Below are positions 1 to 64,000 of a DNA stretch of 64,000 bases, one piece after another. The stretch is from an uncultured Candidatus Rokubacteria bacterium (GTDB lineage Bacteria > Methylomirabilota > Methylomirabilia > Rokubacteriales > CSP1-6). The position numbers were made by a program, and so were the translations under genes. Numbering within the stretch: position 1 is the stretch's first letter; each line of letters begins with the position of its first letter. The stretch lies in assembly GCA_963747235.1 (NCBI GenBank), contig CAVVEU010000008.1:224001-288000 (forward strand), read 5' to 3'. Under the pieces are notes generated by a model. The model was not told the origin of the DNA. It worked only from the letters and a program-made list of their open reading frames with translations, and ran no database searches.

Positions 1-69
1 GTCGGGTCTCGCCGCTCGATCGCGAAGAATAGCTGCGTGCTAGACTTGGGCGTCTTCACGACGACGCCC

Positions 70-693
70 ATGCCGAGTACGAGTGCCCTCACGTGGATCG
101 AGCCGGGAGCGAGCGCCACCCTCATCTGGCACGGCGCGGTGGCGTCCCAGCCCGGTGGCGGCCGGCTCTACGTGGTGTCCGGCCCCATCCTGGAGCTGCC
201 CCCCGCGTCCCCCTACTTCATCCTCGCCGCCGAGGAAGACGACGACTTCGCGGCGCGGCTCTATCGCGACCAGGTGACGCTGCCCGACCTGCGCGCCTTC
301 CTGGCCCGCTGCCGCGTCACTCGCGGCGCACTGGTGGACGACCAGCAGTACGTCGCCGCCGCCGAGGAGGCGCCGGTGCTCGCGGTGCTCGACGACTGGC
401 GCGAGCGGTCGGGGCCCCCGGCGCTGCCGTATCTCGACGACATCAACGCGTTCATGCCCGCGGCCGCCCCGCTCTACGTGACCGCGGAGGCCCACGCGGC
501 CGCGCAGCGCGAGGCGGAGCAGTTCAGCACCGCGTGGGTGTGCGACGAGTGCGGCGAGGCCGAGGACGCGGGCGTCTTCTTCTGGACCGCGCACCGCGGG
601 CCGGTGGTGCGCGTGTGCTTTCTCATCCACAACGACGCCGGGGTCTGGACCTGCCGGCTCCACCCGTTCGAGTTCGCGAAGGAGACCGCATGA
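70..693 (+). CDS. Hypothetical protein with C-terminal Cys/His cluster (CDEC...C..H...C..H)
   Basis: ORF 37..693; ATG at 70 follows TGcTAGACT (38-46); stop overlaps the ggt start (ATGA at 690). Confidence 0.6.
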   Translation: MPSTSALTWIEPGASATLIWHGAVASQPGGGRLYVVSGPILELPPASPYFILAAEEDDDFAARLYRDQVTLPDLRAFLARCRVTRGALVDDQQYVAAAEEAPVLAVLDDWRERSGPPALPYLDDINAFMPAAAPLYVTAEAHAAAQREAEQFSTAWVCDECGEAEDAGVFFWTAHRGPVVRVCFLIHNDAGVWTCRLHPFEFAKETA

Positions 694-2418
694 TCCGCTC
701 CACCCTCGACGTGACCAAGCACACCCCGAGCGCGCGCGCCCTCGTGGCCGCCGAGCACCCGCTCGGGGCCGAGGTGGGCGCGGGCATCCTGGCGCGCGGC
801 GGCAACGCGGTGGACGCGGCGGTGGCCACCGCGTTCGCGATGACGGTGGTGGAGCCCTTCATGTCCTCGGTGGCGGGCGGCGGCACCATGCTGCTGCACC
901 TGGCCAAGCGCGGCGAGACGATCGCGCTCGACTTCAACGTGCAGGCGCCCGCCGCCTGCCACGAGCGCTGCTACGAGCTGGGGGAGGGCGTGGCGCAGGC
1001 CCTGTTCCCGTGGCGGAAGGTGGTGGGCGACGCCAACAACTTCGGTCCGAAGTCGGTGGCGATCCCGGGCTCGGTGGCGGGGTTGTGCCTCGCGCTCGAC
1101 GCGGTACGGCACGATGGATCTGGCCGACGTCATGGCCCCCGCGATCGCGCTGGCCGAGAAGGGCTTCGAGGTCGACTGGTACCACACCCTCACCATCGGG
1201 CCGCACTGCGACGAGCTCGACGTCTTCCCGGAGACCGCGCGCAGCTACCTGCGCGACGGCCACTACGTGTACCGCCCGGCCTCGAGCGCGCCCGCCGACG
1301 TGCTGCGCCAGCCGGACCTCGGCCGCAGCCTGCGGCTCATCGCCAAGGATGGCCCGAAGGCGTTCTATCGCGGCGCGATCGCTCAGGCCATCGACGAAGA
1401 GATGCGGCGCACCGGCGGCTTCCTCCGCGCGAGCGATCTCGCGGGCTACGCCCCGCGGGTGGCCGAGCCCTTGACCATGAAGTATCGCCGGCTCGAGCTC
1501 GCCTTCTCGCCCGGCGCCACCGGCGGGCCGACCGCGGTCGAGATGCTGAACATCCTGGCCGAGTTCCCCTCCGCGAAGGTCGGGTACGAGACGCCGGGCG
1601 GGCTCCACCTGCGCGCGGAGGCGATCCGCTACGCCTTCCTCGACCGGCTGCGCCATCTGGCCGATCCGCTCGCGGTGCGCGTGCCCTGGCGCGGGCTGGC
1701 CTCGAGCGAGCACGCCCAGGAAGTGGCGGCGGGCCTCCGGGCCGCCGGCCCGCGCAGCGACGCCAAGCTGCCGGACGCCTGGGCGCACGACGCGGCGAGC
1801 GGCCTCGGCCGCGGCAGGATGGCGGTGGCGCGCGGCCGGCGGCGGCTGCCCACCGACGGCAGCGACTGCACCACCCACATCTGCGCGGTGGATCGGCAGC
1901 GCAACATGGTCTCGCTGACCAACACCGCGGTCTCGCTCTTCGGCTCGCGCATGGTGGTGCCGGGCACCGGCATATTGCTTCAGAACGGCATGCTCTGGTT
2001 CGATCCGGAGCCGGGCCGCGCCAACTCGGTGGCGGCGGGCAAGCGGCCGGTGGTGAACATGGTGCCCGCGCTCGGCTTCCGGCAGGGCGAGCCCTATCTC
2101 ACGGTGGGGGCGCCGGGCGGGCGCAAGATCGTCTCGGCCATCCCGCAGGTGATCGCCAACATCGTGGACCAGGGCGATGCGCCGCAGGCCGCCATCGAGG
2201 CCCCGCGCGTGCACACCGAGGGCGGCGAGCTCTGGGTGGACGATCGGGTGGGCGAGCGGTCGCTGGCCGCGCTGCGGAGGATGGGCCACGACGTGGTCCC
2301 GAAGCACCAGGCCTACGGCACCATCTACTTCGCGCGGCCGGTGGCGATCCGGGTCGGCCGGCGCGGGCTCGAGGCGGGCCTCGATCATCTGAACGCGGCG
2401 GCGGCGGCGGGGATCTAG
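690..2418 (+). CDS. ggt: Gamma-glutamyltransferase family protein (frameshift near 1100)
   Basis: GGNAVDAAVA, EPFMSSVAGG in the first frame; TTHICAVD nucleophile, LLQNGM, GAPGG in the second frame. Confidence 0.9.
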
Positions 2419-2422
2419 CGCC

Positions 2423-2734
2423 ATGGCCGAGATCACCCTGACCGCCGCGTTCTCCACCGTGCCCGCGCCCGAGCAGGAGGCGATCAAGCGCCTGCTCACC
2501 GAGACCATCGAGCAGCTCGCCCAGGAAGACAAGAGCTTCTCCCGGGCCCGCGTGGTGTTCACCGAGTCCGACGAGCGCTGCGGGCTCACCGCCGAGCTCG
2601 ACGGCGTGAAGAAGGAAGGCGTGCCGCTGTCCATCGACATCGAGCAGCTCGAGGATGCCCAGACCGGCGCGGGCGCCCGGGCGCAGCTCAAGGAAGCGCT
2701 CCGGCTCTACTTCCGGCGGGTGATGGGGAAGTGA
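2423..2734 (+). CDS. Hypothetical protein (103 aa)
   Basis: Coding-like ORF coupled to its neighbours (GTGA overlap at 2731). Confidence 0.6.
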   Translation: MAEITLTAAFSTVPAPEQEAIKRLLTETIEQLAQEDKSFSRARVVFTESDERCGLTAELDGVKKEGVPLSIDIEQLEDAQTGAGARAQLKEALRLYFRRVMGK

Positions 2735-3459
2735 CCGACGCGGGCGTGCTGCTCTTCGTGCACGGCGGCTGCACGTTCACGGTGGCCGACGGGGTGCAGC
2801 CGCCCAAGGCGGGCTCGCTGCTGTTCTGCCGCCACCTGCCGGTGCGCGCGGGCGATCGGATGCTCGAGATCGGCACCGGGATCGGCCTGGCCGCGGTGCT
2901 GGCCGCGCGGGCCGGGGCGCGGGTGGTCGCGACCGACGTGGTGGACGCGGCGGTGCGCTGCGCGCGCGCGAACGCGGTGGTCAACGGCGTGGCGGATCGC
3001 GTCGAGGTGCTCCAGGGCGACGGCTTCGCGCCGGTGCGCGGGCGCGTCTTCGACCTGATCTGCACGAGCCCGCCCCAGATGCCGACGCCGCCCGATCGCG
3101 AGCGCGCCGACGCGACGGCGGCGGCCGACAACGGCGGCCCGGACGGCTGGGCCCTGCTCGACCGGGTGATCGCGGGCGCCCCCGCGCACCTCACGCCGGG
3201 CGGCCGGCTCGTGTTCACGCTCTTCGGCTTCCTCGGCGTCAAGGCGGCGCTCGCCCGGCTCCACGCCGCGGGGTTCGAGCCTGCGATCCTGGGCCAGGAG
3301 ACGCAGGCCTTCCCCCGCATCGGCTACGAGCGCATCGAGCACATCCGCGCCCTCGACACGGAGGCCACCCTGCCGCCCCACGGGTGGCCCGCCACCGTCG
3401 AGCGCTACGTGATCCAGGGTATTCGGCAGGACAGCCGGACGGAGGATCCATCACGATGA
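2731..3459 (+). CDS. Class I SAM-dependent methyltransferase, HemK/PrmC-like
   Basis: LEIGTGIG motif I, GDGFAPV, FDLICTSPPQ, NGGPDG. Confidence 0.85.
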   Translation: MTDAGVLLFVHGGCTFTVADGVQPPKAGSLLFCRHLPVRAGDRMLEIGTGIGLAAVLAARAGARVVATDVVDAAVRCARANAVVNGVADRVEVLQGDGFAPVRGRVFDLICTSPPQMPTPPDRERADATAAADNGGPDGWALLDRVIAGAPAHLTPGGRLVFTLFGFLGVKAALARLHAAGFEPAILGQETQAFPRIGYERIEHIRALDTEATLPPHGWPATVERYVIQGIRQDSRTEDPSR

Positions 3460-4214
3460 AGCCGGCCCGCAGTCTCATCGTCAACGCCGACGACTACGGC
3501 CTCACCGCGGGGGTGAGCCGCGGCATCCTGGACTCGCACCGGCGCGGGATCGTGACGAGCACGACCCTGCTCGTGAACCGCCCGGTGGACCCCGCGCTCA
3601 TCGACGCGCTGAAGGCCTCGGGGCTGGGCGTGGGACTGCACATGAACCTCACGCTGGGGCCGCCGGTGGCGCCCGCGAAGCGGGTGGCCTCGCTCCTGGA
3701 CGGGGAAGGGACGTTCACCCGGGACGCGCGGGAGGCCGCCCAGCGCGCCCGACCCGACGAGGCGCGCATCGAGCTCGGGATGCAGATCGACGAGTTCCGG
3801 AAGATCATGGGGCGGTTCCCCACGCATCTGGACTCCCATCACCACGTCGGCCGGCAGGAGCCGATCCTGGAGCTGGTCCTGGACTTCGCGCGCGCCATCA
3901 AGGTGCCGGTGCGGACGCAGGACGCGGAGGTGCGGGCGGCGGCGCGCAAGCTCGCGCTCAAGACGCCGGATCACTTCATGGGCGAGTCGGGCCCGGACGC
4001 GTACTGGTCGTCGGAGCGCGTGCTCGCCCACCTGCGCGAGCTGCCGGGCGGCGTGACCGAGTTCATGACCCATCCCGGCTATTTCGACGACGACCTCGCC
4101 TACAGCCGCTACGGGCGCCAGCGGGACATCGAGCTGGCCGGCCTCACCGATCCGGAGGCGCGCACCCTCATCGAGCGGGAGGGCATCCGGCTCATGCACT
4201 TCGGGGACCTGTAG
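3456..4214 (+). CDS. ChbG/YdjC family deacetylase
   Basis: LIVNADDYG, GLHMNL, THLDSHHHV, EFMTHPG. Confidence 0.9.
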   Translation: MKPARSLIVNADDYGLTAGVSRGILDSHRRGIVTSTTLLVNRPVDPALIDALKASGLGVGLHMNLTLGPPVAPAKRVASLLDGEGTFTRDAREAAQRARPDEARIELGMQIDEFRKIMGRFPTHLDSHHHVGRQEPILELVLDFARAIKVPVRTQDAEVRAAARKLALKTPDHFMGESGPDAYWSSERVLAHLRELPGGVTEFMTHPGYFDDDLAYSRYGRQRDIELAGLTDPEARTLIEREGIRLMHFGDL

Positions 4215-4221
4215 GACGCGC

Positions 4222-5182
4222 GTGGCCCCCGACGTCGTCATCGGGATGGACGTGGGCGGGACGACCGTGGCCGCGGGCCTCGTGGCCGCCGACGGGCGGG
4301 TGCTGGAGCATCAGCAGGCGCCCACCCACGCGCGCGGCCCGGGCACCGCGCTCGAGACCATCGGCGAGCTGCTCGAGCGGCTCTGCGAGCAGGCCCGAGC
4401 CCTCGGTGTGACGGTCATCGGGGTCGGCATCGGCGTGCCCGGGATCGTCGACGCCGAGCGCGGCACGGTGGGCGTGGACGTCCACCACGCGCCCGAGCTG
4501 GCCCGGGCGCCGCTCGGCGCCATGCTGGCCGAGCGCTTCGGCGTGCCGGTCCACGTGGACAACGACGTCAACGCCCTCGCGCTGGCCGAGTGGACGTGGG
4601 GCGCCGGGCGCGGGGCGCGGTCGCTCGTCATGCTGGCGCTCGGCACCGGCGTCGGCGGCGGCATCATTGCTCGACGGGCGGCTGCATCGCGGACAGTCCG
4701 GGTTCGGCGGCGAGCTCGGCCACGTGCCCATCGACTTCGACGGGCCGCCCTGCATCTGCGGCGGGCGCGGCTGTCTCAAGGCCTACGTGTCCGGCACCGA
4801 CATCGGGCGGCGCGGAACCGAGCGGCTCGGGCGTCCGGTGAGCGCGGCCGAGATCTTCCGCCTCGCGGCGGGCGGGGACGCGGCGGCGGACGCGGTGGTG
4901 GAAGACGTCTGCGCCGCCCTCGGGGCCGGGCTGGCCATCATCGTGAACGGGCTCAATCCGGAGCGCGTGCTGCTCGCGGGCAGCGTGGCCAAGTCGCTCC
5001 GGCCCATCGAGGCGCGGGTGCGGGCGGCCCTGGCGCGCTACGCCTTCGCGGAGGCGCTGCGCGCGACGCATCTCGAGATCCTGTCCCTCGACAAGGACGC
5101 GACGGTGCGGGGCGGCGCCGCGCTCGTGCACTACGAAGCCCAGCGACCGAGGACGACGCTGGCACACCGCTTGCTCCCCTAG
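4222..5182 (+). CDS. ROK family sugar kinase (frameshift near 4670)
   Basis: DVGGT, VDNDVNA, LGTGVGGG, GELGH, CICGGRGCL. Confidence 0.9.
5160..5175 (+). promoter_or_regulatory. sigma54 (-24/-12) promoter
   Basis: TGGCACACCGCTTGCT matches TGGCAC-N5-TTGC; lies upstream of the gene at 5258. Confidence 0.75.
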
Positions 5183-5257
5183 GTCCCCAGCCTCGTCCAG
5201 GGGCCACTTCGGTGCCCAGACGGACACGTCTGACACCGATGTGACGGAGGAGCGAAC

Positions 5258-5776
5258 ATGGACCCGAACGGCAGCCCCTTCCGCCGTCCGCCCCCGCGGC
5301 CGGCATTCCGGCCGCGCCGGAGCGGGTTCGGGCCGGTTCCCGCCGCGCCCCTGACCGCCGAGGCGCGGAGCGGTCCGGCCGCACGCGGGCGGAGCCGCGG
5401 TGTCGCCCGCGACGCGCGCGCCCGCGCGCGCCGCCTGGGCGCGAGCGCCTTCTACGTGGTGGCCGCGCTCACGCTCCTGGACGCCACGCTTGCCTTCGCC
5501 TCGCACGACCCGGGCGCGATCATCGGGCTCGGGCTGACCCGCTGGGTGGCCGGCGCCACCCCGGTCGCCTGGATGGCCCTGCCGTTCGCGGTGGGATTCC
5601 TGCTCCTCGGTCTGCTCGCCCGGCGCGGGCGGCTCGGCGCCTTCGCGATCGGCGCCGCGGTGTACGCGCTCGACGGGCTGATCGTCGTCGCGGCCCACGA
5701 CTGGGTGGCGGTGGCGATCCACACGGTCGTGCTCGTGATGATCGTGCGGGGCCTGGACGCGGGGCGGCGGTTCTAG
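5258..5776 (+). CDS. Membrane protein with Pro/Arg-rich N-terminal tail
   Basis: GGAGGAG RBS; about 4 hydrophobic segments. Confidence 0.65.
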   Translation: MDPNGSPFRRPPPRPAFRPRRSGFGPVPAAPLTAEARSGPAARGRSRGVARDARARARRLGASAFYVVAALTLLDATLAFASHDPGAIIGLGLTRWVAGATPVAWMALPFAVGFLLLGLLARRGRLGAFAIGAAVYALDGLIVVAAHDWVAVAIHTVVLVMIVRGLDAGRRF

Positions 5777-5787
5777 CCGCCCCGGTG

Positions 5788-6312
5788 CTACCTGGCGCGG
5801 GCGGGTGCCTTGGGCGCGGGGGTCTTCGGGCCGGGCGCGCGCTTGACGAGCGGATCGAGGATCCGCGTGAGGCGCGCCTCGTCGCTCCGGCCGTGGATGC
5901 GGGCCACGATCTCGCCGCGCTTGTTGATGACCACCGTGTACGGCGTGCCCCGGAAGCCGAAGCGGTTGGCGACCTTCAGGCGCGGATCGAGGCCGGCCGG
6001 GTACGTCGCCTTGTTGACCTCGAGAAAGTGGCGCGCGTCGGCCTCCGTATCCTGGACCTGCACGCTCACCATCTCGACCCCGCTCGCGCGGTACTTCTTG
6101 TAGACCCGCTCGAAGGCCTCCGCCTCCTCGTTGCACGCCTTGCACCACGAGGCCTGGAAGCGCACGACCAGCACGTGCTTGCCCAGGTGCGCGCGTGAAT
6201 CGAAGTGGCCGGAGCCGTCGAGCAGCGTGACGGTGAACGCGGGCGCCGCGGGCGCGGCCGCCGCGGGCGCGGCGGCGAGCAGGAGCGCGCCCAGCGCGAG
6301 AGCCAGGCGCAT
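5788..6312 (-). CDS. TlpA/ResA-like thiol-disulfide oxidoreductase, secreted
   Basis: Signal peptide, FQASWCKAC, GTPYT cis-Pro loop. Confidence 0.85.
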   Translation of the reverse strand: MRLALALGALLLAAAPAAAAPAAPAFTVTLLDGSGHFDSRAHLGKHVLVVRFQASWCKACNEEAEAFERVYKKYRASGVEMVSVQVQDTEADARHFLEVNKATYPAGLDPRLKVANRFGFRGTPYTVVINKRGEIVARIHGRSDEARLTRILDPLVKRAPGPKTPAPKAPARAR

Positions 6313-6740
6313 CAGATCGGTCCGAAGCCCGGCTTGGGCGCGGGCGGCGGGCCGGGCCGGCGGAACGCGGACTTCGAGTCGAGCATCTGCTTGATCGTGC
6401 TCACGAGATCGTTCGTCTTGAACGGCTTCGAGATCAGGGGCCGGGCCGAGCCCTTGACCGCGGCGGTGGAGTAGCCCGACATGAGCACGATCTTCGTGGT
6501 CGGGCTGGTGGCCTCGATGCGCTTGGCCAGCTCGAGGCCGTTCATCATCGGCATCACCACGTCGGTGAGCAGCAGGTGAATCGGCTGCGCCTCGACGATG
6601 CGGCGCGCCTCCATGGGATCCCCGGTGTCGATCACGTTGTAGCCGTGCAGGGTGAGGATCTCGCGCACGAGCGCGCGCACCTCCGCCTCATCGTCGACGA
6701 CGAGAATGGTCTGCTGCGCTTCCTCGCTGGGCTCGGACAC
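6312..6740 (-). CDS. Single-domain response regulator
   Basis: ILVVDDE, LLTDVVMP, MSGY, KPF. Confidence 0.85.
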   Translation of the reverse strand: MSEPSEEAQQTILVVDDEAEVRALVREILTLHGYNVIDTGDPMEARRIVEAQPIHLLLTDVVMPMMNGLELAKRIEATSPTTKIVLMSGYSTAAVKGSARPLISKPFKTNDLVSTIKQMLDSKSAFRRPGPPPAPKPGFGPI

Positions 6741-6985
6741 AGTTCTCTCTGCCCCGACCCGGGCCTCCGCGGCAGGCCAGAGGACAGGACGAGTTGATTG
6801 TAACCTACCGTTTTTGCGTGCGAGGCCGACCTTTCGCTCCAGGGCCGATCGCGTAACTTTTTCCGCCGGGCGGTCATCCGCTCCGTCGTGCGGGGCGCCG
6901 AATCTCGGCGGTCGATTCGCGGCTCGGCTGCTAGAGTTTCCGCATGCGGTCAACCGCCGGATCGCGCCCCGTGGCCAGGAAGCGC

Positions 6986-7549
6986 ATGCTCAAGAGGTAC
7001 CTGACGACCGGTAAAGTGGGTGAAATGCTTGAAGTTTCGCCCGCCGCGATCAAGAAGTGGATCCAGCAGGGCAAGCTGTCCGCGTTCCGGACCCCCGGCG
7101 GGCACTTCCGCATTCTCGCGGACGAGTTCGAGCGCTTCCAGAAGACCCATGGCTTTGGAGCCGGGACCGGCGAGCCGCTGCGCGTGCTCGTGGTGGACGA
7201 CCAGCTCGACGTGGCCGAGGTGATCGTGGCGTCGCTTCGCGCCTTCCATCCGCGGGCGCGGCTGGAGACGGCGGCGAACGGCTTCGAGGGCCTCCTCAAG
7301 GTCGGCACGTTCCGCCCCGACGTCCTGCTGCTCGACCTCAGCATGCCGGGCATGGACGGCTTCGAGGTCTGTCGCCAGATCAAGCGCGATCCGGTCATCC
7401 GCGACACCAAGGTCGTGGTGATGACCGCGCGCTTCCTCGACGCGGAGGCGCGGGCGATGGACGCGGGCGCCGACGGGTTCCTGTCCAAGCCGTTCGAGGC
7501 CGCCACCGTCTACGGGCTCCTGGCCCGCCTGCTCGCCGCGCGACGCTGA
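6986..7549 (+). CDS. Excisionase-like HTH (MerR/HTH_17) plus receiver-domain regulator
   Basis: YLTTGKVG...RTPGGHFRI followed by VLVVDD, LLDLSMPGMDG. Confidence 0.85.
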   Translation: MLKRYLTTGKVGEMLEVSPAAIKKWIQQGKLSAFRTPGGHFRILADEFERFQKTHGFGAGTGEPLRVLVVDDQLDVAEVIVASLRAFHPRARLETAANGFEGLLKVGTFRPDVLLLDLSMPGMDGFEVCRQIKRDPVIRDTKVVVMTARFLDAEARAMDAGADGFLSKPFEAATVYGLLARLLAARR

Positions 7550-7622
7550 GCGCGCCCCTCACGCGCTCCGCGCCGCCGCGCTCAATTGCGGGCCCGCGCG
7601 GGCGCGTGCCATAATCCCGGCC

Positions 7623-10490
7623 ATGAGCGACCTCGAGCACGAGCTGCGCCGCCGTGTCGAAGGCGACGTCCGCTTCGACCACTACTCCCGCCTGCTGTAC
7701 TCGACGGACGCCTCCATGTACCAGATGGAGCCGATGGGCGTGGTGATCCCGCGCCACGCCGACGACGTGCAGGCGGCGATCGAGGTCGCGAACCAGCTCG
7801 GGGCGCCGCTCCTGCCGCGCGGCGGCGGCACCTCGCTGACCGGGCAGACGGTGAACCACGCGGTGGTGCTCGACTTCTCGCGCCACATGGCGGGGGTGCT
7901 CGAGGTGAACCGCGAGGAGCTGTGGGCGCGGGTGCAGCCCGGGCTGGTGCAGGACGAGCTGAACCACCACGTGCGGTCGCTCGGGCTGCTCTTCGGGCCC
8001 GACACCTCCACCTCGAACCGCGCCACCATCGGCGGCATGCTCGGCAACAACTCGGGCGGCTCGCACTCCATCGCCTACGGCCTCACCGTCGAGCACGTGA
8101 TCGAGATGACCACGATCCTGGCCGACGGCAGCCGCGCGGTGTTCGGCGAGGTGACGCCCGCGCAGTTCGCGGCCAAGATGCGCCTGCCCGGGCTGGAGGG
8201 GCAGATCTACCGCGAGATCGACCGGATCCGGACGCAGTACGACACCGAGATCCGGACGCGGTACCCCCGGCACTGGCGCCGCGTGTGCGGCTACAACCTG
8301 GACGAGCTGGTGAAGGACCGGCCGCTCAACATGGCGCGGCTCATCGTGGGCTCGGAGGGCACCTTCCTCACGGTCGTCGAGGCCAAGATGCGCCTCGTGA
8401 ACAAGCCCAAGGCCACCGCGGTGGACGTGATCCACTACCACGACATGCAGGAGGCGCTCGAGTCCTCGCAGGCAATTCTCGAGACGGGCCCGTACGCGGT
8501 CGAGCTCACCGACAAGATGATCCTCGACCTGGCCCGCAACAACATCGAGCAGGCCACCCGCATGGGGTTCGTGCAGGGCGACCCCGCCGCGATCCTGATC
8601 GTGGAGTACGCGGGGGACACCGAGCAGGAGGTCAAGGCCAAGGTCGCGGACCTCGAGGCGCGGCGGACGCGCGGCCGCTTCGGCTACGCCTCGCACATCG
8701 CCACCGACTCGGCCGAGCAGCAGTCCATCTGGAAGCTCCGCAAGGCCGGCCTCGGCCTGCTCCTGGGCACGCGCGGCGAATCCAAGCCCATCGCGTTCAT
8801 CGAGGACACCGCGGTGGACCCGAAGCACCTGCCCGAGTTCGTGCCGCGCTTCACCGAGATCATGACCAAGCACGGGGCGGACGCCGCCTACTACGGCCAC
8901 TGCTCGGTGGGGTGTCTGCACATCCGCCCGCTGATCAACCTCAAGACCGAGCGGGGCCTCGAGCAGGTCCGGGTGATGGCCGAGGAGATCTTCGACCTCG
9001 TGCTCTCCTTCGGCGGGGCCATCTCGAGCGAGCACGGCGACGGCCGCGCCCGCAGCCCGTTCCTGGAGCGGGTGTTCGGGCCGACCATGTTCCGGGCGTT
9101 CAAGGAGACGAAGGCCGCCTTCGATCCGCGCGGGCTGATGAACCCGGGCAACATCGTGGGCAGCCCCGGCGTCACCGAGCACCTCCGCTACGGCGCCAAG
9201 TACAAGACGTGGGAGCCCAAGACCCTGCTCGACTTCTCGGCGCAGGGCGGCTTCGCGGCCGCGGTCGAGATGTGCAACGGGGTCGGCGTCTGCCGCAAGA
9301 AGCTCGAGGGCACCATGTGCCCGTCCTACATGGCCACCCGGGACGAGGAGCACAGCACGCGCGGGCGTGCCAACGCGCTGCGGGCGGTGCTGTCGGGCCA
9401 GGTCCCGGCGACCGACTTCGCGGGCAAGCGGCTCTACGAGGTGATGGATCTCTGCCTCGAGTGCAAGGGCTGCAAGGCGGAGTGCCCGTCCAACGTGGAC
9501 ATGGCCAAGATGAAGTACGAGTTCCTGCACCACTATCACGCGGTCAACGGGCTGCCGCTCCGCAACCGCCTGTTCGGGCACATCGCGCGGCTCTCCTGGC
9601 TCGGCTCGCGGCTGGCCCCGATCTCGAACTGGATCGCGCGCTCCTGGCCGAACCGGTGGCTGATGGAGCGGGTCGCGGGCATCGACCGGCGGCGGCCGCT
9701 GCCCGCCTTCGCGCGCGAGACCTTCACCGACTGGTTCGATCGACGCCGCGCGCCGGTCGAGGCCCCGCGCGGCGACGTGGTGCTCTTCCACGACACCTTC
9801 ATCACCTACAACGCGCCGGAGATCGGGCGCGCCGCGGTGGAGCTGCTGGAGACGGCCGGCTACCGCGTCCAGCTCGTGGACAAGAAGTGCTGCGGCCGGC
9901 CGCTGATCTCCAAGGGCATGCTCGACGAGGCCAAGGCGCACGCGGAATGGAACGTGGCGCGCCTGCTGCCCTGGGTGGACCGGGGCGCCGCCATCGTCGG
10001 GCTCGAGCCTTCCTGCCTTCTCACGCTGCGGGACGAGACCGTCGAGCTGGTGCGCACCGACGAGGCGCGCCGCGTGGCGGCCTCCGCGTTTCTCCTGGAA
10101 GAGTTCCTGCTGCGCGAGCGCGCGCGGGGCCTGACGCTGCCCTTCGCCAATGGCTCCGTGCGCAAGCAGGCGCTGCTCCACGGCCACTGCCACCAGAAGG
10201 CCATGGTCGGCACCGCGCCCACGGTGGCCGCGCTGCGATGGGCCGGCTACGAGGTGGCGGAGGTGGACTCGGGCTGCTGCGGCATGGCCGGGTCCTTCGG
10301 CTTCGAGCGCGAGCATTATGACGTCTCGGTGACGCTGGGCAACCGGCGTCTCGCGCCCGCGGTGAAGGCGGCGACCGCCGAGACCGAGATCGTCGCGCCG
10401 GGTGTCTCCTGCCGCCAGCAGATCGAGCACCTGGCGGGCCGCCAGGCCAAGCACCCCGCCCAGATCCTGCGCGACGCGCTCCGCTCCTGA
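7623..10490 (+). CDS. FAD-linked oxidase fused to 4Fe-4S/CCG domains (YdiJ/GlcD-GlcF-like)
   Basis: PRGGGTSL, EHGDG, CNGVGVC, CLECKGCKAECP, CCG motifs. Confidence 0.92.
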   Translation: MSDLEHELRRRVEGDVRFDHYSRLLYSTDASMYQMEPMGVVIPRHADDVQAAIEVANQLGAPLLPRGGGTSLTGQTVNHAVVLDFSRHMAGVLEVNREELWARVQPGLVQDELNHHVRSLGLLFGPDTSTSNRATIGGMLGNNSGGSHSIAYGLTVEHVIEMTTILADGSRAVFGEVTPAQFAAKMRLPGLEGQIYREIDRIRTQYDTEIRTRYPRHWRRVCGYNLDELVKDRPLNMARLIVGSEGTFLTVVEAKMRLVNKPKATAVDVIHYHDMQEALESSQAILETGPYAVELTDKMILDLARNNIEQATRMGFVQGDPAAILIVEYAGDTEQEVKAKVADLEARRTRGRFGYASHIATDSAEQQSIWKLRKAGLGLLLGTRGESKPIAFIEDTAVDPKHLPEFVPRFTEIMTKHGADAAYYGHCSVGCLHIRPLINLKTERGLEQVRVMAEEIFDLVLSFGGAISSEHGDGRARSPFLERVFGPTMFRAFKETKAAFDPRGLMNPGNIVGSPGVTEHLRYGAKYKTWEPKTLLDFSAQGGFAAAVEMCNGVGVCRKKLEGTMCPSYMATRDEEHSTRGRANALRAVLSGQVPATDFAGKRLYEVMDLCLECKGCKAECPSNVDMAKMKYEFLHHYHAVNGLPLRNRLFGHIARLSWLGSRLAPISNWIARSWPNRWLMERVAGIDRRRPLPAFARETFTDWFDRRRAPVEAPRGDVVLFHDTFITYNAPEIGRAAVELLETAGYRVQLVDKKCCGRPLISKGMLDEAKAHAEWNVARLLPWVDRGAAIVGLEPSCLLTLRDETVELVRTDEARRVAASAFLLEEFLLRERARGLTLPFANGSVRKQALLHGHCHQKAMVGTAPTVAALRWAGYEVAEVDSGCCGMAGSFGFEREHYDVSVTLGNRRLAPAVKAATAETEIVAPGVSCRQQIEHLAGRQAKHPAQILRDALRS

Positions 10491-10524
10491 GTCCGGCGTC
10501 CCGCGGACGCCGGCCGCCCCGCCG

Positions 10525-11304
10525 ATGGACAACCTGACGCTCAAGCTCGTGGTGACGCCCGCGCTGATCGGGGCGGCCACGCTCGCGGGCCGGCGGTGGG
10601 GCCAGTCCATCGGCGGCTGGCTGGTGGGCCTGCCGCTCACCACCGGCCCGGTGGCGTTCTTCATCGCGCTCGACCACGGGGAGTCCTTCGCGGCGGCCGC
10701 GGTGGTGGGCTCGCTCGCGGGCGCCGTCGCGGAGGTCGCGTTCAGCCTGGCCTACGGCTGGAGCGCGCTCCGGCGCTCGTGGCCGACGGCCCTGCTGGCC
10801 GGCACCGTGGCCTACGGGGCCGTCGCGGCGCTGGTGCAGGGTCTGGGGCTCGGGGCCGTCGCCCTGTTCGCGCTGGTCATCGTCGCGCTGGCGGTCTCGC
10901 TCCGCCTCATGCCGCGGGGCGCCCCCGGGGCTGCGCCCGTGGTGTCCCCGCGCTGGGATCTGCCGGCGCGCATGGTGCTCGCCACCACCGTGGTGCTCGT
11001 CCTCACCGCGCTCGCGCCGCGGCTCGGCGCGCGGTGGAGCGGGCTGCTCGCGACCTATCCGCTCTTCGCGGCCATCCTGACCGCCTTCGGCCACCGGCAG
11101 CAGGGCGCGGGCGCGGCCATCGGCGTGCTGCGCGGCCTGCTCTTCGGCCTGTTCTCCTTCGCCGGCTTCTGCCTGGTGCTGGCCCTGGGCCTGGTCCCGC
11201 TCGGCATCGCGACCGCGTTCGCCGCCGCGGTCGCGGTCGCGCTCCTGGCGCAGGGGATCTCGCTCTGGCGGCTGCGGGCGCCCCGCGCGCCGGGACCCTC
11301 TTGA
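10525..11304 (+). CDS. Integral membrane protein with internally duplicated halves
   Basis: GGWLVGLP and SGLLATYP repeats; highly hydrophobic. Confidence 0.7.
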   Translation: MDNLTLKLVVTPALIGAATLAGRRWGQSIGGWLVGLPLTTGPVAFFIALDHGESFAAAAVVGSLAGAVAEVAFSLAYGWSALRRSWPTALLAGTVAYGAVAALVQGLGLGAVALFALVIVALAVSLRLMPRGAPGAAPVVSPRWDLPARMVLATTVVLVLTALAPRLGARWSGLLATYPLFAAILTAFGHRQQGAGAAIGVLRGLLFGLFSFAGFCLVLALGLVPLGIATAFAAAVAVALLAQGISLWRLRAPRAPGPS

Positions 11305-11374
11305 CTCCGCGGCGGCGCCACCCCTAGATAGTGCCGGCGTCACTCGTCCCGCACCCGACCAAGGAGACTCGCGC

Positions 11375-12388
11375 ATGAGAGCGTCCCTCTACGAAGGCTC
11401 CCGGACTTTTCGCACGGTGCCCGCGGCGCGCCCCACCCGCGCCCCGGACCAGGCGCTGCTCCGCGTGCTGCGCGCGGGCATCTGCGGCACCGACCTGCAC
11501 ATCTTCCAGGGGCATCTCGACCACCGCATCCCGAAGGGCGGGATCATCGGGCACGAGACCTTCGCGGAGGTGGTGGAGGCGCCGGCGGGCAGCGGATTCG
11601 GTCCGGGTGATCGGGTCGTCGTCGAGCCGATTCACGCCTGCGGCGAGTGCCGCGCCTGCCGGATGGGCGGCTACTACCTCTGCTATCGCCTGAAGATCTA
11701 CGGCGTGGAGCTGCCGGGCGGCATGCAGGACTACTGGACGGTGGAGGCCAAGCGCATGCTCCACGTGCCCGCCTCGCTCGGCGACGACGAGGCCGCGATG
11801 ATCGAGCCGCTCGCGGTGGCCACGCACGACGTGCGGCGCGCGGCGGTCAAGTCGGGCGACTCGGTGCTGGTGCTGGGCGGCGGGCCCATCGGGGCCCTCA
11901 TCGCGATGGTGTCACGCCATCGCGGCGCGCGCGTCATCGTGAGCGAGGTCAACCCGTACCGGATCGAGCTGCTGCGCGGCCTCGGGCTCGAGGTGATCGG
12001 GATGGACGCCGACCCGGTGCGCTTCGTGAACGAGTGGACCGAGGGGCAGGGGGTGGACGTGGCCTTCGAGGTCACCGGCCATCCGGCCGCGGCGCGCGTG
12101 ATGACGGAGACGGTGCGCGTCTGGGGCACGGTGAGCATCGTGGCGATCCACTCGGAACCCACGCCGGTGAATCTCTACCCGATGTTCGCGCGCGAGGTCA
12201 CCATGCACGGCAGCCGTCTCTACAACCGCGAGGACTGGGAGGAAGCCATCCGCCTGGCCGCCTCCGGCGCGGTGACGCTCTCGCCGCTGGTGAGCCGCAA
12301 GATCCCGCTCGAGGGCCTCCAGGAGGGCATGGAGGAAGCGCTCCGCGGCGGCCCGGTGATGAAGGTGCTGGTGGACCTGACCGCCTGA
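11375..12388 (+). CDS. Zinc-dependent (MDR) alcohol/sugar-acid dehydrogenase
   Basis: GICGTD, GHE, CGECRAC...C, GGGPIG. Confidence 0.92.
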   Translation: MRASLYEGSRTFRTVPAARPTRAPDQALLRVLRAGICGTDLHIFQGHLDHRIPKGGIIGHETFAEVVEAPAGSGFGPGDRVVVEPIHACGECRACRMGGYYLCYRLKIYGVELPGGMQDYWTVEAKRMLHVPASLGDDEAAMIEPLAVATHDVRRAAVKSGDSVLVLGGGPIGALIAMVSRHRGARVIVSEVNPYRIELLRGLGLEVIGMDADPVRFVNEWTEGQGVDVAFEVTGHPAAARVMTETVRVWGTVSIVAIHSEPTPVNLYPMFAREVTMHGSRLYNREDWEEAIRLAASGAVTLSPLVSRKIPLEGLQEGMEEALRGGPVMKVLVDLTA

Positions 12389-12394
12389 CTGCAG

Positions 12395-12482
12395 CCCCTC
12401 ACCCTACCCTCTCCCCAGAGGGGAGAGGGTGGACGAGCAGAAGAGCCCTCTCCCCCTTGGGGGAGAGGGCAGGGTGAGGGGG
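12395..12482. repeat. BoxC-like pyrimidine/purine palindromic repeat, two inverted units
   Basis: CCCCTCACCCTACCCTCTCCCC-AGA-GGGGAGAGGG ... CCCTCTCCCCC-TT-GGGGGAGAGGGCAGGGTGAGGGG between convergent genes. Confidence 0.8.
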
Positions 12483-12498
12483 TGCTCCGCGCCGTCCG

Positions 12499-12675
12499 CT
12501 ACTTGTCCTTGATGGCGGCCTGCACCTTGGCCACCATGTCGGGCGGAATGGCCGCGAGCCCGTGATCCTTCTTGGCGTGCTCGGCGCCCTTGGCCATCAC
12601 CTCGGCCACGTCCTTGCCCTCGATCACCGTGTTGCAGCCGGCCATCAGGTCACCGCACCGAAGAACCTTCGCCAT
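12499..12675 (-). CDS. DUF1059 small protein
   Basis: MAKVLRCGDLMAGC...EHAKKDHG; AGGAGG RBS. Confidence 0.8.
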   Translation of the reverse strand: MAKVLRCGDLMAGCNTVIEGKDVAEVMAKGAEHAKKDHGLAAIPPDMVAKVQAAIKDK

Positions 12676-12710
12676 GACAGTCCTCCTTCTCGATCCGCTG
12701 AGGGGTTGCG

Positions 12711-13674
12711 CTACCGCCCGGGCGAGACGATCAGGTTGCTCGGCTTGCCCTGGAGGTAGCTCTCGATGTTGGCCACCGCGGCGAGGAGCCCGTCGCGGAT
12801 GACCTCGGGCGTCTGGCCCGCATTGTGGGGCGAGACGACCACGTTGGGGAGTCTCAGGATCGGGTCGTCGGCGGCCAGCGGCTCCTGGTGGAAGACGTCG
12901 AGGCCCGGCGCCCAGCAGGCGGCGCTCCTGCAGCGCGGCCAGCAGCGCCTCCCGGTCCACCAGCGCGCCCCGGCCCGTGTTCACCAGGATCGCGGTGGGT
13001 TTCATCATCGCGAGCTCCTTGCGCCCGATGAAGTTGCGCGTCTCCGGGGTGAGCCGCACGTGCAGGCTCACCACGTCCGCGGTCGTGAGGATCTCTTCCT
13101 TGGAGGCCGGCTTGGCGCCGGTCTTGCGGATGCGCGCCTCGTCGCCGAGCGCGCTCCAGCCCAGCACGTTCATGCCGATGCCGCGCGCGATGGTGGCCAG
13201 CCGCCCGCCGATGGCGCCCATGCCGAAGACGCCCAGGGTCTTGCCCACGAGCTGGGTCAGCATCTCGCGCGGCCAGCGGCCCTGGCGCATCTCCGCGTCG
13301 ATGGTCAGGATCCGGCGCCCCACCACCAGCATGAGGGTGAGCGCGTGCTCGGCGACCGCGAACGCGTTGATGCCCGGGGTGTTGCAGATGGTGATCCCGC
13401 GCATGCCCGCCGCGTTGAGGTCGATGTTGTCGGTGCCGGTGCCCCACACCGAGACGATCTTGAGCCGGGGGCAGGCCACGAACACGGCCTCGCTGAAGCG
13501 GGCGTGGGCCCGGATGTTGAGCGCGGCCTGGGCGTCGCCGATGCGGCGGATCAATTCCACTTCCTGATCGGCGCCGCGCTCGGTGAAGACGCGCACCGCG
13601 CCCAGGCGCTTCGCCCGCTGGTGCGCCTCGCTGCCGTCGAAGACGGAGGGGAAGTCGTCCGGGGCGACGATCAT
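12711..13674 (-). CDS. D-isomer-specific 2-hydroxyacid dehydrogenase (SerA-like; frameshift near 12910)
   Basis: GVFGMGAIG, LVNTGRG, then LDVFHQEP, SPHNAG in the shifted frame. Confidence 0.88.
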
Positions 13675-14898
13675 GCGCCGGGCCCCGAGAACACGGCCTG
13701 GGCGGCGGACACGCCGGCGCCCGCCTCGCTCCGGTAGCCGAGGTCACGCAGCGTCATCTCGATCGCGGAGAGCGTCGGCAGCACGTACATCGGGCTCGAG
13801 GTGATGCCCATGTGCCCGACGCGCAGCGCGCTGGTGCGGATCTTGTCCAGGCCGGTGCCGATGAGGATGCCGTAGCGATCGCGCATGTGGGTGACCACCG
13901 CCGCCGGATCGATCCCGTCCGGCGTCTTGAAGCACGACACGGTGTTGGACATGAGCGACGCGTCCGGGAACATCTGCAGGCGCATGGCCTCGACGCCGGC
14001 GCGGAACGCGCGGCCCGCGGCCGCGTGACGGCGGAAGCGGTGGGCGAGGCCCTCCTCCAAGATGAGGCGGCGCGCCACCCCCAGGGCCTGGGTGAGGTGC
14101 GTCGGGATCGAGACCGGCTGCCGCCGCGGGCTGCCGTCGGGGATGTGGCCGCCGCGGGAGGTGGGGATCCAGTTCTCCTTCCAGCGGAGGAGATCGTAGG
14201 CCCACGAGCTGGCCTTGTGCTTGCGGCGCTCCATCGCCTCCCACGCGGCGGGGCTCACCGACACGATGGCCATCCCGAGCGGCGCGGCGAGGCACTTCTG
14301 CGAGCCGGTCATGTTGAAGTCCACGCCCCACTCGTCGGTGCGCACGTCGAGGCCGGCGAGGGAGGACACCGTGTCGAGCATGAAGAGCGCGCCGTGGCGC
14401 TTCACGATGCGGCCCACCTCGGCGGCGGGATAGGTGGTGCCGGTGGACGTCTCATTGTGGACCATCGAGACGACCTTGGGCTTCACGCGCTCGATGTCCT
14501 TCTCGAGGCGCGCGAGGTCGAGCGGGCGGCCCCACTCCACGGTGTGCTCGGTGACCTCGGCGCCCGCGCGCGTCATGATCTCGCGCATCAGGGAGCCGAA
14601 GACGCCCGCGACCACCACGAGGGCGCGGTCGCCCGGCTCGAGCACCGAGATCGCGGAGGCCTCGAGCGCGGTGCGGCCCGGAGCCGGGCATCGCGATGAC
14701 CTCGCCGCGGCTCGTCTGGAAGATGTCCCGCAGCGCGAGGGTCACCGGCTCCAGGATCTTGACGTCGAAGTTCATGTCGTACTGGATGGTGGCCGGCTGA
14801 TTCATCGCCTGGACGACGGGGAAGGGCAGCTCCGTCGGGCCCGGGATCATCAGGATCGGATGCGACTGGGTCACTCCCCACCGGATGGTGGAATCCAT
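13671..14898 (-). CDS. Class V aminotransferase (serine/alanine-glyoxylate type; frameshift near 14680)
   Basis: LMIPGPT, HNETSTG, DTVSS, GSQKCL, RVGHMG. Confidence 0.9.
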
Positions 14899-14927
14899 GA
14901 ACAGCTCCTTTGCCGGCCGGGGCCGGG

Positions 14928-15215
14928 CTACGCGCTGGCCTGGGCCAGGCCGCTCTGCTTGCGACGGATCAGGTAGAGGTTGCGCAGGTACACGAACAGG
15001 CCGGCCCCCTGCCCGAGGATGAAGACGGGGTCCAGGCGGTAGATGGCGTAGATCAGCAGGGTGAGGCCGCCGCCGATGGAGAAGAACCAGAACGAGACCG
15101 GGATCACGCTCTCCTTCTTCCGCTCGGAGGCGATCCACTGGACGAGGAAGCGCCCCGAGAAGAACGCCTGCCCGAGGAATCCCACCGTCAACCAGAAGTG
15201 CTCCGAGGTCATCAT
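14928..15215 (-). CDS. Lipid-A-disaccharide synthase N-terminal (LAB_N) domain protein
   Basis: GQAFFSGRFLVQWIASE...IPVSFW...DPVFILGQ...RNL. Confidence 0.85.
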   Translation of the reverse strand: MMTSEHFWLTVGFLGQAFFSGRFLVQWIASERKKESVIPVSFWFFSIGGGLTLLIYAIYRLDPVFILGQGAGLFVYLRNLYLIRRKQSGLAQASA

Positions 15216-15297
15216 CGCGGCTCGAACCTCCATGCTAGAATTCAGCCACTCACGTTACCGGACATCCCCGGGGGGCCGCAAGGAGTTTCGCGCGACC

Positions 15298-15786
15298 GTG
15301 CGAAGCATCGATCAGACGCTGGTGGACGAAGTCTGGCGCGAGACCGCGTCGTATCCGCCCGGGCGGGTCGCCGAGGAAGCGAGCGACTTCCTCGCCCGGC
15401 AGCCGCACGTGGCCGCCTTCGCCCACTCGGTCACCCACGAGCAGGACGCCTCCGTGCAGCGCGCCGCGCTGGGGCTCTGCTTCCTCCTCTTCAAGATCCT
15501 GGAGCGCAGTCTCGGGCATCCGTTCCCGCTTCTCGCCGACTCGCGCATCCAGGACGCGCACCACGCGGTGACGGAGTGGCTCCTCACGCTGGACGGCGAC
15601 GGCGAGGAGTCGGACCGCGTGCTCGAGACGGTGAGCGCCCCCGGCCATCCGACGCTGCCCGCCTACATCATCGCGGTGTTCTACGGTGAGAGCGCCGAGG
15701 GCTGTGACGAGCGGGTCCGCGCCGGCTTCGCGCTGATGCTGCGCACGCTGACCGACGCGCTCGACGTGGGGCAGGTGGAGGCCTGA
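15298..15786 (+). CDS. Hypothetical protein
   Basis: AAGGAG upstream; coding-like composition. Confidence 0.55.
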   Translation: MRSIDQTLVDEVWRETASYPPGRVAEEASDFLARQPHVAAFAHSVTHEQDASVQRAALGLCFLLFKILERSLGHPFPLLADSRIQDAHHAVTEWLLTLDGDGEESDRVLETVSAPGHPTLPAYIIAVFYGESAEGCDERVRAGFALMLRTLTDALDVGQVEA

Positions 15787-15866
15787 TGCCGCGGGTCGCG
15801 GTCAACGGCATCGCGCTGCACTACGACGAGGCGGGCGCGGGCCGCTGCTCCGACGCCCGCCATTAG
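15786..15866 (+). pseudogene. N-terminal fragment of an alpha/beta hydrolase, truncated at the repeat element
   Basis: MPRVAVNGIALHYDEAGAG then an abrupt stop after 26 codons. Confidence 0.6.
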
Positions 15867-15965
15867 CGGGAGCTCCCTCCGGATGGGAACTCCTCGTCGC
15901 AAGCAGACGAGAAAGCGGGTCGTGATCAGAGGCCCACCCCCGCCCCCCGCGGCCTCCCCCTCCCC
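15855..15965. repeat. Partial (right-half) copy of the 50427-50590 structured element
   Basis: Shares GGGAACTCCTCG and GCGGGTCGTGATCAGAGGCCCACC exactly with 50512-50564. Confidence 0.8.
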
Positions 15966-16005
15966 GTCGAGCGCGCGCGCGAACGACGCAGACCGCGGAA
16001 GGAGG

Positions 16006-16333
16006 CTAGACGGGTTCGGTTGGGCCGGACGTGATGGCGATGACGAGCGCGCCGGTGGGGCTGGTAACGGTGTGCACGCAGCCGGGCGGGCGACGCGCGT
16101 AGTTGCCGGCCGTGCACACGCCGGTGTCGTCCGCGACGCTGCCCTCGAGGACGTAGATCTGCTCGTCGCCGACGTGCCGATGCCGCGGGATCGTCGCGCC
16201 GGGCTCGTAGCGCATGAGGATGGCCTTGTGCGGCGCCGTCCTCCCAGAGCGTCTTCCAGAAGACGCCGGGGCGACGCTCGACCCAGGGCACGGTGCTCGT
16301 GGTCACGAAGAGGCTGACGGGCGGGGTGGTCAC
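16006..16333 (-). CDS. ChrR-like cupin protein (frameshift near 16235)
   Basis: PGVFWKTLW; YEPGATIPRHRHVGDEQIYVLEG; RPPGCVH. Confidence 0.8.
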
Positions 16334-16358
16334 GGAGGCGGTCTCCTTCCGCGCGAGC

Positions 16359-16967
16359 TCAGCGGCCGGCGTCGCGCAGGGCTTGCTTGATGGCGTCGCG
16401 GAACTCCTCGAGGGGCAGGGCGCCCTCGATCTTGCGCTGGTTGATGAAGAACGTGGGGGTGGCGCGCACGCCGGCCTCGCGCCCCTCGCGCTGCTCGGCC
16501 AGGACCGCGTCCCGGTACCGTCCGGTGTCGAGACACTCGGTGAACGCGGGCGCGTCGAGCCCGAGCCGCCGCGCGTAGCCGATCAGGTGGTCGCGGGCGA
16601 GGTCGGGCTGGGCCACGAAGAGCAGGTCGTGGTACTCCCAGTAGCGGCCCTGGGCGCCCGCGCAGCGGGCCGCGAGCGCGGCGGGCAGCGCGTTGGGATG
16701 GGAGCGCAGGGGGAAGTCCTTGAACACGAAGCGCACGGTGTCGGGGAACTCCGCCTGCAGCCGCTGGAGGACGTCCTGCGCGCGCTGGCAGAACGGGCAC
16801 TCGTAGTCGCTCCACTCGAAGACGGTGACGGGGGCCGCGGCCGGGCCCTTGGTCATCGCGGGATCCGCGGTGAACCGCGGCGCGTCCTGCGCGCCCGCCG
16901 ACGCGGCCCACGCGGTCAGGAGCAGGCCGGCCGCGACGCGGAGGGTGTAGACTCGGACGCGAGCCAT
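16359..16967 (-). CDS. DsbA/BdbD family oxidoreductase
   Basis: Signal peptide, EWSDYECPFC, FKDFPL, ATPTFFIN. Confidence 0.88.
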   Translation of the reverse strand: MARVRVYTLRVAAGLLLTAWAASAGAQDAPRFTADPAMTKGPAAAPVTVFEWSDYECPFCQRAQDVLQRLQAEFPDTVRFVFKDFPLRSHPNALPAALAARCAGAQGRYWEYHDLLFVAQPDLARDHLIGYARRLGLDAPAFTECLDTGRYRDAVLAEQREGREAGVRATPTFFINQRKIEGALPLEEFRDAIKQALRDAGR

Positions 16968-17394
16968 GGGATTCATCCTTCGGATCGTCGTGTACACGCT
17001 GGCCCTCTTGGTGGCGGCGTACGTGGGGCCGGGCATCCGGCTCGACGGGCTCGCCTCCGCGCTGGTGGCGGGGTTGCTGCTGGGGCTCGTCAACGCGATC
17101 GTGCGTCCGATCCTGGTCGTGCTGACGTTCCCGATCACGCTGCTGACCCTCGGACTCTTCCTGCTCGTCCTCAACGCCTTCTGCCTGTGGCTCGTCTCCG
17201 TCTTCGTCTCCGGCTTCCACGTGGCCGGCTTCTGGCCCGCGTTCTGGGGCGCGCTGATCGTGAGCGTCGTGAGCTGGATCCTCACCGCGCTGATCAGCGA
17301 CCGGGGGCGAGTCGAGCGTCATCGAGCGACGGCGCTGAGCCACGGCGTCCGAGCTCAGGCCGCGCGGTCGGACTCGACCGACGTGATGATGTAG
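16966..17394 (+). CDS. YvlD/phage holin family 4 membrane protein
   Basis: LVNAIVRPIL...TLLTLGLFLLVLNA...GFWPAFWGA. Confidence 0.85.
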   Translation: MGFILRIVVYTLALLVAAYVGPGIRLDGLASALVAGLLLGLVNAIVRPILVVLTFPITLLTLGLFLLVLNAFCLWLVSVFVSGFHVAGFWPAFWGALIVSVVSWILTALISDRGRVERHRATALSHGVRAQAARSDSTDVMM

Positions 17395-18116
17395 GTCCCG
17401 CTCTTGGCGTCCCGCTCGAGGGTCACGATCTTCTGCTTGGCCGCCTCCTCCAGGAGCTTCGAGAAGGTCGAGTAGCCGTAGTAGGACTCGTTGAACGCGG
17501 GGTTCTTCCGGATCATGGTCTGCTTGACCATGGAGCCCCACAGCGTGTCCTTGTTCTCGCGCTGCAGCGCCTGGATGGCCTCGATGAGCTGGGCGAACGC
17601 TTCCGCCTTCTTCTCGGGCAGCCCGCGCAGCGCGGTCGTCTTCTTGGACTCGCGGATCAGGTCCTCGTAGAAGATGAACTCGTCGCAGTTGCCCACCAGG
17701 AGCTCGGACGACGACGACTTGACCCCGAGGCCGATCACGTAGCGGTCGTTCTCCCGCAGCTTCGACACCAGCGGGGAGAAGTCGGAGTCGCCCGAGACGA
17801 GCGCGAAGCTGTCCACGTGCTGCTTGGCGTAGGCGAGGTCCATCGCGTCCACGACCATGCGGATGTCCGCCGAGTTCTTGCCGCTGTAGCGGCTCTGGGG
17901 GACGTCGATCAGCTCGATGGCGTGCTCGTGAAAGGGCCGCTTGTACTCCGCGTAGCGGTTCCAGTCCGCATAGGCCCGCTTGACCATGATCTTGCCCTTC
18001 TCGACCAGCCGCTCCAGCACCAGCTTGATCTCGAACTGCTTGTACTGCGCTTCCTTGACGCCGCGGACGATGTTCTCGAAATCCATGAACATCGCCAGCT
18101 TCCGGTCGTCACTCAT
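17355..18116 (-). CDS. NYN (LabA/DUF88) domain protein with C-terminal OST-HTH/LOTUS
   Basis: FMDFEN, GKNSADI, VSGDSDF, CDEFI, YGYSTFSKLL. Confidence 0.9.
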   Translation of the reverse strand: MSDDRKLAMFMDFENIVRGVKEAQYKQFEIKLVLERLVEKGKIMVKRAYADWNRYAEYKRPFHEHAIELIDVPQSRYSGKNSADIRMVVDAMDLAYAKQHVDSFALVSGDSDFSPLVSKLRENDRYVIGLGVKSSSSELLVGNCDEFIFYEDLIRESKKTTALRGLPEKKAEAFAQLIEAIQALQRENKDTLWGSMVKQTMIRKNPAFNESYYGYSTFSKLLEEAAKQKIVTLERDAKSGTYIITSVESDRAA

Positions 18117-18266
18117 GCCTTCCATCCCTCCCGCTGCCCAGGGGCGTTCCGGCGCCGGTGCTCCAGGGCGGGCCCGTGCCCACCCCCTCGCCGATCTTCA
18201 TTATAGGGCCACATTTGACAGCGGCGTGACATCGGCCCGGCCCCGGCCGGGTAGACTGGCGGAGCC

Positions 18267-18791
18267 ATGAGACGGATCCGAGCGCTTGCACTGATGGTGG
18301 GCATGCTGCTGGCGGGGACGGGAGCCGGCGAGGCCGCCGGCGTCCTGGTGAAGGTGGGCCAGACCGCGCCGGAGGTCACCGGCGGTCCCTGGATCAACAG
18401 CGAGCCGCTCTCGCTCGCCGGGCTTCGCGGGCGGGTGGTGCTGGTGGAGTTCTGGACCTACGGCTGATACAACTGCAAGAACGTGATCCCGCAGTTGCGG
18501 GACTGGCACGCGAAGTACGAGAAGCAGGGGCTCACCATCGTCGGCGTGCACTCGCCCGAGTTCTTCTGGGAGAAGCCGATCGAGAAGGTGACCGCGGCCA
18601 CGAAGGAGCTGGGCGTGAAGTACCCGGTCGTGCAGGACAATGACTTCGCGATCTGGCGCCGCTACCGCAACTGGGCGTGGCCGGCCGCGGTCATCGTGGA
18701 CAAGAAGGGCGTCGTCCGCTTCACCCACATCGGCGAAGGGGCCTATACCGAGATGGAGCAGGTGATCCGGCGCCTCCTGCTCGAGCCGTAG
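18267..18791 (+). CDS. Secreted redoxin/TlpA (DipZ C-terminal-like) selenoprotein, UxxC motif
   Basis: ORFs 18267..18467 and 18483..18791 are in frame; EFWTYG-TGA(18465)-YNC aligns to FWTYxCINC; VHSPEF, WPA; downstream hairpin. Confidence 0.88.
18482..18510 (+). promoter_or_regulatory. Putative bacterial SECIS hairpin
   Basis: TCCCGC-AGTT-GCGGGA (18487-18502) extended by CGTG/CACG. Confidence 0.65.
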
Positions 18792-20320
18792 GTGGGCGCG
18801 CGTCGCGCCCCGCTCCTGATCTTCGGCGCGGTGTTCGCCGCCGCCTTCGTGCTGGCCGCGCTCGGCTACTTCTCGCTCCGCCGCTGGGAAGCCGCGGCGG
18901 AGCGGCAGCTCCACGGGCAGGCGCGCGACACCGCGGCGATGGCGGCCGAGAAGGTGGAGATGGCGGTGGTGCGGGCCGAGCAGGACGCGGTCACGGCCCT
19001 GCAGGCCGCCGCGCTCGCCCCGGACTTCGGGCCGGACGCGGTGCAGGCCTGGAAGGCCCGCCATCCGCTCTTCGACGCGGTCTACGTGCTCGACCGCCAG
19101 GGGCGCGTGCTCTACCCGGTGAGCTGGACGCGCGACGAGGCGGAGCTGGTCGACCGCGCTGCGCGCGGAGATCTCGCAGGGCTTCTGGGACCGCGGCGGC
19201 CGGCGCCACGTCGAGGCGGGCGGCCACGTGATCCTGGCCGCGGTCATCCCCGGCTCCGCGCGCGGCCCCCTGCTGATCGGGCTCCGGCGCGACGACCAGG
19301 CGCTCCACCGCGACATCTTGACGACGACGCTCGGCGGGACGGAGGGCCAGGGAGCGCTCGCCATCCTCGACGGCAGCGGCCGGCCCGTCTTCAGCTCGCG
19401 GCCGGTCGAGCGGGGCGAGCCGGTCCTCACCGTGCCCTTCGGGGAGGCGCTGCCCGCCTGGCGGGTGGCGCTCTACCCGCCGGCCGGCCTCTCCCCGCGC
19501 GACATGGTCCGCCGCCAGGCGATGATCTTCATGGCCGCGCTGGCGCTGCTCCTGGTGGTGATCGCGGGCGGCCTCGTCGCGACGTACCGCCTGGTGCGCC
19601 GCGAATCGGAGATCGCGCGGCTCAAGTCGGACTTCGTGGCCAATGTCTCCCACGATCTCAAGACGCCGCTGGCCCTGATCCGCATGTTCGCGGAGACGCT
19701 CGAGATGGACCGGGTGCCCGACGAGCGCCGCCGCCGCGAGTACTACGGCGTGCTCACGCGGGAGAGCGAGCGGCTGAGCCGGCTGATCGACAACGTGCTC
19801 GACTTCTCGCGGATCGAGAGCGGACGCCAGCGCTACGAGATCACCGCGGGCGCCGTGGAGCCGATCGTCCACGAGGTGGTCGAGAGCTTCCGCCATCCGC
19901 TCGCACCAGCAGGGCTTCACGGTGGACGTGGCGATCGAGCCCGATCTGCCCGACGTCCCGCTGGACGGTGACGCGATGAAGCAGGCGCTGGCCAACCTGG
20001 TGGACAATGCGATGAAATACTCGGGCGACCGGCGGCGCCTCCGGGTGGCGGCCCGTCGCGAAGGAGGCGGGGTCGCGGTGGAGGTGGCGGACGAGGGCAT
20101 CGGCATCCCGATTGCCGAGCGGGAGCGAATCTTCGAGAAGTTCTATCGCGTCGGACGGAGCGAGACGCAGGGCCGGCGGGGCAGCGGGGTCGGCCTGGCC
20201 CTGGTCAAGCACATCGTGGAGGCCCACGGCGGCCGCGTCACGGTGGACGGGCGGCCGGGCGAGGGCAGCCGCTTCACCCTCCACCTCCCCCCTCTCCCCT
20301 CAGGGGAGAGGGCGGGGTGA
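18792..20320 (+). CDS. Membrane sensor histidine kinase (frameshifts near 19165 and 19905)
   Basis: FVANVSHDLKTPL, NLVDNAMKY, DEGIGI, GSGVGL. Confidence 0.88.
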
Positions 20321-20324
20321 GGGG
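20290..20324. repeat. BoxC-like unit inside the kinase 3' end
   Basis: CCCTCTCCCCT-C-AGGGGAGAGGGCGGGGTGAGGGG. Confidence 0.75.
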
Positions 20325-20344
20325 TTCCACGGTGAGGGTTCGGT

Positions 20345-21037
20345 ATGCCGCGCATCCTGATCGTGGACGACGAGCCCGAGATGCTGCGCGGGCTGGAGGA
20401 CAATCTCCAGTTCGAGGGCTACCAGACCGTCACCGCCGGCGACGGCAAGAAGGGCCTGGCCCTGGCGCTGTCGGAGGCGCCCGACCTGATCCTGCTCGAC
20501 GTCATGATGCCGGGCATGAGCGGCTGGGATCTCTGCCGCGAGCTGCGGCAGCGGGGCCTCGACGTGCCGGTGATCATGCTGACCGCGCGAGGCGAGGAGG
20601 TGGACCGCGTGCTGGGCCTCGAGCTGGGCGCGGACGACTACGTCACCAAGCCCTTCAGCCTGCGCGAGCTGATGGCGCGCATCCGCGCGGTGCTCCGCCG
20701 GCCGGGCCCGCGCCAGAAGTTCGAGGAGTTCGCGTTCGGCTCCGTGCGCGTGCACCTGCGGGCGCGGCAGGCCTTCAAGGCGGGTCAGGAGATCCGCCTC
20801 ACCCGCAAGGAGTTCGACCTGCTCCGCTACCTGGTGGAGCACCCGGGCGAGGTGATCACGCGCGACCGGCTGCTGGACGAGGTGTGGGGCTACGAGCGGT
20901 TCCCGACCACGCGGACGGTGGACACGCATATCCTGAGGCTGCGGCAGAAATTCGAGGACGACCCGGAGCGGCCGGCGCACATCCTGACCGCGCACGGCCA
21001 GGGCTACCGGTTCGTCGCCGAGAGGAGCGCGACATGA
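20345..21037 (+). CDS. OmpR family response regulator
   Basis: REC domain plus winged helix (TRTVDTHILRLRQK). Confidence 0.93.
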   Translation: MPRILIVDDEPEMLRGLEDNLQFEGYQTVTAGDGKKGLALALSEAPDLILLDVMMPGMSGWDLCRELRQRGLDVPVIMLTARGEEVDRVLGLELGADDYVTKPFSLRELMARIRAVLRRPGPRQKFEEFAFGSVRVHLRARQAFKAGQEIRLTRKEFDLLRYLVEHPGEVITRDRLLDEVWGYERFPTTRTVDTHILRLRQKFEDDPERPAHILTAHGQGYRFVAERSAT

Positions 21038-21675
21038 GCGACACCGCCGACGAGCTGGCCCGGCGCACCCCGCCCGGCCAGGTGCTCACGAAGAAGTGGC
21101 CCGTGCTCACCTACGGCCTCACCCCGCGCTTCGATCCGCGGAAGTGGTCGTTCCGGTGCTTCGGACTCGTCGAGCAGGAGGTGAGCTTCACGTGGGAGGA
21201 GTTCCTCGCCCTGCCGCGTACCGAGGTGACCTGCGACATCCACTGCGTCACCCACTGGTCGCGCCTGGACAATCGCTTCGAGGGCGTGTCCATCCGGGAG
21301 ATCATGCGGCGCGTGCGGCTCAAGCCGGAGGCGCGCTACGTCCTCATCCACGCCGATCCGGACTACACCACCAACCTGCCGCTCGAGGATCTGCTGGGCG
21401 ACGACGTGGTCCTGGCGCTCAGGCACGACGGCCAGGATCTCACGCCGGATCACGGCGGCCCGCTGCGGCTGGTGGTGCCCAAGCTCTACTTCTGGAAGAG
21501 CGCCAAGTGGCTCCGCGGCTTCGAGTTCCTCGACGTCAACCCGCCCGGCTTCTGGGAGATCAACGGTTACCACATGCACGCCGACCCCTGGACCGAGGAG
21601 CGCTACTCCGACCAGGAGACCAACGCGATGCAGAAGATGCGGGCCGAGGCCGCCCGCAAGCTCCGGGCGAAGTAG
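21034..21675 (+). CDS. Sulfite-oxidase-like molybdopterin oxidoreductase (YuiH/MsrP-like, no Tat signal)
   Basis: PPGQ, DIHCVTHWS, HGGPLRL, WKSAKW, PGFWE.NGYH. Confidence 0.9.
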   Translation: MSDTADELARRTPPGQVLTKKWPVLTYGLTPRFDPRKWSFRCFGLVEQEVSFTWEEFLALPRTEVTCDIHCVTHWSRLDNRFEGVSIREIMRRVRLKPEARYVLIHADPDYTTNLPLEDLLGDDVVLALRHDGQDLTPDHGGPLRLVVPKLYFWKSAKWLRGFEFLDVNPPGFWEINGYHMHADPWTEERYSDQETNAMQKMRAEAARKLRAK

Positions 21676-21677
21676 CG

Positions 21678-22505
21678 CTACGCGCCGAGGAAGGCGCGCA
21701 CGTGCCCGACGAAGTCGTCCGGCCGGTCGGCGGGCACGGTGTGCCCCGCGCCGGGAATCTCGACCAGGCGCCCGTCGGGCAAGCGCTCGGTCATCTTCTT
21801 CGCCACCTCGGGCGAGAGGATGTCGCTCTCCGCGCCGCGCACGACCAGCGTCGGGCACGGGATGCGCGCCAGCGGCTCCCACAGGTCCACCGCGTCGCGC
21901 CGGCCCGCGCGCATCATGTCGCGCAGCCCCTTGGCGTACTTCCAGGTGAGCTCGCCGTCCGGCAGCTGCTTGAGACCGTGGTGGACGCGCTGGCGCAGCA
22001 TGTCCACGTCCTGGAGCGGGTTGGCGCGTCGGATGTACTCGACCGCCCACTCCTCGCTTTCGATCCGCTCGGGCGATTTCGACATCATGTCGCGCACCCG
22101 CTGAAGGCCCGCGAGCTCGATATCGGGGCCGATGTCCACGATGATCAGCCGCTCCAGGCGACCCGCGTGGGCCGCCGCGTACTGGATCGCGATGCGCCCG
22201 CCCATGGAGTGCCCGAGGAGGGCGAAGCGGTCGAGCTTGAGGCTCCCCGCGAACGCGGCCACGTCGTCGGCCATGGTGGCCACGCGGTAGTCGTCGTCGG
22301 GCGCGGGATCGCTGTCGCCGTGGCCCCGCTGATCGAGCGCGAGCACGCGCCGGCCCGGCACGAGGCGCTCGGCCAGGTGGTCCCAGACGCGCCCGTGGCC
22401 GGTGATGCCGTGGAGCAGGACGACGGGCGGGGCGCCGGCGGGCCCCCAGTCGAGATAGTGCAGCGTGATGCCGTTGACACGGACGGTGCGGTCGGCGAAG
22501 GACAT
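21678..22505 (-). CDS. Alpha/beta hydrolase
   Basis: LLHG, DQRGHGDS, GHSMGG, GAGH. Confidence 0.9.
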   Translation of the reverse strand: MSFADRTVRVNGITLHYLDWGPAGAPPVVLLHGITGHGRVWDHLAERLVPGRRVLALDQRGHGDSDPAPDDDYRVATMADDVAAFAGSLKLDRFALLGHSMGGRIAIQYAAAHAGRLERLIIVDIGPDIELAGLQRVRDMMSKSPERIESEEWAVEYIRRANPLQDVDMLRQRVHHGLKQLPDGELTWKYAKGLRDMMRAGRRDAVDLWEPLARIPCPTLVVRGAESDILSPEVAKKMTERLPDGRLVEIPGAGHTVPADRPDDFVGHVRAFLGA

Positions 22506-22543
22506 GATCGAGGCAGTCTAGTCCCTGCGCCGCCTTCGGTCAA

Positions 22544-23056
22544 TCAGGTGACTGTCTGACGCGCCGCTGGCATCGAGACGAAGGCTGTCATGATCAGATG
22601 GACGATCGTGGCGAGGACCGCGACCCACATCTTGGACATGCCCGCGGACAGGTCGCGCGGATAGGCCACTGTACCCTGGAGCCGATGAGCCGGATCAGCT
22701 CCATGGCGATCGCCGCGCGCTCTGCGCGCGCATTCTTGGCCGCAGCCCGAACTCGAGGTTGTCTGCACCGTCATCCACGGAAAGATCGCGTCCTCCTGGA
22801 AGACGTACCGCGGTCGGCGCGGGCGCGCGCACGGGGCACATTGCACAGGACGTGCCGGGTCGGTCGCGAGGAACCCAGCGACGATGCGCAGGAAGGTGGT
22901 CTTGCCGCATCCGACGGGCCCGACGATGGCGAGAAACTCGTTGTCGTGCACGTCCAGCGTGAGCCCTTCGAGCGCGAGCGTCCGTGTGCCGCCCGGGTAG
23001 CGGTAGGACACATCCTCCACGTGGAGCCGGACCTTCCGGGGCTGGTTCTTATTCAT
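22544..23056 (-). pseudogene. NitT/TauT-type ABC ATPase, degraded
   Basis: GPVGCGKTT, YVFQEDAIFPW, YPRDLSAGM; many deletions, C-terminal half missing. Confidence 0.65.
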
Positions 23057-23864
23057 GCCTCCTCCTCACCCAGCGGGTCGCCCACGGTAGGCCACCAGCG
23101 TGAGCCCGTCGGAGATCAGCACGAGCAGCGCGATCGCGGCGAGGGCGATCATGATGGTCGGCACTCGCGGGTAGGCGCCGGCCAGGGCCAGGAGGTAGCC
23201 CAGGCTGGGCATGGTGGGCTTGATCAGTTCGGCCACCACCACCGTGACCCATGCCAGCGCGATGGCGATGCGCAGGCTCGCCAGGATCTGCGGCAGCGCG
23301 GCGGGCAGGATGACGCGACGGACCAGGAGACGCCGCGGCGCCGCAAGGGACGCAGCCGAGTCCCAGTACACGCGCGGGATTCCGCGCACGCCCTGATAGG
23401 CGCCCTGCAGCGTGACGACCGCGACGCCGTGGCGATCAGCCCGATCTTGGATACTTCGCCCAGGCCGAACCACAGCACGTAGAGCGGAAGCAGGGCCAGG
23501 GCGGGGGTGAATCGGACCAGCACGACCCAGGGCTCGAGCACGTACTCGAGCCCGGCTGCCCACCCCATCGCCAGGCCCAGGGCGATCCCGACGGTTGATC
23601 CCAGCAGCAGACCGATCAGGACCCGAGACGTGCTGACGGCCACCCCGCCTGGAGAATGCCCGCCTGCACCAGGAACGTCGCCTCCTCCGCGAGCGACGAG
23701 TAGGTGGGCAGGAGTTCCACGCCCTCGATCTCGTGCGGGGCTATGAACACCGTGGTCGGGAGGCGGCCGTTGCCGATCTGCGCGGCCAGGCCGTAGAGCG
23801 CGGCCAGGCCGAGGAGCCCGACGAGCCCGCGCCTCAAGCGAGCGGGGCGCCGCTCCGCTACCAT
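23049..23864 (-). pseudogene. NitT/TauT-type ABC permease, frameshifted
   Basis: RFTPALALLPLYVLWFGLGE; VILPAALPQI; several frame changes. Confidence 0.7.
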
Positions 23865-24610
23865 GCTCGCCGCCTGCTGGCCCAGAAGGTCACCCGGTCG
23901 GTCACGATCCGGGCCGCCGCGTCCATCATGTATCCAGCCGCGGCCAGCGCGAGGATGGCGACGATGACCACGGCCGGATCCACCCCGACCTGGAGGCGAG
24001 AGGCCCAGAGACCGCCTCCGACGAGCAGGTGGCCGATGCCGGTCTCCGCCATCAGCATCTCGACGCCGACCGTGGTCATCCACGCGATGATGAGGGAATA
24101 GCGCAGGGCGGAGAGCACGCCGGGGCTCGCGGCCGGCAGAACCACCCGGGCGAACAGGAGCCACCCGCCGGCGCCGAGCGAGCGCGCCGCGCGCACGTAC
24201 ACCTCGGCGAGGTCACGGACGCCGTGGTAGGTCGGGATCACCACGGTCGTGAAGACCGCGTAGACGATGGGGATGAGCCGGTGGGCTTCGCCGTGCCCGA
24301 ACCACAGCATGACGTAGGTGATCATCGCGATCGGAGGGATCGAGCGCAGGACGACGTAGATCGGGTGGAGGTAGTCATCCGTCTTCCGGCTCCAGCCCAT
24401 GACGATGCCCGCCACGATGCCGAGCGGCCCCCCGACGGCCACGCCGAACAGAACCCTCAGGACGCTCACGAGCAGCGAGCCCTGCAACGTGACGTGCTGC
24501 CCCACGAGATGGCTGACGTGATCGCTCGGGTGCGCGTGGTGGCCTTGCATCGTCGGCAACTCGCCGGTCACGAGACTCACGAGGGCCGCGAGGATCGTCT
24601 TCGCGCGGCT
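23858..24610 (-). CDS. NitT/TauT-type ABC permease, apparently 5'-truncated
   Basis: LRSIPPIA, ARSLGA, VVLPAASP; no convincing start before an upstream TAG. Confidence 0.75.
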   Translation of the reverse strand, partial: SRAKTILAALVSLVTGELPTMQGHHAHPSDHVSHLVGQHVTLQGSLLVSVLRVLFGVAVGGPLGIVAGIVMGWSRKTDDYLHPIYVVLRSIPPIAMITYVMLWFGHGEAHRLIPIVYAVFTTVVIPTYHGVRDLAEVYVRAARSLGAGGWLLFARVVLPAASPGVLSALRYSLIIAWMTTVGVEMLMAETGIGHLLVGGGLWASRLQVGVDPAVVIVAILALAAAGYMMDAAARIVTDRVTFWASRRRAW

Positions 24611-24659
24611 TGCCTACGTGGGAGCGCTGACGGTAGAGTGGGCTGCCCCTCACGGCGAG

Positions 24660-24696
24660 CCCCTCACCCTGCCCTCTCCCCGTAGGGGAGAGGGGG
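24660..24696. repeat. BoxC-like unit
   Basis: CCCCTCACCCTGCCCTCTCCCC-GTA-GGGGAGAGGG. Confidence 0.75.
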
Positions 24697-24713
24697 AGAA
24701 GAGAGATCACGCA

Positions 24714-26258
24714 ATGGCGACGTACGCGATTACCGATGTGGCGATCGTGCTGAAGCCCGAGGACGACGTGGCCATCGCCAAGAAGGAGATCCCGGCGGGC
24801 ACCGTGCTCGAGGACGCGGGCGGCCGCATCGAGGTGCGGCAGGACATCAAGCCCGGCCACAAGGTCGCGCGCCACGCCCGGCGGATCGGCGAGGCGGTGC
24901 GTCGCTACGGCCAGCCCATCGGGTTCGCCACCGCGGATATCGCGGTCGGCGATCACGTGCACACCCAGAACGTCGCGGTGGGCGACCGGCACCAGGAGTA
25001 CGAGGTCGGCACCGACGTGCAGCCGGTCGCGTTCTACCCGCCCGAGCAGATGCGCTACTTCGACGGCTATCTCCGGGAAGACGGTCGGGTCGGCACGCGC
25101 AACTACGTGGCGGTGATCTCGGGGGTCAACTGCTCGGCGAGCGTGAGCCAGTTCGTGAAGGACCGGTTCCGCGACGTGCAGAAGGACTACCCGAACATCG
25201 ACGGGGTGCTGGCCATCACCCACAAGTCCGGGTGCGGCACCAAGCTCTTCGGCGAGGACCACATGGCGCTGCAGCGGGTGCTGGCCGGCTACGCCAAGCA
25301 CCCGAACATCGCGGCCTACATCCTGATCGGGCTCGGCTGCGAGGTGAACCAGGCCGCGGTCATGGTGGACCGGCAGCGCATGGCCGCGCCCGGGCATCCG
25401 GAGCGCAAGCCCTTCGTGGTCAACATCCAGGAGGCGGGCGGGATCCGGAAGACGGTGGAGACCGCGGTCCGCGAGGTGGCCAAGCTGCTGCCGCTCGCCA
25501 ACGCGATGCAGCGCACGAAGCAGCCGGTCTCGGAGCTCACGCTCGCCACCAACTGCGGCGGCTCCGACGGCGCCTCCGGCATCACCGCGAACCCCGCGCT
25601 CGGCTGGGCGGTGGACGAGCTGGTGCGCTACGGCGGCACCGGCGTGCTCGCGGAGACGCCGGAGATCTACGGGGCCGAGCACCTGCTGATCCGGCGCGCG
25701 ATCAACGAGGGCGTGGCCAAGAAGCTGATCGACCGCTACAAGTGGTGGGAGTGGTACTGCCGCGGCATCGAGGCGATGGACAACAACCCCGCCCCCGGCA
25801 ACAAGGCGGGCGGCATCACCACCGTCTACGAGAAGTCGCTGGGCGGCGTCACCAAGGGCGGCACCACCCCGATGATGGACGTCTTCCAGTACGGCGAGCC
25901 CATCACCACCCGCGGCTTCGTGTTCATGGACACGCCGGGGCACGATCCGGTGTCCATCACCGGGCTCGTGGCGGGCGGCTGCAACATGATCTGCTTCACC
26001 ACCGGCCGCGGCTCGGTGTTCGGCTGCAAGCCGGTGCCCTCCATCAAGCTGGCGACGAACAGCCTCATGTACCGGCACATGTCGGAGGACATGGACATCA
26101 ACTGCGGCGTGATCATGGAGGGCACGCCGCTGCCCGAGGTGGGCCGGCAGATCTTCGAGGAGATCGTGGCGGTGGCGTCGGGCAAGCGCAGCAAGAGCGA
26201 GCTGTCGGGGGTCGGCGAAGAGGAATTTGCGCCGTGGATCATCGGGCCGGTCATGTAG
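24714..26258 (+). CDS. UxaA/GarD family altronate/galactarate dehydratase
   Basis: SAF domain GHKVA, GTRN, GLGCE, CGGSD, FTTGRG. Confidence 0.92.
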   Translation: MATYAITDVAIVLKPEDDVAIAKKEIPAGTVLEDAGGRIEVRQDIKPGHKVARHARRIGEAVRRYGQPIGFATADIAVGDHVHTQNVAVGDRHQEYEVGTDVQPVAFYPPEQMRYFDGYLREDGRVGTRNYVAVISGVNCSASVSQFVKDRFRDVQKDYPNIDGVLAITHKSGCGTKLFGEDHMALQRVLAGYAKHPNIAAYILIGLGCEVNQAAVMVDRQRMAAPGHPERKPFVVNIQEAGGIRKTVETAVREVAKLLPLANAMQRTKQPVSELTLATNCGGSDGASGITANPALGWAVDELVRYGGTGVLAETPEIYGAEHLLIRRAINEGVAKKLIDRYKWWEWYCRGIEAMDNNPAPGNKAGGITTVYEKSLGGVTKGGTTPMMDVFQYGEPITTRGFVFMDTPGHDPVSITGLVAGGCNMICFTTGRGSVFGCKPVPSIKLATNSLMYRHMSEDMDINCGVIMEGTPLPEVGRQIFEEIVAVASGKRSKSELSGVGEEEFAPWIIGPVM

Positions 26259-26340
26259 CTACATGCGGTAGGCGGTCACAGCGAGACTTCGTGCCAGACC
26301 CGGGCATGAGCGAGCCGCCGCCGAGCGTTTGCGCGCGGAG

Positions 26341-26901
26341 CTAGCCGCGGACCGGCTCGGCCGCGCGGGTCTCCGGCCGGGCGGCCGGGCCGCTCGGTGC
26401 GCCGTCCTCGACCTGGCCGCCCTTGAAGAACGCGGCCAGGAAGCCGTCGGCGGACACGGGACGCCGCGGGCGATCGGTGAAGCGGTCGGCGCGGAACCCG
26501 GCGCGGGCCCGCACGATGAAGCTGTAGAAGTGGACGAGGCCGCTCGAGGCGAACTTGCCGTTGAAGACGATGTCGAGCGGCAGGTGCAGCAGCATGCCGA
26601 AGACCCATCCCCAGAGCCAGTCCACGTTGGTGTACCACGCGACCGCGGCCAGCAGGACCAGCAGCTCGTAGGAGTGCAAGACGAGGACGACCCGCTGCGC
26701 CTTGCCATTCAGATAGTAGCGGAGGAAGCTGCCGGGGCGGAGGTCGCGCTGGCGCTCGAAGAGCACGTAGTCGACCACGTGGTCCACGTCGATCAGGAAG
26801 CCGCCGGCGGCGAGGCCCGCGATGAGCGGCAGGCTCTCGGTGCCCGCGTAGACGGCCGCGCAGGCGACCGCGGTGGTGACGAGATGGCCTCCGGGGCTGA
26901 T
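26341..26901 (-). CDS. Membrane-bound metal-dependent hydrolase (YdjM-like), probable ATC start
   Basis: SPGGH, IDVDH, LHSYE, LHLPLD; GGAG sits 6 nt before ATC at 26901. Confidence 0.7.
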   Translation of the reverse strand: MSPGGHLVTTAVACAAVYAGTESLPLIAGLAAGGFLIDVDHVVDYVLFERQRDLRPGSFLRYYLNGKAQRVVLVLHSYELLVLLAAVAWYTNVDWLWGWVFGMLLHLPLDIVFNGKFASSGLVHFYSFIVRARAGFRADRFTDRPRRPVSADGFLAAFFKGGQVEDGAPSGPAARPETRAAEPVRG

Positions 26902-26910
26902 GGCGAGCTC

Positions 26911-27036
26911 CTAACGCAGGTACGGGTTGCGGTAACGGCGAACGCGAACGGGGACCGGCTGACGCGCGGGGGCCAGCCATCCGAGCGGGACGCTGTCGAT
27001 CAGCTCCAGGAGGCGGCGCCCGAGTCGCTTCAACAT
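26911..27036 (-). CDS. Unannotated 41-aa basic small protein MLKRLGRRLLELIDSVPLGWLAPARQPVPVRVRRYRNPYLR
   Basis: ATG directly after a sigma54 promoter; its stop overlaps the RBS of the next gene. Confidence 0.6.
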   Translation of the reverse strand: MLKRLGRRLLELIDSVPLGWLAPARQPVPVRVRRYRNPYLR

Positions 27037-27049
27037 GCCTCCTGGAGGG

Positions 27050-27092
27050 AGCAACTACGGTGCCAGGCCCCGCGTGGCGCAAGTCATTGAAT
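27050..27092 (-). promoter_or_regulatory. sigma54 promoter with upstream IHF-like site
   Basis: Minus strand TGGCACCGTAGTTGCT (27065-27050) and ATTCAATGACTTG (27092-27080). Confidence 0.75.
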
Positions 27093-27168
27093 TATCGTGG
27101 ACCCGCGGGGCCGGGCGTGGAACAGTAGGCCAAAACAGGGAGTCTTGGGGACCAAAATGGGGAGAACG

Positions 27169-29163
27169 ATGGCAGGCAAGACCGCCGTGACCGGCTTCGA
27201 CGAGATCGTCCGATCCGACCCGTCGCTCTGGGAGATCCGGACCACGGGCGCCGGCCCGCAGGGCCAGCTTCCCCTGACCGCGGAGATGCTGCTCGAGAGC
27301 CCGAGCGGCGACATCTTCGGGCTCACCCAGAACGCGGGCATGGGCTGGGATCCGCGCGAGCTCGGCCGCCCGCAATTCCTCATGCTCTGCACCCAGGGCG
27401 GCATCCGCGCCCCCGACGGCAAGCCGATCGCGCTCGGCTACCACACCGGGCACTGGGAGATCGGGCTGCTCATGCAGGCCGCCGCCGAGGAGCTGGCCGC
27501 GCTCGGCGGCCTGCCGTTCGCCGGCTTCTGCTCGGACCCCTGCGATGGGCGCACCCAGGGGACGCCCGGGATGATGGACAGCCTCGCCTACCGCAACGAC
27601 GCGGCGGTGGTGCTGCGGCGGCTGATCCGCTCGCTCCCCACGCGGCGGGGCGTGCTCGGCGTGGCGACCTGCGACAAGGGCCTGCCCGCGATGATGATGG
27701 CCCTGGCCGCGCTGCGCGATCTGCCCTGCGTGCTGGTGCCGGGCGGCGTGACGCTGCCGCCCACCGAGGGCGAGGACGCGGGCACGGTGCAGTCCATCGG
27801 GGCCCGCTTCGCGCACGGCGAGCTCACGCTGGAGCAGGCCGCCGACCTGGGCTGCCGCGCCTGCGGCTCGCCCGGCGGCGGCTGCCAGTTCCTCGGCACC
27901 GCGGCCACGTCCCAGGTCGTCGGCGAAGCGCTCGGCCTCTCGCTGCCGCACACCGCGCTCGCGCCCTCCGGGCAGCCGATCTGGCTCGACATGGCCCGCC
28001 GCTCGGCCCGCGCGCTGACGTCGCTCGCCGCGCGCGGGCTCACCACGCGCGACATCCTCACCGACGCCGCGGTGCGCAACGCCATGATGGTGCACGCGGC
28101 GTTCGGCGGCTCGACGAATCTCCTGCTGCACCTCCCCGCGATCGCGCACGCCGCCGGGCTGCGGCGCCCGGTGGTGCAGGACTGGATCGACGTCAACCGG
28201 CAGGTGCCGCGCCTGGTGGACGTGCTGCCGAACGGCCCCCGCAATCATCCCACCGTGCGCGTCTTCCTGGCCGGCGGCGTGCCCGAGGTCATGCTGCACC
28301 TGCGCCGCCGCGGCCTGCTGGACGAGACCTGCCTGACCGTGACCGGCGAGTCGCTCGGCCGCGCGCTCGACTGGTGGGAGGGCTCCGAGCGGCGCACCGC
28401 GCTGCGCGCGCTCCTGATGCGGCAGGACGGGGTGGACCCGGACGACGTCATCATGGATCCCGATCGGGCCCGCGAGCGGGGGCTCACGAGCACCGTGACC
28501 TTCCCGCGCGGCAACCTGGCCCCGGAGGGCGCGGTGATCAAGAGCACCGCCATCGATCCGTCGGTCGTCGATGCCGACGGGGTCTATCGCAAGACCGGCC
28601 CGGCCCGCGTGTTCACCACCGAGCGCGCCGCGATCGCGGCCATCAAGAGCACGGGGCCCGAGCGCATCAAGCCGGGCGACGTGCTGGTGCTCATCTGCCG
28701 CGGGCCGCTCGGCGCGGGGATGGAGGAGATCTACCAGATCACCTCCGCGCTCAAGCACCTGTCCTGGGGCAAGCAGGTGGCGGTGCTGACCGACGCGCGC
28801 TTCTCCGGCGTCTCCACCGGCGCGTGCATCGGCCACGTCGGGCCCGAGGCGCTCGCGGGCGGGCCCATCGGGCGGCTGCTGGAGGGCGATCTCGTGCAGA
28901 TCGTGGTGGATCGGCTGCGGCTCGAGGGCAGCGTGGACCTGATCGGCGCGGACGGCCGGACGTTCGGCGCGGCGGAGGGGGCGCGGGTCCTCGCGGCGCG
29001 CGGCCCGCGGCCCGATCTGGCGCCCGACCCGGGGCTCCCGGACGACACGCGGCTCTGGGCCGCCCTGCAGCACGCGGGCGGCGGGGCCTGGGGCGGCTGC
29101 GTCTACGACGTGGACGCGATCGTGGCCAGACTGAACCACCCCTCGCCCCGCCCTCTCCCCTGA
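27169..29163 (+). CDS. YjhG/YagF family D-xylonate dehydratase (IlvD/Edd superfamily)
   Basis: [44 protein letters not shown]. Confidence 0.93.
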
Positions 29164-29222
29164 GGGGAGAGGAGGTCAGACTCTCCCTCTCCCCTGTCGG
29201 GGGAGAGGGCAGGGTGAGGGGG
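29139..29222. repeat. BoxC-like repeat, two inverted units, overlapping the dehydratase stop
   Basis: CCCCTCGCCCCGCCCTCTCCCC-TGA-GGGGAGAGG ... CCCTCTCCCC..GGGGAGAGGGCAGGGTGAGGGG. Confidence 0.8.
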
Positions 29223-29227
29223 CTCCG

Positions 29228-29530
29228 TTACGACTGGGTCACGGTGACGACGAGGCCGATCGACGCCAGGACATTGCCGACGCGCACGCACTCGGTCTCG
29301 GCGCCGACCTTCACCACCGCCTTGCCGCTATTGTGCACCTGCCACGCGAGCTCCCAGCCCCGCTCCTCCGAGCAGGCGATGGCCTTCATGAGCTGCTTCA
29401 CCACTTCCTCGAAGGTGTGACAGTCGCAGTTGTGCAGCACGGTCATCCAGGGGGGCGCGACCTGGACGTCGGTCGCGTCGAGCTCGTCGACCTGTGGGCT
29501 CTCGGTCGTCTCGGCCTGCAACCGAGGCAT
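29228..29530 (-). CDS. clpS: ATP-dependent Clp protease adaptor ClpS
   Basis: PPW.TVLHN.D.HTFEEV, VHNSGKAVV. Confidence 0.85.
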   Translation of the reverse strand: MPRLQAETTESPQVDELDATDVQVAPPWMTVLHNCDCHTFEEVVKQLMKAIACSEERGWELAWQVHNSGKAVVKVGAETECVRVGNVLASIGLVVTVTQS

Positions 29531-29542
29531 CCTGTCTTTGAT

Positions 29543-30739
29543 CTAGCCTATGACTCCGGTTTCGCGGAGTCGAGCGATCGTGCTGTCGCTGTAGCTCAGG
29601 ATCTCGCGGAGGATCTGATCCGTGTGCTCGCCGAGCCGTGGCGCCCGCGCGGGGTGGCGGATCTCGCCCTCGGTGCGGACGGGGCTCCGCACTTCTTTCA
29701 AGGGCCCGAAGTCCGGGTGCTCCACCTCCACGATCATATCGCGGGCCAGCACCTGCGGGTCGGCCAGGGCCTGGCGCACGTCGTTGACCGGCGCGCACGG
29801 CACGCGGCCCCGCAGGCGGTCGAGCCATTCCTCCGTGGTGCGGGTGGCGAAGCGCGCCTGCAGGAGCGGGAGCAGCGTGTCCTTGTGGGCGAACCGGTCG
29901 CCGAAGGTGCCGAAGCGCGCGTCCTCGGCCAGCTCCGGGACGCCCAGGGTCTCCACCAGGTCGCGCCAGAACTTGTCCTTGTTGCAGAAGATGACGATCC
30001 AGCCGTCGCGGGTGGCGAAGTTCTGGGCCGGCACGAGGGTCTGGTGCGCCGAGCTGCGGGTGCGCTCCGCGATCCAGTCGCGGTTGAGCGTCCACACCGC
30101 GAAGTACGACAGCATGCTCACCGCGGTGTCGAGCAACGCGATGTCCACGTCGCGGCCCACCCCGGTGCGCTGGGCGTCGAAGAGCCCCACCATCAGGCCG
30201 ACCATCGCGGCGTAGCCGCCCGCGAAGTCGATCACCGAGACGCCGCACTTGCCGGGAGGGCCGTCGGGCTCGCCGGTCACCGCCATGTAGCCCGCGTAGC
30301 CCTGGACCAGGTAGTCGAAGGCGGGCTCGGCCGCGCGCGGGCCGGTGCGCCCGTAGCCGGTGAGCGAGCAGCAGACCACGCGCGGATTGATCTCCTTCAG
30401 CCCGTCATAGGTCAGGCCCAGCTTGTCGGGCAGGTCGCCGCGCGCGTTGTTGAAGACCGCGTCCGACACCCGCACGAGGTCGTGGAAGACCGCCTGCCCG
30501 TCGGGATGCCGCAGGTTGAGCGACACCGAGCGCTTGCCGCGATTGAAGGACTGGAAGTAGGGCGAGTCGGCCTCGCCCTGGAACGGGGGCACGTAGCGGG
30601 CGCTGTCGCCGCCCACCCCGGGATCCTCGATCTTGATGATGTCGGCGCCCAGGTCCGCCAGCATCTGGGTGCCGAACGGGCCGGCCCCGAACTGCGACAC
30701 GGCCAGGATGCGCACGCCGTCGAGCGGGGGGCGGGTCAT
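29543..30739 (-). CDS. CaiB/BaiF family III CoA transferase
   Basis: AGPFGTQMLADLGADIIKIE, NRGKRS, APRLGEHT. Confidence 0.92.
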   Translation of the reverse strand: MTRPPLDGVRILAVSQFGAGPFGTQMLADLGADIIKIEDPGVGGDSARYVPPFQGEADSPYFQSFNRGKRSVSLNLRHPDGQAVFHDLVRVSDAVFNNARGDLPDKLGLTYDGLKEINPRVVCCSLTGYGRTGPRAAEPAFDYLVQGYAGYMAVTGEPDGPPGKCGVSVIDFAGGYAAMVGLMVGLFDAQRTGVGRDVDIALLDTAVSMLSYFAVWTLNRDWIAERTRSSAHQTLVPAQNFATRDGWIVIFCNKDKFWRDLVETLGVPELAEDARFGTFGDRFAHKDTLLPLLQARFATRTTEEWLDRLRGRVPCAPVNDVRQALADPQVLARDMIVEVEHPDFGPLKEVRSPVRTEGEIRHPARAPRLGEHTDQILREILSYSDSTIARLRETGVIG

Positions 30740-30740
30740 G

Positions 30741-31223
30741 TCAGGAGGGGAGCCGGCCCTCGCCGAGGGTCGCGTGGTTCTTCCGGGGGACGAGCACGGC
30801 GCGGGTATAGGAGCACACGGTTTCGCCTCGCTGGTTGACGCCCTGGGTGGCCACCGTGACGATGCCGCGGTCGCCCTGGCGCGACTCCCGCAGCGCGAGC
30901 ACGTGGCTCTTCGCGTAGAGGGTGTCGCCGATGAAGGTGGGCTTCTCGTGCTTGAGCTCGTTGACCTCCAGGTTCGCGATGGCCCGCCCCGAGATGTCGG
31001 CCACCGTCATGCCGATCACCACGCTGTAGACCAGCGGGCCCAGCACCACGCGCTGCTTGTGCTGGGTGTGGGTCTGGGCGTAGTGGGCGTCCGAGTGCAG
31101 CGGATGCTGGTTCATGGTGAGCAGCGCGAACCACGTGCAGTCCGCTTCCGTGATCGTCCGGCCGGGCCAGTGGGTGAACTCCTGGCCGACCGCGAATTCT
31201 TCGTAGAAGCGGCCGTAGCTCAC
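30741..31223 (-). CDS. MaoC family dehydratase
   Basis: GRTITEAD, NQHPLHSD, PTFIGDTL. Confidence 0.9.
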   Translation of the reverse strand: MSYGRFYEEFAVGQEFTHWPGRTITEADCTWFALLTMNQHPLHSDAHYAQTHTQHKQRVVLGPLVYSVVIGMTVADISGRAIANLEVNELKHEKPTFIGDTLYAKSHVLALRESRQGDRGIVTVATQGVNQRGETVCSYTRAVLVPRKNHATLGEGRLPS

Positions 31224-33448
31224 GGCGCCTCGAGCCGGCGCGCGGCGATGCGGCGCCGCTCGCCCGCCTGGTCGCGCGGGCCGACCAGCAGGGCGGCCGC
31301 GTCGCGGTAGTAGCGCTCCACCGGGAACTCGCTCGTGTAGCCGTAGCCGCCGTGGATGCGCATGGCCTCGAGCGTCACCATGTAGGCGGTCTCGCCCGCG
31401 GCCAGGCGCGCCATCATGGCGCCCGTGTCGTCGCGCGCGTCGGCGTCGAGGCGCGCGGCCGCGCGGCCGGTCAGGAGTCGCGCCGCGGTGATCGCGGTCG
31501 CCATGTCGGCCAGCTTGAGCTGCACCGCCTGGTGCTGGCAGATCGGCTTCCCGAAGGTGGACCGCTGCTGGGAATAGCGCAGCGCCGCCTCGAAGGCGGC
31601 CTGGGCCAGCCCCACCGCGGTGGCGGCGGCGCCGACATTGGTCGCGGCCTCGAGCAGTGTCTCGCCGCCCTCGCGGAGCGCGGCCGCGGCGCCGAGGCGC
31701 ACGCCGACCAGGACCACGTCCGCCGCGCCGAGGCCGCGGAGGCCGATGGTGTCGGAAGCCAGGCCCACCGTGAGGCCGGCCCGGCCCGACTCGACCATGA
31801 AGCAGCGGGCGCCGCCGTCCTCCAGCGCGGCGTTGACCAGGAAGAGCCTGGCCCGGCCCGCGTTCGGCACCACCGGCGCGGACCCGGTGAGGACCCAGTC
31901 CGCGCCCGCGCGCCGCGCGCCGATGGACGCGCCGACCACCGGCGCGGTCCAGCGCTCGCCCCGCGTCATGGGCGGCAGCAGCCGCTCGCGGGCGTCGCGC
32001 GGCACGCTGCGCGCGACCGCGAGCGTCGCCGCGAGCTGGGCCCCAAGCCAGAGGGCGAGCGCGGCCGAGCCGCGCGCCACTTCCTCCACGATCATGGCCG
32101 CGGTGGCGAGCGGCAAACCGAGCCCGCCGTGCTCGACGTCGGCCAGGGCGCCGAAGATGCCGAGCTCGGCGAGCTGCGCCACCAGGGGCTCGGGATCGCG
32201 CCGGCCCTGGTCCTGCTCGGCCGCCACCGGGACGACGTCCTTCTCGACGGCCTGCCGCACCGCCAGGACGAGCTGCTTCTGCTCCTCGGGGAGCTCGTCG
32301 CGCGAGGTCAGCGCGCCCGGCCGCTCGCCGTAGCGCTCGAGCAGGTTCCGGCAGATGATGAGCCGCTGGATCTCGTTGGTGCCCTCGCCGATGATCATGA
32401 GCGGCGCGTCGCGGTAGAGCCGCTCCACGAGGCCGGAGGCGAGCTGGGCGCGCACGCCCTCGATCTTCATGGCCTCCACCGCGACCGCCTGGGCCGCCTC
32501 CGAGGCGTGGAGCTTGGCCATGCCCGCTTCCAGATCGCACCGGTCGCCGCGGTCCTTCATGGCCGCGGCCCAGTAGGTGACGAGCCGGGCCGACTCCACC
32601 CGCGTGGCGATGTCCGCGAGCGCGGCGGGCGGCTCCGGCAGCGCGCGCGCGGCGCGCACCGCCTCGTCGAGGCCCGCCTGGGCGACGCCCACCGCGCGCG
32701 CCGCGATGTTGATCCGCCCGGCCTCGAGCCCGGACATCACGTGCTTGAAGCCACGGCCCTCCACGCCACCCACCAGGTTCGCGGCCGGGCAGGGGAAGCC
32801 GTCGAACACCAGCTCCGCGGTGTCCACGCCCTTGTAGCCGAGCTTGGCGATGGACTTGACCACCTCGAGGCCGGGGGCGCCCTTCTCCACGATGAAGCAG
32901 GACATGCCCCGGTGACGAGGGGACTCGGCGGGATCGGTCAGCGCGAGCAGCGCGAAGGTGTTGCCCTCGCGGCCGTTGGTCACGAACATCTTGGAGCCGG
33001 AGAGCAGGTAGCGGTCGCCCTCGCGCCGGGCCACCGTGCGGATGGCCTGCACGTCCGAGCCGGCGTGGGGCTCGGTGAGGCAGAGGCCGCCGCGGGCCTG
33101 TCCGCTCGCGAAGCGGGGCAGCAGGCGGAGCCGCTGCTCGTCGGTGCCGTGCTCGAGCACGATGAGGGCGGCCATGGTGTGACTGTTGATGACGCCGGCC
33201 AGGGACATGAAGCCCCGGCAGAGCTCCTCGATGATCTGCGCGTAGGTGGTGACGTCGAGGCCGAGGCCGCCATAGTCGGTGGGCACGAGGGCGCCGAAGA
33301 GGCCGAGGCGCTTCATGCGGTCCACCAGCTCGTGCGGGTACCGGTCGGCGTGCTCGAGGGCGGGGGCCGCCGCCATCACGTCCCGCTCCACGAACTCGCG
33401 GACGGAGGCCACGATGGCGGGGGCGCGGCTGGCGGTGCGTGGACTCAA
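31220..33448 (-). CDS. Tandem two-domain acyl-CoA dehydrogenase
   Basis: TEPHAGSD and IGEGTNEIQR in domain 1; QRSTFGKPI, HGGYGYTSEF in domain 2. Confidence 0.88.
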   Translation of the reverse strand: MSPRTASRAPAIVASVREFVERDVMAAAPALEHADRYPHELVDRMKRLGLFGALVPTDYGGLGLDVTTYAQIIEELCRGFMSLAGVINSHTMAALIVLEHGTDEQRLRLLPRFASGQARGGLCLTEPHAGSDVQAIRTVARREGDRYLLSGSKMFVTNGREGNTFALLALTDPAESPRHRGMSCFIVEKGAPGLEVVKSIAKLGYKGVDTAELVFDGFPCPAANLVGGVEGRGFKHVMSGLEAGRINIAARAVGVAQAGLDEAVRAARALPEPPAALADIATRVESARLVTYWAAAMKDRGDRCDLEAGMAKLHASEAAQAVAVEAMKIEGVRAQLASGLVERLYRDAPLMIIGEGTNEIQRLIICRNLLERYGERPGALTSRDELPEEQKQLVLAVRQAVEKDVVPVAAEQDQGRRDPEPLVAQLAELGIFGALADVEHGGLGLPLATAAMIVEEVARGSAALALWLGAQLAATLAVARSVPRDARERLLPPMTRGERWTAPVVGASIGARRAGADWVLTGSAPVVPNAGRARLFLVNAALEDGGARCFMVESGRAGLTVGLASDTIGLRGLGAADVVLVGVRLGAAAALREGGETLLEAATNVGAAATAVGLAQAAFEAALRYSQQRSTFGKPICQHQAVQLKLADMATAITAARLLTGRAAARLDADARDDTGAMMARLAAGETAYMVTLEAMRIHGGYGYTSEFPVERYYRDAAALLVGPRDQAGERRRIAARRLEAP

Positions 33449-33567
33449 GGAAACCTCGCGTCGAGACTAGCAAAGCCCGCGCATTCATTGCAAGGCGTGC
33501 CCCTCCCGCGGGGCCCGGCCCGCGGCTTCTTCTTGGTCGCGGTTGCCTGGCCCGGTATGCTGGAGGC

Positions 33568-34269
33568 ATGACCCTTACCGTCGCCAGCTACAACATCCAC
33601 AAGTGCGCGGGACTCGACCGCCGCGTGGACCTCGACCGGATCGCCCAGGTGCTGGAGGAGATCGACGCCGACCTGGTGGGCGTCCAGGAGGTGTTCCAGC
33701 CCCAGGCCCTGAGCCTGGCCGAGCGCCTCGGCATGCAGGTCGCGATGAGCCCCACCCGGGAGCGGGACGGCCTGCCCTACGGCAACGCGGTCCTCACCCG
33801 CCTGGCCATCCGCGGCACCCGCACGTTCGACCTCTCCAGACCCGACCGCGAGCCGCGCGGCGGCATCCGCCTGGATCTCGAGATGCCCGGCGACGAGATG
33901 GGCGAGGGGCTGCTCCACGTCTTCAACGTGCACTTCGGGCTCAAGATCCGCGAGCGGGCGGCGCAGGTCCGCATGCTCGTGCGCGAGCACATCCTGCACG
34001 ACGAGCTGACGGGCCCGCGCATCGTGGTGGGCGATCTCAACGAGTGGTTTCCGGGCGCGGTCGGGCGCACGTTGCGCCGCGAGCTGAGCGGGCCCCGCAT
34101 CCGTCGCACGCATCCCGCGCCGCTGCCGATCTTCCCGCTCGACCGCATCTACTGGGACCGCGGCCTGGGCGCCGACGGCTTCCACGTGCACAGGAGCCGC
34201 CTGGCCCGCGTCGCCTCCGATCACCTGCCGGTGGTGGCACGCCTGCGCCTGGGCTCCGCGCCCGCCTGA
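33568..34269 (+). CDS. Endonuclease/exonuclease/phosphatase family protein
   Basis: SYNIH, QEV, GDLNEW, LDRI, SDHLP. Confidence 0.9.
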   Translation: MTLTVASYNIHKCAGLDRRVDLDRIAQVLEEIDADLVGVQEVFQPQALSLAERLGMQVAMSPTRERDGLPYGNAVLTRLAIRGTRTFDLSRPDREPRGGIRLDLEMPGDEMGEGLLHVFNVHFGLKIRERAAQVRMLVREHILHDELTGPRIVVGDLNEWFPGAVGRTLRRELSGPRIRRTHPAPLPIFPLDRIYWDRGLGADGFHVHRSRLARVASDHLPVVARLRLGSAPA

Positions 34270-34361
34270 CCGGCATAACGACGGTTTGTTGCCGGCAGGT
34301 GCCGCGCTTTGTATGCGAACGGATCAGTGCAACCTTGCGCGGTCGAAGAATAGGACAAAGA

Positions 34362-34405
34362 GATCAATGACTTATCGAGTACTGGTCACTGGCAAGCGCC
34401 TTGCT
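34362..34405 (+). promoter_or_regulatory. IHF site plus sigma54 promoter
   Basis: GATCAATGACTTA (34362-34374), TGGCAAGCGCCTTGCT (34390-34405). Confidence 0.75.
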
Positions 34406-34421
34406 CTCCTACACGCCTGTC

Positions 34422-34883
34422 ATGGAAGAGCACGGAACGAAGGGGGACCACGTCGCGCTGATCGGGGCGTCTCCGGCCACCTGGCAATCGCAGGGGACGG
34501 AGCCAGGGCCCACGCACCTGCCCTCGCGGGCCCTGGTGGTGGACGACTCGCTGGTGGTCGCCGAGGTGGTGACCACGCTGCTACGGCGCACCGGCTGGAC
34601 GGTGGACGTGGCGACCAGCGTGGACGCGGCGCTCGAGCACGTGCGCCGCGTGCCCTACGACCTGGTGGTCTGCGACGTCTGCATGCCGGATGGCGGTGGG
34701 CCGGCCGTCTACTACGCGGCGACCACGCGGCGGCCGGACCTGACCAACCGCTTCCTCTTCATCACCGGGAACGTGGACGACGCGGAGCCCTGGCGCTTCC
34801 TGGCCAAGATCCGCGCCCACGTGCTGGAGAAGCCGTTCACGGGCCGGGCACTCCGGCACGCCCTGATCAAAGTCATCGCCTGA
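34422..34883 (+). CDS. Single-domain response regulator
   Basis: LVVDD, CDVCMP, FITG, EKPF. Confidence 0.85.
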   Translation: MEEHGTKGDHVALIGASPATWQSQGTEPGPTHLPSRALVVDDSLVVAEVVTTLLRRTGWTVDVATSVDAALEHVRRVPYDLVVCDVCMPDGGGPAVYYAATTRRPDLTNRFLFITGNVDDAEPWRFLAKIRAHVLEKPFTGRALRHALIKVIA

Positions 34884-35455
34884 CCCGGCCGCTCGTCGCG
34901 GCCCTGCTCGTGCTCTCCGCCCTCGCCGGCCCCGTCTGGGCGGGCCCTCCCACCGAGCAGCTCCGCGCCTACACCGACAAGGTCGTCCGCATCCTGGAAG
35001 ACCCCGCGCTCAACCAGGCGCAGCGCCGGACCGAGATCCACGCGGTCGCGCTGGAGGCCTTCGACGTCGCCGAGGCGGCGCGCCGCGCCCTCGGCCCCCA
35101 CTGGCCCAAGCGCTCCGCCGCGGAGCGGGAGGAGTTCACCGGGCTCTTCCAGGGGCTGCTCGAGCGCGGCTACCTCTCCCGCATCGGCGAGTACGGCGGC
35201 GAGCGGGTGCAGTACGTGGCCGAGCGGGTCGACGGCGAGTTCGCCACCGTGCGGGCCCAGATCGTCACCGCCAAGGGCACCCAGATCCCGATCGAGGCCC
35301 GCGTGGTGCGCAAGGGCGAGCGCTGGCTCATGTACGACGTGCTGATCGAGAACGTGAGCCTGGTGGCGAGCTACCGCTCCCAGTTCGACCGCGTGATCCG
35401 CACCTCCTCCTACGAGGAGCTGGTGCGCCGCCTCAAGGACCGCGGCCAGCCCTAG
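34880..35455 (+). CDS. MlaC/Ttg2D phospholipid-binding protein (possible CTG start)
   Basis: Signal-like N-terminus, ALGPHW, YDVLIENVSLVASYRSQF. Confidence 0.85.
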   Translation: MTRPLVAALLVLSALAGPVWAGPPTEQLRAYTDKVVRILEDPALNQAQRRTEIHAVALEAFDVAEAARRALGPHWPKRSAAEREEFTGLFQGLLERGYLSRIGEYGGERVQYVAERVDGEFATVRAQIVTAKGTQIPIEARVVRKGERWLMYDVLIENVSLVASYRSQFDRVIRTSSYEELVRRLKDRGQP

Positions 35456-35462
35456 CGGGCGC

Positions 35463-36209
35463 TCAGAGCGCGACGTCGCCGAGGAAGATGCGCTTGACCT
35501 CGGCCGACTGGAGCAGCTCCGCCGACGATCCGGTCAGGATCGTCCGGCCCGATTCGAGGATGTAGCCACGATCCGCGAGCCGGAGCGCGAGCTCCACGTT
35601 CTGCTCGATGAACAGGATGCTGATGCCCTGCTCGTCCCGGATCCGCCGCATCAGGCCGCCGAGCTGCTGCACGATCAGAGGGGACAGGCCGAGGAAGGGC
35701 TCGTCGATCATCAGCAGGCGCGGGCGCGCCATGAGCCCGCGCGCGATCGCCACCATCTGCTGCTCGCCGCCCGACAGGGTGTGCGCGAGCTGCGTCCGGC
35801 GGGCCGCGATGACCGGGAACAGGCGCTCGACCTGGGCCAGGGACTCCGCGCGGTGCGGGCGCGCGGTGGGGTTGTGCGCGCCCAGCAGCACGTTGTCGAG
35901 CACGGTGAGGAAGGGGAACAGGCGCCGGCGCTCCAGCACGTGCGCGAGGCCTTCGCCCGCGGTGCGGTTGGCGGGCAGGCCGTCGATGCGCTTGCCGAGG
36001 AGGGTGATGCGGCCCGCGCGCGGCGCGATCAGCCCGGAGATCGAGTTCATCAGGGTCGACTTGCCCGCCCCGTTCGGCCCCAGGACCGCGACGATCTCGC
36101 CCTCGCTCACGTGCATCGCGGCCTGCCACAGCACCTGGAAGTCGCCGTAGGCGACGTCGAGGCCGTCCACATCGAGCATCGGCGCGGGCCGCCCGGGGTG
36201 GTCGGTCAC
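35463..36209 (-). CDS. livF: Branched-chain amino acid ABC ATPase (LivF-like)
   Basis: GPNGAGKST, LSGGEQQM, DEPFLGL. Confidence 0.88.
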   Translation of the reverse strand: MTDHPGRPAPMLDVDGLDVAYGDFQVLWQAAMHVSEGEIVAVLGPNGAGKSTLMNSISGLIAPRAGRITLLGKRIDGLPANRTAGEGLAHVLERRRLFPFLTVLDNVLLGAHNPTARPHRAESLAQVERLFPVIAARRTQLAHTLSGGEQQMVAIARGLMARPRLLMIDEPFLGLSPLIVQQLGGLMRRIRDEQGISILFIEQNVELALRLADRGYILESGRTILTGSSAELLQSAEVKRIFLGDVAL

Positions 36210-36929
36210 TGCGTGTACGCCTGGCCGAGGTAGGCGTCGACGACCCGGCGGTCGCGCGTCACCACGTCGGGCGTGCCGTCGGCGATCTTCTCGCCGAGGT
36301 AGAGGGCGACGATGCGCTGGGCCACCGCGGTGATGACCCGCATGTTGTGCTCGATGACCAGGAGGGTGAGGCCGCCCGCGATGCAGGTCGCGGACGAGCT
36401 GCACCAGCCCGGGGATGCTGCGCTGGTCCACGCCGCCGGTCACCTCGTCGAGCAGGAGGACCCGCGGCTCGGTGGCCAGCGCGCGGGCCAGCTCGAGGCG
36501 CTTGCGCTGGCCGGTGGAGAGCGTGCGCGCGTACGCGTCCGCCTTCTCGGCGAGCCCCACGCGGTCGAGCAGCTCGCGGGCGCGCGCGCGCGCGTGGCGC
36601 ACGTCGTGGGTGCGGGTGAGCGCGCCGACCATCACGTTGTCGACCACGGTGAGCCCGGCGAACGGGCGCAGCTTCTGGAACGTGCGCGCGACGCCCAGGC
36701 GGCACACCCGGTCCGGGGAGAGGCCGGTGAGCGGGCCGCCGTCCAGCCGCACCAGGCCCGCGTCGGGGCGATAGAAGCCGCTGATGATCTCGAACAGGGT
36801 GGACTTGCCGGACCCGTTCGGCCCGATGATGCCGACCAGCTCGCCGGGCGCCACGTCGAAGGAGATGTCGCGATTCGCGGTGACGCCGCCGAAGCGCTTG
36901 GTGATCCCCGCGACGGAGAGCAGGCTCAC
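36206..36929 (-). CDS. livG: Branched-chain amino acid ABC ATPase (LivG-like; frameshift near 36380)
   Basis: KRFGG, GPNGSGKST, ARTFQ, IEHNM. Confidence 0.85.
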
Positions 36930-37905
36930 GCCGTCGGCCCCAGGCGCGGGCGCCGGCGCAGCCGCGTCGCCGATCCAGGGGACGCAGGCCTTGCGGCGCG
37001 AACGCGCATCATCACGATGAGCGCGACGCCGTAGATGATCAGGTAGATCCCGACGAGCCCGGCGCCGATGCCGCCGAAGCGGGCGCGCAGCGACGTCTCC
37101 AGCATCGTGATGAGGGCGGCGCCGAGGAACGGCCCGAGCGGCGTCCCGATGCCGCCGAGGATCGCGACCAGGCAGAAGCGGACCGACAGGTCCACCGAGA
37201 AGACGTAGAACGGGTCCACGAAGCCGACGTACTGCGCCCAGAGCGTGCCGCACACGGCGGTGAGCGCGGCGCTGACCGCGATGGCCGCGACCTTGAGGCG
37301 GCGGGCCGGCACGCCGAGCGAGAGCGCGGCGTCCTCGTCCTCGCGCACCGCGGCGAGCTGGTAGCCGCGGCGCGAGCGCTCGAGGTAGAGCTGGACCAGG
37401 TAGAGCAGCGACGGCGAGCGACGAGGACGAGGTAGACCCAGACCCGCTTGTCCGCGATGCCGAGCGTCCAGAAGCCGGGGCGGAAGGGGACCGGGATGCC
37501 CTCCGATCCCGACGTGAAGGCGCGCCAGCGGCTCGCCACGATGAGCAGCACCTGGGAGAAGGCGATCGTCGCGAGCACGAAGTACGGGCCGCGGAGCCGG
37601 TTGCTGAGGAAGCCGAGGATGAAGCCGAACGCGGTGGCGAGCGCGGCGCCGACCAGCAGCCCGATCCAGGGCGAGATCCCCCAGCGGGTGCCGAGGAGCG
37701 CCGCCGCGTAGGCGCCGAGCCCGAAGAAGGCGGCGTGGCCGAGCGAGACCTGGCCGGCGTAGCCGCCGGCCACGTTCCAGGCCGCCGCGGTCGCGCCCCA
37801 CAGCAGGATCAGGATCAGGCCGTCGAGGAGGAAGGCGTCGCGGACCACGAGCGGCCCGAGGGCGGCCGCGGCGAAGAAGGCGACCGCCGGCCACGTGCCT
37901 CTCAC
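36926..37905 (-). CDS. livM: Branched-chain amino acid ABC permease (LivM-like; frameshifts)
   Basis: GYAGQVSLGHAAFFG, AVREDEDAA. Confidence 0.85.
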
Positions 37906-38783
37906 GTGCCGATCACCTCGGCCCCGCGCTGGCCGAACAGGCCGGCGGGACGGACCACGAGGATCGCGATGAACAGGAGCAGGTAGAGCACTTCCTTCCA
38001 CGCGGTCCCGATCACGTAGGACCCCACGACCTCGACGAAGGCGACGACGAGGCTGGCGATCAGCGCGCCGACCATGTCCCCGAGCCCGCCCAGCACGACC
38101 GCCACGTAGGCGATCAGCACGAACTGGAGCCCGATCGACGGGTACACGGGGTAGATCGGGGCGAGCACCACGCCGGCCACCCCGACGCAGGTGATGCCGA
38201 CCGCCCACGTCAGGGCGAAGACGCGGCCGGTGTCGATCCCCATGAGCGAGGCGGCGTGCCGGTCCTGCGCGGTGGCCCGCATGACCTTGCCGGTGTAGGA
38301 CCAGCGCATGAAGGCGAAGAGCCCGGCGGTGAAGAGGACCGCGACCGCGAACGCGGCGATCTGCGCGAGGTTGAGCGCCACGCCACCGAAGCGCACGACG
38401 ACCGCGTAGTAGCTGGTGCGCACGAACTGGGAGTCGGCGCTCCAGAGCACGAGGGCCAGGTCCTGGAGCGCGATCGACAGCCCGACCGTGGTGAAGACCT
38501 GCACGTTGTGGGAGGCGTGGATCACCGGCCGCATGACGAGGCGGTAGCTCAGCCACCCGCCCCCGAAGATGATGGGCAGGCCCAGCACGAGGGTGACGTA
38601 GGGATCGAGGCCCAGGAGGGTGAACGCCCAGAAGGCGAGGTACATGCCCAGCATGAGGAACTCGCCGTGCGCGAAGTTGACCACGCGCATCACCCCGAAG
38701 ATGAGCGTGAGGCCCACCGCGATGAGCGCGTAGATGCCGCCCAGCAGGATGGTGGAGGCGAGGAGCTGGGGAATCGCGTGCAT
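37902..38783 (-). CDS. livH: Branched-chain amino acid ABC permease (LivH-like)
   Basis: GLTLIFGVMRVVNFAHG, RPAGLFG. Confidence 0.9.
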   Translation of the reverse strand: MHAIPQLLASTILLGGIYALIAVGLTLIFGVMRVVNFAHGEFLMLGMYLAFWAFTLLGLDPYVTLVLGLPIIFGGGWLSYRLVMRPVIHASHNVQVFTTVGLSIALQDLALVLWSADSQFVRTSYYAVVVRFGGVALNLAQIAAFAVAVLFTAGLFAFMRWSYTGKVMRATAQDRHAASLMGIDTGRVFALTWAVGITCVGVAGVVLAPIYPVYPSIGLQFVLIAYVAVVLGGLGDMVGALIASLVVAFVEVVGSYVIGTAWKEVLYLLLFIAILVVRPAGLFGQRGAEVIGT

Positions 38784-38808
38784 GATCGGCGGATCAGCCG
38801 ACAGCGCG

Positions 38809-38835
38809 ACGCCCCGGGGTGGCCCCCCGGGGCGT
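38809..38835 (-). terminator. GC-rich hairpin after the substrate-binding gene (attenuator/stabiliser)
   Basis: ACGCCCCGGGG...CCCCGGGGCGT. Confidence 0.5.
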
Positions 38836-38867
38836 GCGAGCGGAAATCGGCGGACCGGCGGGGCGCG

Positions 38868-40143
38868 CTACTTGCGCTGGTCCCACGCGCCGAGCGGAAT
38901 CCACTTGGCGCGGTTGGTGGTGAACTCCTCCGGCCACACCGTGACGAGCTGCCCGCCCTGCCACTGGAGCATGTAGTGCTGCACGCGCGCGTTGGCGTTC
39001 TGGCCGTTCTCGTCGAACTTCACGCCCCAGCCGTTGATCGCGGAGCCGACCGGCAGGTCCATCGCCATGACCGCGGCGCGGAACTTGTCGAGGTCGTCGC
39101 TCTTGGCCGCGTCGAGCACGAGCTTGAGCAGCCACAGGCCGCCGCCCGCGAGCTGGTGCCCGCCGGCGGGGACGTCCGAGCCGGTCTTGGCCTTCACCGC
39201 CTCGCGGAACGCGCGCTCGATCTGCTGGCCCTCGGGCCGCAACTTCTCGATGATCAGGCCCGGGCCGGGCTCGAGCAGCGCGAAGGGGCCGTTGCCGTCG
39301 TTGCCGAACGCCTTGCCGAAGTCGGGCGAGCCGTAGCCGGTGGCCCCCGCGTGCACGACCGCCTTGACCTGGAAGTTCTGCTCGCGCGCCTGCCGCCAGA
39401 AGAGGATGGCGTCCTGGTTGCGCGCGATGTGGTGCAGGATGTCGGGGTTCGCGTTCTTGAGCTTGAGGATGACCGGGGTGAGGTCGTTGGTGGTGAAGGT
39501 GTAGTACTCGAGCCGCCACCTCCTGCATCCCGAACTCCTGCTTGGCCCGCTGGCGCGCGGACTCGGTCACGCTCTGGCCGTACGAGGAGTCCTCCGAGAG
39601 GTACGCGATGCGCAGCTCGCTCGTCTTCTTGCCGAGGCGGTGGGCGAGGTGCTTGGCGATGAACTCGATGTTGTACCAGCCGAACCCGGTGCCGTCGATC
39701 TCGGTCCGGAACACGTTCTTCAGCCCGCGCTTGGTGAACCGCGGATCGACGCAGGACGTCTCCCAGTAGATGACGTTCTGCCGCGACGCCGCCTCGCTGG
39801 CCGCGCCGCACAGGGTGGAGGAGAAGGTGCCGGTGATGATCTTGACCCCTTCCCGGGTGGCCAGCCGCGTGGCCTCGGAGGCGGCGACGGTCGGATCGAC
39901 CGCGTCCCCGACCACGAACACCAGCTTCTTGCCCATCACGCCGCCGCGCTCGTTGATGAGGTCGCGGACGATCTCGTAGCCCTCGAGGTGCCGCTTGCCC
40001 TCGGCCGCGAGGTTGCCGGTCAGCGGCTCCAGCACCCCGATCTTGTACTCGCCACTGAGCTGCTGCTGCGCCTGGAGGGCGCCGACGGCGCCGACCGCCA
40101 GCGCGACGAGACCCACCACCACCGCCCACTTCACTTGCCTCAT
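38868..40143 (-). CDS. Branched-chain amino acid ABC substrate-binding protein (frameshift near 39512)
   Basis: KIGVLEPLTG, INERGGVMG, GVKFDENGQN, QWQ. Confidence 0.88.
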
Positions 40144-40241
40144 GCCTGCTCTCCTCTCGTTGGTCCGGGGTACTGCGATTGGGACGGGCGCTGCGCGGCA
40201 ACCCGCTGCACCGGGCGGCCAGTGTACCGCAGGTGGCGGCC

Positions 40242-41211
40242 CTACTGCTCCTGCTGCTGCTGGGCCGCGATCTCCTCGGCGGCCAGCTTGAGCCGGTCCC
40301 GCCGGCGCTCCGGGATCTCCTGGTAGACCGGCACGTCGATCTGCTCCATCTCCTCGTGCAGCGCCGAGATGTCCTTGGGGGTGGACTCCTGGGTGCGCAC
40401 CTCGGTGCGCAGCGTCTCGTCCGCGTTGCCGCGGAAGATGCCCTTGTTGGGCGGCACGTCGTCGTAGTGGCGGCCGTGGCCCACCACCACGTAGTGGCCG
40501 TCGATCTCCCGGTTGTGGGTCGGATCGAACGGCACCCAGCCCGCGGACGGCGAGTAGAACTCCACCCACGCGTGGCTCTGGGCGGTCTCGGCCCTCGCGC
40601 GGCGGCATGTGCAGGTAGCCGCTCACGTAGCGGCAGGGGATCTGGCGCAGCCGCAGCAGGCCGAGCATGAGGTGGGTGAAGTCCTGGCAGACGCCCGCCC
40701 CCGCGGCGAGGAAGTCGTCGCTGGTGGAGTCGTAGCTGGTCACGTTCTTCTGGTAGGTGAAGTGCTCGTGGATGTGCCGCCCGCAGGCGCGCACCTGCTC
40801 GCCGAGCGGCGCGTTGGCGGGGGCGACCACGCCCTGCGCGAACTTGCGCAGCCCCGCGCTCGCCCGCACCGGCCCGTCGAAGGCGAGGAAGTCGAGCAGC
40901 GGGTAGGGCGGCTCCGGGTAGGGGCGCGCGTCGGTGACGGCGGCCAGCGCGGGCGCGGCGGGATGGGTGCTCACCGCGGAGCGCGCCACCACCTCGATCC
41001 GGTCGTGGAAGTGGACGATCGTGAAGTGGTGCACCACGTTGTGGTTCCAGTCCCGGTAGCGCGAGGTCTTGGTCGGCGGGCCCACCGCGAGCACGAAGGA
41101 CTGGAGCGTCTGGTCCCCGGTGGTCTTGGGCTGCATGCGCAGCTCGAGGAACGACTCGCGGATGTAGGCGTCGTAGGCCAGCGACAGGGTGTGCTCGATC
41201 TCGACGAACAC
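40242..41211 (-). CDS. Transglutaminase family protein (frameshift near 40590)
   Basis: GVCQDFTH, RYVSGY, HAWVE, FDPT; Gln-rich C-terminus. Confidence 0.9.
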
Positions 41212-41221
41212 GGCGGCGTCC

Positions 41222-42181
41222 TCAGGTCCCGAAGTACACGGTGGAGACCGCGTCGTGGGCGCGGCCCAGCTCGACGAGGACGTGATCGAGGAAGGACAGG
41301 CTCTGCCCCTCGCGGATCAGGTCGTGCCCCTGGTAGGAGAGCTCGGCGGCCAGCTTGCCCACGATCCGCACCGACTGGCTCAGGTCGCTCGCGCTCGAGA
41401 TGCGGTCGAGGTACTCCTTGACCGCGGTGACGCCGTAGCGCACCGAGCGGGGCGTCTGCGCGTCGAAGAGCAGGAACTGCAGCACGTCGATCGGCTCGAG
41501 GCGGGCCCCGAAGACCTTCCGGTAGTTCTCGAGCGAGGAGAGCCCGCGCAGGAGGCTGCGCCACTGGCTGTAGAAGAGCGGCAGGTCGATCTTGGGCTCG
41601 GCGGCCACCAGCGCGGGCAGCTTGGTGCGAAGGATGACGGTGGTGCGGAACACCCGCTCGAACGACTCGCCGAGCTTGAGGAAGAGCCAGCCCGCGTCGC
41701 GGGTCAGGGTGTGCTCGATCGCGCCCACCGCGCTCAGGATGCCGCGATGGGTCGCCTGCATCGCGGTGCGAAACGTCGCGGGATCCGAGAGGCGGCGCCG
41801 GTTGAAGGCCTCGAGCTCCCGGTAGGTCTCGTTGAGGTTGATGAAGCACTCCAGCGTCAGGGCCTCGCGCACCGAGCGGGCGTTGTCGCGCGCCTTCTTG
41901 AGCGAGTGGAAGACCGAGTAGCGGTTCTCGGGATCGATGGAGAGCCCCAGCAGGGTGGTGGCGGCGAGCCCGGCCAGGTGCCGGGCCGGGGGCTCGTCCT
42001 CCGGGAACCCCGGGAAGATCGCGCGCACGTCCTCCCACTCGCAGCGGGCGAGCTGCTCGTCGAGCCCGAGCACCTCGGTGGAGAGCTCCTCGGTCACCAG
42101 GAGCAGGCGCGTGGTGTTCTCGGCGCGCTCCAGGTAGCGCCCCATCCAGTAGAGCCCGTCCGCGACGCGGGAGAGGATCAT
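41222..42181 (-). CDS. Alpha-E domain protein
   Basis: LSRVADGLYWMGRYLERAEN, ARDNAR..RE, G...ER, PRS. Confidence 0.9.
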   Translation of the reverse strand: MILSRVADGLYWMGRYLERAENTTRLLLVTEELSTEVLGLDEQLARCEWEDVRAIFPGFPEDEPPARHLAGLAATTLLGLSIDPENRYSVFHSLKKARDNARSVREALTLECFINLNETYRELEAFNRRRLSDPATFRTAMQATHRGILSAVGAIEHTLTRDAGWLFLKLGESFERVFRTTVILRTKLPALVAAEPKIDLPLFYSQWRSLLRGLSSLENYRKVFGARLEPIDVLQFLLFDAQTPRSVRYGVTAVKEYLDRISSASDLSQSVRIVGKLAAELSYQGHDLIREGQSLSFLDHVLVELGRAHDAVSTVYFGT

Positions 42182-43614
42182 GGCTCGCGCGGCGCGAGGA
42201 CCCAGGTGTCCTTGCTGCCCCCGCCCTGGGAGGAGTTCACCACGTAGGAGCCCTCGCGGAGGGCGACCCGGGTGAGGCCGCCGGGCAGGACCCGGATGCG
42301 ATCGCCGTAGAGGATGAACGGGCGCAGGTCCACCCGGCGCGGCACGAACTTGCCCTCGATGTGGGTGGGGTGCGTGGAGAGCTGGACGAGCGGCTGGGCG
42401 ATGTAGTTGCCCGGGTTCTTCTTCATCGCGGCCAGGTAGGTCTCGCGCTCCTTGGCGGCCGCGAACGGCCCCATGAGCATGCCGTAGCCGCCCGCGTCCC
42501 CGGTGGTCTTCACCACGAGCTCGTCGAGGTGCTCGCTGATGTACTTGAAGTCGTCCTTGCGGAACCCGAGGTAGGTCGGCACCTGGGGCAGGAGCGCGTC
42601 CTCGCCCAGGTAGTACTTGATGAGGTTGGGCATGAACGCGTAGACCGACTTGTCGTCGGCCACCCCCGCGCCCGGCGCGTTGGCGAGCGCCACGTTGCCC
42701 TCGCGGTACACGTTGAGCAGGCCGGGCACGCCCAGCATGCTGTCGCGCCGGAAGGCGAGGGGATCGAGGAAGTCGTCGTCGATCCTCCGGTAGATCACGT
42801 CCACCTGGCGCTTGCCGTGGGTGCGCCGCATGAAGAGGTGATTGCCCTCCACCAGCAGGTCGCGCCCCTCCACCAGCGGCACGCCCATCTCGCGCGCGAG
42901 GAACGAGTGCTCGAAGTAGGCCGAGTTGTGGATGCCCGGGCTCAGCACGACCACCACCGGGTTCTGGCCGCGCCGCGGGGCCACGAAGCGGAGGGTCTCG
43001 AGCAGCAGGGTCGGGTAGTCCTTGATCGGGCGCACCGGGTAGGAGCCGAGGAACTCGGGGAAGACGCGGCTCAGGAGGTTGCGGTTCTCCAGCACGTAGG
43101 AGACGCCGCTCGGCACGCGGCAGTTGTCCTCGAGGACGAGGTAGTCCCCCTTGTCGTCGCGGATGATGTCGGTGCCGACCACGTGGGTGAAGATCTTGCG
43201 GGCCGGGACCACGCCGAGGAGCTCCCGCTTGTACTCCTTGCGCGACAGGATGAGGTCCGCGGGGACGATGCCGTCCTTGATGCACTTCTGGTCCTGGTAG
43301 ATGTCGGCGAGGAAGAGATTCAGCGTGGTGATGCGCTGGACGAGGCCGTCCTGGAGGCCCTTCCATTCGGCGGCGGGGATGATGCGGGGGACGAAGTCGA
43401 ACGGGAAGATGCGCTCGAGCCCGTCCTTCTCCCCGTAGACCGTGAAGGTGATGCCCTGGCTCCGCAGGGTGAGCTGCTGCAGCCGCTCGCGGCGCTCCAC
43501 GTCCTCCTTGGTGAAGGACTCGAGGATGGAGATGAGGGCCTCGTAGTGGGCGCGGGGATGGCCGTGGCGGTCGAAGACCTCGTCGAAGCCGTTCCGGGGC
43601 GCGACCCACTTCAT
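42178..43614 (-). CDS. Circularly permuted type 2 ATP-grasp protein
   Basis: GITF.VY, LEDN.RVPSG.SY, NSAYFEH, VDLRPF, NSSQGGGSKDTW. Confidence 0.93.
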   Translation of the reverse strand: MKWVAPRNGFDEVFDRHGHPRAHYEALISILESFTKEDVERRERLQQLTLRSQGITFTVYGEKDGLERIFPFDFVPRIIPAAEWKGLQDGLVQRITTLNLFLADIYQDQKCIKDGIVPADLILSRKEYKRELLGVVPARKIFTHVVGTDIIRDDKGDYLVLEDNCRVPSGVSYVLENRNLLSRVFPEFLGSYPVRPIKDYPTLLLETLRFVAPRRGQNPVVVVLSPGIHNSAYFEHSFLAREMGVPLVEGRDLLVEGNHLFMRRTHGKRQVDVIYRRIDDDFLDPLAFRRDSMLGVPGLLNVYREGNVALANAPGAGVADDKSVYAFMPNLIKYYLGEDALLPQVPTYLGFRKDDFKYISEHLDELVVKTTGDAGGYGMLMGPFAAAKERETYLAAMKKNPGNYIAQPLVQLSTHPTHIEGKFVPRRVDLRPFILYGDRIRVLPGGLTRVALREGSYVVNSSQGGGSKDTWVLAPREP

Positions 43615-43706
43615 GGACGCGTCGCCTCCTCTGGGTCTAGAGGCTCTCTCGCGGGGCCGCCGGGTGTCAAGGCGCCCCGGGCCCGCGTGGTAGACTGGCG
43701 GGCGTC

Positions 43707-44258
43707 ATGTCGGCCGACCCGGCCCACCCGCCGCACACCCACCTCACGCCGGAGACGATCCGCTTCTGCCCCCTCTGCGGCGCGGGCCTCGTCCGGCAGC
43801 CGGTCGGGCCCGAGAAGCGCCCGGAGATGGTGTGCCCCGGCTGCAACTTCATCTACTACGTGAACCAGAAGGTGGTCGCGGGCACCATTCCGTGGCAGGA
43901 CGGCCGCCTCCTGCTCACCCGCCGGGCGATCACTCCCGCGCTCGGCAAGTGGACGTTCCCCGGCGGCTACGTGGACTGGGGCGAGACGGTGGACGCGGGC
44001 GCGCTCCGCGAGACGTGGGAGGAGACCGGGCTCACCGTCGAGCTGGACGGGCTGATCGGCGTGTACTCCTACGCGAAGGCCCCGGTGGTCATCGTGGTCT
44101 ACGAGGCGGTCGTGACGGGCGGCACCCTGACCGTCTGTCACGAGAACGACCGCCTCGAGTGGGTGACGCCCGCGGAGATCCCGTGGGACGAGCTGGCCTT
44201 CCCGTCCACGGTGGCGGCGGTGCGCGATTTCCTGACGCGCCGGACCACCCGCGGCTGA
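43707..44258 (+). CDS. NUDIX hydrolase with N-terminal zinc ribbon
   Basis: FCPLCG...CPGC, PGG...GE......RETWEETG. Confidence 0.9.
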   Translation: MSADPAHPPHTHLTPETIRFCPLCGAGLVRQPVGPEKRPEMVCPGCNFIYYVNQKVVAGTIPWQDGRLLLTRRAITPALGKWTFPGGYVDWGETVDAGALRETWEETGLTVELDGLIGVYSYAKAPVVIVVYEAVVTGGTLTVCHENDRLEWVTPAEIPWDELAFPSTVAAVRDFLTRRTTRG

Positions 44259-44302
44259 CCGGATCCGGCTCAAGACAACGCGCTACCCACGTGACCTCGG
44301 TG

Positions 44303-44725
44303 TCACGGTCGCTCGTCCGGTGACGATCTTCTCGCCTTTCCCTTGGCGGCGGCGCGCTCGAGGAAGCGGGCGAGGTCGGCCACCATGACGCGCTCGTGCC
44401 GCCCCTCCGCGATCTTCTCCACGTCGTCCCACGCCTCGACCTCGAAGAGGTAGCGGAGGCCATCGGTCTCCCGCAGGACGGCCGTGGCGCGCACGCGCAT
44501 GCCGGGAGGCGTGGCGGCCAGATGGCGCACGTCGACGCCGGTGCCCACGGTGGCCGCGCCCGGCGCCAGGTGCGGGACCATCACCGCGTGCGCCGCGTGC
44601 TCGAGCAGGTTGATGACGAACGGGGTCGCGAAGACCGTGACGCCCGGATTGCCGAGGGCGTCGGCGGTGAGCTCGCGCGTGACGACGCGCTCCACGGTGG
44701 CGGCCTGTCCGGGCTCGAGCGGCAT
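44303..44725 (-). CDS. FlK-like hotdog thioesterase
   Basis: VFATP...LE, TVG..V.VRHLAATP.G, G.HER. Confidence 0.88.
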   Translation of the reverse strand: MPLEPGQAATVERVVTRELTADALGNPGVTVFATPFVINLLEHAAHAVMVPHLAPGAATVGTGVDVRHLAATPPGMRVRATAVLRETDGLRYLFEVEAWDDVEKIAEGRHERVMVADLARFLERAAAKGKARRSSPDERP

Positions 44726-44790
44726 GGGGTCTCTTCTTCTACCCCGATTGCCGCGCCAGGTCAACGGCCCGGGGCACGTATACTTGCCCG

Positions 44791-45970
44791 GTGCCCGTCC
44801 TCCTGGCCGCCCTCGGCGTGCTGCTCGTCTCCCTCGATTCCGCGATCAACATCGCGCTCCCCGCGATGGCCGCCGCCTTCGGGGTCGGGCCGGCGGAGAT
44901 TCGCTGGGTCATCATCTGCTACGTCCTCACCTACGCGTTCACCGCGTTCGCGGCGGGCCTGCTCGCGGATCGTCTCGGCCCCGGGCCGGTCTTCACGACC
45001 GGGCTCTGGCTCTGCGCGGCCGGCTTCGTGGGCTACGCGCTCGCCTCCTCCTACGGGACGGTGCTGCTGCTGCGCGTGGTGCAGGGCGTGGGCAGCGGGA
45101 TGGTCTACGGGACCGCGCCCGCGCTGGTGACGCTGTCGCTGCCGGCCGCGCGGCACGGCCGCGGGCTCGGCACGATGAGCCTCGGCATCGGCGTCGGCCT
45201 CGGGGTGGGCCCGGTGCTGGGCGGCCTGCTCGTGGACGGCTTCGGCTGGCCCGCCGCCTTCGTGTTCCGCGCGCCGCTGTTCCTGATCCTGGCGCTGCTC
45301 GCCCTCACGCGGTTCGGCCGGGTCGCCGGGGCCGCGCCCACGCCGCGCCGGCTCGCGCTGGCCGACCTGCTGCGCCTGCCCGTGCTCCGCGCGGGCACGC
45401 TCGCGTTCCTGTCGCAGTACGCGCAGTTCGCGGTCTGGCTGCTGATCCCGTTCTTCCTGGTGACCGCGCGCGGCCTCTCGCCCAGCGTGGGCGGCGTGGT
45501 CTTCGTGCTCACCCCGCTCGCCACCGCGCTCGCGGCGCCGCTGGGGGGGCTATTGACCGATCGCATCGGCCCGCGGTGGCCGCTCCGCATCGGGCTCGCG
45601 CTCGAGGCGGCCGGGCTGCTCGCGATCGGCGCGGTCAGCGAGACGACGCCGATCGCGCTCCTCGGCGCCGCCATGGCCCTGGTGGGCTTCGGGGCCGGCC
45701 TCTTCCAGGTGCCGAACCTGGCCCTGATGATGGCCGCGTTTCCGCCCGCGCAGCAGGGCGCGGCGGGCGGGCTCGCGTTCCTCGGGCGCACGCTGGGGAG
45801 CGCGGTGGGCGTGCAGGCGACCGGGCTGCTCTTCGCGGCGCGACTGCCGCGCGACGGCTTTCTCGCCGCCTTCCACGCGGCCTTCCTGGCCGCCGGCCTC
45901 GTGTGCGTCCTCGCGGCGGCTGCTGGCGCTGCTGCCGGCCCGGTCGTCCGCCCCGCGCGGCGGCCGGTGA
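44791..45970 (+). CDS. MFS transporter 1
   Basis: LDSAINIALP, LADRLG; probable true stop TGA at 45968 after a 1-nt indel near 45918. Confidence 0.8.
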
Positions 45971-47181
45971 GCGTGCGCGGCTCGCCGTACCGGTGGGCGA
46001 TCCTCGCGGTCTGCGTCGCGGGCTTCATGCAAACCCACGTGCATCGCGTCGGCTTCGCCCCGCTGATCCCGACCTTCATCGCGGACATGGGGCTCACCTA
46101 CGCGGCGGCGGGGACCATCATGGCCGCGTACTTCTGGAGCTACGCGGTGATGCAGATCCCGGTCGGCGTGCTCACCGACCGGCTCGGCGCGCGTCGCGTG
46201 ATGCTCGGCTGCATGGGCGTGATGGCGGTGGGCGCGGTGGCCTTCTCCCTGAGCCACAGCTATGCCGAGAGCCTGATCGCGCGCTGCCTGCTCGGCACGG
46301 GCGCGGCGGCCACCTGGCTGCCGGGCCTGCGCCTGATCCAGGAGTGGTTCGAGCCGCGCGAGCGTGGCCTCGCGACCGGGCTCTTCTCGGCGGGCGGCGG
46401 CGTGGGCGCCACCACCGCCCTGCTGCTCCTGCCGATCATGGCCCAGCATCTCGGCTGGCGGGTGGGCTACGCGCTGCTCGCGGTGCCGGTGCTGGGCACC
46501 ATGGCCGCGGTCTGGTTCCTCGTGCGGGCCGAGCCCCGCGAGCGCGCCGCCGGCGCGGTGGCGGGCGTGCCGACCCAGTTCCTCGCCGCGATGCGCGAAG
46601 TGCTCGCGACGCCCGCGCTCTGGCCGTTCAACCTCTACGTGATCTTCTCCTACGGCGGCTACTTCGCCCTGCTCACCTGGCTGCCGACCTTCCTCGTGAG
46701 ATCGGAAGGGCTGACCCAGGCCGGCGCGGGCTTCGTGACCGCCCTCATCACCGGTGGCACCATCGTGTCGTGGCCGCTGGCCGGGTACCTGTCCGATCGC
46801 TTCGGGCGCCGCAAGCCGATCTTCCTGGTGAGCCAGGCCGCGAGCGTGCTGGTGTGCCTGGCCTTCGCCTACCTGGTACCGGGTACCGGGCTCGCGGGCG
46901 CGGCGGCGGTCGCCGCGTGCGCCGGGCTCCTCCTCGGGGGCCTGATCACGCCGTTCGTGATGGTGACCGAGCTGGTGCCGCCGCGCCTGATGGGGACCGC
47001 GTCCGGCGTGGTCAACGCCTTCTGCTTCGTGGGCGGGCTGCTGGTGCCGGTGGCGCTGGGCTACGCGCTCGACGTGACCGGAAGCTTTCCCGTCGCCTTC
47101 GCCGCCTGCGCGGTCTTCGAGGTGGTGGCCCTCGCCATCGGCATGTTTGCGCGGGAAACCGGACGCCGGGCCGCGGTATGA
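45967..47181 (+). CDS. MFS transporter 2
   Basis: GTGA overlap; QIPVGVLTDRLGAR, WFEPRERG, LSDRFGRRK. Confidence 0.82.
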   Translation: MSVRGSPYRWAILAVCVAGFMQTHVHRVGFAPLIPTFIADMGLTYAAAGTIMAAYFWSYAVMQIPVGVLTDRLGARRVMLGCMGVMAVGAVAFSLSHSYAESLIARCLLGTGAAATWLPGLRLIQEWFEPRERGLATGLFSAGGGVGATTALLLLPIMAQHLGWRVGYALLAVPVLGTMAAVWFLVRAEPRERAAGAVAGVPTQFLAAMREVLATPALWPFNLYVIFSYGGYFALLTWLPTFLVRSEGLTQAGAGFVTALITGGTIVSWPLAGYLSDRFGRRKPIFLVSQAASVLVCLAFAYLVPGTGLAGAAAVAACAGLLLGGLITPFVMVTELVPPRLMGTASGVVNAFCFVGGLLVPVALGYALDVTGSFPVAFAACAVFEVVALAIGMFARETGRRAAV

Positions 47182-47189
47182 TGGCGGCC

Positions 47190-48779
47190 ATGGAGATCCT
47201 CGACCCGGTCGGCTCGACTGCAGCAGCGTCCCGGACGCTCGCCCCGCGGCCCGCCACGCTGGCGGGCGCGGTCATCGGCGTGCTCGACAACTCGAAGCCC
47301 AATGCCCGCGTCCTGCTGGAAGGCGTGGCCCGCGCGCTCGCCCAGAAGGTCGGGGCGCGCGACGTGAAGATCTGGGGCAAGCCCGGCGCCTCCATCGGCG
47401 CCACCACCGCCGTCCTCGACGAGATCGCCGCGCAGTGCGGCGCCGTCCTCACCGCCTCCGCCGACTGAGGGTCGTGCACGTCGTGGAGTATCCACGACGC
47501 CACGCAGCTGGAAGGGCGGGGGATCGCCACCGTCGTCCTGGGCACGCATGAGTTCCGCCCGCTCGCGCTCGCCGAGGCGAAGGCCAAGGGGCTTCCCGAT
47601 CTCGGCATCGTCACGGTGCCGCATCCCATCGGCGGCATCGCCGAGAAGCTCGTCGCGGACAAGGCGCTGAACGCGGTGGACGCGGTGCTGGCCGCGCTCA
47701 CCCGCGGCGCGGCGGCCGGCGCCGGCGCGGGAGCGGTCGAGGGCGCGGTCGCCCGGCACCGGGTCCCGGACGATCTGCTCGACTTCCAGGGCTTCATGAT
47801 GGAGCGCGGCTGGGGCGACGGGCTGCCGATGATCCCGGCGACGCCCGAGCGCGTCGCGGCCATGCTCGCGGGCACCGGCCGGCCCGCGGGCGATCTGGTG
47901 GCGATCCTGCCGCCGCGGCTCGGCCGCGCGACGGTGGAGCGCGTCGCGGTCAACGCGGTGCTGGCCGGCGCGCTGCCCGAGCATTTCCCGGTCATCCTGG
48001 CCGCGGTCGAGGCGGTGGCGCAGCCCGCGTTCAACCTCCAGGCGATCCAGACCACCACGCATCCCTGCTCGCCGCTGATCATCGTCAACGGGCCGATCGC
48101 GGCGCGGCTCGGCATCAACGGGGCGGGCAACGCGCTCGGGCAGGGCCATCGCGCCAACGCGGTGATCGGGCGCGCGCTGCGGCTGGTGCTGCAGAACACC
48201 GGCGGGGCGCGGCCGGGGAGCGAGGACCGCGCCACCCAGGGCCATCCCGGCAAGTACAGCTACTGCGTCGCCGAGAACGAGGCCGCCTCGCCGTGGGAGT
48301 CGCTGTCGGTGGAGCGCGGGTTCCCGGCGGAGGTGAGCACGGTGACGGTGTGCGCCTCCGAGAGCCCGCACAACATCAACGACCACGGCTCGTTCACCCC
48401 CGAGGGCATCCTCACCACGGTGGCGGGCACGGCGGCGACGGTCGGCTCCAACAACATCTACCTGGGCGGCGAGCCGCTGGTGATCCTGGGGCCGGAGCAC
48501 GCGGCCACCGTGGCGGGCGGAGGCTGGAGCAAGGCGGATTTCAAGCGCGCGCTCTGGGAGCGGGCGCAGGTGCCGCTCTCGCGCTTCGACCCCGCGAACC
48601 TGGCGCGCTTCGAGGTCATTCATCCGGCCGGGTTCAAGGACCGGCCGCCCGAGACGCTGGCCCCGCTCGCGCGGGCGTGGACCGACATCATGATCGTGGT
48701 GGCGGGCGGGGCGGGCAAGCACTCCGTGCTGATCCCCACCTTCGGGGCCACGCGCTCGGTCACGCTCCGGATCGGGTAG
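47190..48779 (+). CDS. UGSC selenoprotein fused to an uncharacterised GWxDGLP partner domain (about 529 aa)
   Basis: MEILDP..LDNSKPN...SAD-TGA(47466)-GSC, continuing in frame to PHPIGG and GWGDGLP...NAVLAG...GHPGKY...ENE..SPW. Confidence 0.88.
47479..47499 (+). promoter_or_regulatory. Putative SECIS hairpin
   Basis: CGTCGTGG-AGTAT-CCACGACG beginning at the 11th nt after TGA. Confidence 0.75.
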
Positions 48780-50406
48780 GGGCGTAGAGGCGGGCGAAGT
48801 ACTCCCGCACCATGCGATCCGAGCTGAAGCGCTCGGTCGCCATCCGGATCGACGCGCGCATCATGGTGGTCCAGCGCGCGGGATCCGCGAACGCGGGCAG
48901 GACGAGGCCCTCGAGCGTGTCGTAGAGCGAGTCCAGGTCGCGCGGGTCCGGATCGGCCGGGGTCGTCTCGTCGCCGATCGCCCAGCCGGTGACGCCGTGC
49001 TCGCAGCCCTCCGGCCACCAGCCGTCGAGCACCGAGAGGTTCAGCGTGCCGTTCATCGCCGCCTTCATCCCGGACGTGCCGCTGGCTTCCATCGGGCGGC
49101 GCGGCGTGTTCAGCCACACGTCGGCGCCGCGGGTGAGCACGCGGCCGAGCGCCATGTCGTAGTCCTCGAGGAACGCCACGCTCTCGGGCCACTGGCGCAG
49201 CGCGGCCACGAGCCGGGCGATCACCGCCTTGCCCTCGTGATCCGCCGGGTGCGCCTTGCCCGCGAAGAGGACCTGGACGCGGTGCCGCTTGACCAGGGCC
49301 GCGAAGCGCTCCGGATCGCGCAGCAGCAGGTCGGGCCGCTTGTAGGTCGCGGCGCGCCGCGCGAAGCCGATGGTGGGCGCGGCCGGATCGAGCCGCACCC
49401 CGGTGCGCGTCCGCACCTCCGCGAGCAGCTCGGCCTTGAGCGCGCGCTTGGCCGCCAGCAGCCGCTCGTCGCTCGCCTGCGCGGCCGGGATGCGCGCGTC
49501 CTGCCAGGTCCCGGCGTGGACCCCGTTGGTGATCGCGATGATGGGCGCCGCGTCCTTCACGTGCGCCCACATGACGCGCGCGGTCTCGCCGTGGAGCTGC
49601 GCCACCGCGTTGGCCAGGTGGGCCAGTCGCAGGCCGGCCACCGTCATGTTGAACGGGTCGCCGCCGATCTCGGCCAGCTCGCTCGGCACCAGCTCGCAGC
49701 CGGCCCCGAGCCGTCGCAGGTCCGCGAGGGGGTGCACCTCGTTGCCCGCGGGCACCGGGGTGTGGGTGGTGAAGACGATGCGCTCGCGCGCGGCGAGCCA
49801 CGCCTCCCGGAAGGTCTGCCCGGCCTCCATGCGGTCGGCGATCATCTCGATGCCCGCGAAGACGGCGTGGCCCTCGTTGAAGTGGTAGCGCTCGACCGGC
49901 AGGTGGAGCGCGCGGAGCGCCCGCACCCCGCCGATGCCCAGCAGCATCTCCTGCGCCACGCGGCAGTCCGGGCGCGGGTCGTAGAGGCGGCGGGTGATCC
50001 AGAGATCGCGCGGATCGGTGGGCTCGAGCAGGTAGAGCGGGGCGATCGCGTAGCGGCCCACACGCCAGACACGGCACTCGACCTCGCGCGCCGCGACCCG
50101 CACGCGCACGCGCGCACCGGTGTCGGTGAGCACGTCGGGTTTCTGGTCGGTCCACTCGTCGTGGGGATAGCCGTCGGCGCCGATGTGCTGGGAGGTGTAG
50201 CCCTGGCCCCAGCGGAGCCCGATGCCGACCACGGGCAGGCCGAGGTCGCCCGCCGACTTCATGAAGTCGCCCGCGAGCACGCCGAGGCCGCCCGCGTAGG
50301 AGTGGAACTCCTCGTGCAGGCCGTACTCCATCGAGAAGTAGGCCACCAGCGGAAGGCGGGCCGGGACGTTCAACGGGGCGATCTCACATTTCCGAGCATA
50401 GGACAT
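48760..50406 (-). CDS. glgP: Alpha-glucan (glycogen/maltodextrin) phosphorylase, compact form
   Basis: YFSMEYG, GGLGVLAGD, HFNEGH, TNGVH, EASGTSGMK. Confidence 0.9.
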   Translation of the reverse strand: MSYARKCEIAPLNVPARLPLVAYFSMEYGLHEEFHSYAGGLGVLAGDFMKSAGDLGLPVVGIGLRWGQGYTSQHIGADGYPHDEWTDQKPDVLTDTGARVRVRVAAREVECRVWRVGRYAIAPLYLLEPTDPRDLWITRRLYDPRPDCRVAQEMLLGIGGVRALRALHLPVERYHFNEGHAVFAGIEMIADRMEAGQTFREAWLAARERIVFTTHTPVPAGNEVHPLADLRRLGAGCELVPSELAEIGGDPFNMTVAGLRLAHLANAVAQLHGETARVMWAHVKDAAPIIAITNGVHAGTWQDARIPAAQASDERLLAAKRALKAELLAEVRTRTGVRLDPAAPTIGFARRAATYKRPDLLLRDPERFAALVKRHRVQVLFAGKAHPADHEGKAVIARLVAALRQWPESVAFLEDYDMALGRVLTRGADVWLNTPRRPMEASGTSGMKAAMNGTLNLSVLDGWWPEGCEHGVTGWAIGDETTPADPDPRDLDSLYDTLEGLVLPAFADPARWTTMMRASIRMATERFSSDRMVREYFARLYAPTRSGA

Positions 50407-50426
50407 ACGGCAAGTAACGCAAAGTT

Positions 50427-50590
50427 ACCGGGGCGGGGCCGCGGGGGCGGCAGGTGGGCCGGGTGATCCGTTCCCCGCCCCCGCGAGCCCGGAGGCTCGC
50501 GATGCCGGATTGGGAACTCCTCGCGCAAGAGAACGAGCACGCGGGTCGTGATCAGAGGCCCACCTGCCGCCCCCGCGGCCCCGCCCCGGT
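50427..50590. repeat. Structured repeated element with perfect 34-bp terminal inverted repeats (MITE-like or ncRNA)
   Basis: 50427-50460 is the exact reverse complement of 50557-50590; core shared with about 15880-15955. Confidence 0.8.
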
Positions 50591-50598
50591 CGCGCCGG

Positions 50599-51864
50599 CT
50601 AACGTCTGGGCTTCCACGGATGCGTGATGAGGCGGGCGCCGCGCTGCCAGCTCATGTAGGCCCACGCCCACTCGAAGAGGACGAGGAACCGATTGCGGAA
50701 GCCGATCAGGAACATGATGTGCACGAAGAGCCAGGCGAGCCACGCGGGCAGGCCGTGGAGCTGGAGGCGGCCGACCACCGCGACCGCGGCGGCCCGGCCG
50801 ATGGTGGCCATGCTGCCCTTGTCGCGGTAGCGGAAGGGCCGGGTCGGCAGCCCGGCGAGGCGCCGTCGCACGTTCGCCGCGACGGCCTGGCCCTGCTGGA
50901 TGGCCACCGGCGCCAGGCCCGGGAGCGGGTGGCCGTCGGGCCCGCGGACGCTCGACATGTCGCCGATGGCGAACACCATGGCGTGGCCGGGGATCGAGAG
51001 ATCCGGCTCCACGAGCACCCGGCCCGCGCGATCGAGCGGCACGCCGAGCGAGCGCCCGAGGGGCGCGGCGGCCACCCCCGCCGCCCACAGCACGGTGCGC
51101 GCGCGGATCTGCTCGCCGCCGAGCCACACCGCGTCGTGCGTCACCTGCGTGACCGGGGCGCCGGTGCGGATCTCGACTCCGAGGCGCGCGAGGGCAGCGG
51201 CCGCGTGGGCCGACAGTGGCGCGGGAAAGGTCGCGAGCAGGCGCGGCCCGGCCTCGACCAGGACGATCCGCGCCTTCGTCGGATCGATGAGCCGGAAGTC
51301 CCGCGCGATGGTCTCGCGCGAGATCTCCGCGAGCGCGCCCGCGAGCTCGACCCCGGTCGGCCCGCCGCCGATGACCACGGAGGTCAGGAGCGCCCGCTGC
51401 TCGGCCCCGTCCCGCTCGCGCTCCGCGTCCTCGTAGGCCAGCAGCACGCGGCGCCGGATCTCGAGCGCGTCCTCCAGGCTCTTGAGACTCGGGGCGAGCT
51501 CCTCCCAGTCGTCGTGGCCGAAGTAGGAGTTGCCCGCGCCCGCGGCGAGCACCAGCGCGTCGTAGGTCAGCTCCCCCTCGTCCAGGATGACGCGCCGGCC
51601 GGCCAGGTCCACCGACCGGACCTCGGCGAGCAGCACCGTGATGTTGGCGGCGCGCCTCAGGATCGAGCGGAGCGGCGTCGCGATGTCCGACGGATTGAGC
51701 GCGGCGGTGGCGACCTGGTAGAGCAGGGGCTGGAAGAGGTGGTGGTTGCGCCGATCGAGGAGCGTGACCCGGGCCCAGCTCCCCGCGAGCGCGCGCGCGG
51801 CGTAGAGCCCGCCGAATCCGCCGCCGACGATGACCACGTGCGGGCGCCGCGCGGGAGTGTTCAC
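50599..51864 (-). CDS. ndh: Type II NADH dehydrogenase-like NAD(P)/FAD oxidoreductase
   Basis: GGGFGG, FQPLLYQVATA, GGGPTGVELAG, AIGD, KGSMATIGR. Confidence 0.9.
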   Translation of the reverse strand: MNTPARRPHVVIVGGGFGGLYAARALAGSWARVTLLDRRNHHLFQPLLYQVATAALNPSDIATPLRSILRRAANITVLLAEVRSVDLAGRRVILDEGELTYDALVLAAGAGNSYFGHDDWEELAPSLKSLEDALEIRRRVLLAYEDAERERDGAEQRALLTSVVIGGGPTGVELAGALAEISRETIARDFRLIDPTKARIVLVEAGPRLLATFPAPLSAHAAAALARLGVEIRTGAPVTQVTHDAVWLGGEQIRARTVLWAAGVAAAPLGRSLGVPLDRAGRVLVEPDLSIPGHAMVFAIGDMSSVRGPDGHPLPGLAPVAIQQGQAVAANVRRRLAGLPTRPFRYRDKGSMATIGRAAAVAVVGRLQLHGLPAWLAWLFVHIMFLIGFRNRFLVLFEWAWAYMSWQRGARLITHPWKPRR

Positions 51865-51971
51865 GAGGCCATCTTCCGAGGGCGCCCGAGGGGTGTCAAC
51901 CCTTGACAGGACGTGGGGTTGGCCCTAGGGTGACCTTCGATACGAGGAGCGGGGGACAGGAGGGTGAAGGC

Positions 51972-53015
51972 ATGGCCACGCGCATCAGCTCCCAGCGGTA
52001 TGCCGTCGAGGACTTCCACGAGGCGCTCGAGCTCTGCTACAGCCGGGGGTGGACCGACGGGCTGCCGGTCGTGCCGCCCACGGAGCCGGCGGTGCGCGCG
52101 ATGCTCGACGCGGTGGGGCTCGAGCCCGACGCGCAGGTGGCCTTCATCACGAACCGCCAGGCGGCCATCAGCGCCGAGAAGGTGGCGATCAACGCGGTGA
52201 TGGCGGGTTGTCGGCCCGAGCACATGCCGGTGGTGCTGGCCGCGGTCGAGGGCATCGCGGACCCGCGCTGGGGCTATCACGGGCCGGCCACGTCCACCGG
52301 CGGCGCGGGCGTCCTGATGATCGTCAACGGGCCCATCGCGCGGCGGCTCGACTTCAACTGCGGCGACAACCTGTTCGGCCCGGGCTGGCGCTCCAACGCC
52401 ACCGTCGGGCGCGCGGTGCGCCTGGTGATGCGCAACGTGATCGGCACCATTCCGGGCCGTCTCGACCGCGGCACGGTGGGCCACCCCGGCAAGTACACCT
52501 ACGTGATCGCGGAGAACGAGGCGGAGAGCCCGTGGACGCCGCTGCACGTGGAGCGCGGTTGCCGGCCCGAGGACAGCGCGGTGACGGTGATGGCCGCGCT
52601 GGGACCGCATCAGTTCTATAACCAGCTCTCCGCCACCGCGGCCGGTGTGCTCGGCACGATGTGCGACGCCATGCGCTACCCCGGCATGGTGGGCCAGCCG
52701 AACTACTGCGTCGTCCTGGCGGGCGAGCACATGCGGACCATCGCGGCGGACGGCTGGTCCAAGTCCGACATCCGCAAGTACGTCTTCGAGAACAGCACGA
52801 ACACGATCGCGCATCTGAAGCGGACCGGCCGGCTGCCCGGCGCGATCAAGCCGGAGGACGAGACCGCGACCCGGCCCCTGGTGATGAGCCCGGACGACCT
52901 GCTGGTGGTGGCGGCGGGCGGTCGCGCCGGCTCGTTCTCGTGCTTCATCCCGGGCTGGGCGAGCCGGACATCGTCGCAGGCGGTGACCACGGTGATCAAA
53001 GAGAGGAGACCATGA
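51972..53015 (+). CDS. Uncharacterised UGSC-partner protein (GWTDGLP family)
   Basis: GWTDGLPVVPPT, NAVMAGC, VNGP, NATVGRA, GHPGKY, ENE.ESPW; paralogous to the C-terminal domain of 47190..48779. Confidence 0.85.
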   Translation: MATRISSQRYAVEDFHEALELCYSRGWTDGLPVVPPTEPAVRAMLDAVGLEPDAQVAFITNRQAAISAEKVAINAVMAGCRPEHMPVVLAAVEGIADPRWGYHGPATSTGGAGVLMIVNGPIARRLDFNCGDNLFGPGWRSNATVGRAVRLVMRNVIGTIPGRLDRGTVGHPGKYTYVIAENEAESPWTPLHVERGCRPEDSAVTVMAALGPHQFYNQLSATAAGVLGTMCDAMRYPGMVGQPNYCVVLAGEHMRTIAADGWSKSDIRKYVFENSTNTIAHLKRTGRLPGAIKPEDETATRPLVMSPDDLLVVAAGGRAGSFSCFIPGWASRTSSQAVTTVIKERRP

Positions 53016-53554
53016 TGGCGGGTTTCGAGATCCTGGATCCGACGGTCGAGCCCCGGCGCCAGCCGCTGACGTACGTGGCGCGGCCGGACTCGCTCAAGGG
53101 CAAGCGCATCGGCCTGGTGGAGAACACCAAGTACAACTCGGACAAGCTGCTGGTGAAGATCGGCGACATCCTGAAGCGGGAGTACGGCGCCTCCGAGACG
53201 CGGATGTGGCGCAAGCACAACTCCGGGGTGCCCGCGCACGCGGAGATCATCGAGGAGGCCAAGCGCACCGTCGACGTCGTCGTCGCCGGCATCGGCGACT
53301 GAGGGTCCTGCTCGTCGGGCAGTGTGCTCGACGGAATAGTGTTCGAGAAGGTCGGCATCCCGGCCGCGTCCATCGTCACCGATGTGTTCGAGGCCACCGG
53401 CCACGCCATGGCCCAGTCCTGGGGCGTCCCGGAGTACCGCTTCCTGGCCCTGCCACATCCCATCGCGAACCTCAGCGAAGCCGACCTCGACGCCCGCGCC
53501 CGCGCGATCGCGCCCGAGGTCGTCCGACTGCTCCTGAAAGGCCAAGAAGGCTAA
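53012..53554 (+). CDS. UGSC family selenoprotein (180 aa)
   Basis: AGGAG RBS; EILDP..ENTKYN...GIGD-TGA(53300)-GSC in frame with 53324..53554 (EKVGIP, LPHPIANL). Confidence 0.9.
53313..53333 (+). promoter_or_regulatory. Putative SECIS hairpin
   Basis: CGTCGGGC-AGTGT-GCTCGACG beginning at the 11th nt after TGA. Confidence 0.75.
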
Positions 53555-53663
53555 AGCACAGAGCAGTAGACGGTTGTCCGCCATCTGGGGGAGCGCGGGG
53601 GCCATTTCTGGGCCCCCGCGTATGAACAGAGCTTAAAGAATTAAGCGAATATACGCAGAACGA

Positions 53664-54635
53664 ATGCCCGCGGACTACGCCCCCCCGTTCTGGTACCGCG
53701 GCCGACACCTCCAGACGCTCTGGGGGCCGCTGCTGCGCCACTGGCGGCGGCCCCCGCTGCGCCGGGAGCGCCTGCACACGCCGGACGGCGACTTCCTCGA
53801 CCTGGACTGGCTCGCCGGCGCGCCCGAGCGCGGCCCGCTGATCCTGATCCTCCACGGCCTCGAGGGCTCGGCGCGCTCGCACTACGCGCGGGGTCTGCTG
53901 CGAGGCGCGGGGGCGCTCGGCTGGCGGGCGGCGGTCATGCACTTCCGTTCGTGCAGCGGCGAGGTCAACCGGCTGCCGAAGCTCTATCACTCGGGCGAGA
54001 CGTCCGACCTCGAGTGGGTGATCGGCGAGCTGGCCAAGCGGGAGGCCGCGCCGCGCATCGGACTGGTGGGGGTCTCCCTCGGCGGCAACGTCGCGCTCAA
54101 GTGGCTCGGCGAGCAGGGGGAGGCGGCGCCGGCCGAGATCCGGGCCGCGGCCGCCATCTCGACGCCGTTCGATCTGGCCGCCTGCGCCCGCGTGCTCGAT
54201 CAGGGCTTCAACCGTGCGGTCTACACCGAGAGCTTCCTGCGCACCATGAAGGCCAAGATCCGCGCCAAGCGGCACCTCTACGACGGCCGCCTGGACGTGG
54301 ACGCGGCGCTCCGGGCGCGCACCTTCACGGAGTACGACCGGTTCTTCACCGCCCCGGTCAACGGCTTCGCCGACGAGGTCGACTACTGGGCGCGGGCGAG
54401 CAGCGCGCCGTATCTCGAGCGTATCCGGCGCCCCACGCTCCTGATCAACGCGATGAACGATCCGTTCATGCCGGCGGCGTGCCTGCCGACCGCGGTGGTG
54501 GAGCGGTCGCCATGGCTCGAGGCGGCCTTCGTCGCCGAGGGCGGGCACGTGGGGTTTCTCGACGGGGCGCTCGGGCGCGCGTCGTGGGCGGAGCGCCGCG
54601 CGCTCGCCTTCCTGGCGCGCCATCTGCTACGATGA
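53664..54635 (+). CDS. YheT family alpha/beta hydrolase
   Basis: HLQT, HGLEGS, FRSCSG, GVSLGGN, GGHVGF. Confidence 0.9.
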   Translation: MPADYAPPFWYRGRHLQTLWGPLLRHWRRPPLRRERLHTPDGDFLDLDWLAGAPERGPLILILHGLEGSARSHYARGLLRGAGALGWRAAVMHFRSCSGEVNRLPKLYHSGETSDLEWVIGELAKREAAPRIGLVGVSLGGNVALKWLGEQGEAAPAEIRAAAAISTPFDLAACARVLDQGFNRAVYTESFLRTMKAKIRAKRHLYDGRLDVDAALRARTFTEYDRFFTAPVNGFADEVDYWARASSAPYLERIRRPTLLINAMNDPFMPAACLPTAVVERSPWLEAAFVAEGGHVGFLDGALGRASWAERRALAFLARHLLR

Positions 54636-55936
54636 CCGCCGTGCTTCGTGACGCGTACGGCCTGACCGTCTCGACGGGCTCCCGCGCCGCCGTGGACGCC
54701 CACGACCGCGGCGTGCGCGCCCTGCTTGGCTTCGGCGCCGAGACGGTGGACGAGTTCCGCCGCGCGGTGGACGCCGACCCCGACTTCGTGCTGGCCCGCG
54801 CGGCCCTCGCGGTCGCGCTCTATCTGGACGAGGAGATCGCCCCCGGGCGCGCGGAGATGGAGCGCGCGGTGGCCGACGGCGCCGCGCAGGCCACGACGCT
54901 GACCGGCCGCGAGCGGCGGCACCTGGAGGCGCTCCGGCTCTTCGTGGGCGGGCGCGGCAACGACGCGATCCCGGTCATGAAGGAGATCCTGGCCGAGCAC
55001 CCGCGCGACGTGCTCCTGATGCAGCGTCTCTACTTCCTCTACTTCTGGCAGGGGCGCTCGGCCGACATGCTCGAGATCACGACCGAGGTGCTCCCCGCCC
55101 TCGAGGACGACGGCTACGCGCTCGGCTACCACGCCTTCGCGCTCGAGGAGACCCGGCGCTTCGCCGAGGCGCTGCCCCTGGCCGAGCGGGCGCTGGCCCG
55201 GAACCCGCGCGACGCGTGGGCGGTGCACGCCATCGCGCACGTGCACTACGAGCGGGGCGACAACCGGCGCGGCATCGAGAGCCTGCCGCCGCAGATCCAT
55301 CCGTGCGACCACCTGGGCTACTTTCGAAACCATCTCCTGTGGCACCTGGCCCTGCTCTACCTGGCCGAGGGCGACTACGAGCGCGGCGGCCGCCTCTTCG
55401 AGAGCGTGTTCGGCCGCATCCCGATCACGATCGCCTCCGATCTCCAGGATTCGGTCGCGCTGGCCTGGCGGCTCGACCTGTTCGGCCATCCCGACCCGAA
55501 GCGCTGGACCCGGCTCGCGGAGGCGGCGCGGCGCTGGATCGAGATGCCGCTCCTGCTGTTCCACGATCTGCACGTGGGGATGGCGCTCTCCGCGGGTGGA
55601 GAATGGACGACCGCGGAGGAGCATCTCGAGCGGCTGCGCGCGCGCGGGAAGAAGTCGAAGAACGCGACGCTTCCGGAGGTGGTGGTGCCGCTGCTGGAAG
55701 GCCTCCACGCCTTCGCGCGGGGTGACGACGCGGGGTGCGTGGCCCGGATGGAGCCGGTGGCCGCGCGCGTGGTCGAGGTGGGCGGCAGCCACGCCCAGCG
55801 CGAGGTCTTCCACGACACGCTCCTGGCCGCGGCCCTGCGCCGCCGGATGCGCGAGCGGGCGATGGCCCTTCTCGAGCGCCGCCTCGCCAAGCGTCCCAAC
55901 CCCGGGCATTTCTGGGAGCATTCGCGCGCGTCATGA
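54632..55936 (+). CDS. TTC38-like tetratricopeptide repeat protein
   Basis: RERRH, HPRD, DAWAVHAIAHV, HLLWH, GGSHAQREV. Confidence 0.85.
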   Translation: MTAVLRDAYGLTVSTGSRAAVDAHDRGVRALLGFGAETVDEFRRAVDADPDFVLARAALAVALYLDEEIAPGRAEMERAVADGAAQATTLTGRERRHLEALRLFVGGRGNDAIPVMKEILAEHPRDVLLMQRLYFLYFWQGRSADMLEITTEVLPALEDDGYALGYHAFALEETRRFAEALPLAERALARNPRDAWAVHAIAHVHYERGDNRRGIESLPPQIHPCDHLGYFRNHLLWHLALLYLAEGDYERGGRLFESVFGRIPITIASDLQDSVALAWRLDLFGHPDPKRWTRLAEAARRWIEMPLLLFHDLHVGMALSAGGEWTTAEEHLERLRARGKKSKNATLPEVVVPLLEGLHAFARGDDAGCVARMEPVAARVVEVGGSHAQREVFHDTLLAAALRRRMRERAMALLERRLAKRPNPGHFWEHSRAS

Positions 55937-56732
55937 ACTGGCACGCCCTCGGCGGCGCGCTTTCTCGAGGACGTGCTCGGACGCGAGGGCATCGCGACCG
56001 AGACGGTGGAGTCGGTCCCGGGCCGCGGCAACCTGGTGGCGCGCCTCCGGGGCGACGGGTCCGAGGGCGGCATCGTGCTGCACCATCACATCGACGTGGT
56101 GTACGCCGACCGGCGCTACTGGACGGCAGGAGTACTTCGCCAAGCTCGGCTCGGTGCTGCCGGGCGAGGCGGGGCGCGGCTACGACGACCTCGAGCGCTC
56201 GCTCCGCGACGCGGGTTTCCGGCGCGCCTTCCTGGCCAAGCGCCTGCATTCCGCGATGCTGCGGACGACCTTCGCGGTCACCATGCTGAAGGGCAGCGAG
56301 AAGCGCAACGTGATCCCGCCGGAAGCGGTCGCCGACATCGACTGCCGCATGCTGCGCGGGGACGATCCGGAGGAGATCGTGAGCTGGGTGCGCGGCGTGA
56401 TCGGCGACGAGCGGGTGGAGGTGACGCTCTCCAACCCGCCGCCCAAGATCCCGAACGCCTCGCCCCCCGACACCCCGCTCTACAAGGCCCTCGGCCAGGC
56501 GCTCGCGCGGCGCGCCCCCGGCGTGGTGGTGGCGCCCGACATCCTGGTGGGCTTCACCGACAACTGGGTGTTCCGCAACTGCGGGCTGCACGGCTACGGG
56601 TTCAGCCCCTTCATCCTGGGAGACGACGAGTGGCGGCGCGTGCACGGCAACGACGAGCGGATCTCGCTCGAGAACCTGACCGAAGGGGTGCGCTGCCACA
56701 CCGAGATGCTGCTGGACGTGGCGGCCGCGTGA
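55933..56732 (+). pseudogene. M20/M25/M40 peptidase with internal deletions
   Basis: PGRGNLVARL, HIDVV, then a jump to NVIP, DCR, GFTD, HGNDERIS; central metal-binding segment missing. Confidence 0.75.
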
Positions 56733-57217
56733 TGGCGCGCGGGGCGCTCGTGATCCGGCGGGGCACCGAGCGGGACGTGCCCACCATCCTGAAGCTGATC
56801 CGCGGGCTCGCCGAGTACGAGCGGCTCGCGCACGAGATGGAGGCCACCGCGGCGCGGGTGCGGGCCCACGGGTTCGGGCGCCGGCGCTACTTCGAGACGA
56901 TCATCTGCCGGCGCGGCGGCAAGCCGGTGGGCTTCGCGCTCTACTTCTTCACCTACTCCACGTTCCTCGCGCGGCCGACGCTCTACCTGGAGGACCTCTT
57001 CGTGCTGCCCGAGGACCGTGGCACCGGGGCGGGGAAGGCGCTGCTCCGCGCCCTGGCGCGCATCGCGGTGCGGCGCGGGTGCGGGCGCCTCGAGTGGGCG
57101 GTGCTCGACTGGAACCGGCCCGCGATCGGCTTCTACAAGCGGCTGGGCGCGAAGCTGCGCCGGCAGTGGATCCTCACGCGGCTCACGGGGGCCCCGCTGC
57201 GCCGCCTGGCGCGTTGA
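56732..57217 (+). CDS. GNAT acetyltransferase (spermidine/spermine N-acetyltransferase-like)
   Basis: LAEYE, YSTF, LYLEDLFV, RGTGAG, VLDWN.PAI.FY. Confidence 0.9.
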   Translation: MARGALVIRRGTERDVPTILKLIRGLAEYERLAHEMEATAARVRAHGFGRRRYFETIICRRGGKPVGFALYFFTYSTFLARPTLYLEDLFVLPEDRGTGAGKALLRALARIAVRRGCGRLEWAVLDWNRPAIGFYKRLGAKLRRQWILTRLTGAPLRRLAR

Positions 57218-57224
57218 GCCCGCC

Positions 57225-57737
57225 TTGATCCGCCCCGCCCTCGCGGTCTCGCTGCTGGCCCTGATCGCCGGCGCGCCGGGCCCGTCGCTCGCCCAGTCCA
57301 TCACGTGCCCGCCCGGCAGCACGCGCGGCGGCACCGAGAGCGAGGCGGGGAAATTCCACTGGTGCGAGCAGGTCACGCCCAGCGGGCCGATCCGGCAGGG
57401 CCCGATGGTGGGCTTCCATCCCAACGGCCGGCGCAGCTTCGAGCTCAACTTCGTGGACGGCTCGCCCCGCGGGGCGGTCCGCGCCTGGTACGAGGGCGGC
57501 CAGCCGAGCATGACCGGCGAGACGCGGCCGGACAACGGCACGCTCGTCCTCTGGGACGACCGGGGCCGGAAGCGGGCCCAGGTGGACGTGCGCGACCGGC
57601 AGGTCGTGACGCGGGCGTGGGACGAGGAGGGGCGCGAGGAGCGCTACCAGGAGGCGAAGCTCGCGAGGGCGATGCCCGCCAACCGCAACCTCGGGTTCCT
57701 CATGCAGCTCTGGGCCGTGGGGATCGGCATCCAGTAG
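57225..57737 (+). CDS. Secreted protein with MORN-variant/YwqK-like repeats
   Basis: Signal peptide, CPPG, QGP..GFHPNG, WYEGGQ, WD..G. Confidence 0.6.
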   Translation: MIRPALAVSLLALIAGAPGPSLAQSITCPPGSTRGGTESEAGKFHWCEQVTPSGPIRQGPMVGFHPNGRRSFELNFVDGSPRGAVRAWYEGGQPSMTGETRPDNGTLVLWDDRGRKRAQVDVRDRQVVTRAWDEEGREERYQEAKLARAMPANRNLGFLMQLWAVGIGIQ

Positions 57738-57752
57738 ACGAGAGGGAATGCT

Positions 57753-59116
57753 CTATCGCAGCATCGCCCGGATCCGCTCGATCGCGGCCTCCGAGGCCCT
57801 CACCCGATAGTGGACGCCGTCGCCCTGGTAGGACTCCGAGATCACGTGGATCTTGTGGATCTCGCCGATCGCGCTGCCTGCCGCGTACGGGACGACGAGG
57901 TCGACCTCGGTCATGTCCGCGTCGAAGGCGCCGATGATCGCGTCCCGCACGCGCCGGACGTCTGCCTCGTCCTTGGCCGAGACGAGCAGCGCGGCCGGGA
58001 ACTCTCTCGCCAGGGCCTCGCGCTCGGGCGGGGCGACCTTGTCGATCTTGTTGAGCACGAGGATCCACGGCACGTCGCCGGCGCCGATCTCGTCGAGCAC
58101 CTCGCGCGTCACCTGCAACTGCGCGCGGAAGCCCGGATCGGCCGCATCGACGATCTGCAGCAGCAGCGACGCTTCGAGCGCCTCGTCGAGCGTCGAGCGG
58201 AAGCTGGCGACGAGGTCGTGCGGGAGCTTCTTGATGAAGCCGACCGTATCCGAGACCAGGATGCGCGGCCGACTCTCGGGCCACAGCGCCCGGACGGTCG
58301 TATCGAGGGTCGCGAACAGCTTGTCGGCGACGAGCACGTGCGAGCCGGTGAGCGCGCGCATCAGCGACGACTTGCCCGCGTTGGTGTACCCGACCAGCGC
58401 GACCCGCAGCGCGTCCTGACGCCGGGTCCGGCGCGTCCTCGACTCGTCTTCGATGGCGGCCAGCTCCGCCTTGAGCTCGGAGATGCGGTCGCGGATCTTG
58501 CGGCGATCGAGCTCCAGGAGGATTCCCCCGCGCCCCGCTGGCCGACGCCGCCGCGCTGGCGCTCGCCGCCTCCGGTCTCGCGCAACCGGGGGGCCACATA
58601 GGTGAGTCGGGCGATCTCGACCTGGAGCCGCGCCGGCCGGCTCGACGCGTGCCGGTGGAAGATCTCGATGATCACGCCCGTGCGGTCCAGGACCTGCGCG
58701 GCCGAGGTCGCGCGCTCGATGTTGCGGAGCTGGCGAGGCGAGCAGCTCGTGGTCGATGACGACGACGGTGGCGCGCGGATCTCCGTTCGGCGTGGCGCGG
58801 GGCGGCATCGTCGAGGTCCAGCGGTCCGCTTCGTCGTGCGGGGTCGCCTTCTTCTTGGCGGGCGGGCCCTTGGGAACGACGCCCGTGCCGCCGGTCCAGG
58901 CGGCCAGCTCCGGCCAGCTTGCCCTCGCCGAGCAGCGTGGCCGCGCCGAGGCCCTTGCGCTTCTGCGTGACCTCGCCGACGACCTCGAAGCCGAGCGTCT
59001 CGCACAGGCGCTGGAGCTCCTTCAGCGACGACCGCTGTTCGGCGTCGGTGACGCCGGGACAGCTGCACGGCGACGAGCATCGTCCTGGGGCGCGGGGCTT
59101 CGGTGGGGGATGACAT
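57753..59116 (-). CDS. hflX: Ribosome-associated GTPase HflX (several frameshifts)
   Basis: QLRNIE, LDRT, GYTNAGKSS, LFATLD, DTVGFI, NKID. Confidence 0.9.
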
Positions 59117-59229
59117 GACGAAGGAGACTCCATGCAGTTGTACCACGCGGCTAGTCGGCGGGCGCGAATGCTGCGCTCGAGTTACGCAGGCCGCCTACGC
59201 GGATGGTCTGCCGGGAGCCCGGTGGCCCA

Positions 59230-60666
59230 TCACGACGATGCCGCGGACACCACCGGCGGGATCCGATCCGCCCAGGGCGCGGCGGCCTCGAAGGCGGCCG
59301 CGGCCCGGAGCACCGCGGCCTCCTGGCGGCGCCGGCCGACGATCTGCAGGCCCACCGGCAGCCCGCTCTTCGTGAAGCCGCACGGCACCGAGATGACGGG
59401 CAGCGCGGTGACCGTGATGCCGTAGGTCAGGAAGAACCACTGGGTGTAGTTGTCGAGCGCCTTGCCGTTGATCTCGGTGGGATAGGGCTGCTCCACCGGG
59501 AAGGGCGGCATCGCGACGGTGGGCAGGATCAGCAGATCGCGCGTCTCCATGAAGGCGCGCACCCGGTGCCAGAGGCGGGTCCGGAGCTTCTCGCCGTTGC
59601 CGATCTGCTCGGGGGTCAGCGAGAGCCCCTGCTTGATGTTCCACACGAGCCCCTTCTGCATCTCCGGCTCCCAGCGCGCGAGCTTGTCGGCGTGGCGCGC
59701 GACCATGCCGAGGCCGCGGGTGGCCAGCACGATGTCGTTGACCTCGCTGAAGTCGGGACAGGCCCGCTCGACCTTCGCGCCGAGGCCGCGGAATACCGCG
59801 AGGGCCCGCTCGGCGACCGCGGCCACCTCGTGGTCCACCGGGATCAGCCCGTTGAGATCGGGCGTCCACGCCACGCGCCAGCCCTTGATCGACGGGCCGC
59901 TTCACCGCCGCGGTGAACTGCCGCGTGTCCACGTCGTAGGAGAGCGGCGCGCGGTCGTCGGGGCCCGCCATCGCGGCCAGCATGAGGGCCACGTCGCCCA
60001 CGGTGCGGGCCATGGGGCCGGTCACGCTGAGGGAGTCCCAGCCCAGATCCGCCGGGTAGACCGGGATGAGCCCCGGCGAGGTCCGGAAGCCGACCACGCC
60101 GCAGAACGCGGCGGGCGTCCGCAGCGAGCCGCCGAGATCCGAGCCCTGGGCGAGGGGGGCCATGCCGGTGGCCAGGGCCACCGCGGCGCCGCCGCTCGAG
60201 CCGCCGCAGGTGAGCGCGGTGTTCCACGGATTGCGGGTGGCGCCGAAGACCGCGTTGAAGGTGTTGCCGCCGGCCCCGAACTCGGGCGTATTGGTCTTGC
60301 CGACCACGATGGCGCCGGCCCGCTTGAGCCGGTCGACGTAGAGCGCGTCCTCCTCGGGCACGTGGTGCTCGAAGATCTTGGAGCCCCACGTCGTGCGGAT
60401 GCCCTTGGTGGGCGTCAGGTCCTTGATCGAGACCGGGACGCCGTGGAGCGGGCCCAGCGCGCCCGGCGCGTGAGCGCGGCGGTCGCCTTCCGGGCGCCCG
60501 CGAGCGCGGACTCGCGCGCGACCGTGACGTAGGCGTTGACGCGCGGATTGACCGCGTCGATGCGCGCCAGGACCGCCTGCATCACCTCGAGCGGGGACAC
60601 CTTCCGGGCGCGGTAGAGGCGCTGGAGCGCGGTGGCGGGGACGAAGCACAGATCACGATCGGTCAC
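59230..60666 (-). CDS. Amidase signature family protein (frameshifts)
   Basis: GVPVSIKD, GKTNTPEFG, GGSSGG, GSDLGGSLR.PA, GLPVGLQIVG. Confidence 0.9.
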
Positions 60667-60744
60667 GGAACCGGACGCTAGCCGGTGGCCTCGCGGGAGA
60701 TGCGCCGCGTCGGCGACCTGCATGTCCTCCCCCGCCTTGCGAGA

Positions 60745-61693
60745 CGACAGGACCTTGCGCGGGTCGAGGGCGTCGCGCAGGCCGTCGCCGATGTAGTTGA
60801 TGCTGAGCACGGTGAGGAAGATGGCGGTGCCCGGGAAGATGGCCCAGTGCGGGGCGAAGTCGAGGTTGTCCTTGGCGTCGAAGAGGATGCGGCCCCAGGT
60901 CGGGATGTCGGGCGGGAAGCCCAGGCCCAGGAAGGATAGCGACGACTCCGCGATGATGGCGGCGGCCACGTCGATGGTGCCGGCCACGATGACCGGGCCC
61001 ACCGCGTTGGGCAGGATGTGGCGGACGACCTGCCGGAGCGGCGGGCGCCCCGAGCCCGCGCGCCGCCTCCACGAACTCCTTCTCGCGCAGCGACAGGAAC
61101 TGGGCGCGGACGAGCCGCGCCACCGGCATCCAGCGCAGCCCGCCGATGACGACGACCACCAGGATGAACACCCCCATCTCGGGGCCCATCACCTTCTTCA
61201 GCGCGTCGCGGAAGAGGTAGACCAGCAGGAGGAGCAGCGGGAGCCCGGGCAGGGAGAGGAAGAGATCGGTGACGCGCATCAGCGCGTGGTCGGTGGCGCC
61301 GCCCATCTGGCCGGCGGTGGCGCCGATCATGGTGCCGACGATGATGGCGATGAGCATCGCGGCGACGCCCACCGCGAGCGAGATGCGGCCGCCGTAGAGC
61401 ATGCGCGCGAGGAGGTCCTGGCCCAGGTCGTCGGTGCCGAGCGGGTGCGCCCACGAGGGGCCCTTCAGCTTGGCCTTGAAGTCGATCTCGTTGATGGGGA
61501 CGCGGTAGACGAACGGGCCGACCAGCACCGCGACCACCATCGACCAGCAGCACCGACCATCCCGACGGTGGCGAGGCGGTGCTTGCGGAAGCGCCGCCAC
61601 GACTCGCTCCAGAGCGTCCGCACCCGGGGCGGGCGGCGAGCGACGACCGCCCCCGGACCGTCTGGGACGCCACGCCGTTCGGGGAGGAGTCAT
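60745..61693 (-). CDS. oppC: Peptide/nickel ABC permease OppC-like (frameshifts; no stop at the expected position)
   Basis: HPLGTD, GGRISL, ESSLSFLGLG, GDGLRDALDP. Confidence 0.85.
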
Positions 61694-61696
61694 GCT

Positions 61697-62659
61697 CTAT
61701 CGGTACGAGATGCGCGGATCGAGCCAGCCGTAGAGCAGGTCCGCCACCAGGTTGAAGATCAGCACGAGGCAGGAGAACACGAAGGTGATGGCCATGATCA
61801 CCGGGGTGTCGTTGGCGAGGATCGAGGTGATCAGGAGCGAGCCGATGCCGGGCACCCGGAAGATCTGCTCGGTGATGACCGCGCCGGTGAAGATGCCGGG
61901 GATCTGGAGCGCGATCAGGGTGACGACCGGGATCAGCGCGTTGCGCACCACGTGCTTGAGGATCGTGACCCTCTCGGAGAGCCCCTTGGCCCGCGCGGTG
62001 TTGATGTAGTCGAGCCGGATCACCTCCAGCACCGCCGAGCGCATGTAGCGCGTCATGGCCGCGCCCTGGAAGAGGCCCAGCACCGTCACCGGCATGATGA
62101 CCTGGCGGATGTTCTCCCAGTACCAGCGCCAGCCGGAGCCGCTGATGTCCGCGCGGTAGATGAAGGGCAGCCAGTCGAGATAGATGCTGAAGAACAGGAT
62201 GAAGAGGATGCCGGTGAAGAAGGTGGGCAGCGAGAAGCCGATGAACGCGAAGGTGGTCGAGATCTGGTCGAAGAGCGAGTAGGGGCGCATCGCCGCGTAG
62301 ATGCCCGACCGGCAGCGCCACCAGGAGCCCCAGGAGCTGAGCCAGGCCCAGCACCCAGAGGGTGGTGGGCAGCCGCTGCATGATGAGGGTGCCCACGTCG
62401 ATGCGGCTCACGAAGGAGAAGCCCCAGTCGCCCTTGACCATGGACATGAACCAGCGCACGTAGCGGACCGGGATCGGGTCGTCGAGGCCGAACTGGTGGC
62501 GGAGGTTCATGCGCACCTCGGGCGGGACGTTGGGGTTGGTGGCCAGCTCCTCGAACGGATCGCCCGGGGCCATGGCCAGGATGGTGAACAGGACCAGGCT
62601 GATCCCGGCCAGGGCCGGGGATCAAGATCAGGACCCGCCGGATGCAGATACTTGGACAT
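61697..62659 (-). CDS. oppB: Peptide/nickel ABC permease OppB-like (frameshifts)
   Basis: APGDP, GDWG.S, TARAKGL, RNALIP, DLLY..LDPRI. Confidence 0.88.
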
Positions 62660-62671
62660 CGCGGCAACGGC

Positions 62672-62707
62672 GCGGGCGGGCCGGGCCCGTCGGCCCGGCC
62701 CGCCCGC
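62672..62707 (-). terminator. 16-bp GC hairpin between oppA and oppB
   Basis: GCGGGCGGGCCGGGCC-CGTC-GGCCCGGCCCGCCCGC. Confidence 0.55.
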
Positions 62708-62714
62708 CGTCCGC

Positions 62715-64000
62715 CTAGGCCTCGCGGTACCAGATGTGGAGCGTGCCAGAAGTCGGAGTCCCAGCCGCTCTGCTCGAGCGCGCAGCTTGTTGCTGATCGC
62801 GGCCACGCGCGGGCGCTAGCACCACGGGGATCACCACGACGTTCTGGATGACCAGGTCGTTCATCTTGATGAAGAGCGCCGCCCGCTTGACCGGGTCCAT
62901 CTCGGTCTCGGCGGCGCGGTAGAGCTTGTCGTACTCCTCGCTCTGCCAGCGCGTGATGTTGCGGCCCTGCCACTTGTTCTCCTTGGAGGCGATCTCCCAG
63001 GAGGTGAACTGGTTCATGAACAGCTCGGGATCCGGCATGGTCATGGTCGTCGTGTACATCTGGATGTCGGTGTAGAAGTGGGTGTAGGTGTCCGGGTTGG
63101 CCGGCGTCGGAGGAGAAGTAGACCGACGCGGTGACCGACTTGATCTCGACGTCGATGCCGGCCTTGGCCGCCGCCTGCTTGACGATGGCCTGGTTCTTCT
63201 GCCGCGGGGCGTTGATCGAGGTCTGGTAGACCATCTTGAGCTTCTTGCCGTCCTTGGCCCGGATGCCGTCGGCGCCCTTCTTCCAGCCCGCCGCCTCGAG
63301 GATCTGGTTGGCCTTGTCGACGTTGAACTCCCACCTGGTGTTCTTGGAGTTGAAGCGGTCCGGGCGCGTTGAGGAAGTTCGCGGTGGCGATGCCGGTGCG
63401 CCCGTAGATCTGCTCCTGGACCGAGGCGCGGTCGACGAGGAGATTCAGGGCCTGGCGGACCGCCGGGTCGGTCAGGAACGGATGCTTGGTCTTGACGCTC
63501 GAGCGCTCGCCGTCGACTTCCTTCCACGGGTCGGTGTTGTTGAGCTGGATGTGCTCGATGTTGCCGCCGGTCACGATGTCGGCCTTGCCCTTGCCGCCCT
63601 GCTCGAGGCGCTTGAGGATCTCGTCCTCGACCTGCATGTTCCAGGCGTAGTCGAACTCGCCGGTCTGGATCACCGCGCGGGCGGCCGAGACCGCGTCGCC
63701 GCCGCCCTTCATCTCGATGGTGTCGAAGAAGGGCCGGTTCGGCATGTGGTAGTTCGGGATTGAGCTCGCCCCGGACGATGTCGCCCGGCTTGAAGTCCAC
63801 GAACCGGTACGGGCCGGTGCCGACCGGCTTGAGGTTGTTCGGCGCCTCGCGGGACTTGGCGCCCTTGAAGGCCTCGAAGAGGTGCTTGGGGATGATCATG
63901 CCGCGCACGCCGCAGAAGGGATCGGCCCAGAAGGGCGTCGGCTTCTGGAAGACGACCCGGATCGTGTGGCTGTCGACCTTCGTCGATCTTGACGTCCTTG
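62715..64000 (-). CDS. oppA: Peptide ABC substrate-binding protein (family 5), 5' end outside the window; frameshifts
   Basis: PVGTGPY, VRQAL, AGW..G.DG.R.KDG. Confidence 0.88.
   Translation of the reverse strand, partial: RTSRSTKVDSHTIRVVFQKPTPFWADPFCGVRGMIIPKHLFEAFKGAKSREAPNNLKPVGTGPYRFVDFKPGDIVRGELNPELPHAEPALLRHHRDEGRRRRGLGRPRGDPDRRVRLRLEHAGRGRDPQAPRAGRQGQGRHRDRRQHRAHPAQQHRPVEGSRRRALERQDQASVPDRPGGPPGPESPRRPRLGPGADLRAHRHRHRELPQRARTASTPRTPGGSSTSTRPTRSSRRRAGRRAPTASGPRTARSSRWSTRPRSTPRGRRTRPSSSRRRPRPASTSRSSRSPRRSTSPPTPANPDTYTHFYTDIQMYTTTMTMPDPELFMNQFTSWEIASKENKWQGRNITRWQSEEYDKLYRAAETEMDPVKRAALFIKMNDLVIQNVVVIPVVLAPARGRDQQQAARSSRAAGTPTSGTLHIWYREA

Follow-up and report, generated by a model that had tools for sequence, protein, structure and literature searches.

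A candidate two-part selenoenzyme formed by UGSC-family selenoproteins and a large unnamed partner family

The 64,000-nucleotide stretch of DNA analysed here (the window) raises the question of what is encoded by two open reading frames that are each broken by an in-frame TGA codon (47466-47468 and 53300-53302) and are each tied to the same uncharacterised domain. Our best explanation is that the window carries a two-part selenoenzyme twice, as paralogous copies, a reading that, with all of its parts taken jointly, we regard as evenly balanced.

The first copy is a single gene on the forward strand (47178..48779), recognised from its frame, its possible starts, its UGSC family scores and its partner domain. 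The UGSC domain (47187..47711, forward strand; HMM match to UGSC profile positions 2-176) contains the TGA in the context SAD-U-GSC (47466..47468; U93 counted from 47190) and is followed by the partner domain (47754..48776, forward strand), in which Ala replaces a conserved Cys80. Within 47190-48779 this TGA is the sole stop between the UGSC part and the partner part. The sequence-only reading had placed the gene at 47190-48779; its reading frame and the fusion stand, but 47178 is the likelier start, since MMAAMEILDP there resembles the MMAGFEILDP of the split copy. With a start at 47178 the gene also overlaps the stop of an MFS transporter ORF (47179-47181), again as ATGA. P0001, the translation from 47190, has 529 residues. 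In the second copy the order is reversed and the genes are separate, both on the forward strand. The partner P0002 (51972..53015; 347 aa; AlphaFold2 pLDDT 95.7), which belongs to no Pfam or NCBIfam family, precedes the UGSC selenoprotein P0003 (53012..53554; 180 aa; AlphaFold2 pLDDT 91.5), also recognised by its family scores, and the partner stop (53013-53015) and UGSC start (53012-53014) overlap as ATGA. Its TGA lies in the context IGD-U-GSC (53300..53302; U97 counted from 53012). The two partner copies align over P0001 194-526 and P0002 13-334 with 41% identity (E 1e-71), and the PF24696 matches run through the TGA in both UGSC parts (residues 2-171 and 6-175). The positions and contexts of the TGAs, the homology beyond them, the common domain of about 350 aa and the fused and split arrangements had thus all been read correctly beforehand.

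Profile searches confirm both genes as genuine UGSC-family selenoprotein genes. NF041046 (NCBIfam; cut-off 125 bits) scores them at 130.8 and 142.2 bits, PF24696 (Pfam; cut-off 25 bits) at 167.2 and 195.2 bits (E 5e-49 and 1.2e-57), and the U-G-S-C motif is at the conserved column in each. Among the 74 UGSC matches that adjoin partner genes, the window's two included, the Sec codon is TGA in 73 cases and TGC in one (TGA in 71/72 of the linked genes outside the window), so chance can be excluded as the origin of these in-frame codons. All 150 UGSC matches listed from related genomes contain exactly one TGA. Each TGA in the window is followed by a SECIS-like hairpin whose 9-bp stem begins 13 nt after the U of UGA, with a GUA triloop at 47479..47499 and a GUG triloop at 53313..53333 (both on the forward strand). 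At 67 of the 72 homologous TGA sites a GUN triloop located 22 nt downstream is closed by six or more consecutive pairs; in the one homologue with TGC the number of pairs is 0. The covariation score of the hairpin is 0.168 versus 0.067 in shuffles, none of 500 shuffles reaching 0.168, and two pairs show compensating exchanges (CG/GC and UA/GU/AU). Elsewhere in the genome, where the sequence-only reading had proposed looking for Sec machinery, selA (578 bits), selB (365 bits), selD (228 bits) and tRNA-Sec (69.3 bits; gathering score 47) are present. Taken together, the TGA codons, the SECIS hairpins and the machinery show, at the level of gene sequence, that both sites code for selenocysteine. 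The source is a metagenome-assembled genome that is 88% complete, and several paralogues of the module in it carry frame breaks. A reading of the TGAs as true stops, sequencing errors or pseudogene lesions between unrelated ORF halves could draw on both of these points, but it is already contradicted by the TGA at the same column in linked homologues with homology on both sides, by the one TGA in each related-genome match listed, by a hairpin conserved in TGA homologues and missing from the TGC homologue, and by the full Sec machinery, and we give it practically no chance.

The partner is tightly linked to UGSC, through fusion in both orders and through adjacency. In 80 other loci from many phyla, 68 of 85 partner copies have a same-strand UGSC gene within 1.5 kb. 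In 59 of these the genes are separate with the partner first, in one they are fused with the partner first, in four they are fused with UGSC first and in four they are separate with UGSC first; on the partner tree the UGSC-first order requires at least six changes. When loci were picked by UGSC alone the partner was found in 26 of 28, and all nine UGSC matches in the source genome, with one TGA each, adjoin a partner. UGSC sequence is also present on 29 of the best 150 partner representatives, which include products ending exactly before the TGA or starting just after it. The fusion and operon linkage, and the strong co-occurrence looked for in the gene neighbourhoods, are therefore borne out, but to call the pairing obligate was an overstatement: 13 of the 85 copies have no adjacent UGSC although 1.5 kb or more of sequence flanks them on each side, and 2 of the 11 partner copies in the source genome are likewise unpaired. 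One whole Poribacteria clade is among the partner copies without an adjacent UGSC. Three of seven full-length non-Sec fusions have lost both the Sec and the Cys of the UGSC motif and kept the partner motifs. Related genomes of this bacterial family hold 2-12 UGSC copies each.

The UGSC family, and a fusion of UGSC to a conserved domain named 'Unknown_1', were described by Zhang & Gladyshev (2008, PLoS Genet, Fig. S1A; PMC2398784), and to call the system a candidate undescribed one was an overstatement. Most likely, 'Unknown_1' is the partner described here. As far as the accessible part of that paper goes, it reports the fusion alone and says nothing of the linkage in operons, of fusions in the reverse order, of how large the partner family is or of the link to GrdB. 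The same part gives 255 Sec forms against 21 Cys forms of UGSC in the GOS survey, a predominance matched here (73 TGA versus 1 TGC). It also places UGSC third in its Table 2 and as the most used family in non-marine samples, and ranks UGSC proteins with the most abundant selenoproteins of prokaryotes in metagenomes from the ocean and from fresh water (PMC2398784). The window proteins are in themselves no different from this family, sharing its U-G-S-C motif and SECIS hairpin. A 2026 review still has UGSC among the selenoproteins of uncharacterised function (PMC13188914). To the known family the present analysis adds the near-constant partner, a remote kinship to GrdB, a predicted fold and the number of copies per genome. 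Overall, what had been read from the letters about the UGSC genes, their linkage, the GrdB likeness and the MFS context holds, and the words 'undescribed' and 'obligate' overstate the case.

The partner is one very large unnamed family (about 340 aa; at least 5286 cluster representatives match) without a clear structural relative. NCBIfam gave no match, a Pfam scan of all 77 A3 members gave only single-member matches (best E 0.026), and a sequence profile search of the PDB found none at E up to 10. By structure, the best Foldseek match had a TM of 0.25 and the best VIA-align Z was 5.8, with none at 8 or above, which falls short of a negative result. Class I fumarate hydratase gave a weak structural echo (Z 4.8 over 179 aligned residues), as did L-serine dehydratase and iminodisuccinate epimerase, and Foldseek gave one of PurM/SelD-like proteins (E 7e-3, TM 0.14). 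Arg147 is invariant in the family, His171 and Lys174 are conserved, and Cys80 is near-invariant (81/87 locus copies, 145/150 best representatives), with Ala in its place in the window's fused domain and its orthologues.

The UGSC domain is predicted to be Rossmann/flavodoxin-like alpha/beta, with Sec-Gly-Ser-Cys starting helix 3. The AlphaFold2 model of P0003 consists of five beta-alpha units and has its Sec between strand 3 and helix 3, where a thioredoxin fold would have its redox motif after strand 1. The 50 best structural matches to the model belong to the Rossmann/flavodoxin-like type (SDRs, receiver domains, TIR; Z up to 10.1). No thioredoxin is among these 50, although absence from such a list does not exclude the fold, and the accessible part of the 2008 survey gives a 'likely Trx-like fold' instead (PMC2398784). 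The second Cys of the motif is invariant in alignment A2. When the UGSC alignment (87 sequences) was compared by hhalign with one of GrdB-like proteins (27 sequences from one phylum), UGSC residues 76-178 fell on the Sec-bearing C-terminus of the GrdB/PrdB family with a probability of 95.7% and E 8.9e-9, over 96 columns and with Sec aligned on Sec. Among the controls, the best of 20 column shuffles reached E 0.017, the reversed alignment 0.31 and the partner alignment 0.19. This profile comparison shows UGSC to be remotely homologous to the C-terminal domain of GrdB/PrdB that bears the Sec, and UGSC is a shortened version of it; the sequence-only reading had already noticed the likeness.

GrdB and PrdB are the substrate-specific selenoproteins B of the glycine, sarcosine, betaine and D-proline reductases, in which Sec attacks a partner-bound substrate and Cys resolves. 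In common with UGSC they have a strand, a U-G-[ST]-C or related motif, a helix with E..G-I-P and then PHP; each of the 30 PF07355 genes taken from relatives has a TGA within T-U-G-[TS]-x, and E-x-E-R-x-G-[IL]-P and PHP-like motifs come after it. Both are also two-part systems with the gene of the other subunit upstream of the selenoprotein gene, a PF09338 substrate-subunit gene preceding the GrdB-like gene in 25 of 30 loci of relatives. They differ in size (about 175 aa for UGSC, about 435 aa for GrdB/PrdB), and PF07355, which covers roughly 347 positions upstream of Sec, is not reached: neither P0001 nor P0003 matches it at E up to 1. A search of the GrdB-like loci with the UGSC HMM gave no match, and hhalign finds no significant similarity between the UGSC alignment and one individual GrdB-like protein of the source genome (probability 0.13%). 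The hosts differ too, being by their record titles mostly soil and marine heterotrophs and not amino-acid-fermenting clostridia. The partner is unrelated to GrdE/PrdA: it has no PF09338 match, an hhalign probability of 0.1% against GrdE-like proteins and no evident pyruvoyl-forming site. Since the two are unrelated, the pyruvoyl carbonyl cofactor needed by GrdB chemistry has no visible counterpart here.

The genomic context points to organic acids. Directly upstream of the fused copy is a 796-aa ORF with two MFS transporter units (44791..47181, forward strand; Pfam MFS_1 E 2.5e-110 over four stretches), the importers pointed out earlier, and an MFS homologue is directly upstream of the module in two relatives (L030, L031). 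Divergent from it is an FlK-like hotdog thioesterase gene (44303..44764, reverse strand; PF22636 E 4e-31), with homologues adjoining the module in L030, L031, L035 and L084; both genes are probable context. Transporters that adjoin the module comprise MFS, TRAP DctM, TctB/TctC and EamA types, and the acid or acyl-CoA enzymes comprise CoA-transferase III, hotdog thioesterase, SDR and amidase. The conserved neighbours surveyed include no thioredoxin or reductase gene. An NDH-2-like gene at 50599-51864 is conserved in the nearest relative only.

By analogy with GrdB/PrdB, we see about an even chance that UGSC and its partner form a two-part, GrdB-like selenoenzyme acting on imported organic acids. 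The two would be in contact and act as one unit, as a single polypeptide of either order in some lineages and from adjacent, translationally coupled genes in others. The partner would hold the substrate pocket, with Arg147, His171/Lys174 and Cys80. A catalytic Sec would attack the partner-held substrate as in PrdB, the Cys three residues further on would resolve the adduct to a selenenylsulfide, and a cellular thiol system would serve as electron donor in re-reducing it. The substrates would probably be small imported carboxylic acids that differ between paralogues, and we infer that the chemistry may be reductive, namely a C-heteroatom cleavage with the partner as substrate activator. Such an enzyme has against it the lack of Cys80 in the fused copy and of the UGSC Sec and Cys in three of seven non-Sec fusions, the missing counterpart of the pyruvoyl cofactor, the negative HMM and single-protein comparisons with GrdB, the partner copies without a UGSC neighbour, the lack of a conserved thioredoxin or reductase neighbour and the frame breaks in several paralogues.

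UGSC might instead be a dedicated selenol/thiol-disulfide oxidoreductase, with a thioredoxin-like role on a non-thioredoxin fold, whose sole job is to re-reduce Cys80 of a partner that is itself the sole catalyst; peroxiredoxins and methionine sulfoxide reductases that are fused to thioredoxin or glutaredoxin are a precedent. Such a role would suit the UxxC motif, which is typical of redox couples, the near-invariance of Cys80 and the treatment of UGSC as a likely redox protein in the accessible part of the 2008 paper (PMC2398784). However, the Sec and Cys of UGSC persist in the fused copy of the window and in its orthologues, which have Ala at Cys80, and the fusions without the UGSC Sec and Cys retain Cys80. 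Since each persists where the other is gone, their losses do not go hand in hand. The specific homology of UGSC to the Sec segment that is catalytic in GrdB/PrdB also points to substrate chemistry and away from general disulfide exchange, and we consider a helper of this kind rather unlikely.

Still less likely, in our judgement, is that the two parts make up a non-redox enzyme (for example an isomerase, epimerase or lyase) using Sec, with or without Cys80, as nucleophile or acid/base and needing no external reductant. The lack of a conserved reductant gene nearby and the echoes of carboxylate-handling hydro-lyases and an epimerase in the partner are in keeping with this, but those structural matches are at noise level, and the invariant second Cys of UGSC better suits a resolving residue. 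We think it very improbable that the module carries or delivers selenium, sulfur or a metal in place of an organic substrate: Sec/Cys pairs may bind metal and the partner has its PurM/SelD-like echoes, but with TM below 0.2 these are not meaningful, the neighbours are organic-acid transporters and enzymes and not metal or selenium genes, and up to 12 paralogues per genome better suit a diversity of substrates.

Returning to the two-part GrdB-like selenoenzyme, we would suggest, tentatively and with more doubt than belief, that UGSC and its partner represent a large unrecognised class. A minimal GrdB-like Sec domain and a catalytic subunit of new fold would then carry out Sec-dependent reductive C-X cleavage (Stickland-type, without a pyruvoyl subunit) of many organic acids imported by aerobic heterotrophs of soil and ocean (such as Rokubacteria, SAR202-type Dehalococcoidia, Burkholderiales and Binatia), with up to a dozen paralogues per genome and one substrate each. 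Should the chemistry prove GrdB-like, reductive cleavage that depends on selenium would extend far past the anaerobic amino-acid fermenters and would help to account for the need for selenium among abundant heterotrophs of soil and sea. One specific partner that is nearly always present, the homology to the Sec segment of GrdB/PrdB and the existence of cultured carriers are handles that provide a concrete biochemical hypothesis for a protein family orphaned for 18 years. The cultured carriers are Sheuella amnicola NBD-18 for the TGA form and Candidimonas nitroreducens SC-089 for the TGC form.

When TGA is read as selenocysteine (Sec), the fused gene forms a single ORF at 47190-48779 encoding 529 residues with Sec at U93 (TGA codon 47466-47468), and the second UGSC gene forms a single ORF at 53012-53554 encoding 180 residues with Sec at U97 (TGA codon 53300-53302). 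The UGSC match covers the N-terminal 171 residues of the former and the entire latter, spanning the TGA in both (NCBIfam NF041046, 130.8 and 142.2 bits respectively, cut-off 125; Pfam PF24696, E 5e-49 and 1.2e-57). Over residues 194-526 the fused protein shares 41% identity (E 1e-71) with the 347-aa protein encoded by the split partner gene at 51972-53015, whose stop forms an ATGA overlap with the UGSC start. These profile matches and this identity bear out all the checkable details of the sequence-only reading, namely an in-frame TGA at both sites, homology continuing beyond it, a shared partner domain, and one fused and one split layout with an ATGA overlap. The true start of the fused gene is probably 47178 rather than 47190, since its N-terminus would then resemble that of the split copy, and the end of the upstream MFS ORF and the fused gene would share a second ATGA overlap.

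The sequence-only reading had made its case depend on Sec machinery elsewhere in the genome. The assembly (42 contigs, 88% complete) encodes selA (578 bits), selB (365 bits), selD (228 bits) and a tRNA-Sec (69.3 bits, gathering score 47), the last clustered with selA and selB on contig 14. The selD matches are in different-frame pieces, two at G000:C27:46033-46945 and three at C8:303114-303868 (~15 kb past the window end), pointing to frameshifts or to another, broken selD-like gene. That reading had further required Sec or Cys at the same column in homologues, and among the 74 UGSC matches in 80 loci retrieved by searching with the partner (the window's two counted) the column holds TGA in 73 and TGC in one. 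Each window TGA is followed, 13 nt past its U, by a predicted 9-bp hairpin with a GUA or GUG triloop. With one of the 73 TGA sites dropped because it lies at a contig end (L031), 67 of the 72 examinable sites have a stem of at least six uninterrupted pairs capped by a GUN triloop at that distance downstream; the sole TGC gene (Candidimonas nitroreducens SC-089, L059) has no such pairs. After removal of five of the 72 sites as duplicates of retained rows, the helix was paired in 83.9% of cells across 67 distinct sequences, compared with 77.6% when shuffled, and its covariation score was 0.168 against 0.067 in shuffles, a value reached by none of 500. Double changes were seen at pair 21-27 (CG 60, GC 7) and pair 19-29 (UA 47, GU 12, AU 4, CG 1). 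Given that these are related sequences in a coding region, the pairing and covariation are support rather than proof. Close protein relatives in databases end at the TGA, and no full-length Cys form exceeds 61% identity. Sequencing error or a pseudogene lesion is excluded as the origin of the window TGAs.

The 80 loci are the best 80 of at least 596 hits obtained with the split-type partner, and are therefore biased to that type; by their record titles they span Methylomirabilota, Burkholderiales, Dehalococcoidia and other Chloroflexota, Acidobacteriota, Binatia, Poribacteria, Entotheonella, SAR324 and others. Of the 85 partner copies in these loci, 68 have a same-strand UGSC gene within 1.5 kb, arranged as partner-first separate (59), partner-first fused (1), UGSC-first fused (4) and UGSC-first separate (4). 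In the window's genome there are nine UGSC matches, each with exactly one TGA, and 11 partner places; all nine UGSC genes adjoin a partner, while two of the partner copies have no UGSC beside them, and one of these two is frame-broken. When loci were instead picked by UGSC alone (best match in each of 28 related genomes), an adjacent partner was found in 26 of 28, these loci being mostly orthologues of the split copy and hence not independent (L198 was left out because its genome is unpublished). Within the class, 42 of 61 genomes carry UGSC, and within the family 28 of 28 do, at 2-12 matches per genome (both tallies include one unpublished genome, G029); all 150 UGSC matches listed from related genomes have exactly one TGA.

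In a quick maximum-likelihood tree of 98 partner domains (IQ-TREE, midpoint-rooted for drawing only), the UGSC-first order requires seven changes, at least six of them forced by well-supported branches, and the window's two partner copies fall in separate, well-supported clades. That the linkage has survived repeated rearrangement and fusion argues more strongly than anything else for joint action of UGSC and its partner. The earlier proposal of an obligate two-part system thus holds as to the association (68 of 85 copies, and nine of nine in the window's genome) but not as to its constancy, since 13 of the 85 partner copies have no UGSC despite at least 1.5 kb of room on either side; the other four are cut by a contig end. 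In one partner clade (L052, L053, L058, L060, L062 and L075, from Poribacteria and one uncultured bacterium), the 3-6 kb fetched to either side contain no UGSC, and profile positions ~280-312 are missing; the members of this clade may work alone or with another protein.

Profile scans assigned the split partner (P0002) to no Pfam or NCBIfam family, and none of 77 aligned members has a Pfam family, with single-member matches only (best E 0.026). The family is very large. One search scored at least 8000 candidates, all of them passing E 1e-3, and none of the matches listed has a Pfam domain, their name, where given, being 'hypothetical protein'. A library of 50%-identity clusters holds 5286 partner representatives at E 1e-3 and 1230 at 1e-30. 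UGSC sequence is carried by 29 of the best 150 representatives, among them complete UGSC-partner fusions (533-563 aa) that have C-G-x-C or no longer have the motif, products of 410-453 aa starting directly past the Sec position, and products of ~460 aa with the partner first, ending ...G-D precisely before the Sec position. Fusions are therefore known in both orders. The library also contains ~710-aa proteins with two partner units. Four of the 11 partner copies in the window's genome are in two to five pieces in different frames (C19:7552-8570, C40:390198-391198, C13:49231-50269 and C14:138038-139071), and are either decaying paralogues or metagenome-assembly indel errors.

The AlphaFold2 model of P0002 is confident (pLDDT 95.7, pTM 0.94). 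Foldseek against the PDB gave only low-TM matches, the best being class I fumarate hydratase (TM 0.25) and others being cyanuric acid hydrolases and PurM/SelD-like proteins. With VIA-align against 48,161 chains the best Z was 5.8, with seven chains at Z ≥5 and none at ≥8; since this is under the tool's noise level of 7-8, we assign no fold and make no claim of a new one. The partner profile had no match among PDB sequences at E up to 10. Its ESM Atlas matches were its own clusters only, one auto-named 'Thioredoxin family protein' and another, at score 0.89, with PF24696 on 16% of its members.

In the UGSC model (pLDDT 91.5) there are five beta-alpha units, and the Sec follows strand 3, ahead of helix 3. 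The structures that resemble this model are Rossmann/flavodoxin-like, reaching Z 10.1 with 89 chains at Z ≥8, and no thioredoxin is among the best 50 matches. The UGSC profile matched only oxalyl-CoA decarboxylase among PDB sequences (E 1), and an ESM Atlas search with a Cys-type UGSC gave no match. A GrdB-like protein likewise had no match among PDB sequences at E up to 0.01. Since the PDB copy by sequence holds no GrdB/PrdB structure, fold searches were unable to show kinship between UGSC and these proteins.

The likeness of UGSC to the Sec region of GrdB/PrdB, which the sequence-only reading had pointed to, was instead recovered by profile comparison. PF07355 (GrdB/PrdB) matches in 99 of 151 genomes of the phylum (including one unpublished genome, G058), and all 30 fetched full-length GrdB-like genes read on through a TGA directly after the Pfam match, with T-U-G-[TS]-x, then E-x-E-R-x-G-[IL]-P ~13-20 residues on and a PHP-like motif ~46 on. 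UGSC has G18-I19-P20, with the spacing of the GrdB-like genes. Using hhalign, 87 UGSC sequences aligned with 27 GrdB-like sequences at a probability of 95.7% (E 8.9e-9, 96 columns), pairing UGSC 76-178 with GrdB-like 327-426, Sec on Sec. The UGSC input left out P0299 (frame-shifted), matches with a stop count other than one and those under 160 aa, and the GrdB-like input left out three of 30 loci that end soon after the Sec. As controls, the best of 20 column shuffles reached E 0.017, reversing the alignment gave 0.31, and substituting the partner alignment gave 0.19. A greedy setting extended the alignment to the first UGSC strand without gain in score. When the UGSC alignment was compared with just one GrdB-like protein from the window's genome (P0328), the result was not significant (probability 0.13%, E 0.44). 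PF07355 does not match UGSC, and the UGSC and partner HMMs have no match in 32 GrdB-like loci. UGSC is not a member of PF07355; from the profile alignment it is very probably a remote, shortened homologue of the Sec-bearing GrdB/PrdB domain.

The genome also has two short PF07355 selenoproteins with a U-P-x-C motif, L106 (C29, ORF at locus 1435-2628; T-P-T-U-P-F-C) and L107 (C8 near 471100; V-P-S-U-P-V-C). At ~400 aa they hold only the C-terminal half of PF07355, unlike the full-length GrdB-like genes of relatives. Beside the GrdB-like/PF09338 pair at L142, L145, L147 and L157 (downstream of the GrdB-like gene) is a DsbA-like ORF with an in-frame TGA in S-D-Y-L-U-P-W-C, and at L149 the ORF at the corresponding place has a DSBA-like thioredoxin domain score; it is possible that this ORF is a selenoprotein redox partner of the GrdB-like reductase-like genes.

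In relatives, a PF09338 gene (the pyruvoyl proenzyme GrdE/PrdA family) precedes 25 of 30 GrdB-like genes, so that the order equals the commonest UGSC arrangement, partner first. A pyruvoyl-type partner was nevertheless rejected, there being no PF09338 match and an hhalign probability of only 0.1% against GrdE/PrdA-type proteins. Whereas GrdB systems have the pyruvoyl subunit adjoining, UGSC systems have a partner without homology to it, and if the chemistry is GrdB-like, substrate activation must therefore work differently. This missing homology is the weakest link of the reductase reading. Self-cleavage at the conserved Gly79-Cys80 of the partner is pure speculation, the site lying between two helices in the model and having Ala in the window's fused copy.

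The reading we find best supported is a two-part enzyme in which the partner would hold the substrate and the UGSC domain would supply a GrdB-type Sec/Cys couple. The selenoproteins, their linkage to the partner and the likeness to GrdB/PrdB all stand from the earlier interpretation; the reductive cleavage remains a proposal. We regard the two-part enzyme as a whole as an evenly balanced case, and reductive C-X cleavage specifically, argued by analogy, as a tentative suggestion. Residues conserved in the partner (P0002 numbering) are the G-W-x-D-G-L-P...P-P-T motif (26-37), A-G-C (78-80), Pro121, an invariant Arg147 and H-P-G-K-Y (171-175). The Cys of A-G-C is present in 81 of 87 locus copies and 145 of 150 representatives, and is replaced by Ala in the window's fused copy and its orthologues. 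The main rival, that UGSC is a private reductant of this Cys80, is unlikely; Cys80 and the Sec/Cys motif have been lost independently, in different lineages. It is improbable that the Sec has a non-redox nucleophile or acid-base role instead, and highly improbable that the module serves selenium or metal handling. An artefact can practically be dismissed.

Directly upstream of the fused copy, where two MFS importers had been proposed, there are indeed two complete MFS units, but in one 796-aa ORF (44791-47181, + strand; four Pfam MFS_1 stretches with no stop between) rather than two genes. Either the two units are naturally fused in tandem, or the assembly has lost a stop or contains a frame error; at this place L030 and L031 have single MFS genes (~390-500 aa). 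A FlK-like thioesterase lies divergently upstream of the fused copy, and in L030 and L031 the module again has both MFS and thioesterase next to it. The commonest neighbours in the 80 loci are SDR (22), NHL-repeat protein (17), FlK-like thioesterase (9), luciferase-like monooxygenase (9) and CoA-transferase III (8), with ABC, GMC oxidoreductase, amidase and TctC less frequent. The other paralogues of the genome lie beside TRAP DctM, SBP_bac_5, EamA (twice), TctB, CoA-transferase III with IclR, SDR, amidohydrolase, DHDPS-like, thiolase-like and ketopantoate-reductase-like proteins. The neighbours vary by copy and are mostly genes for the uptake and conversion of small organic acids. No reductant gene was found as a conserved neighbour in the 80 loci or beside these paralogues. 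An NDH-2-type flavoprotein gene (50599-51864, - strand; Pyr_redox_2 and NDH2_C), which points away from the split module and is separated from it by 107 bp, was rejected as the electron donor, being kept only in the nearest relative (L026). Further upstream, the window also contains unrelated ORFs at 38794-43609 (- strand), namely transglutaminase-like (Bact_transglu_N, Transglut_core), periplasmic binding and Alpha-E domain ORFs.

The UGSC selenoprotein family is already known. In Zhang & Gladyshev 2008 (PMC2398784), a 'UGSC-containing' family comprises 255 Sec and 21 Cys sequences in GOS, had no Pfam domain then and ranked first by use among families in non-marine samples. A 2007 Olavius paper (PMC1976440) calls it 'a selenoprotein of unknown function' and names Hyphomonas neptunium as a carrier, and the parts retrieved of reviews of 2022 (PMC9312934) and 2026 (PMC13188914) still give no function. 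The UGSC-partner fusion is probably also known, as the UGSC/'Unknown_1' fusion of the 2008 paper (Fig. S1A). In the retrieved portions of the literature mentioning UGSC we found no link to GrdB/PrdB, nor any mention of a near-constant partner that belongs to a very large unnamed family, of fusion in either order, of the expansion in paralogues, of a fold other than thioredoxin as predicted by the model, or of the putative homology of UGSC to the GrdB/PrdB Sec domain. The association of UGSC with its partner opens a clear experimental route. A scan of 44000-54000 gave no promoter-like sites and three terminator-like sites against 1.7 expected. At least 22 listed sequencing runs contain part of 51900-53600, six of them recorded as RNA.
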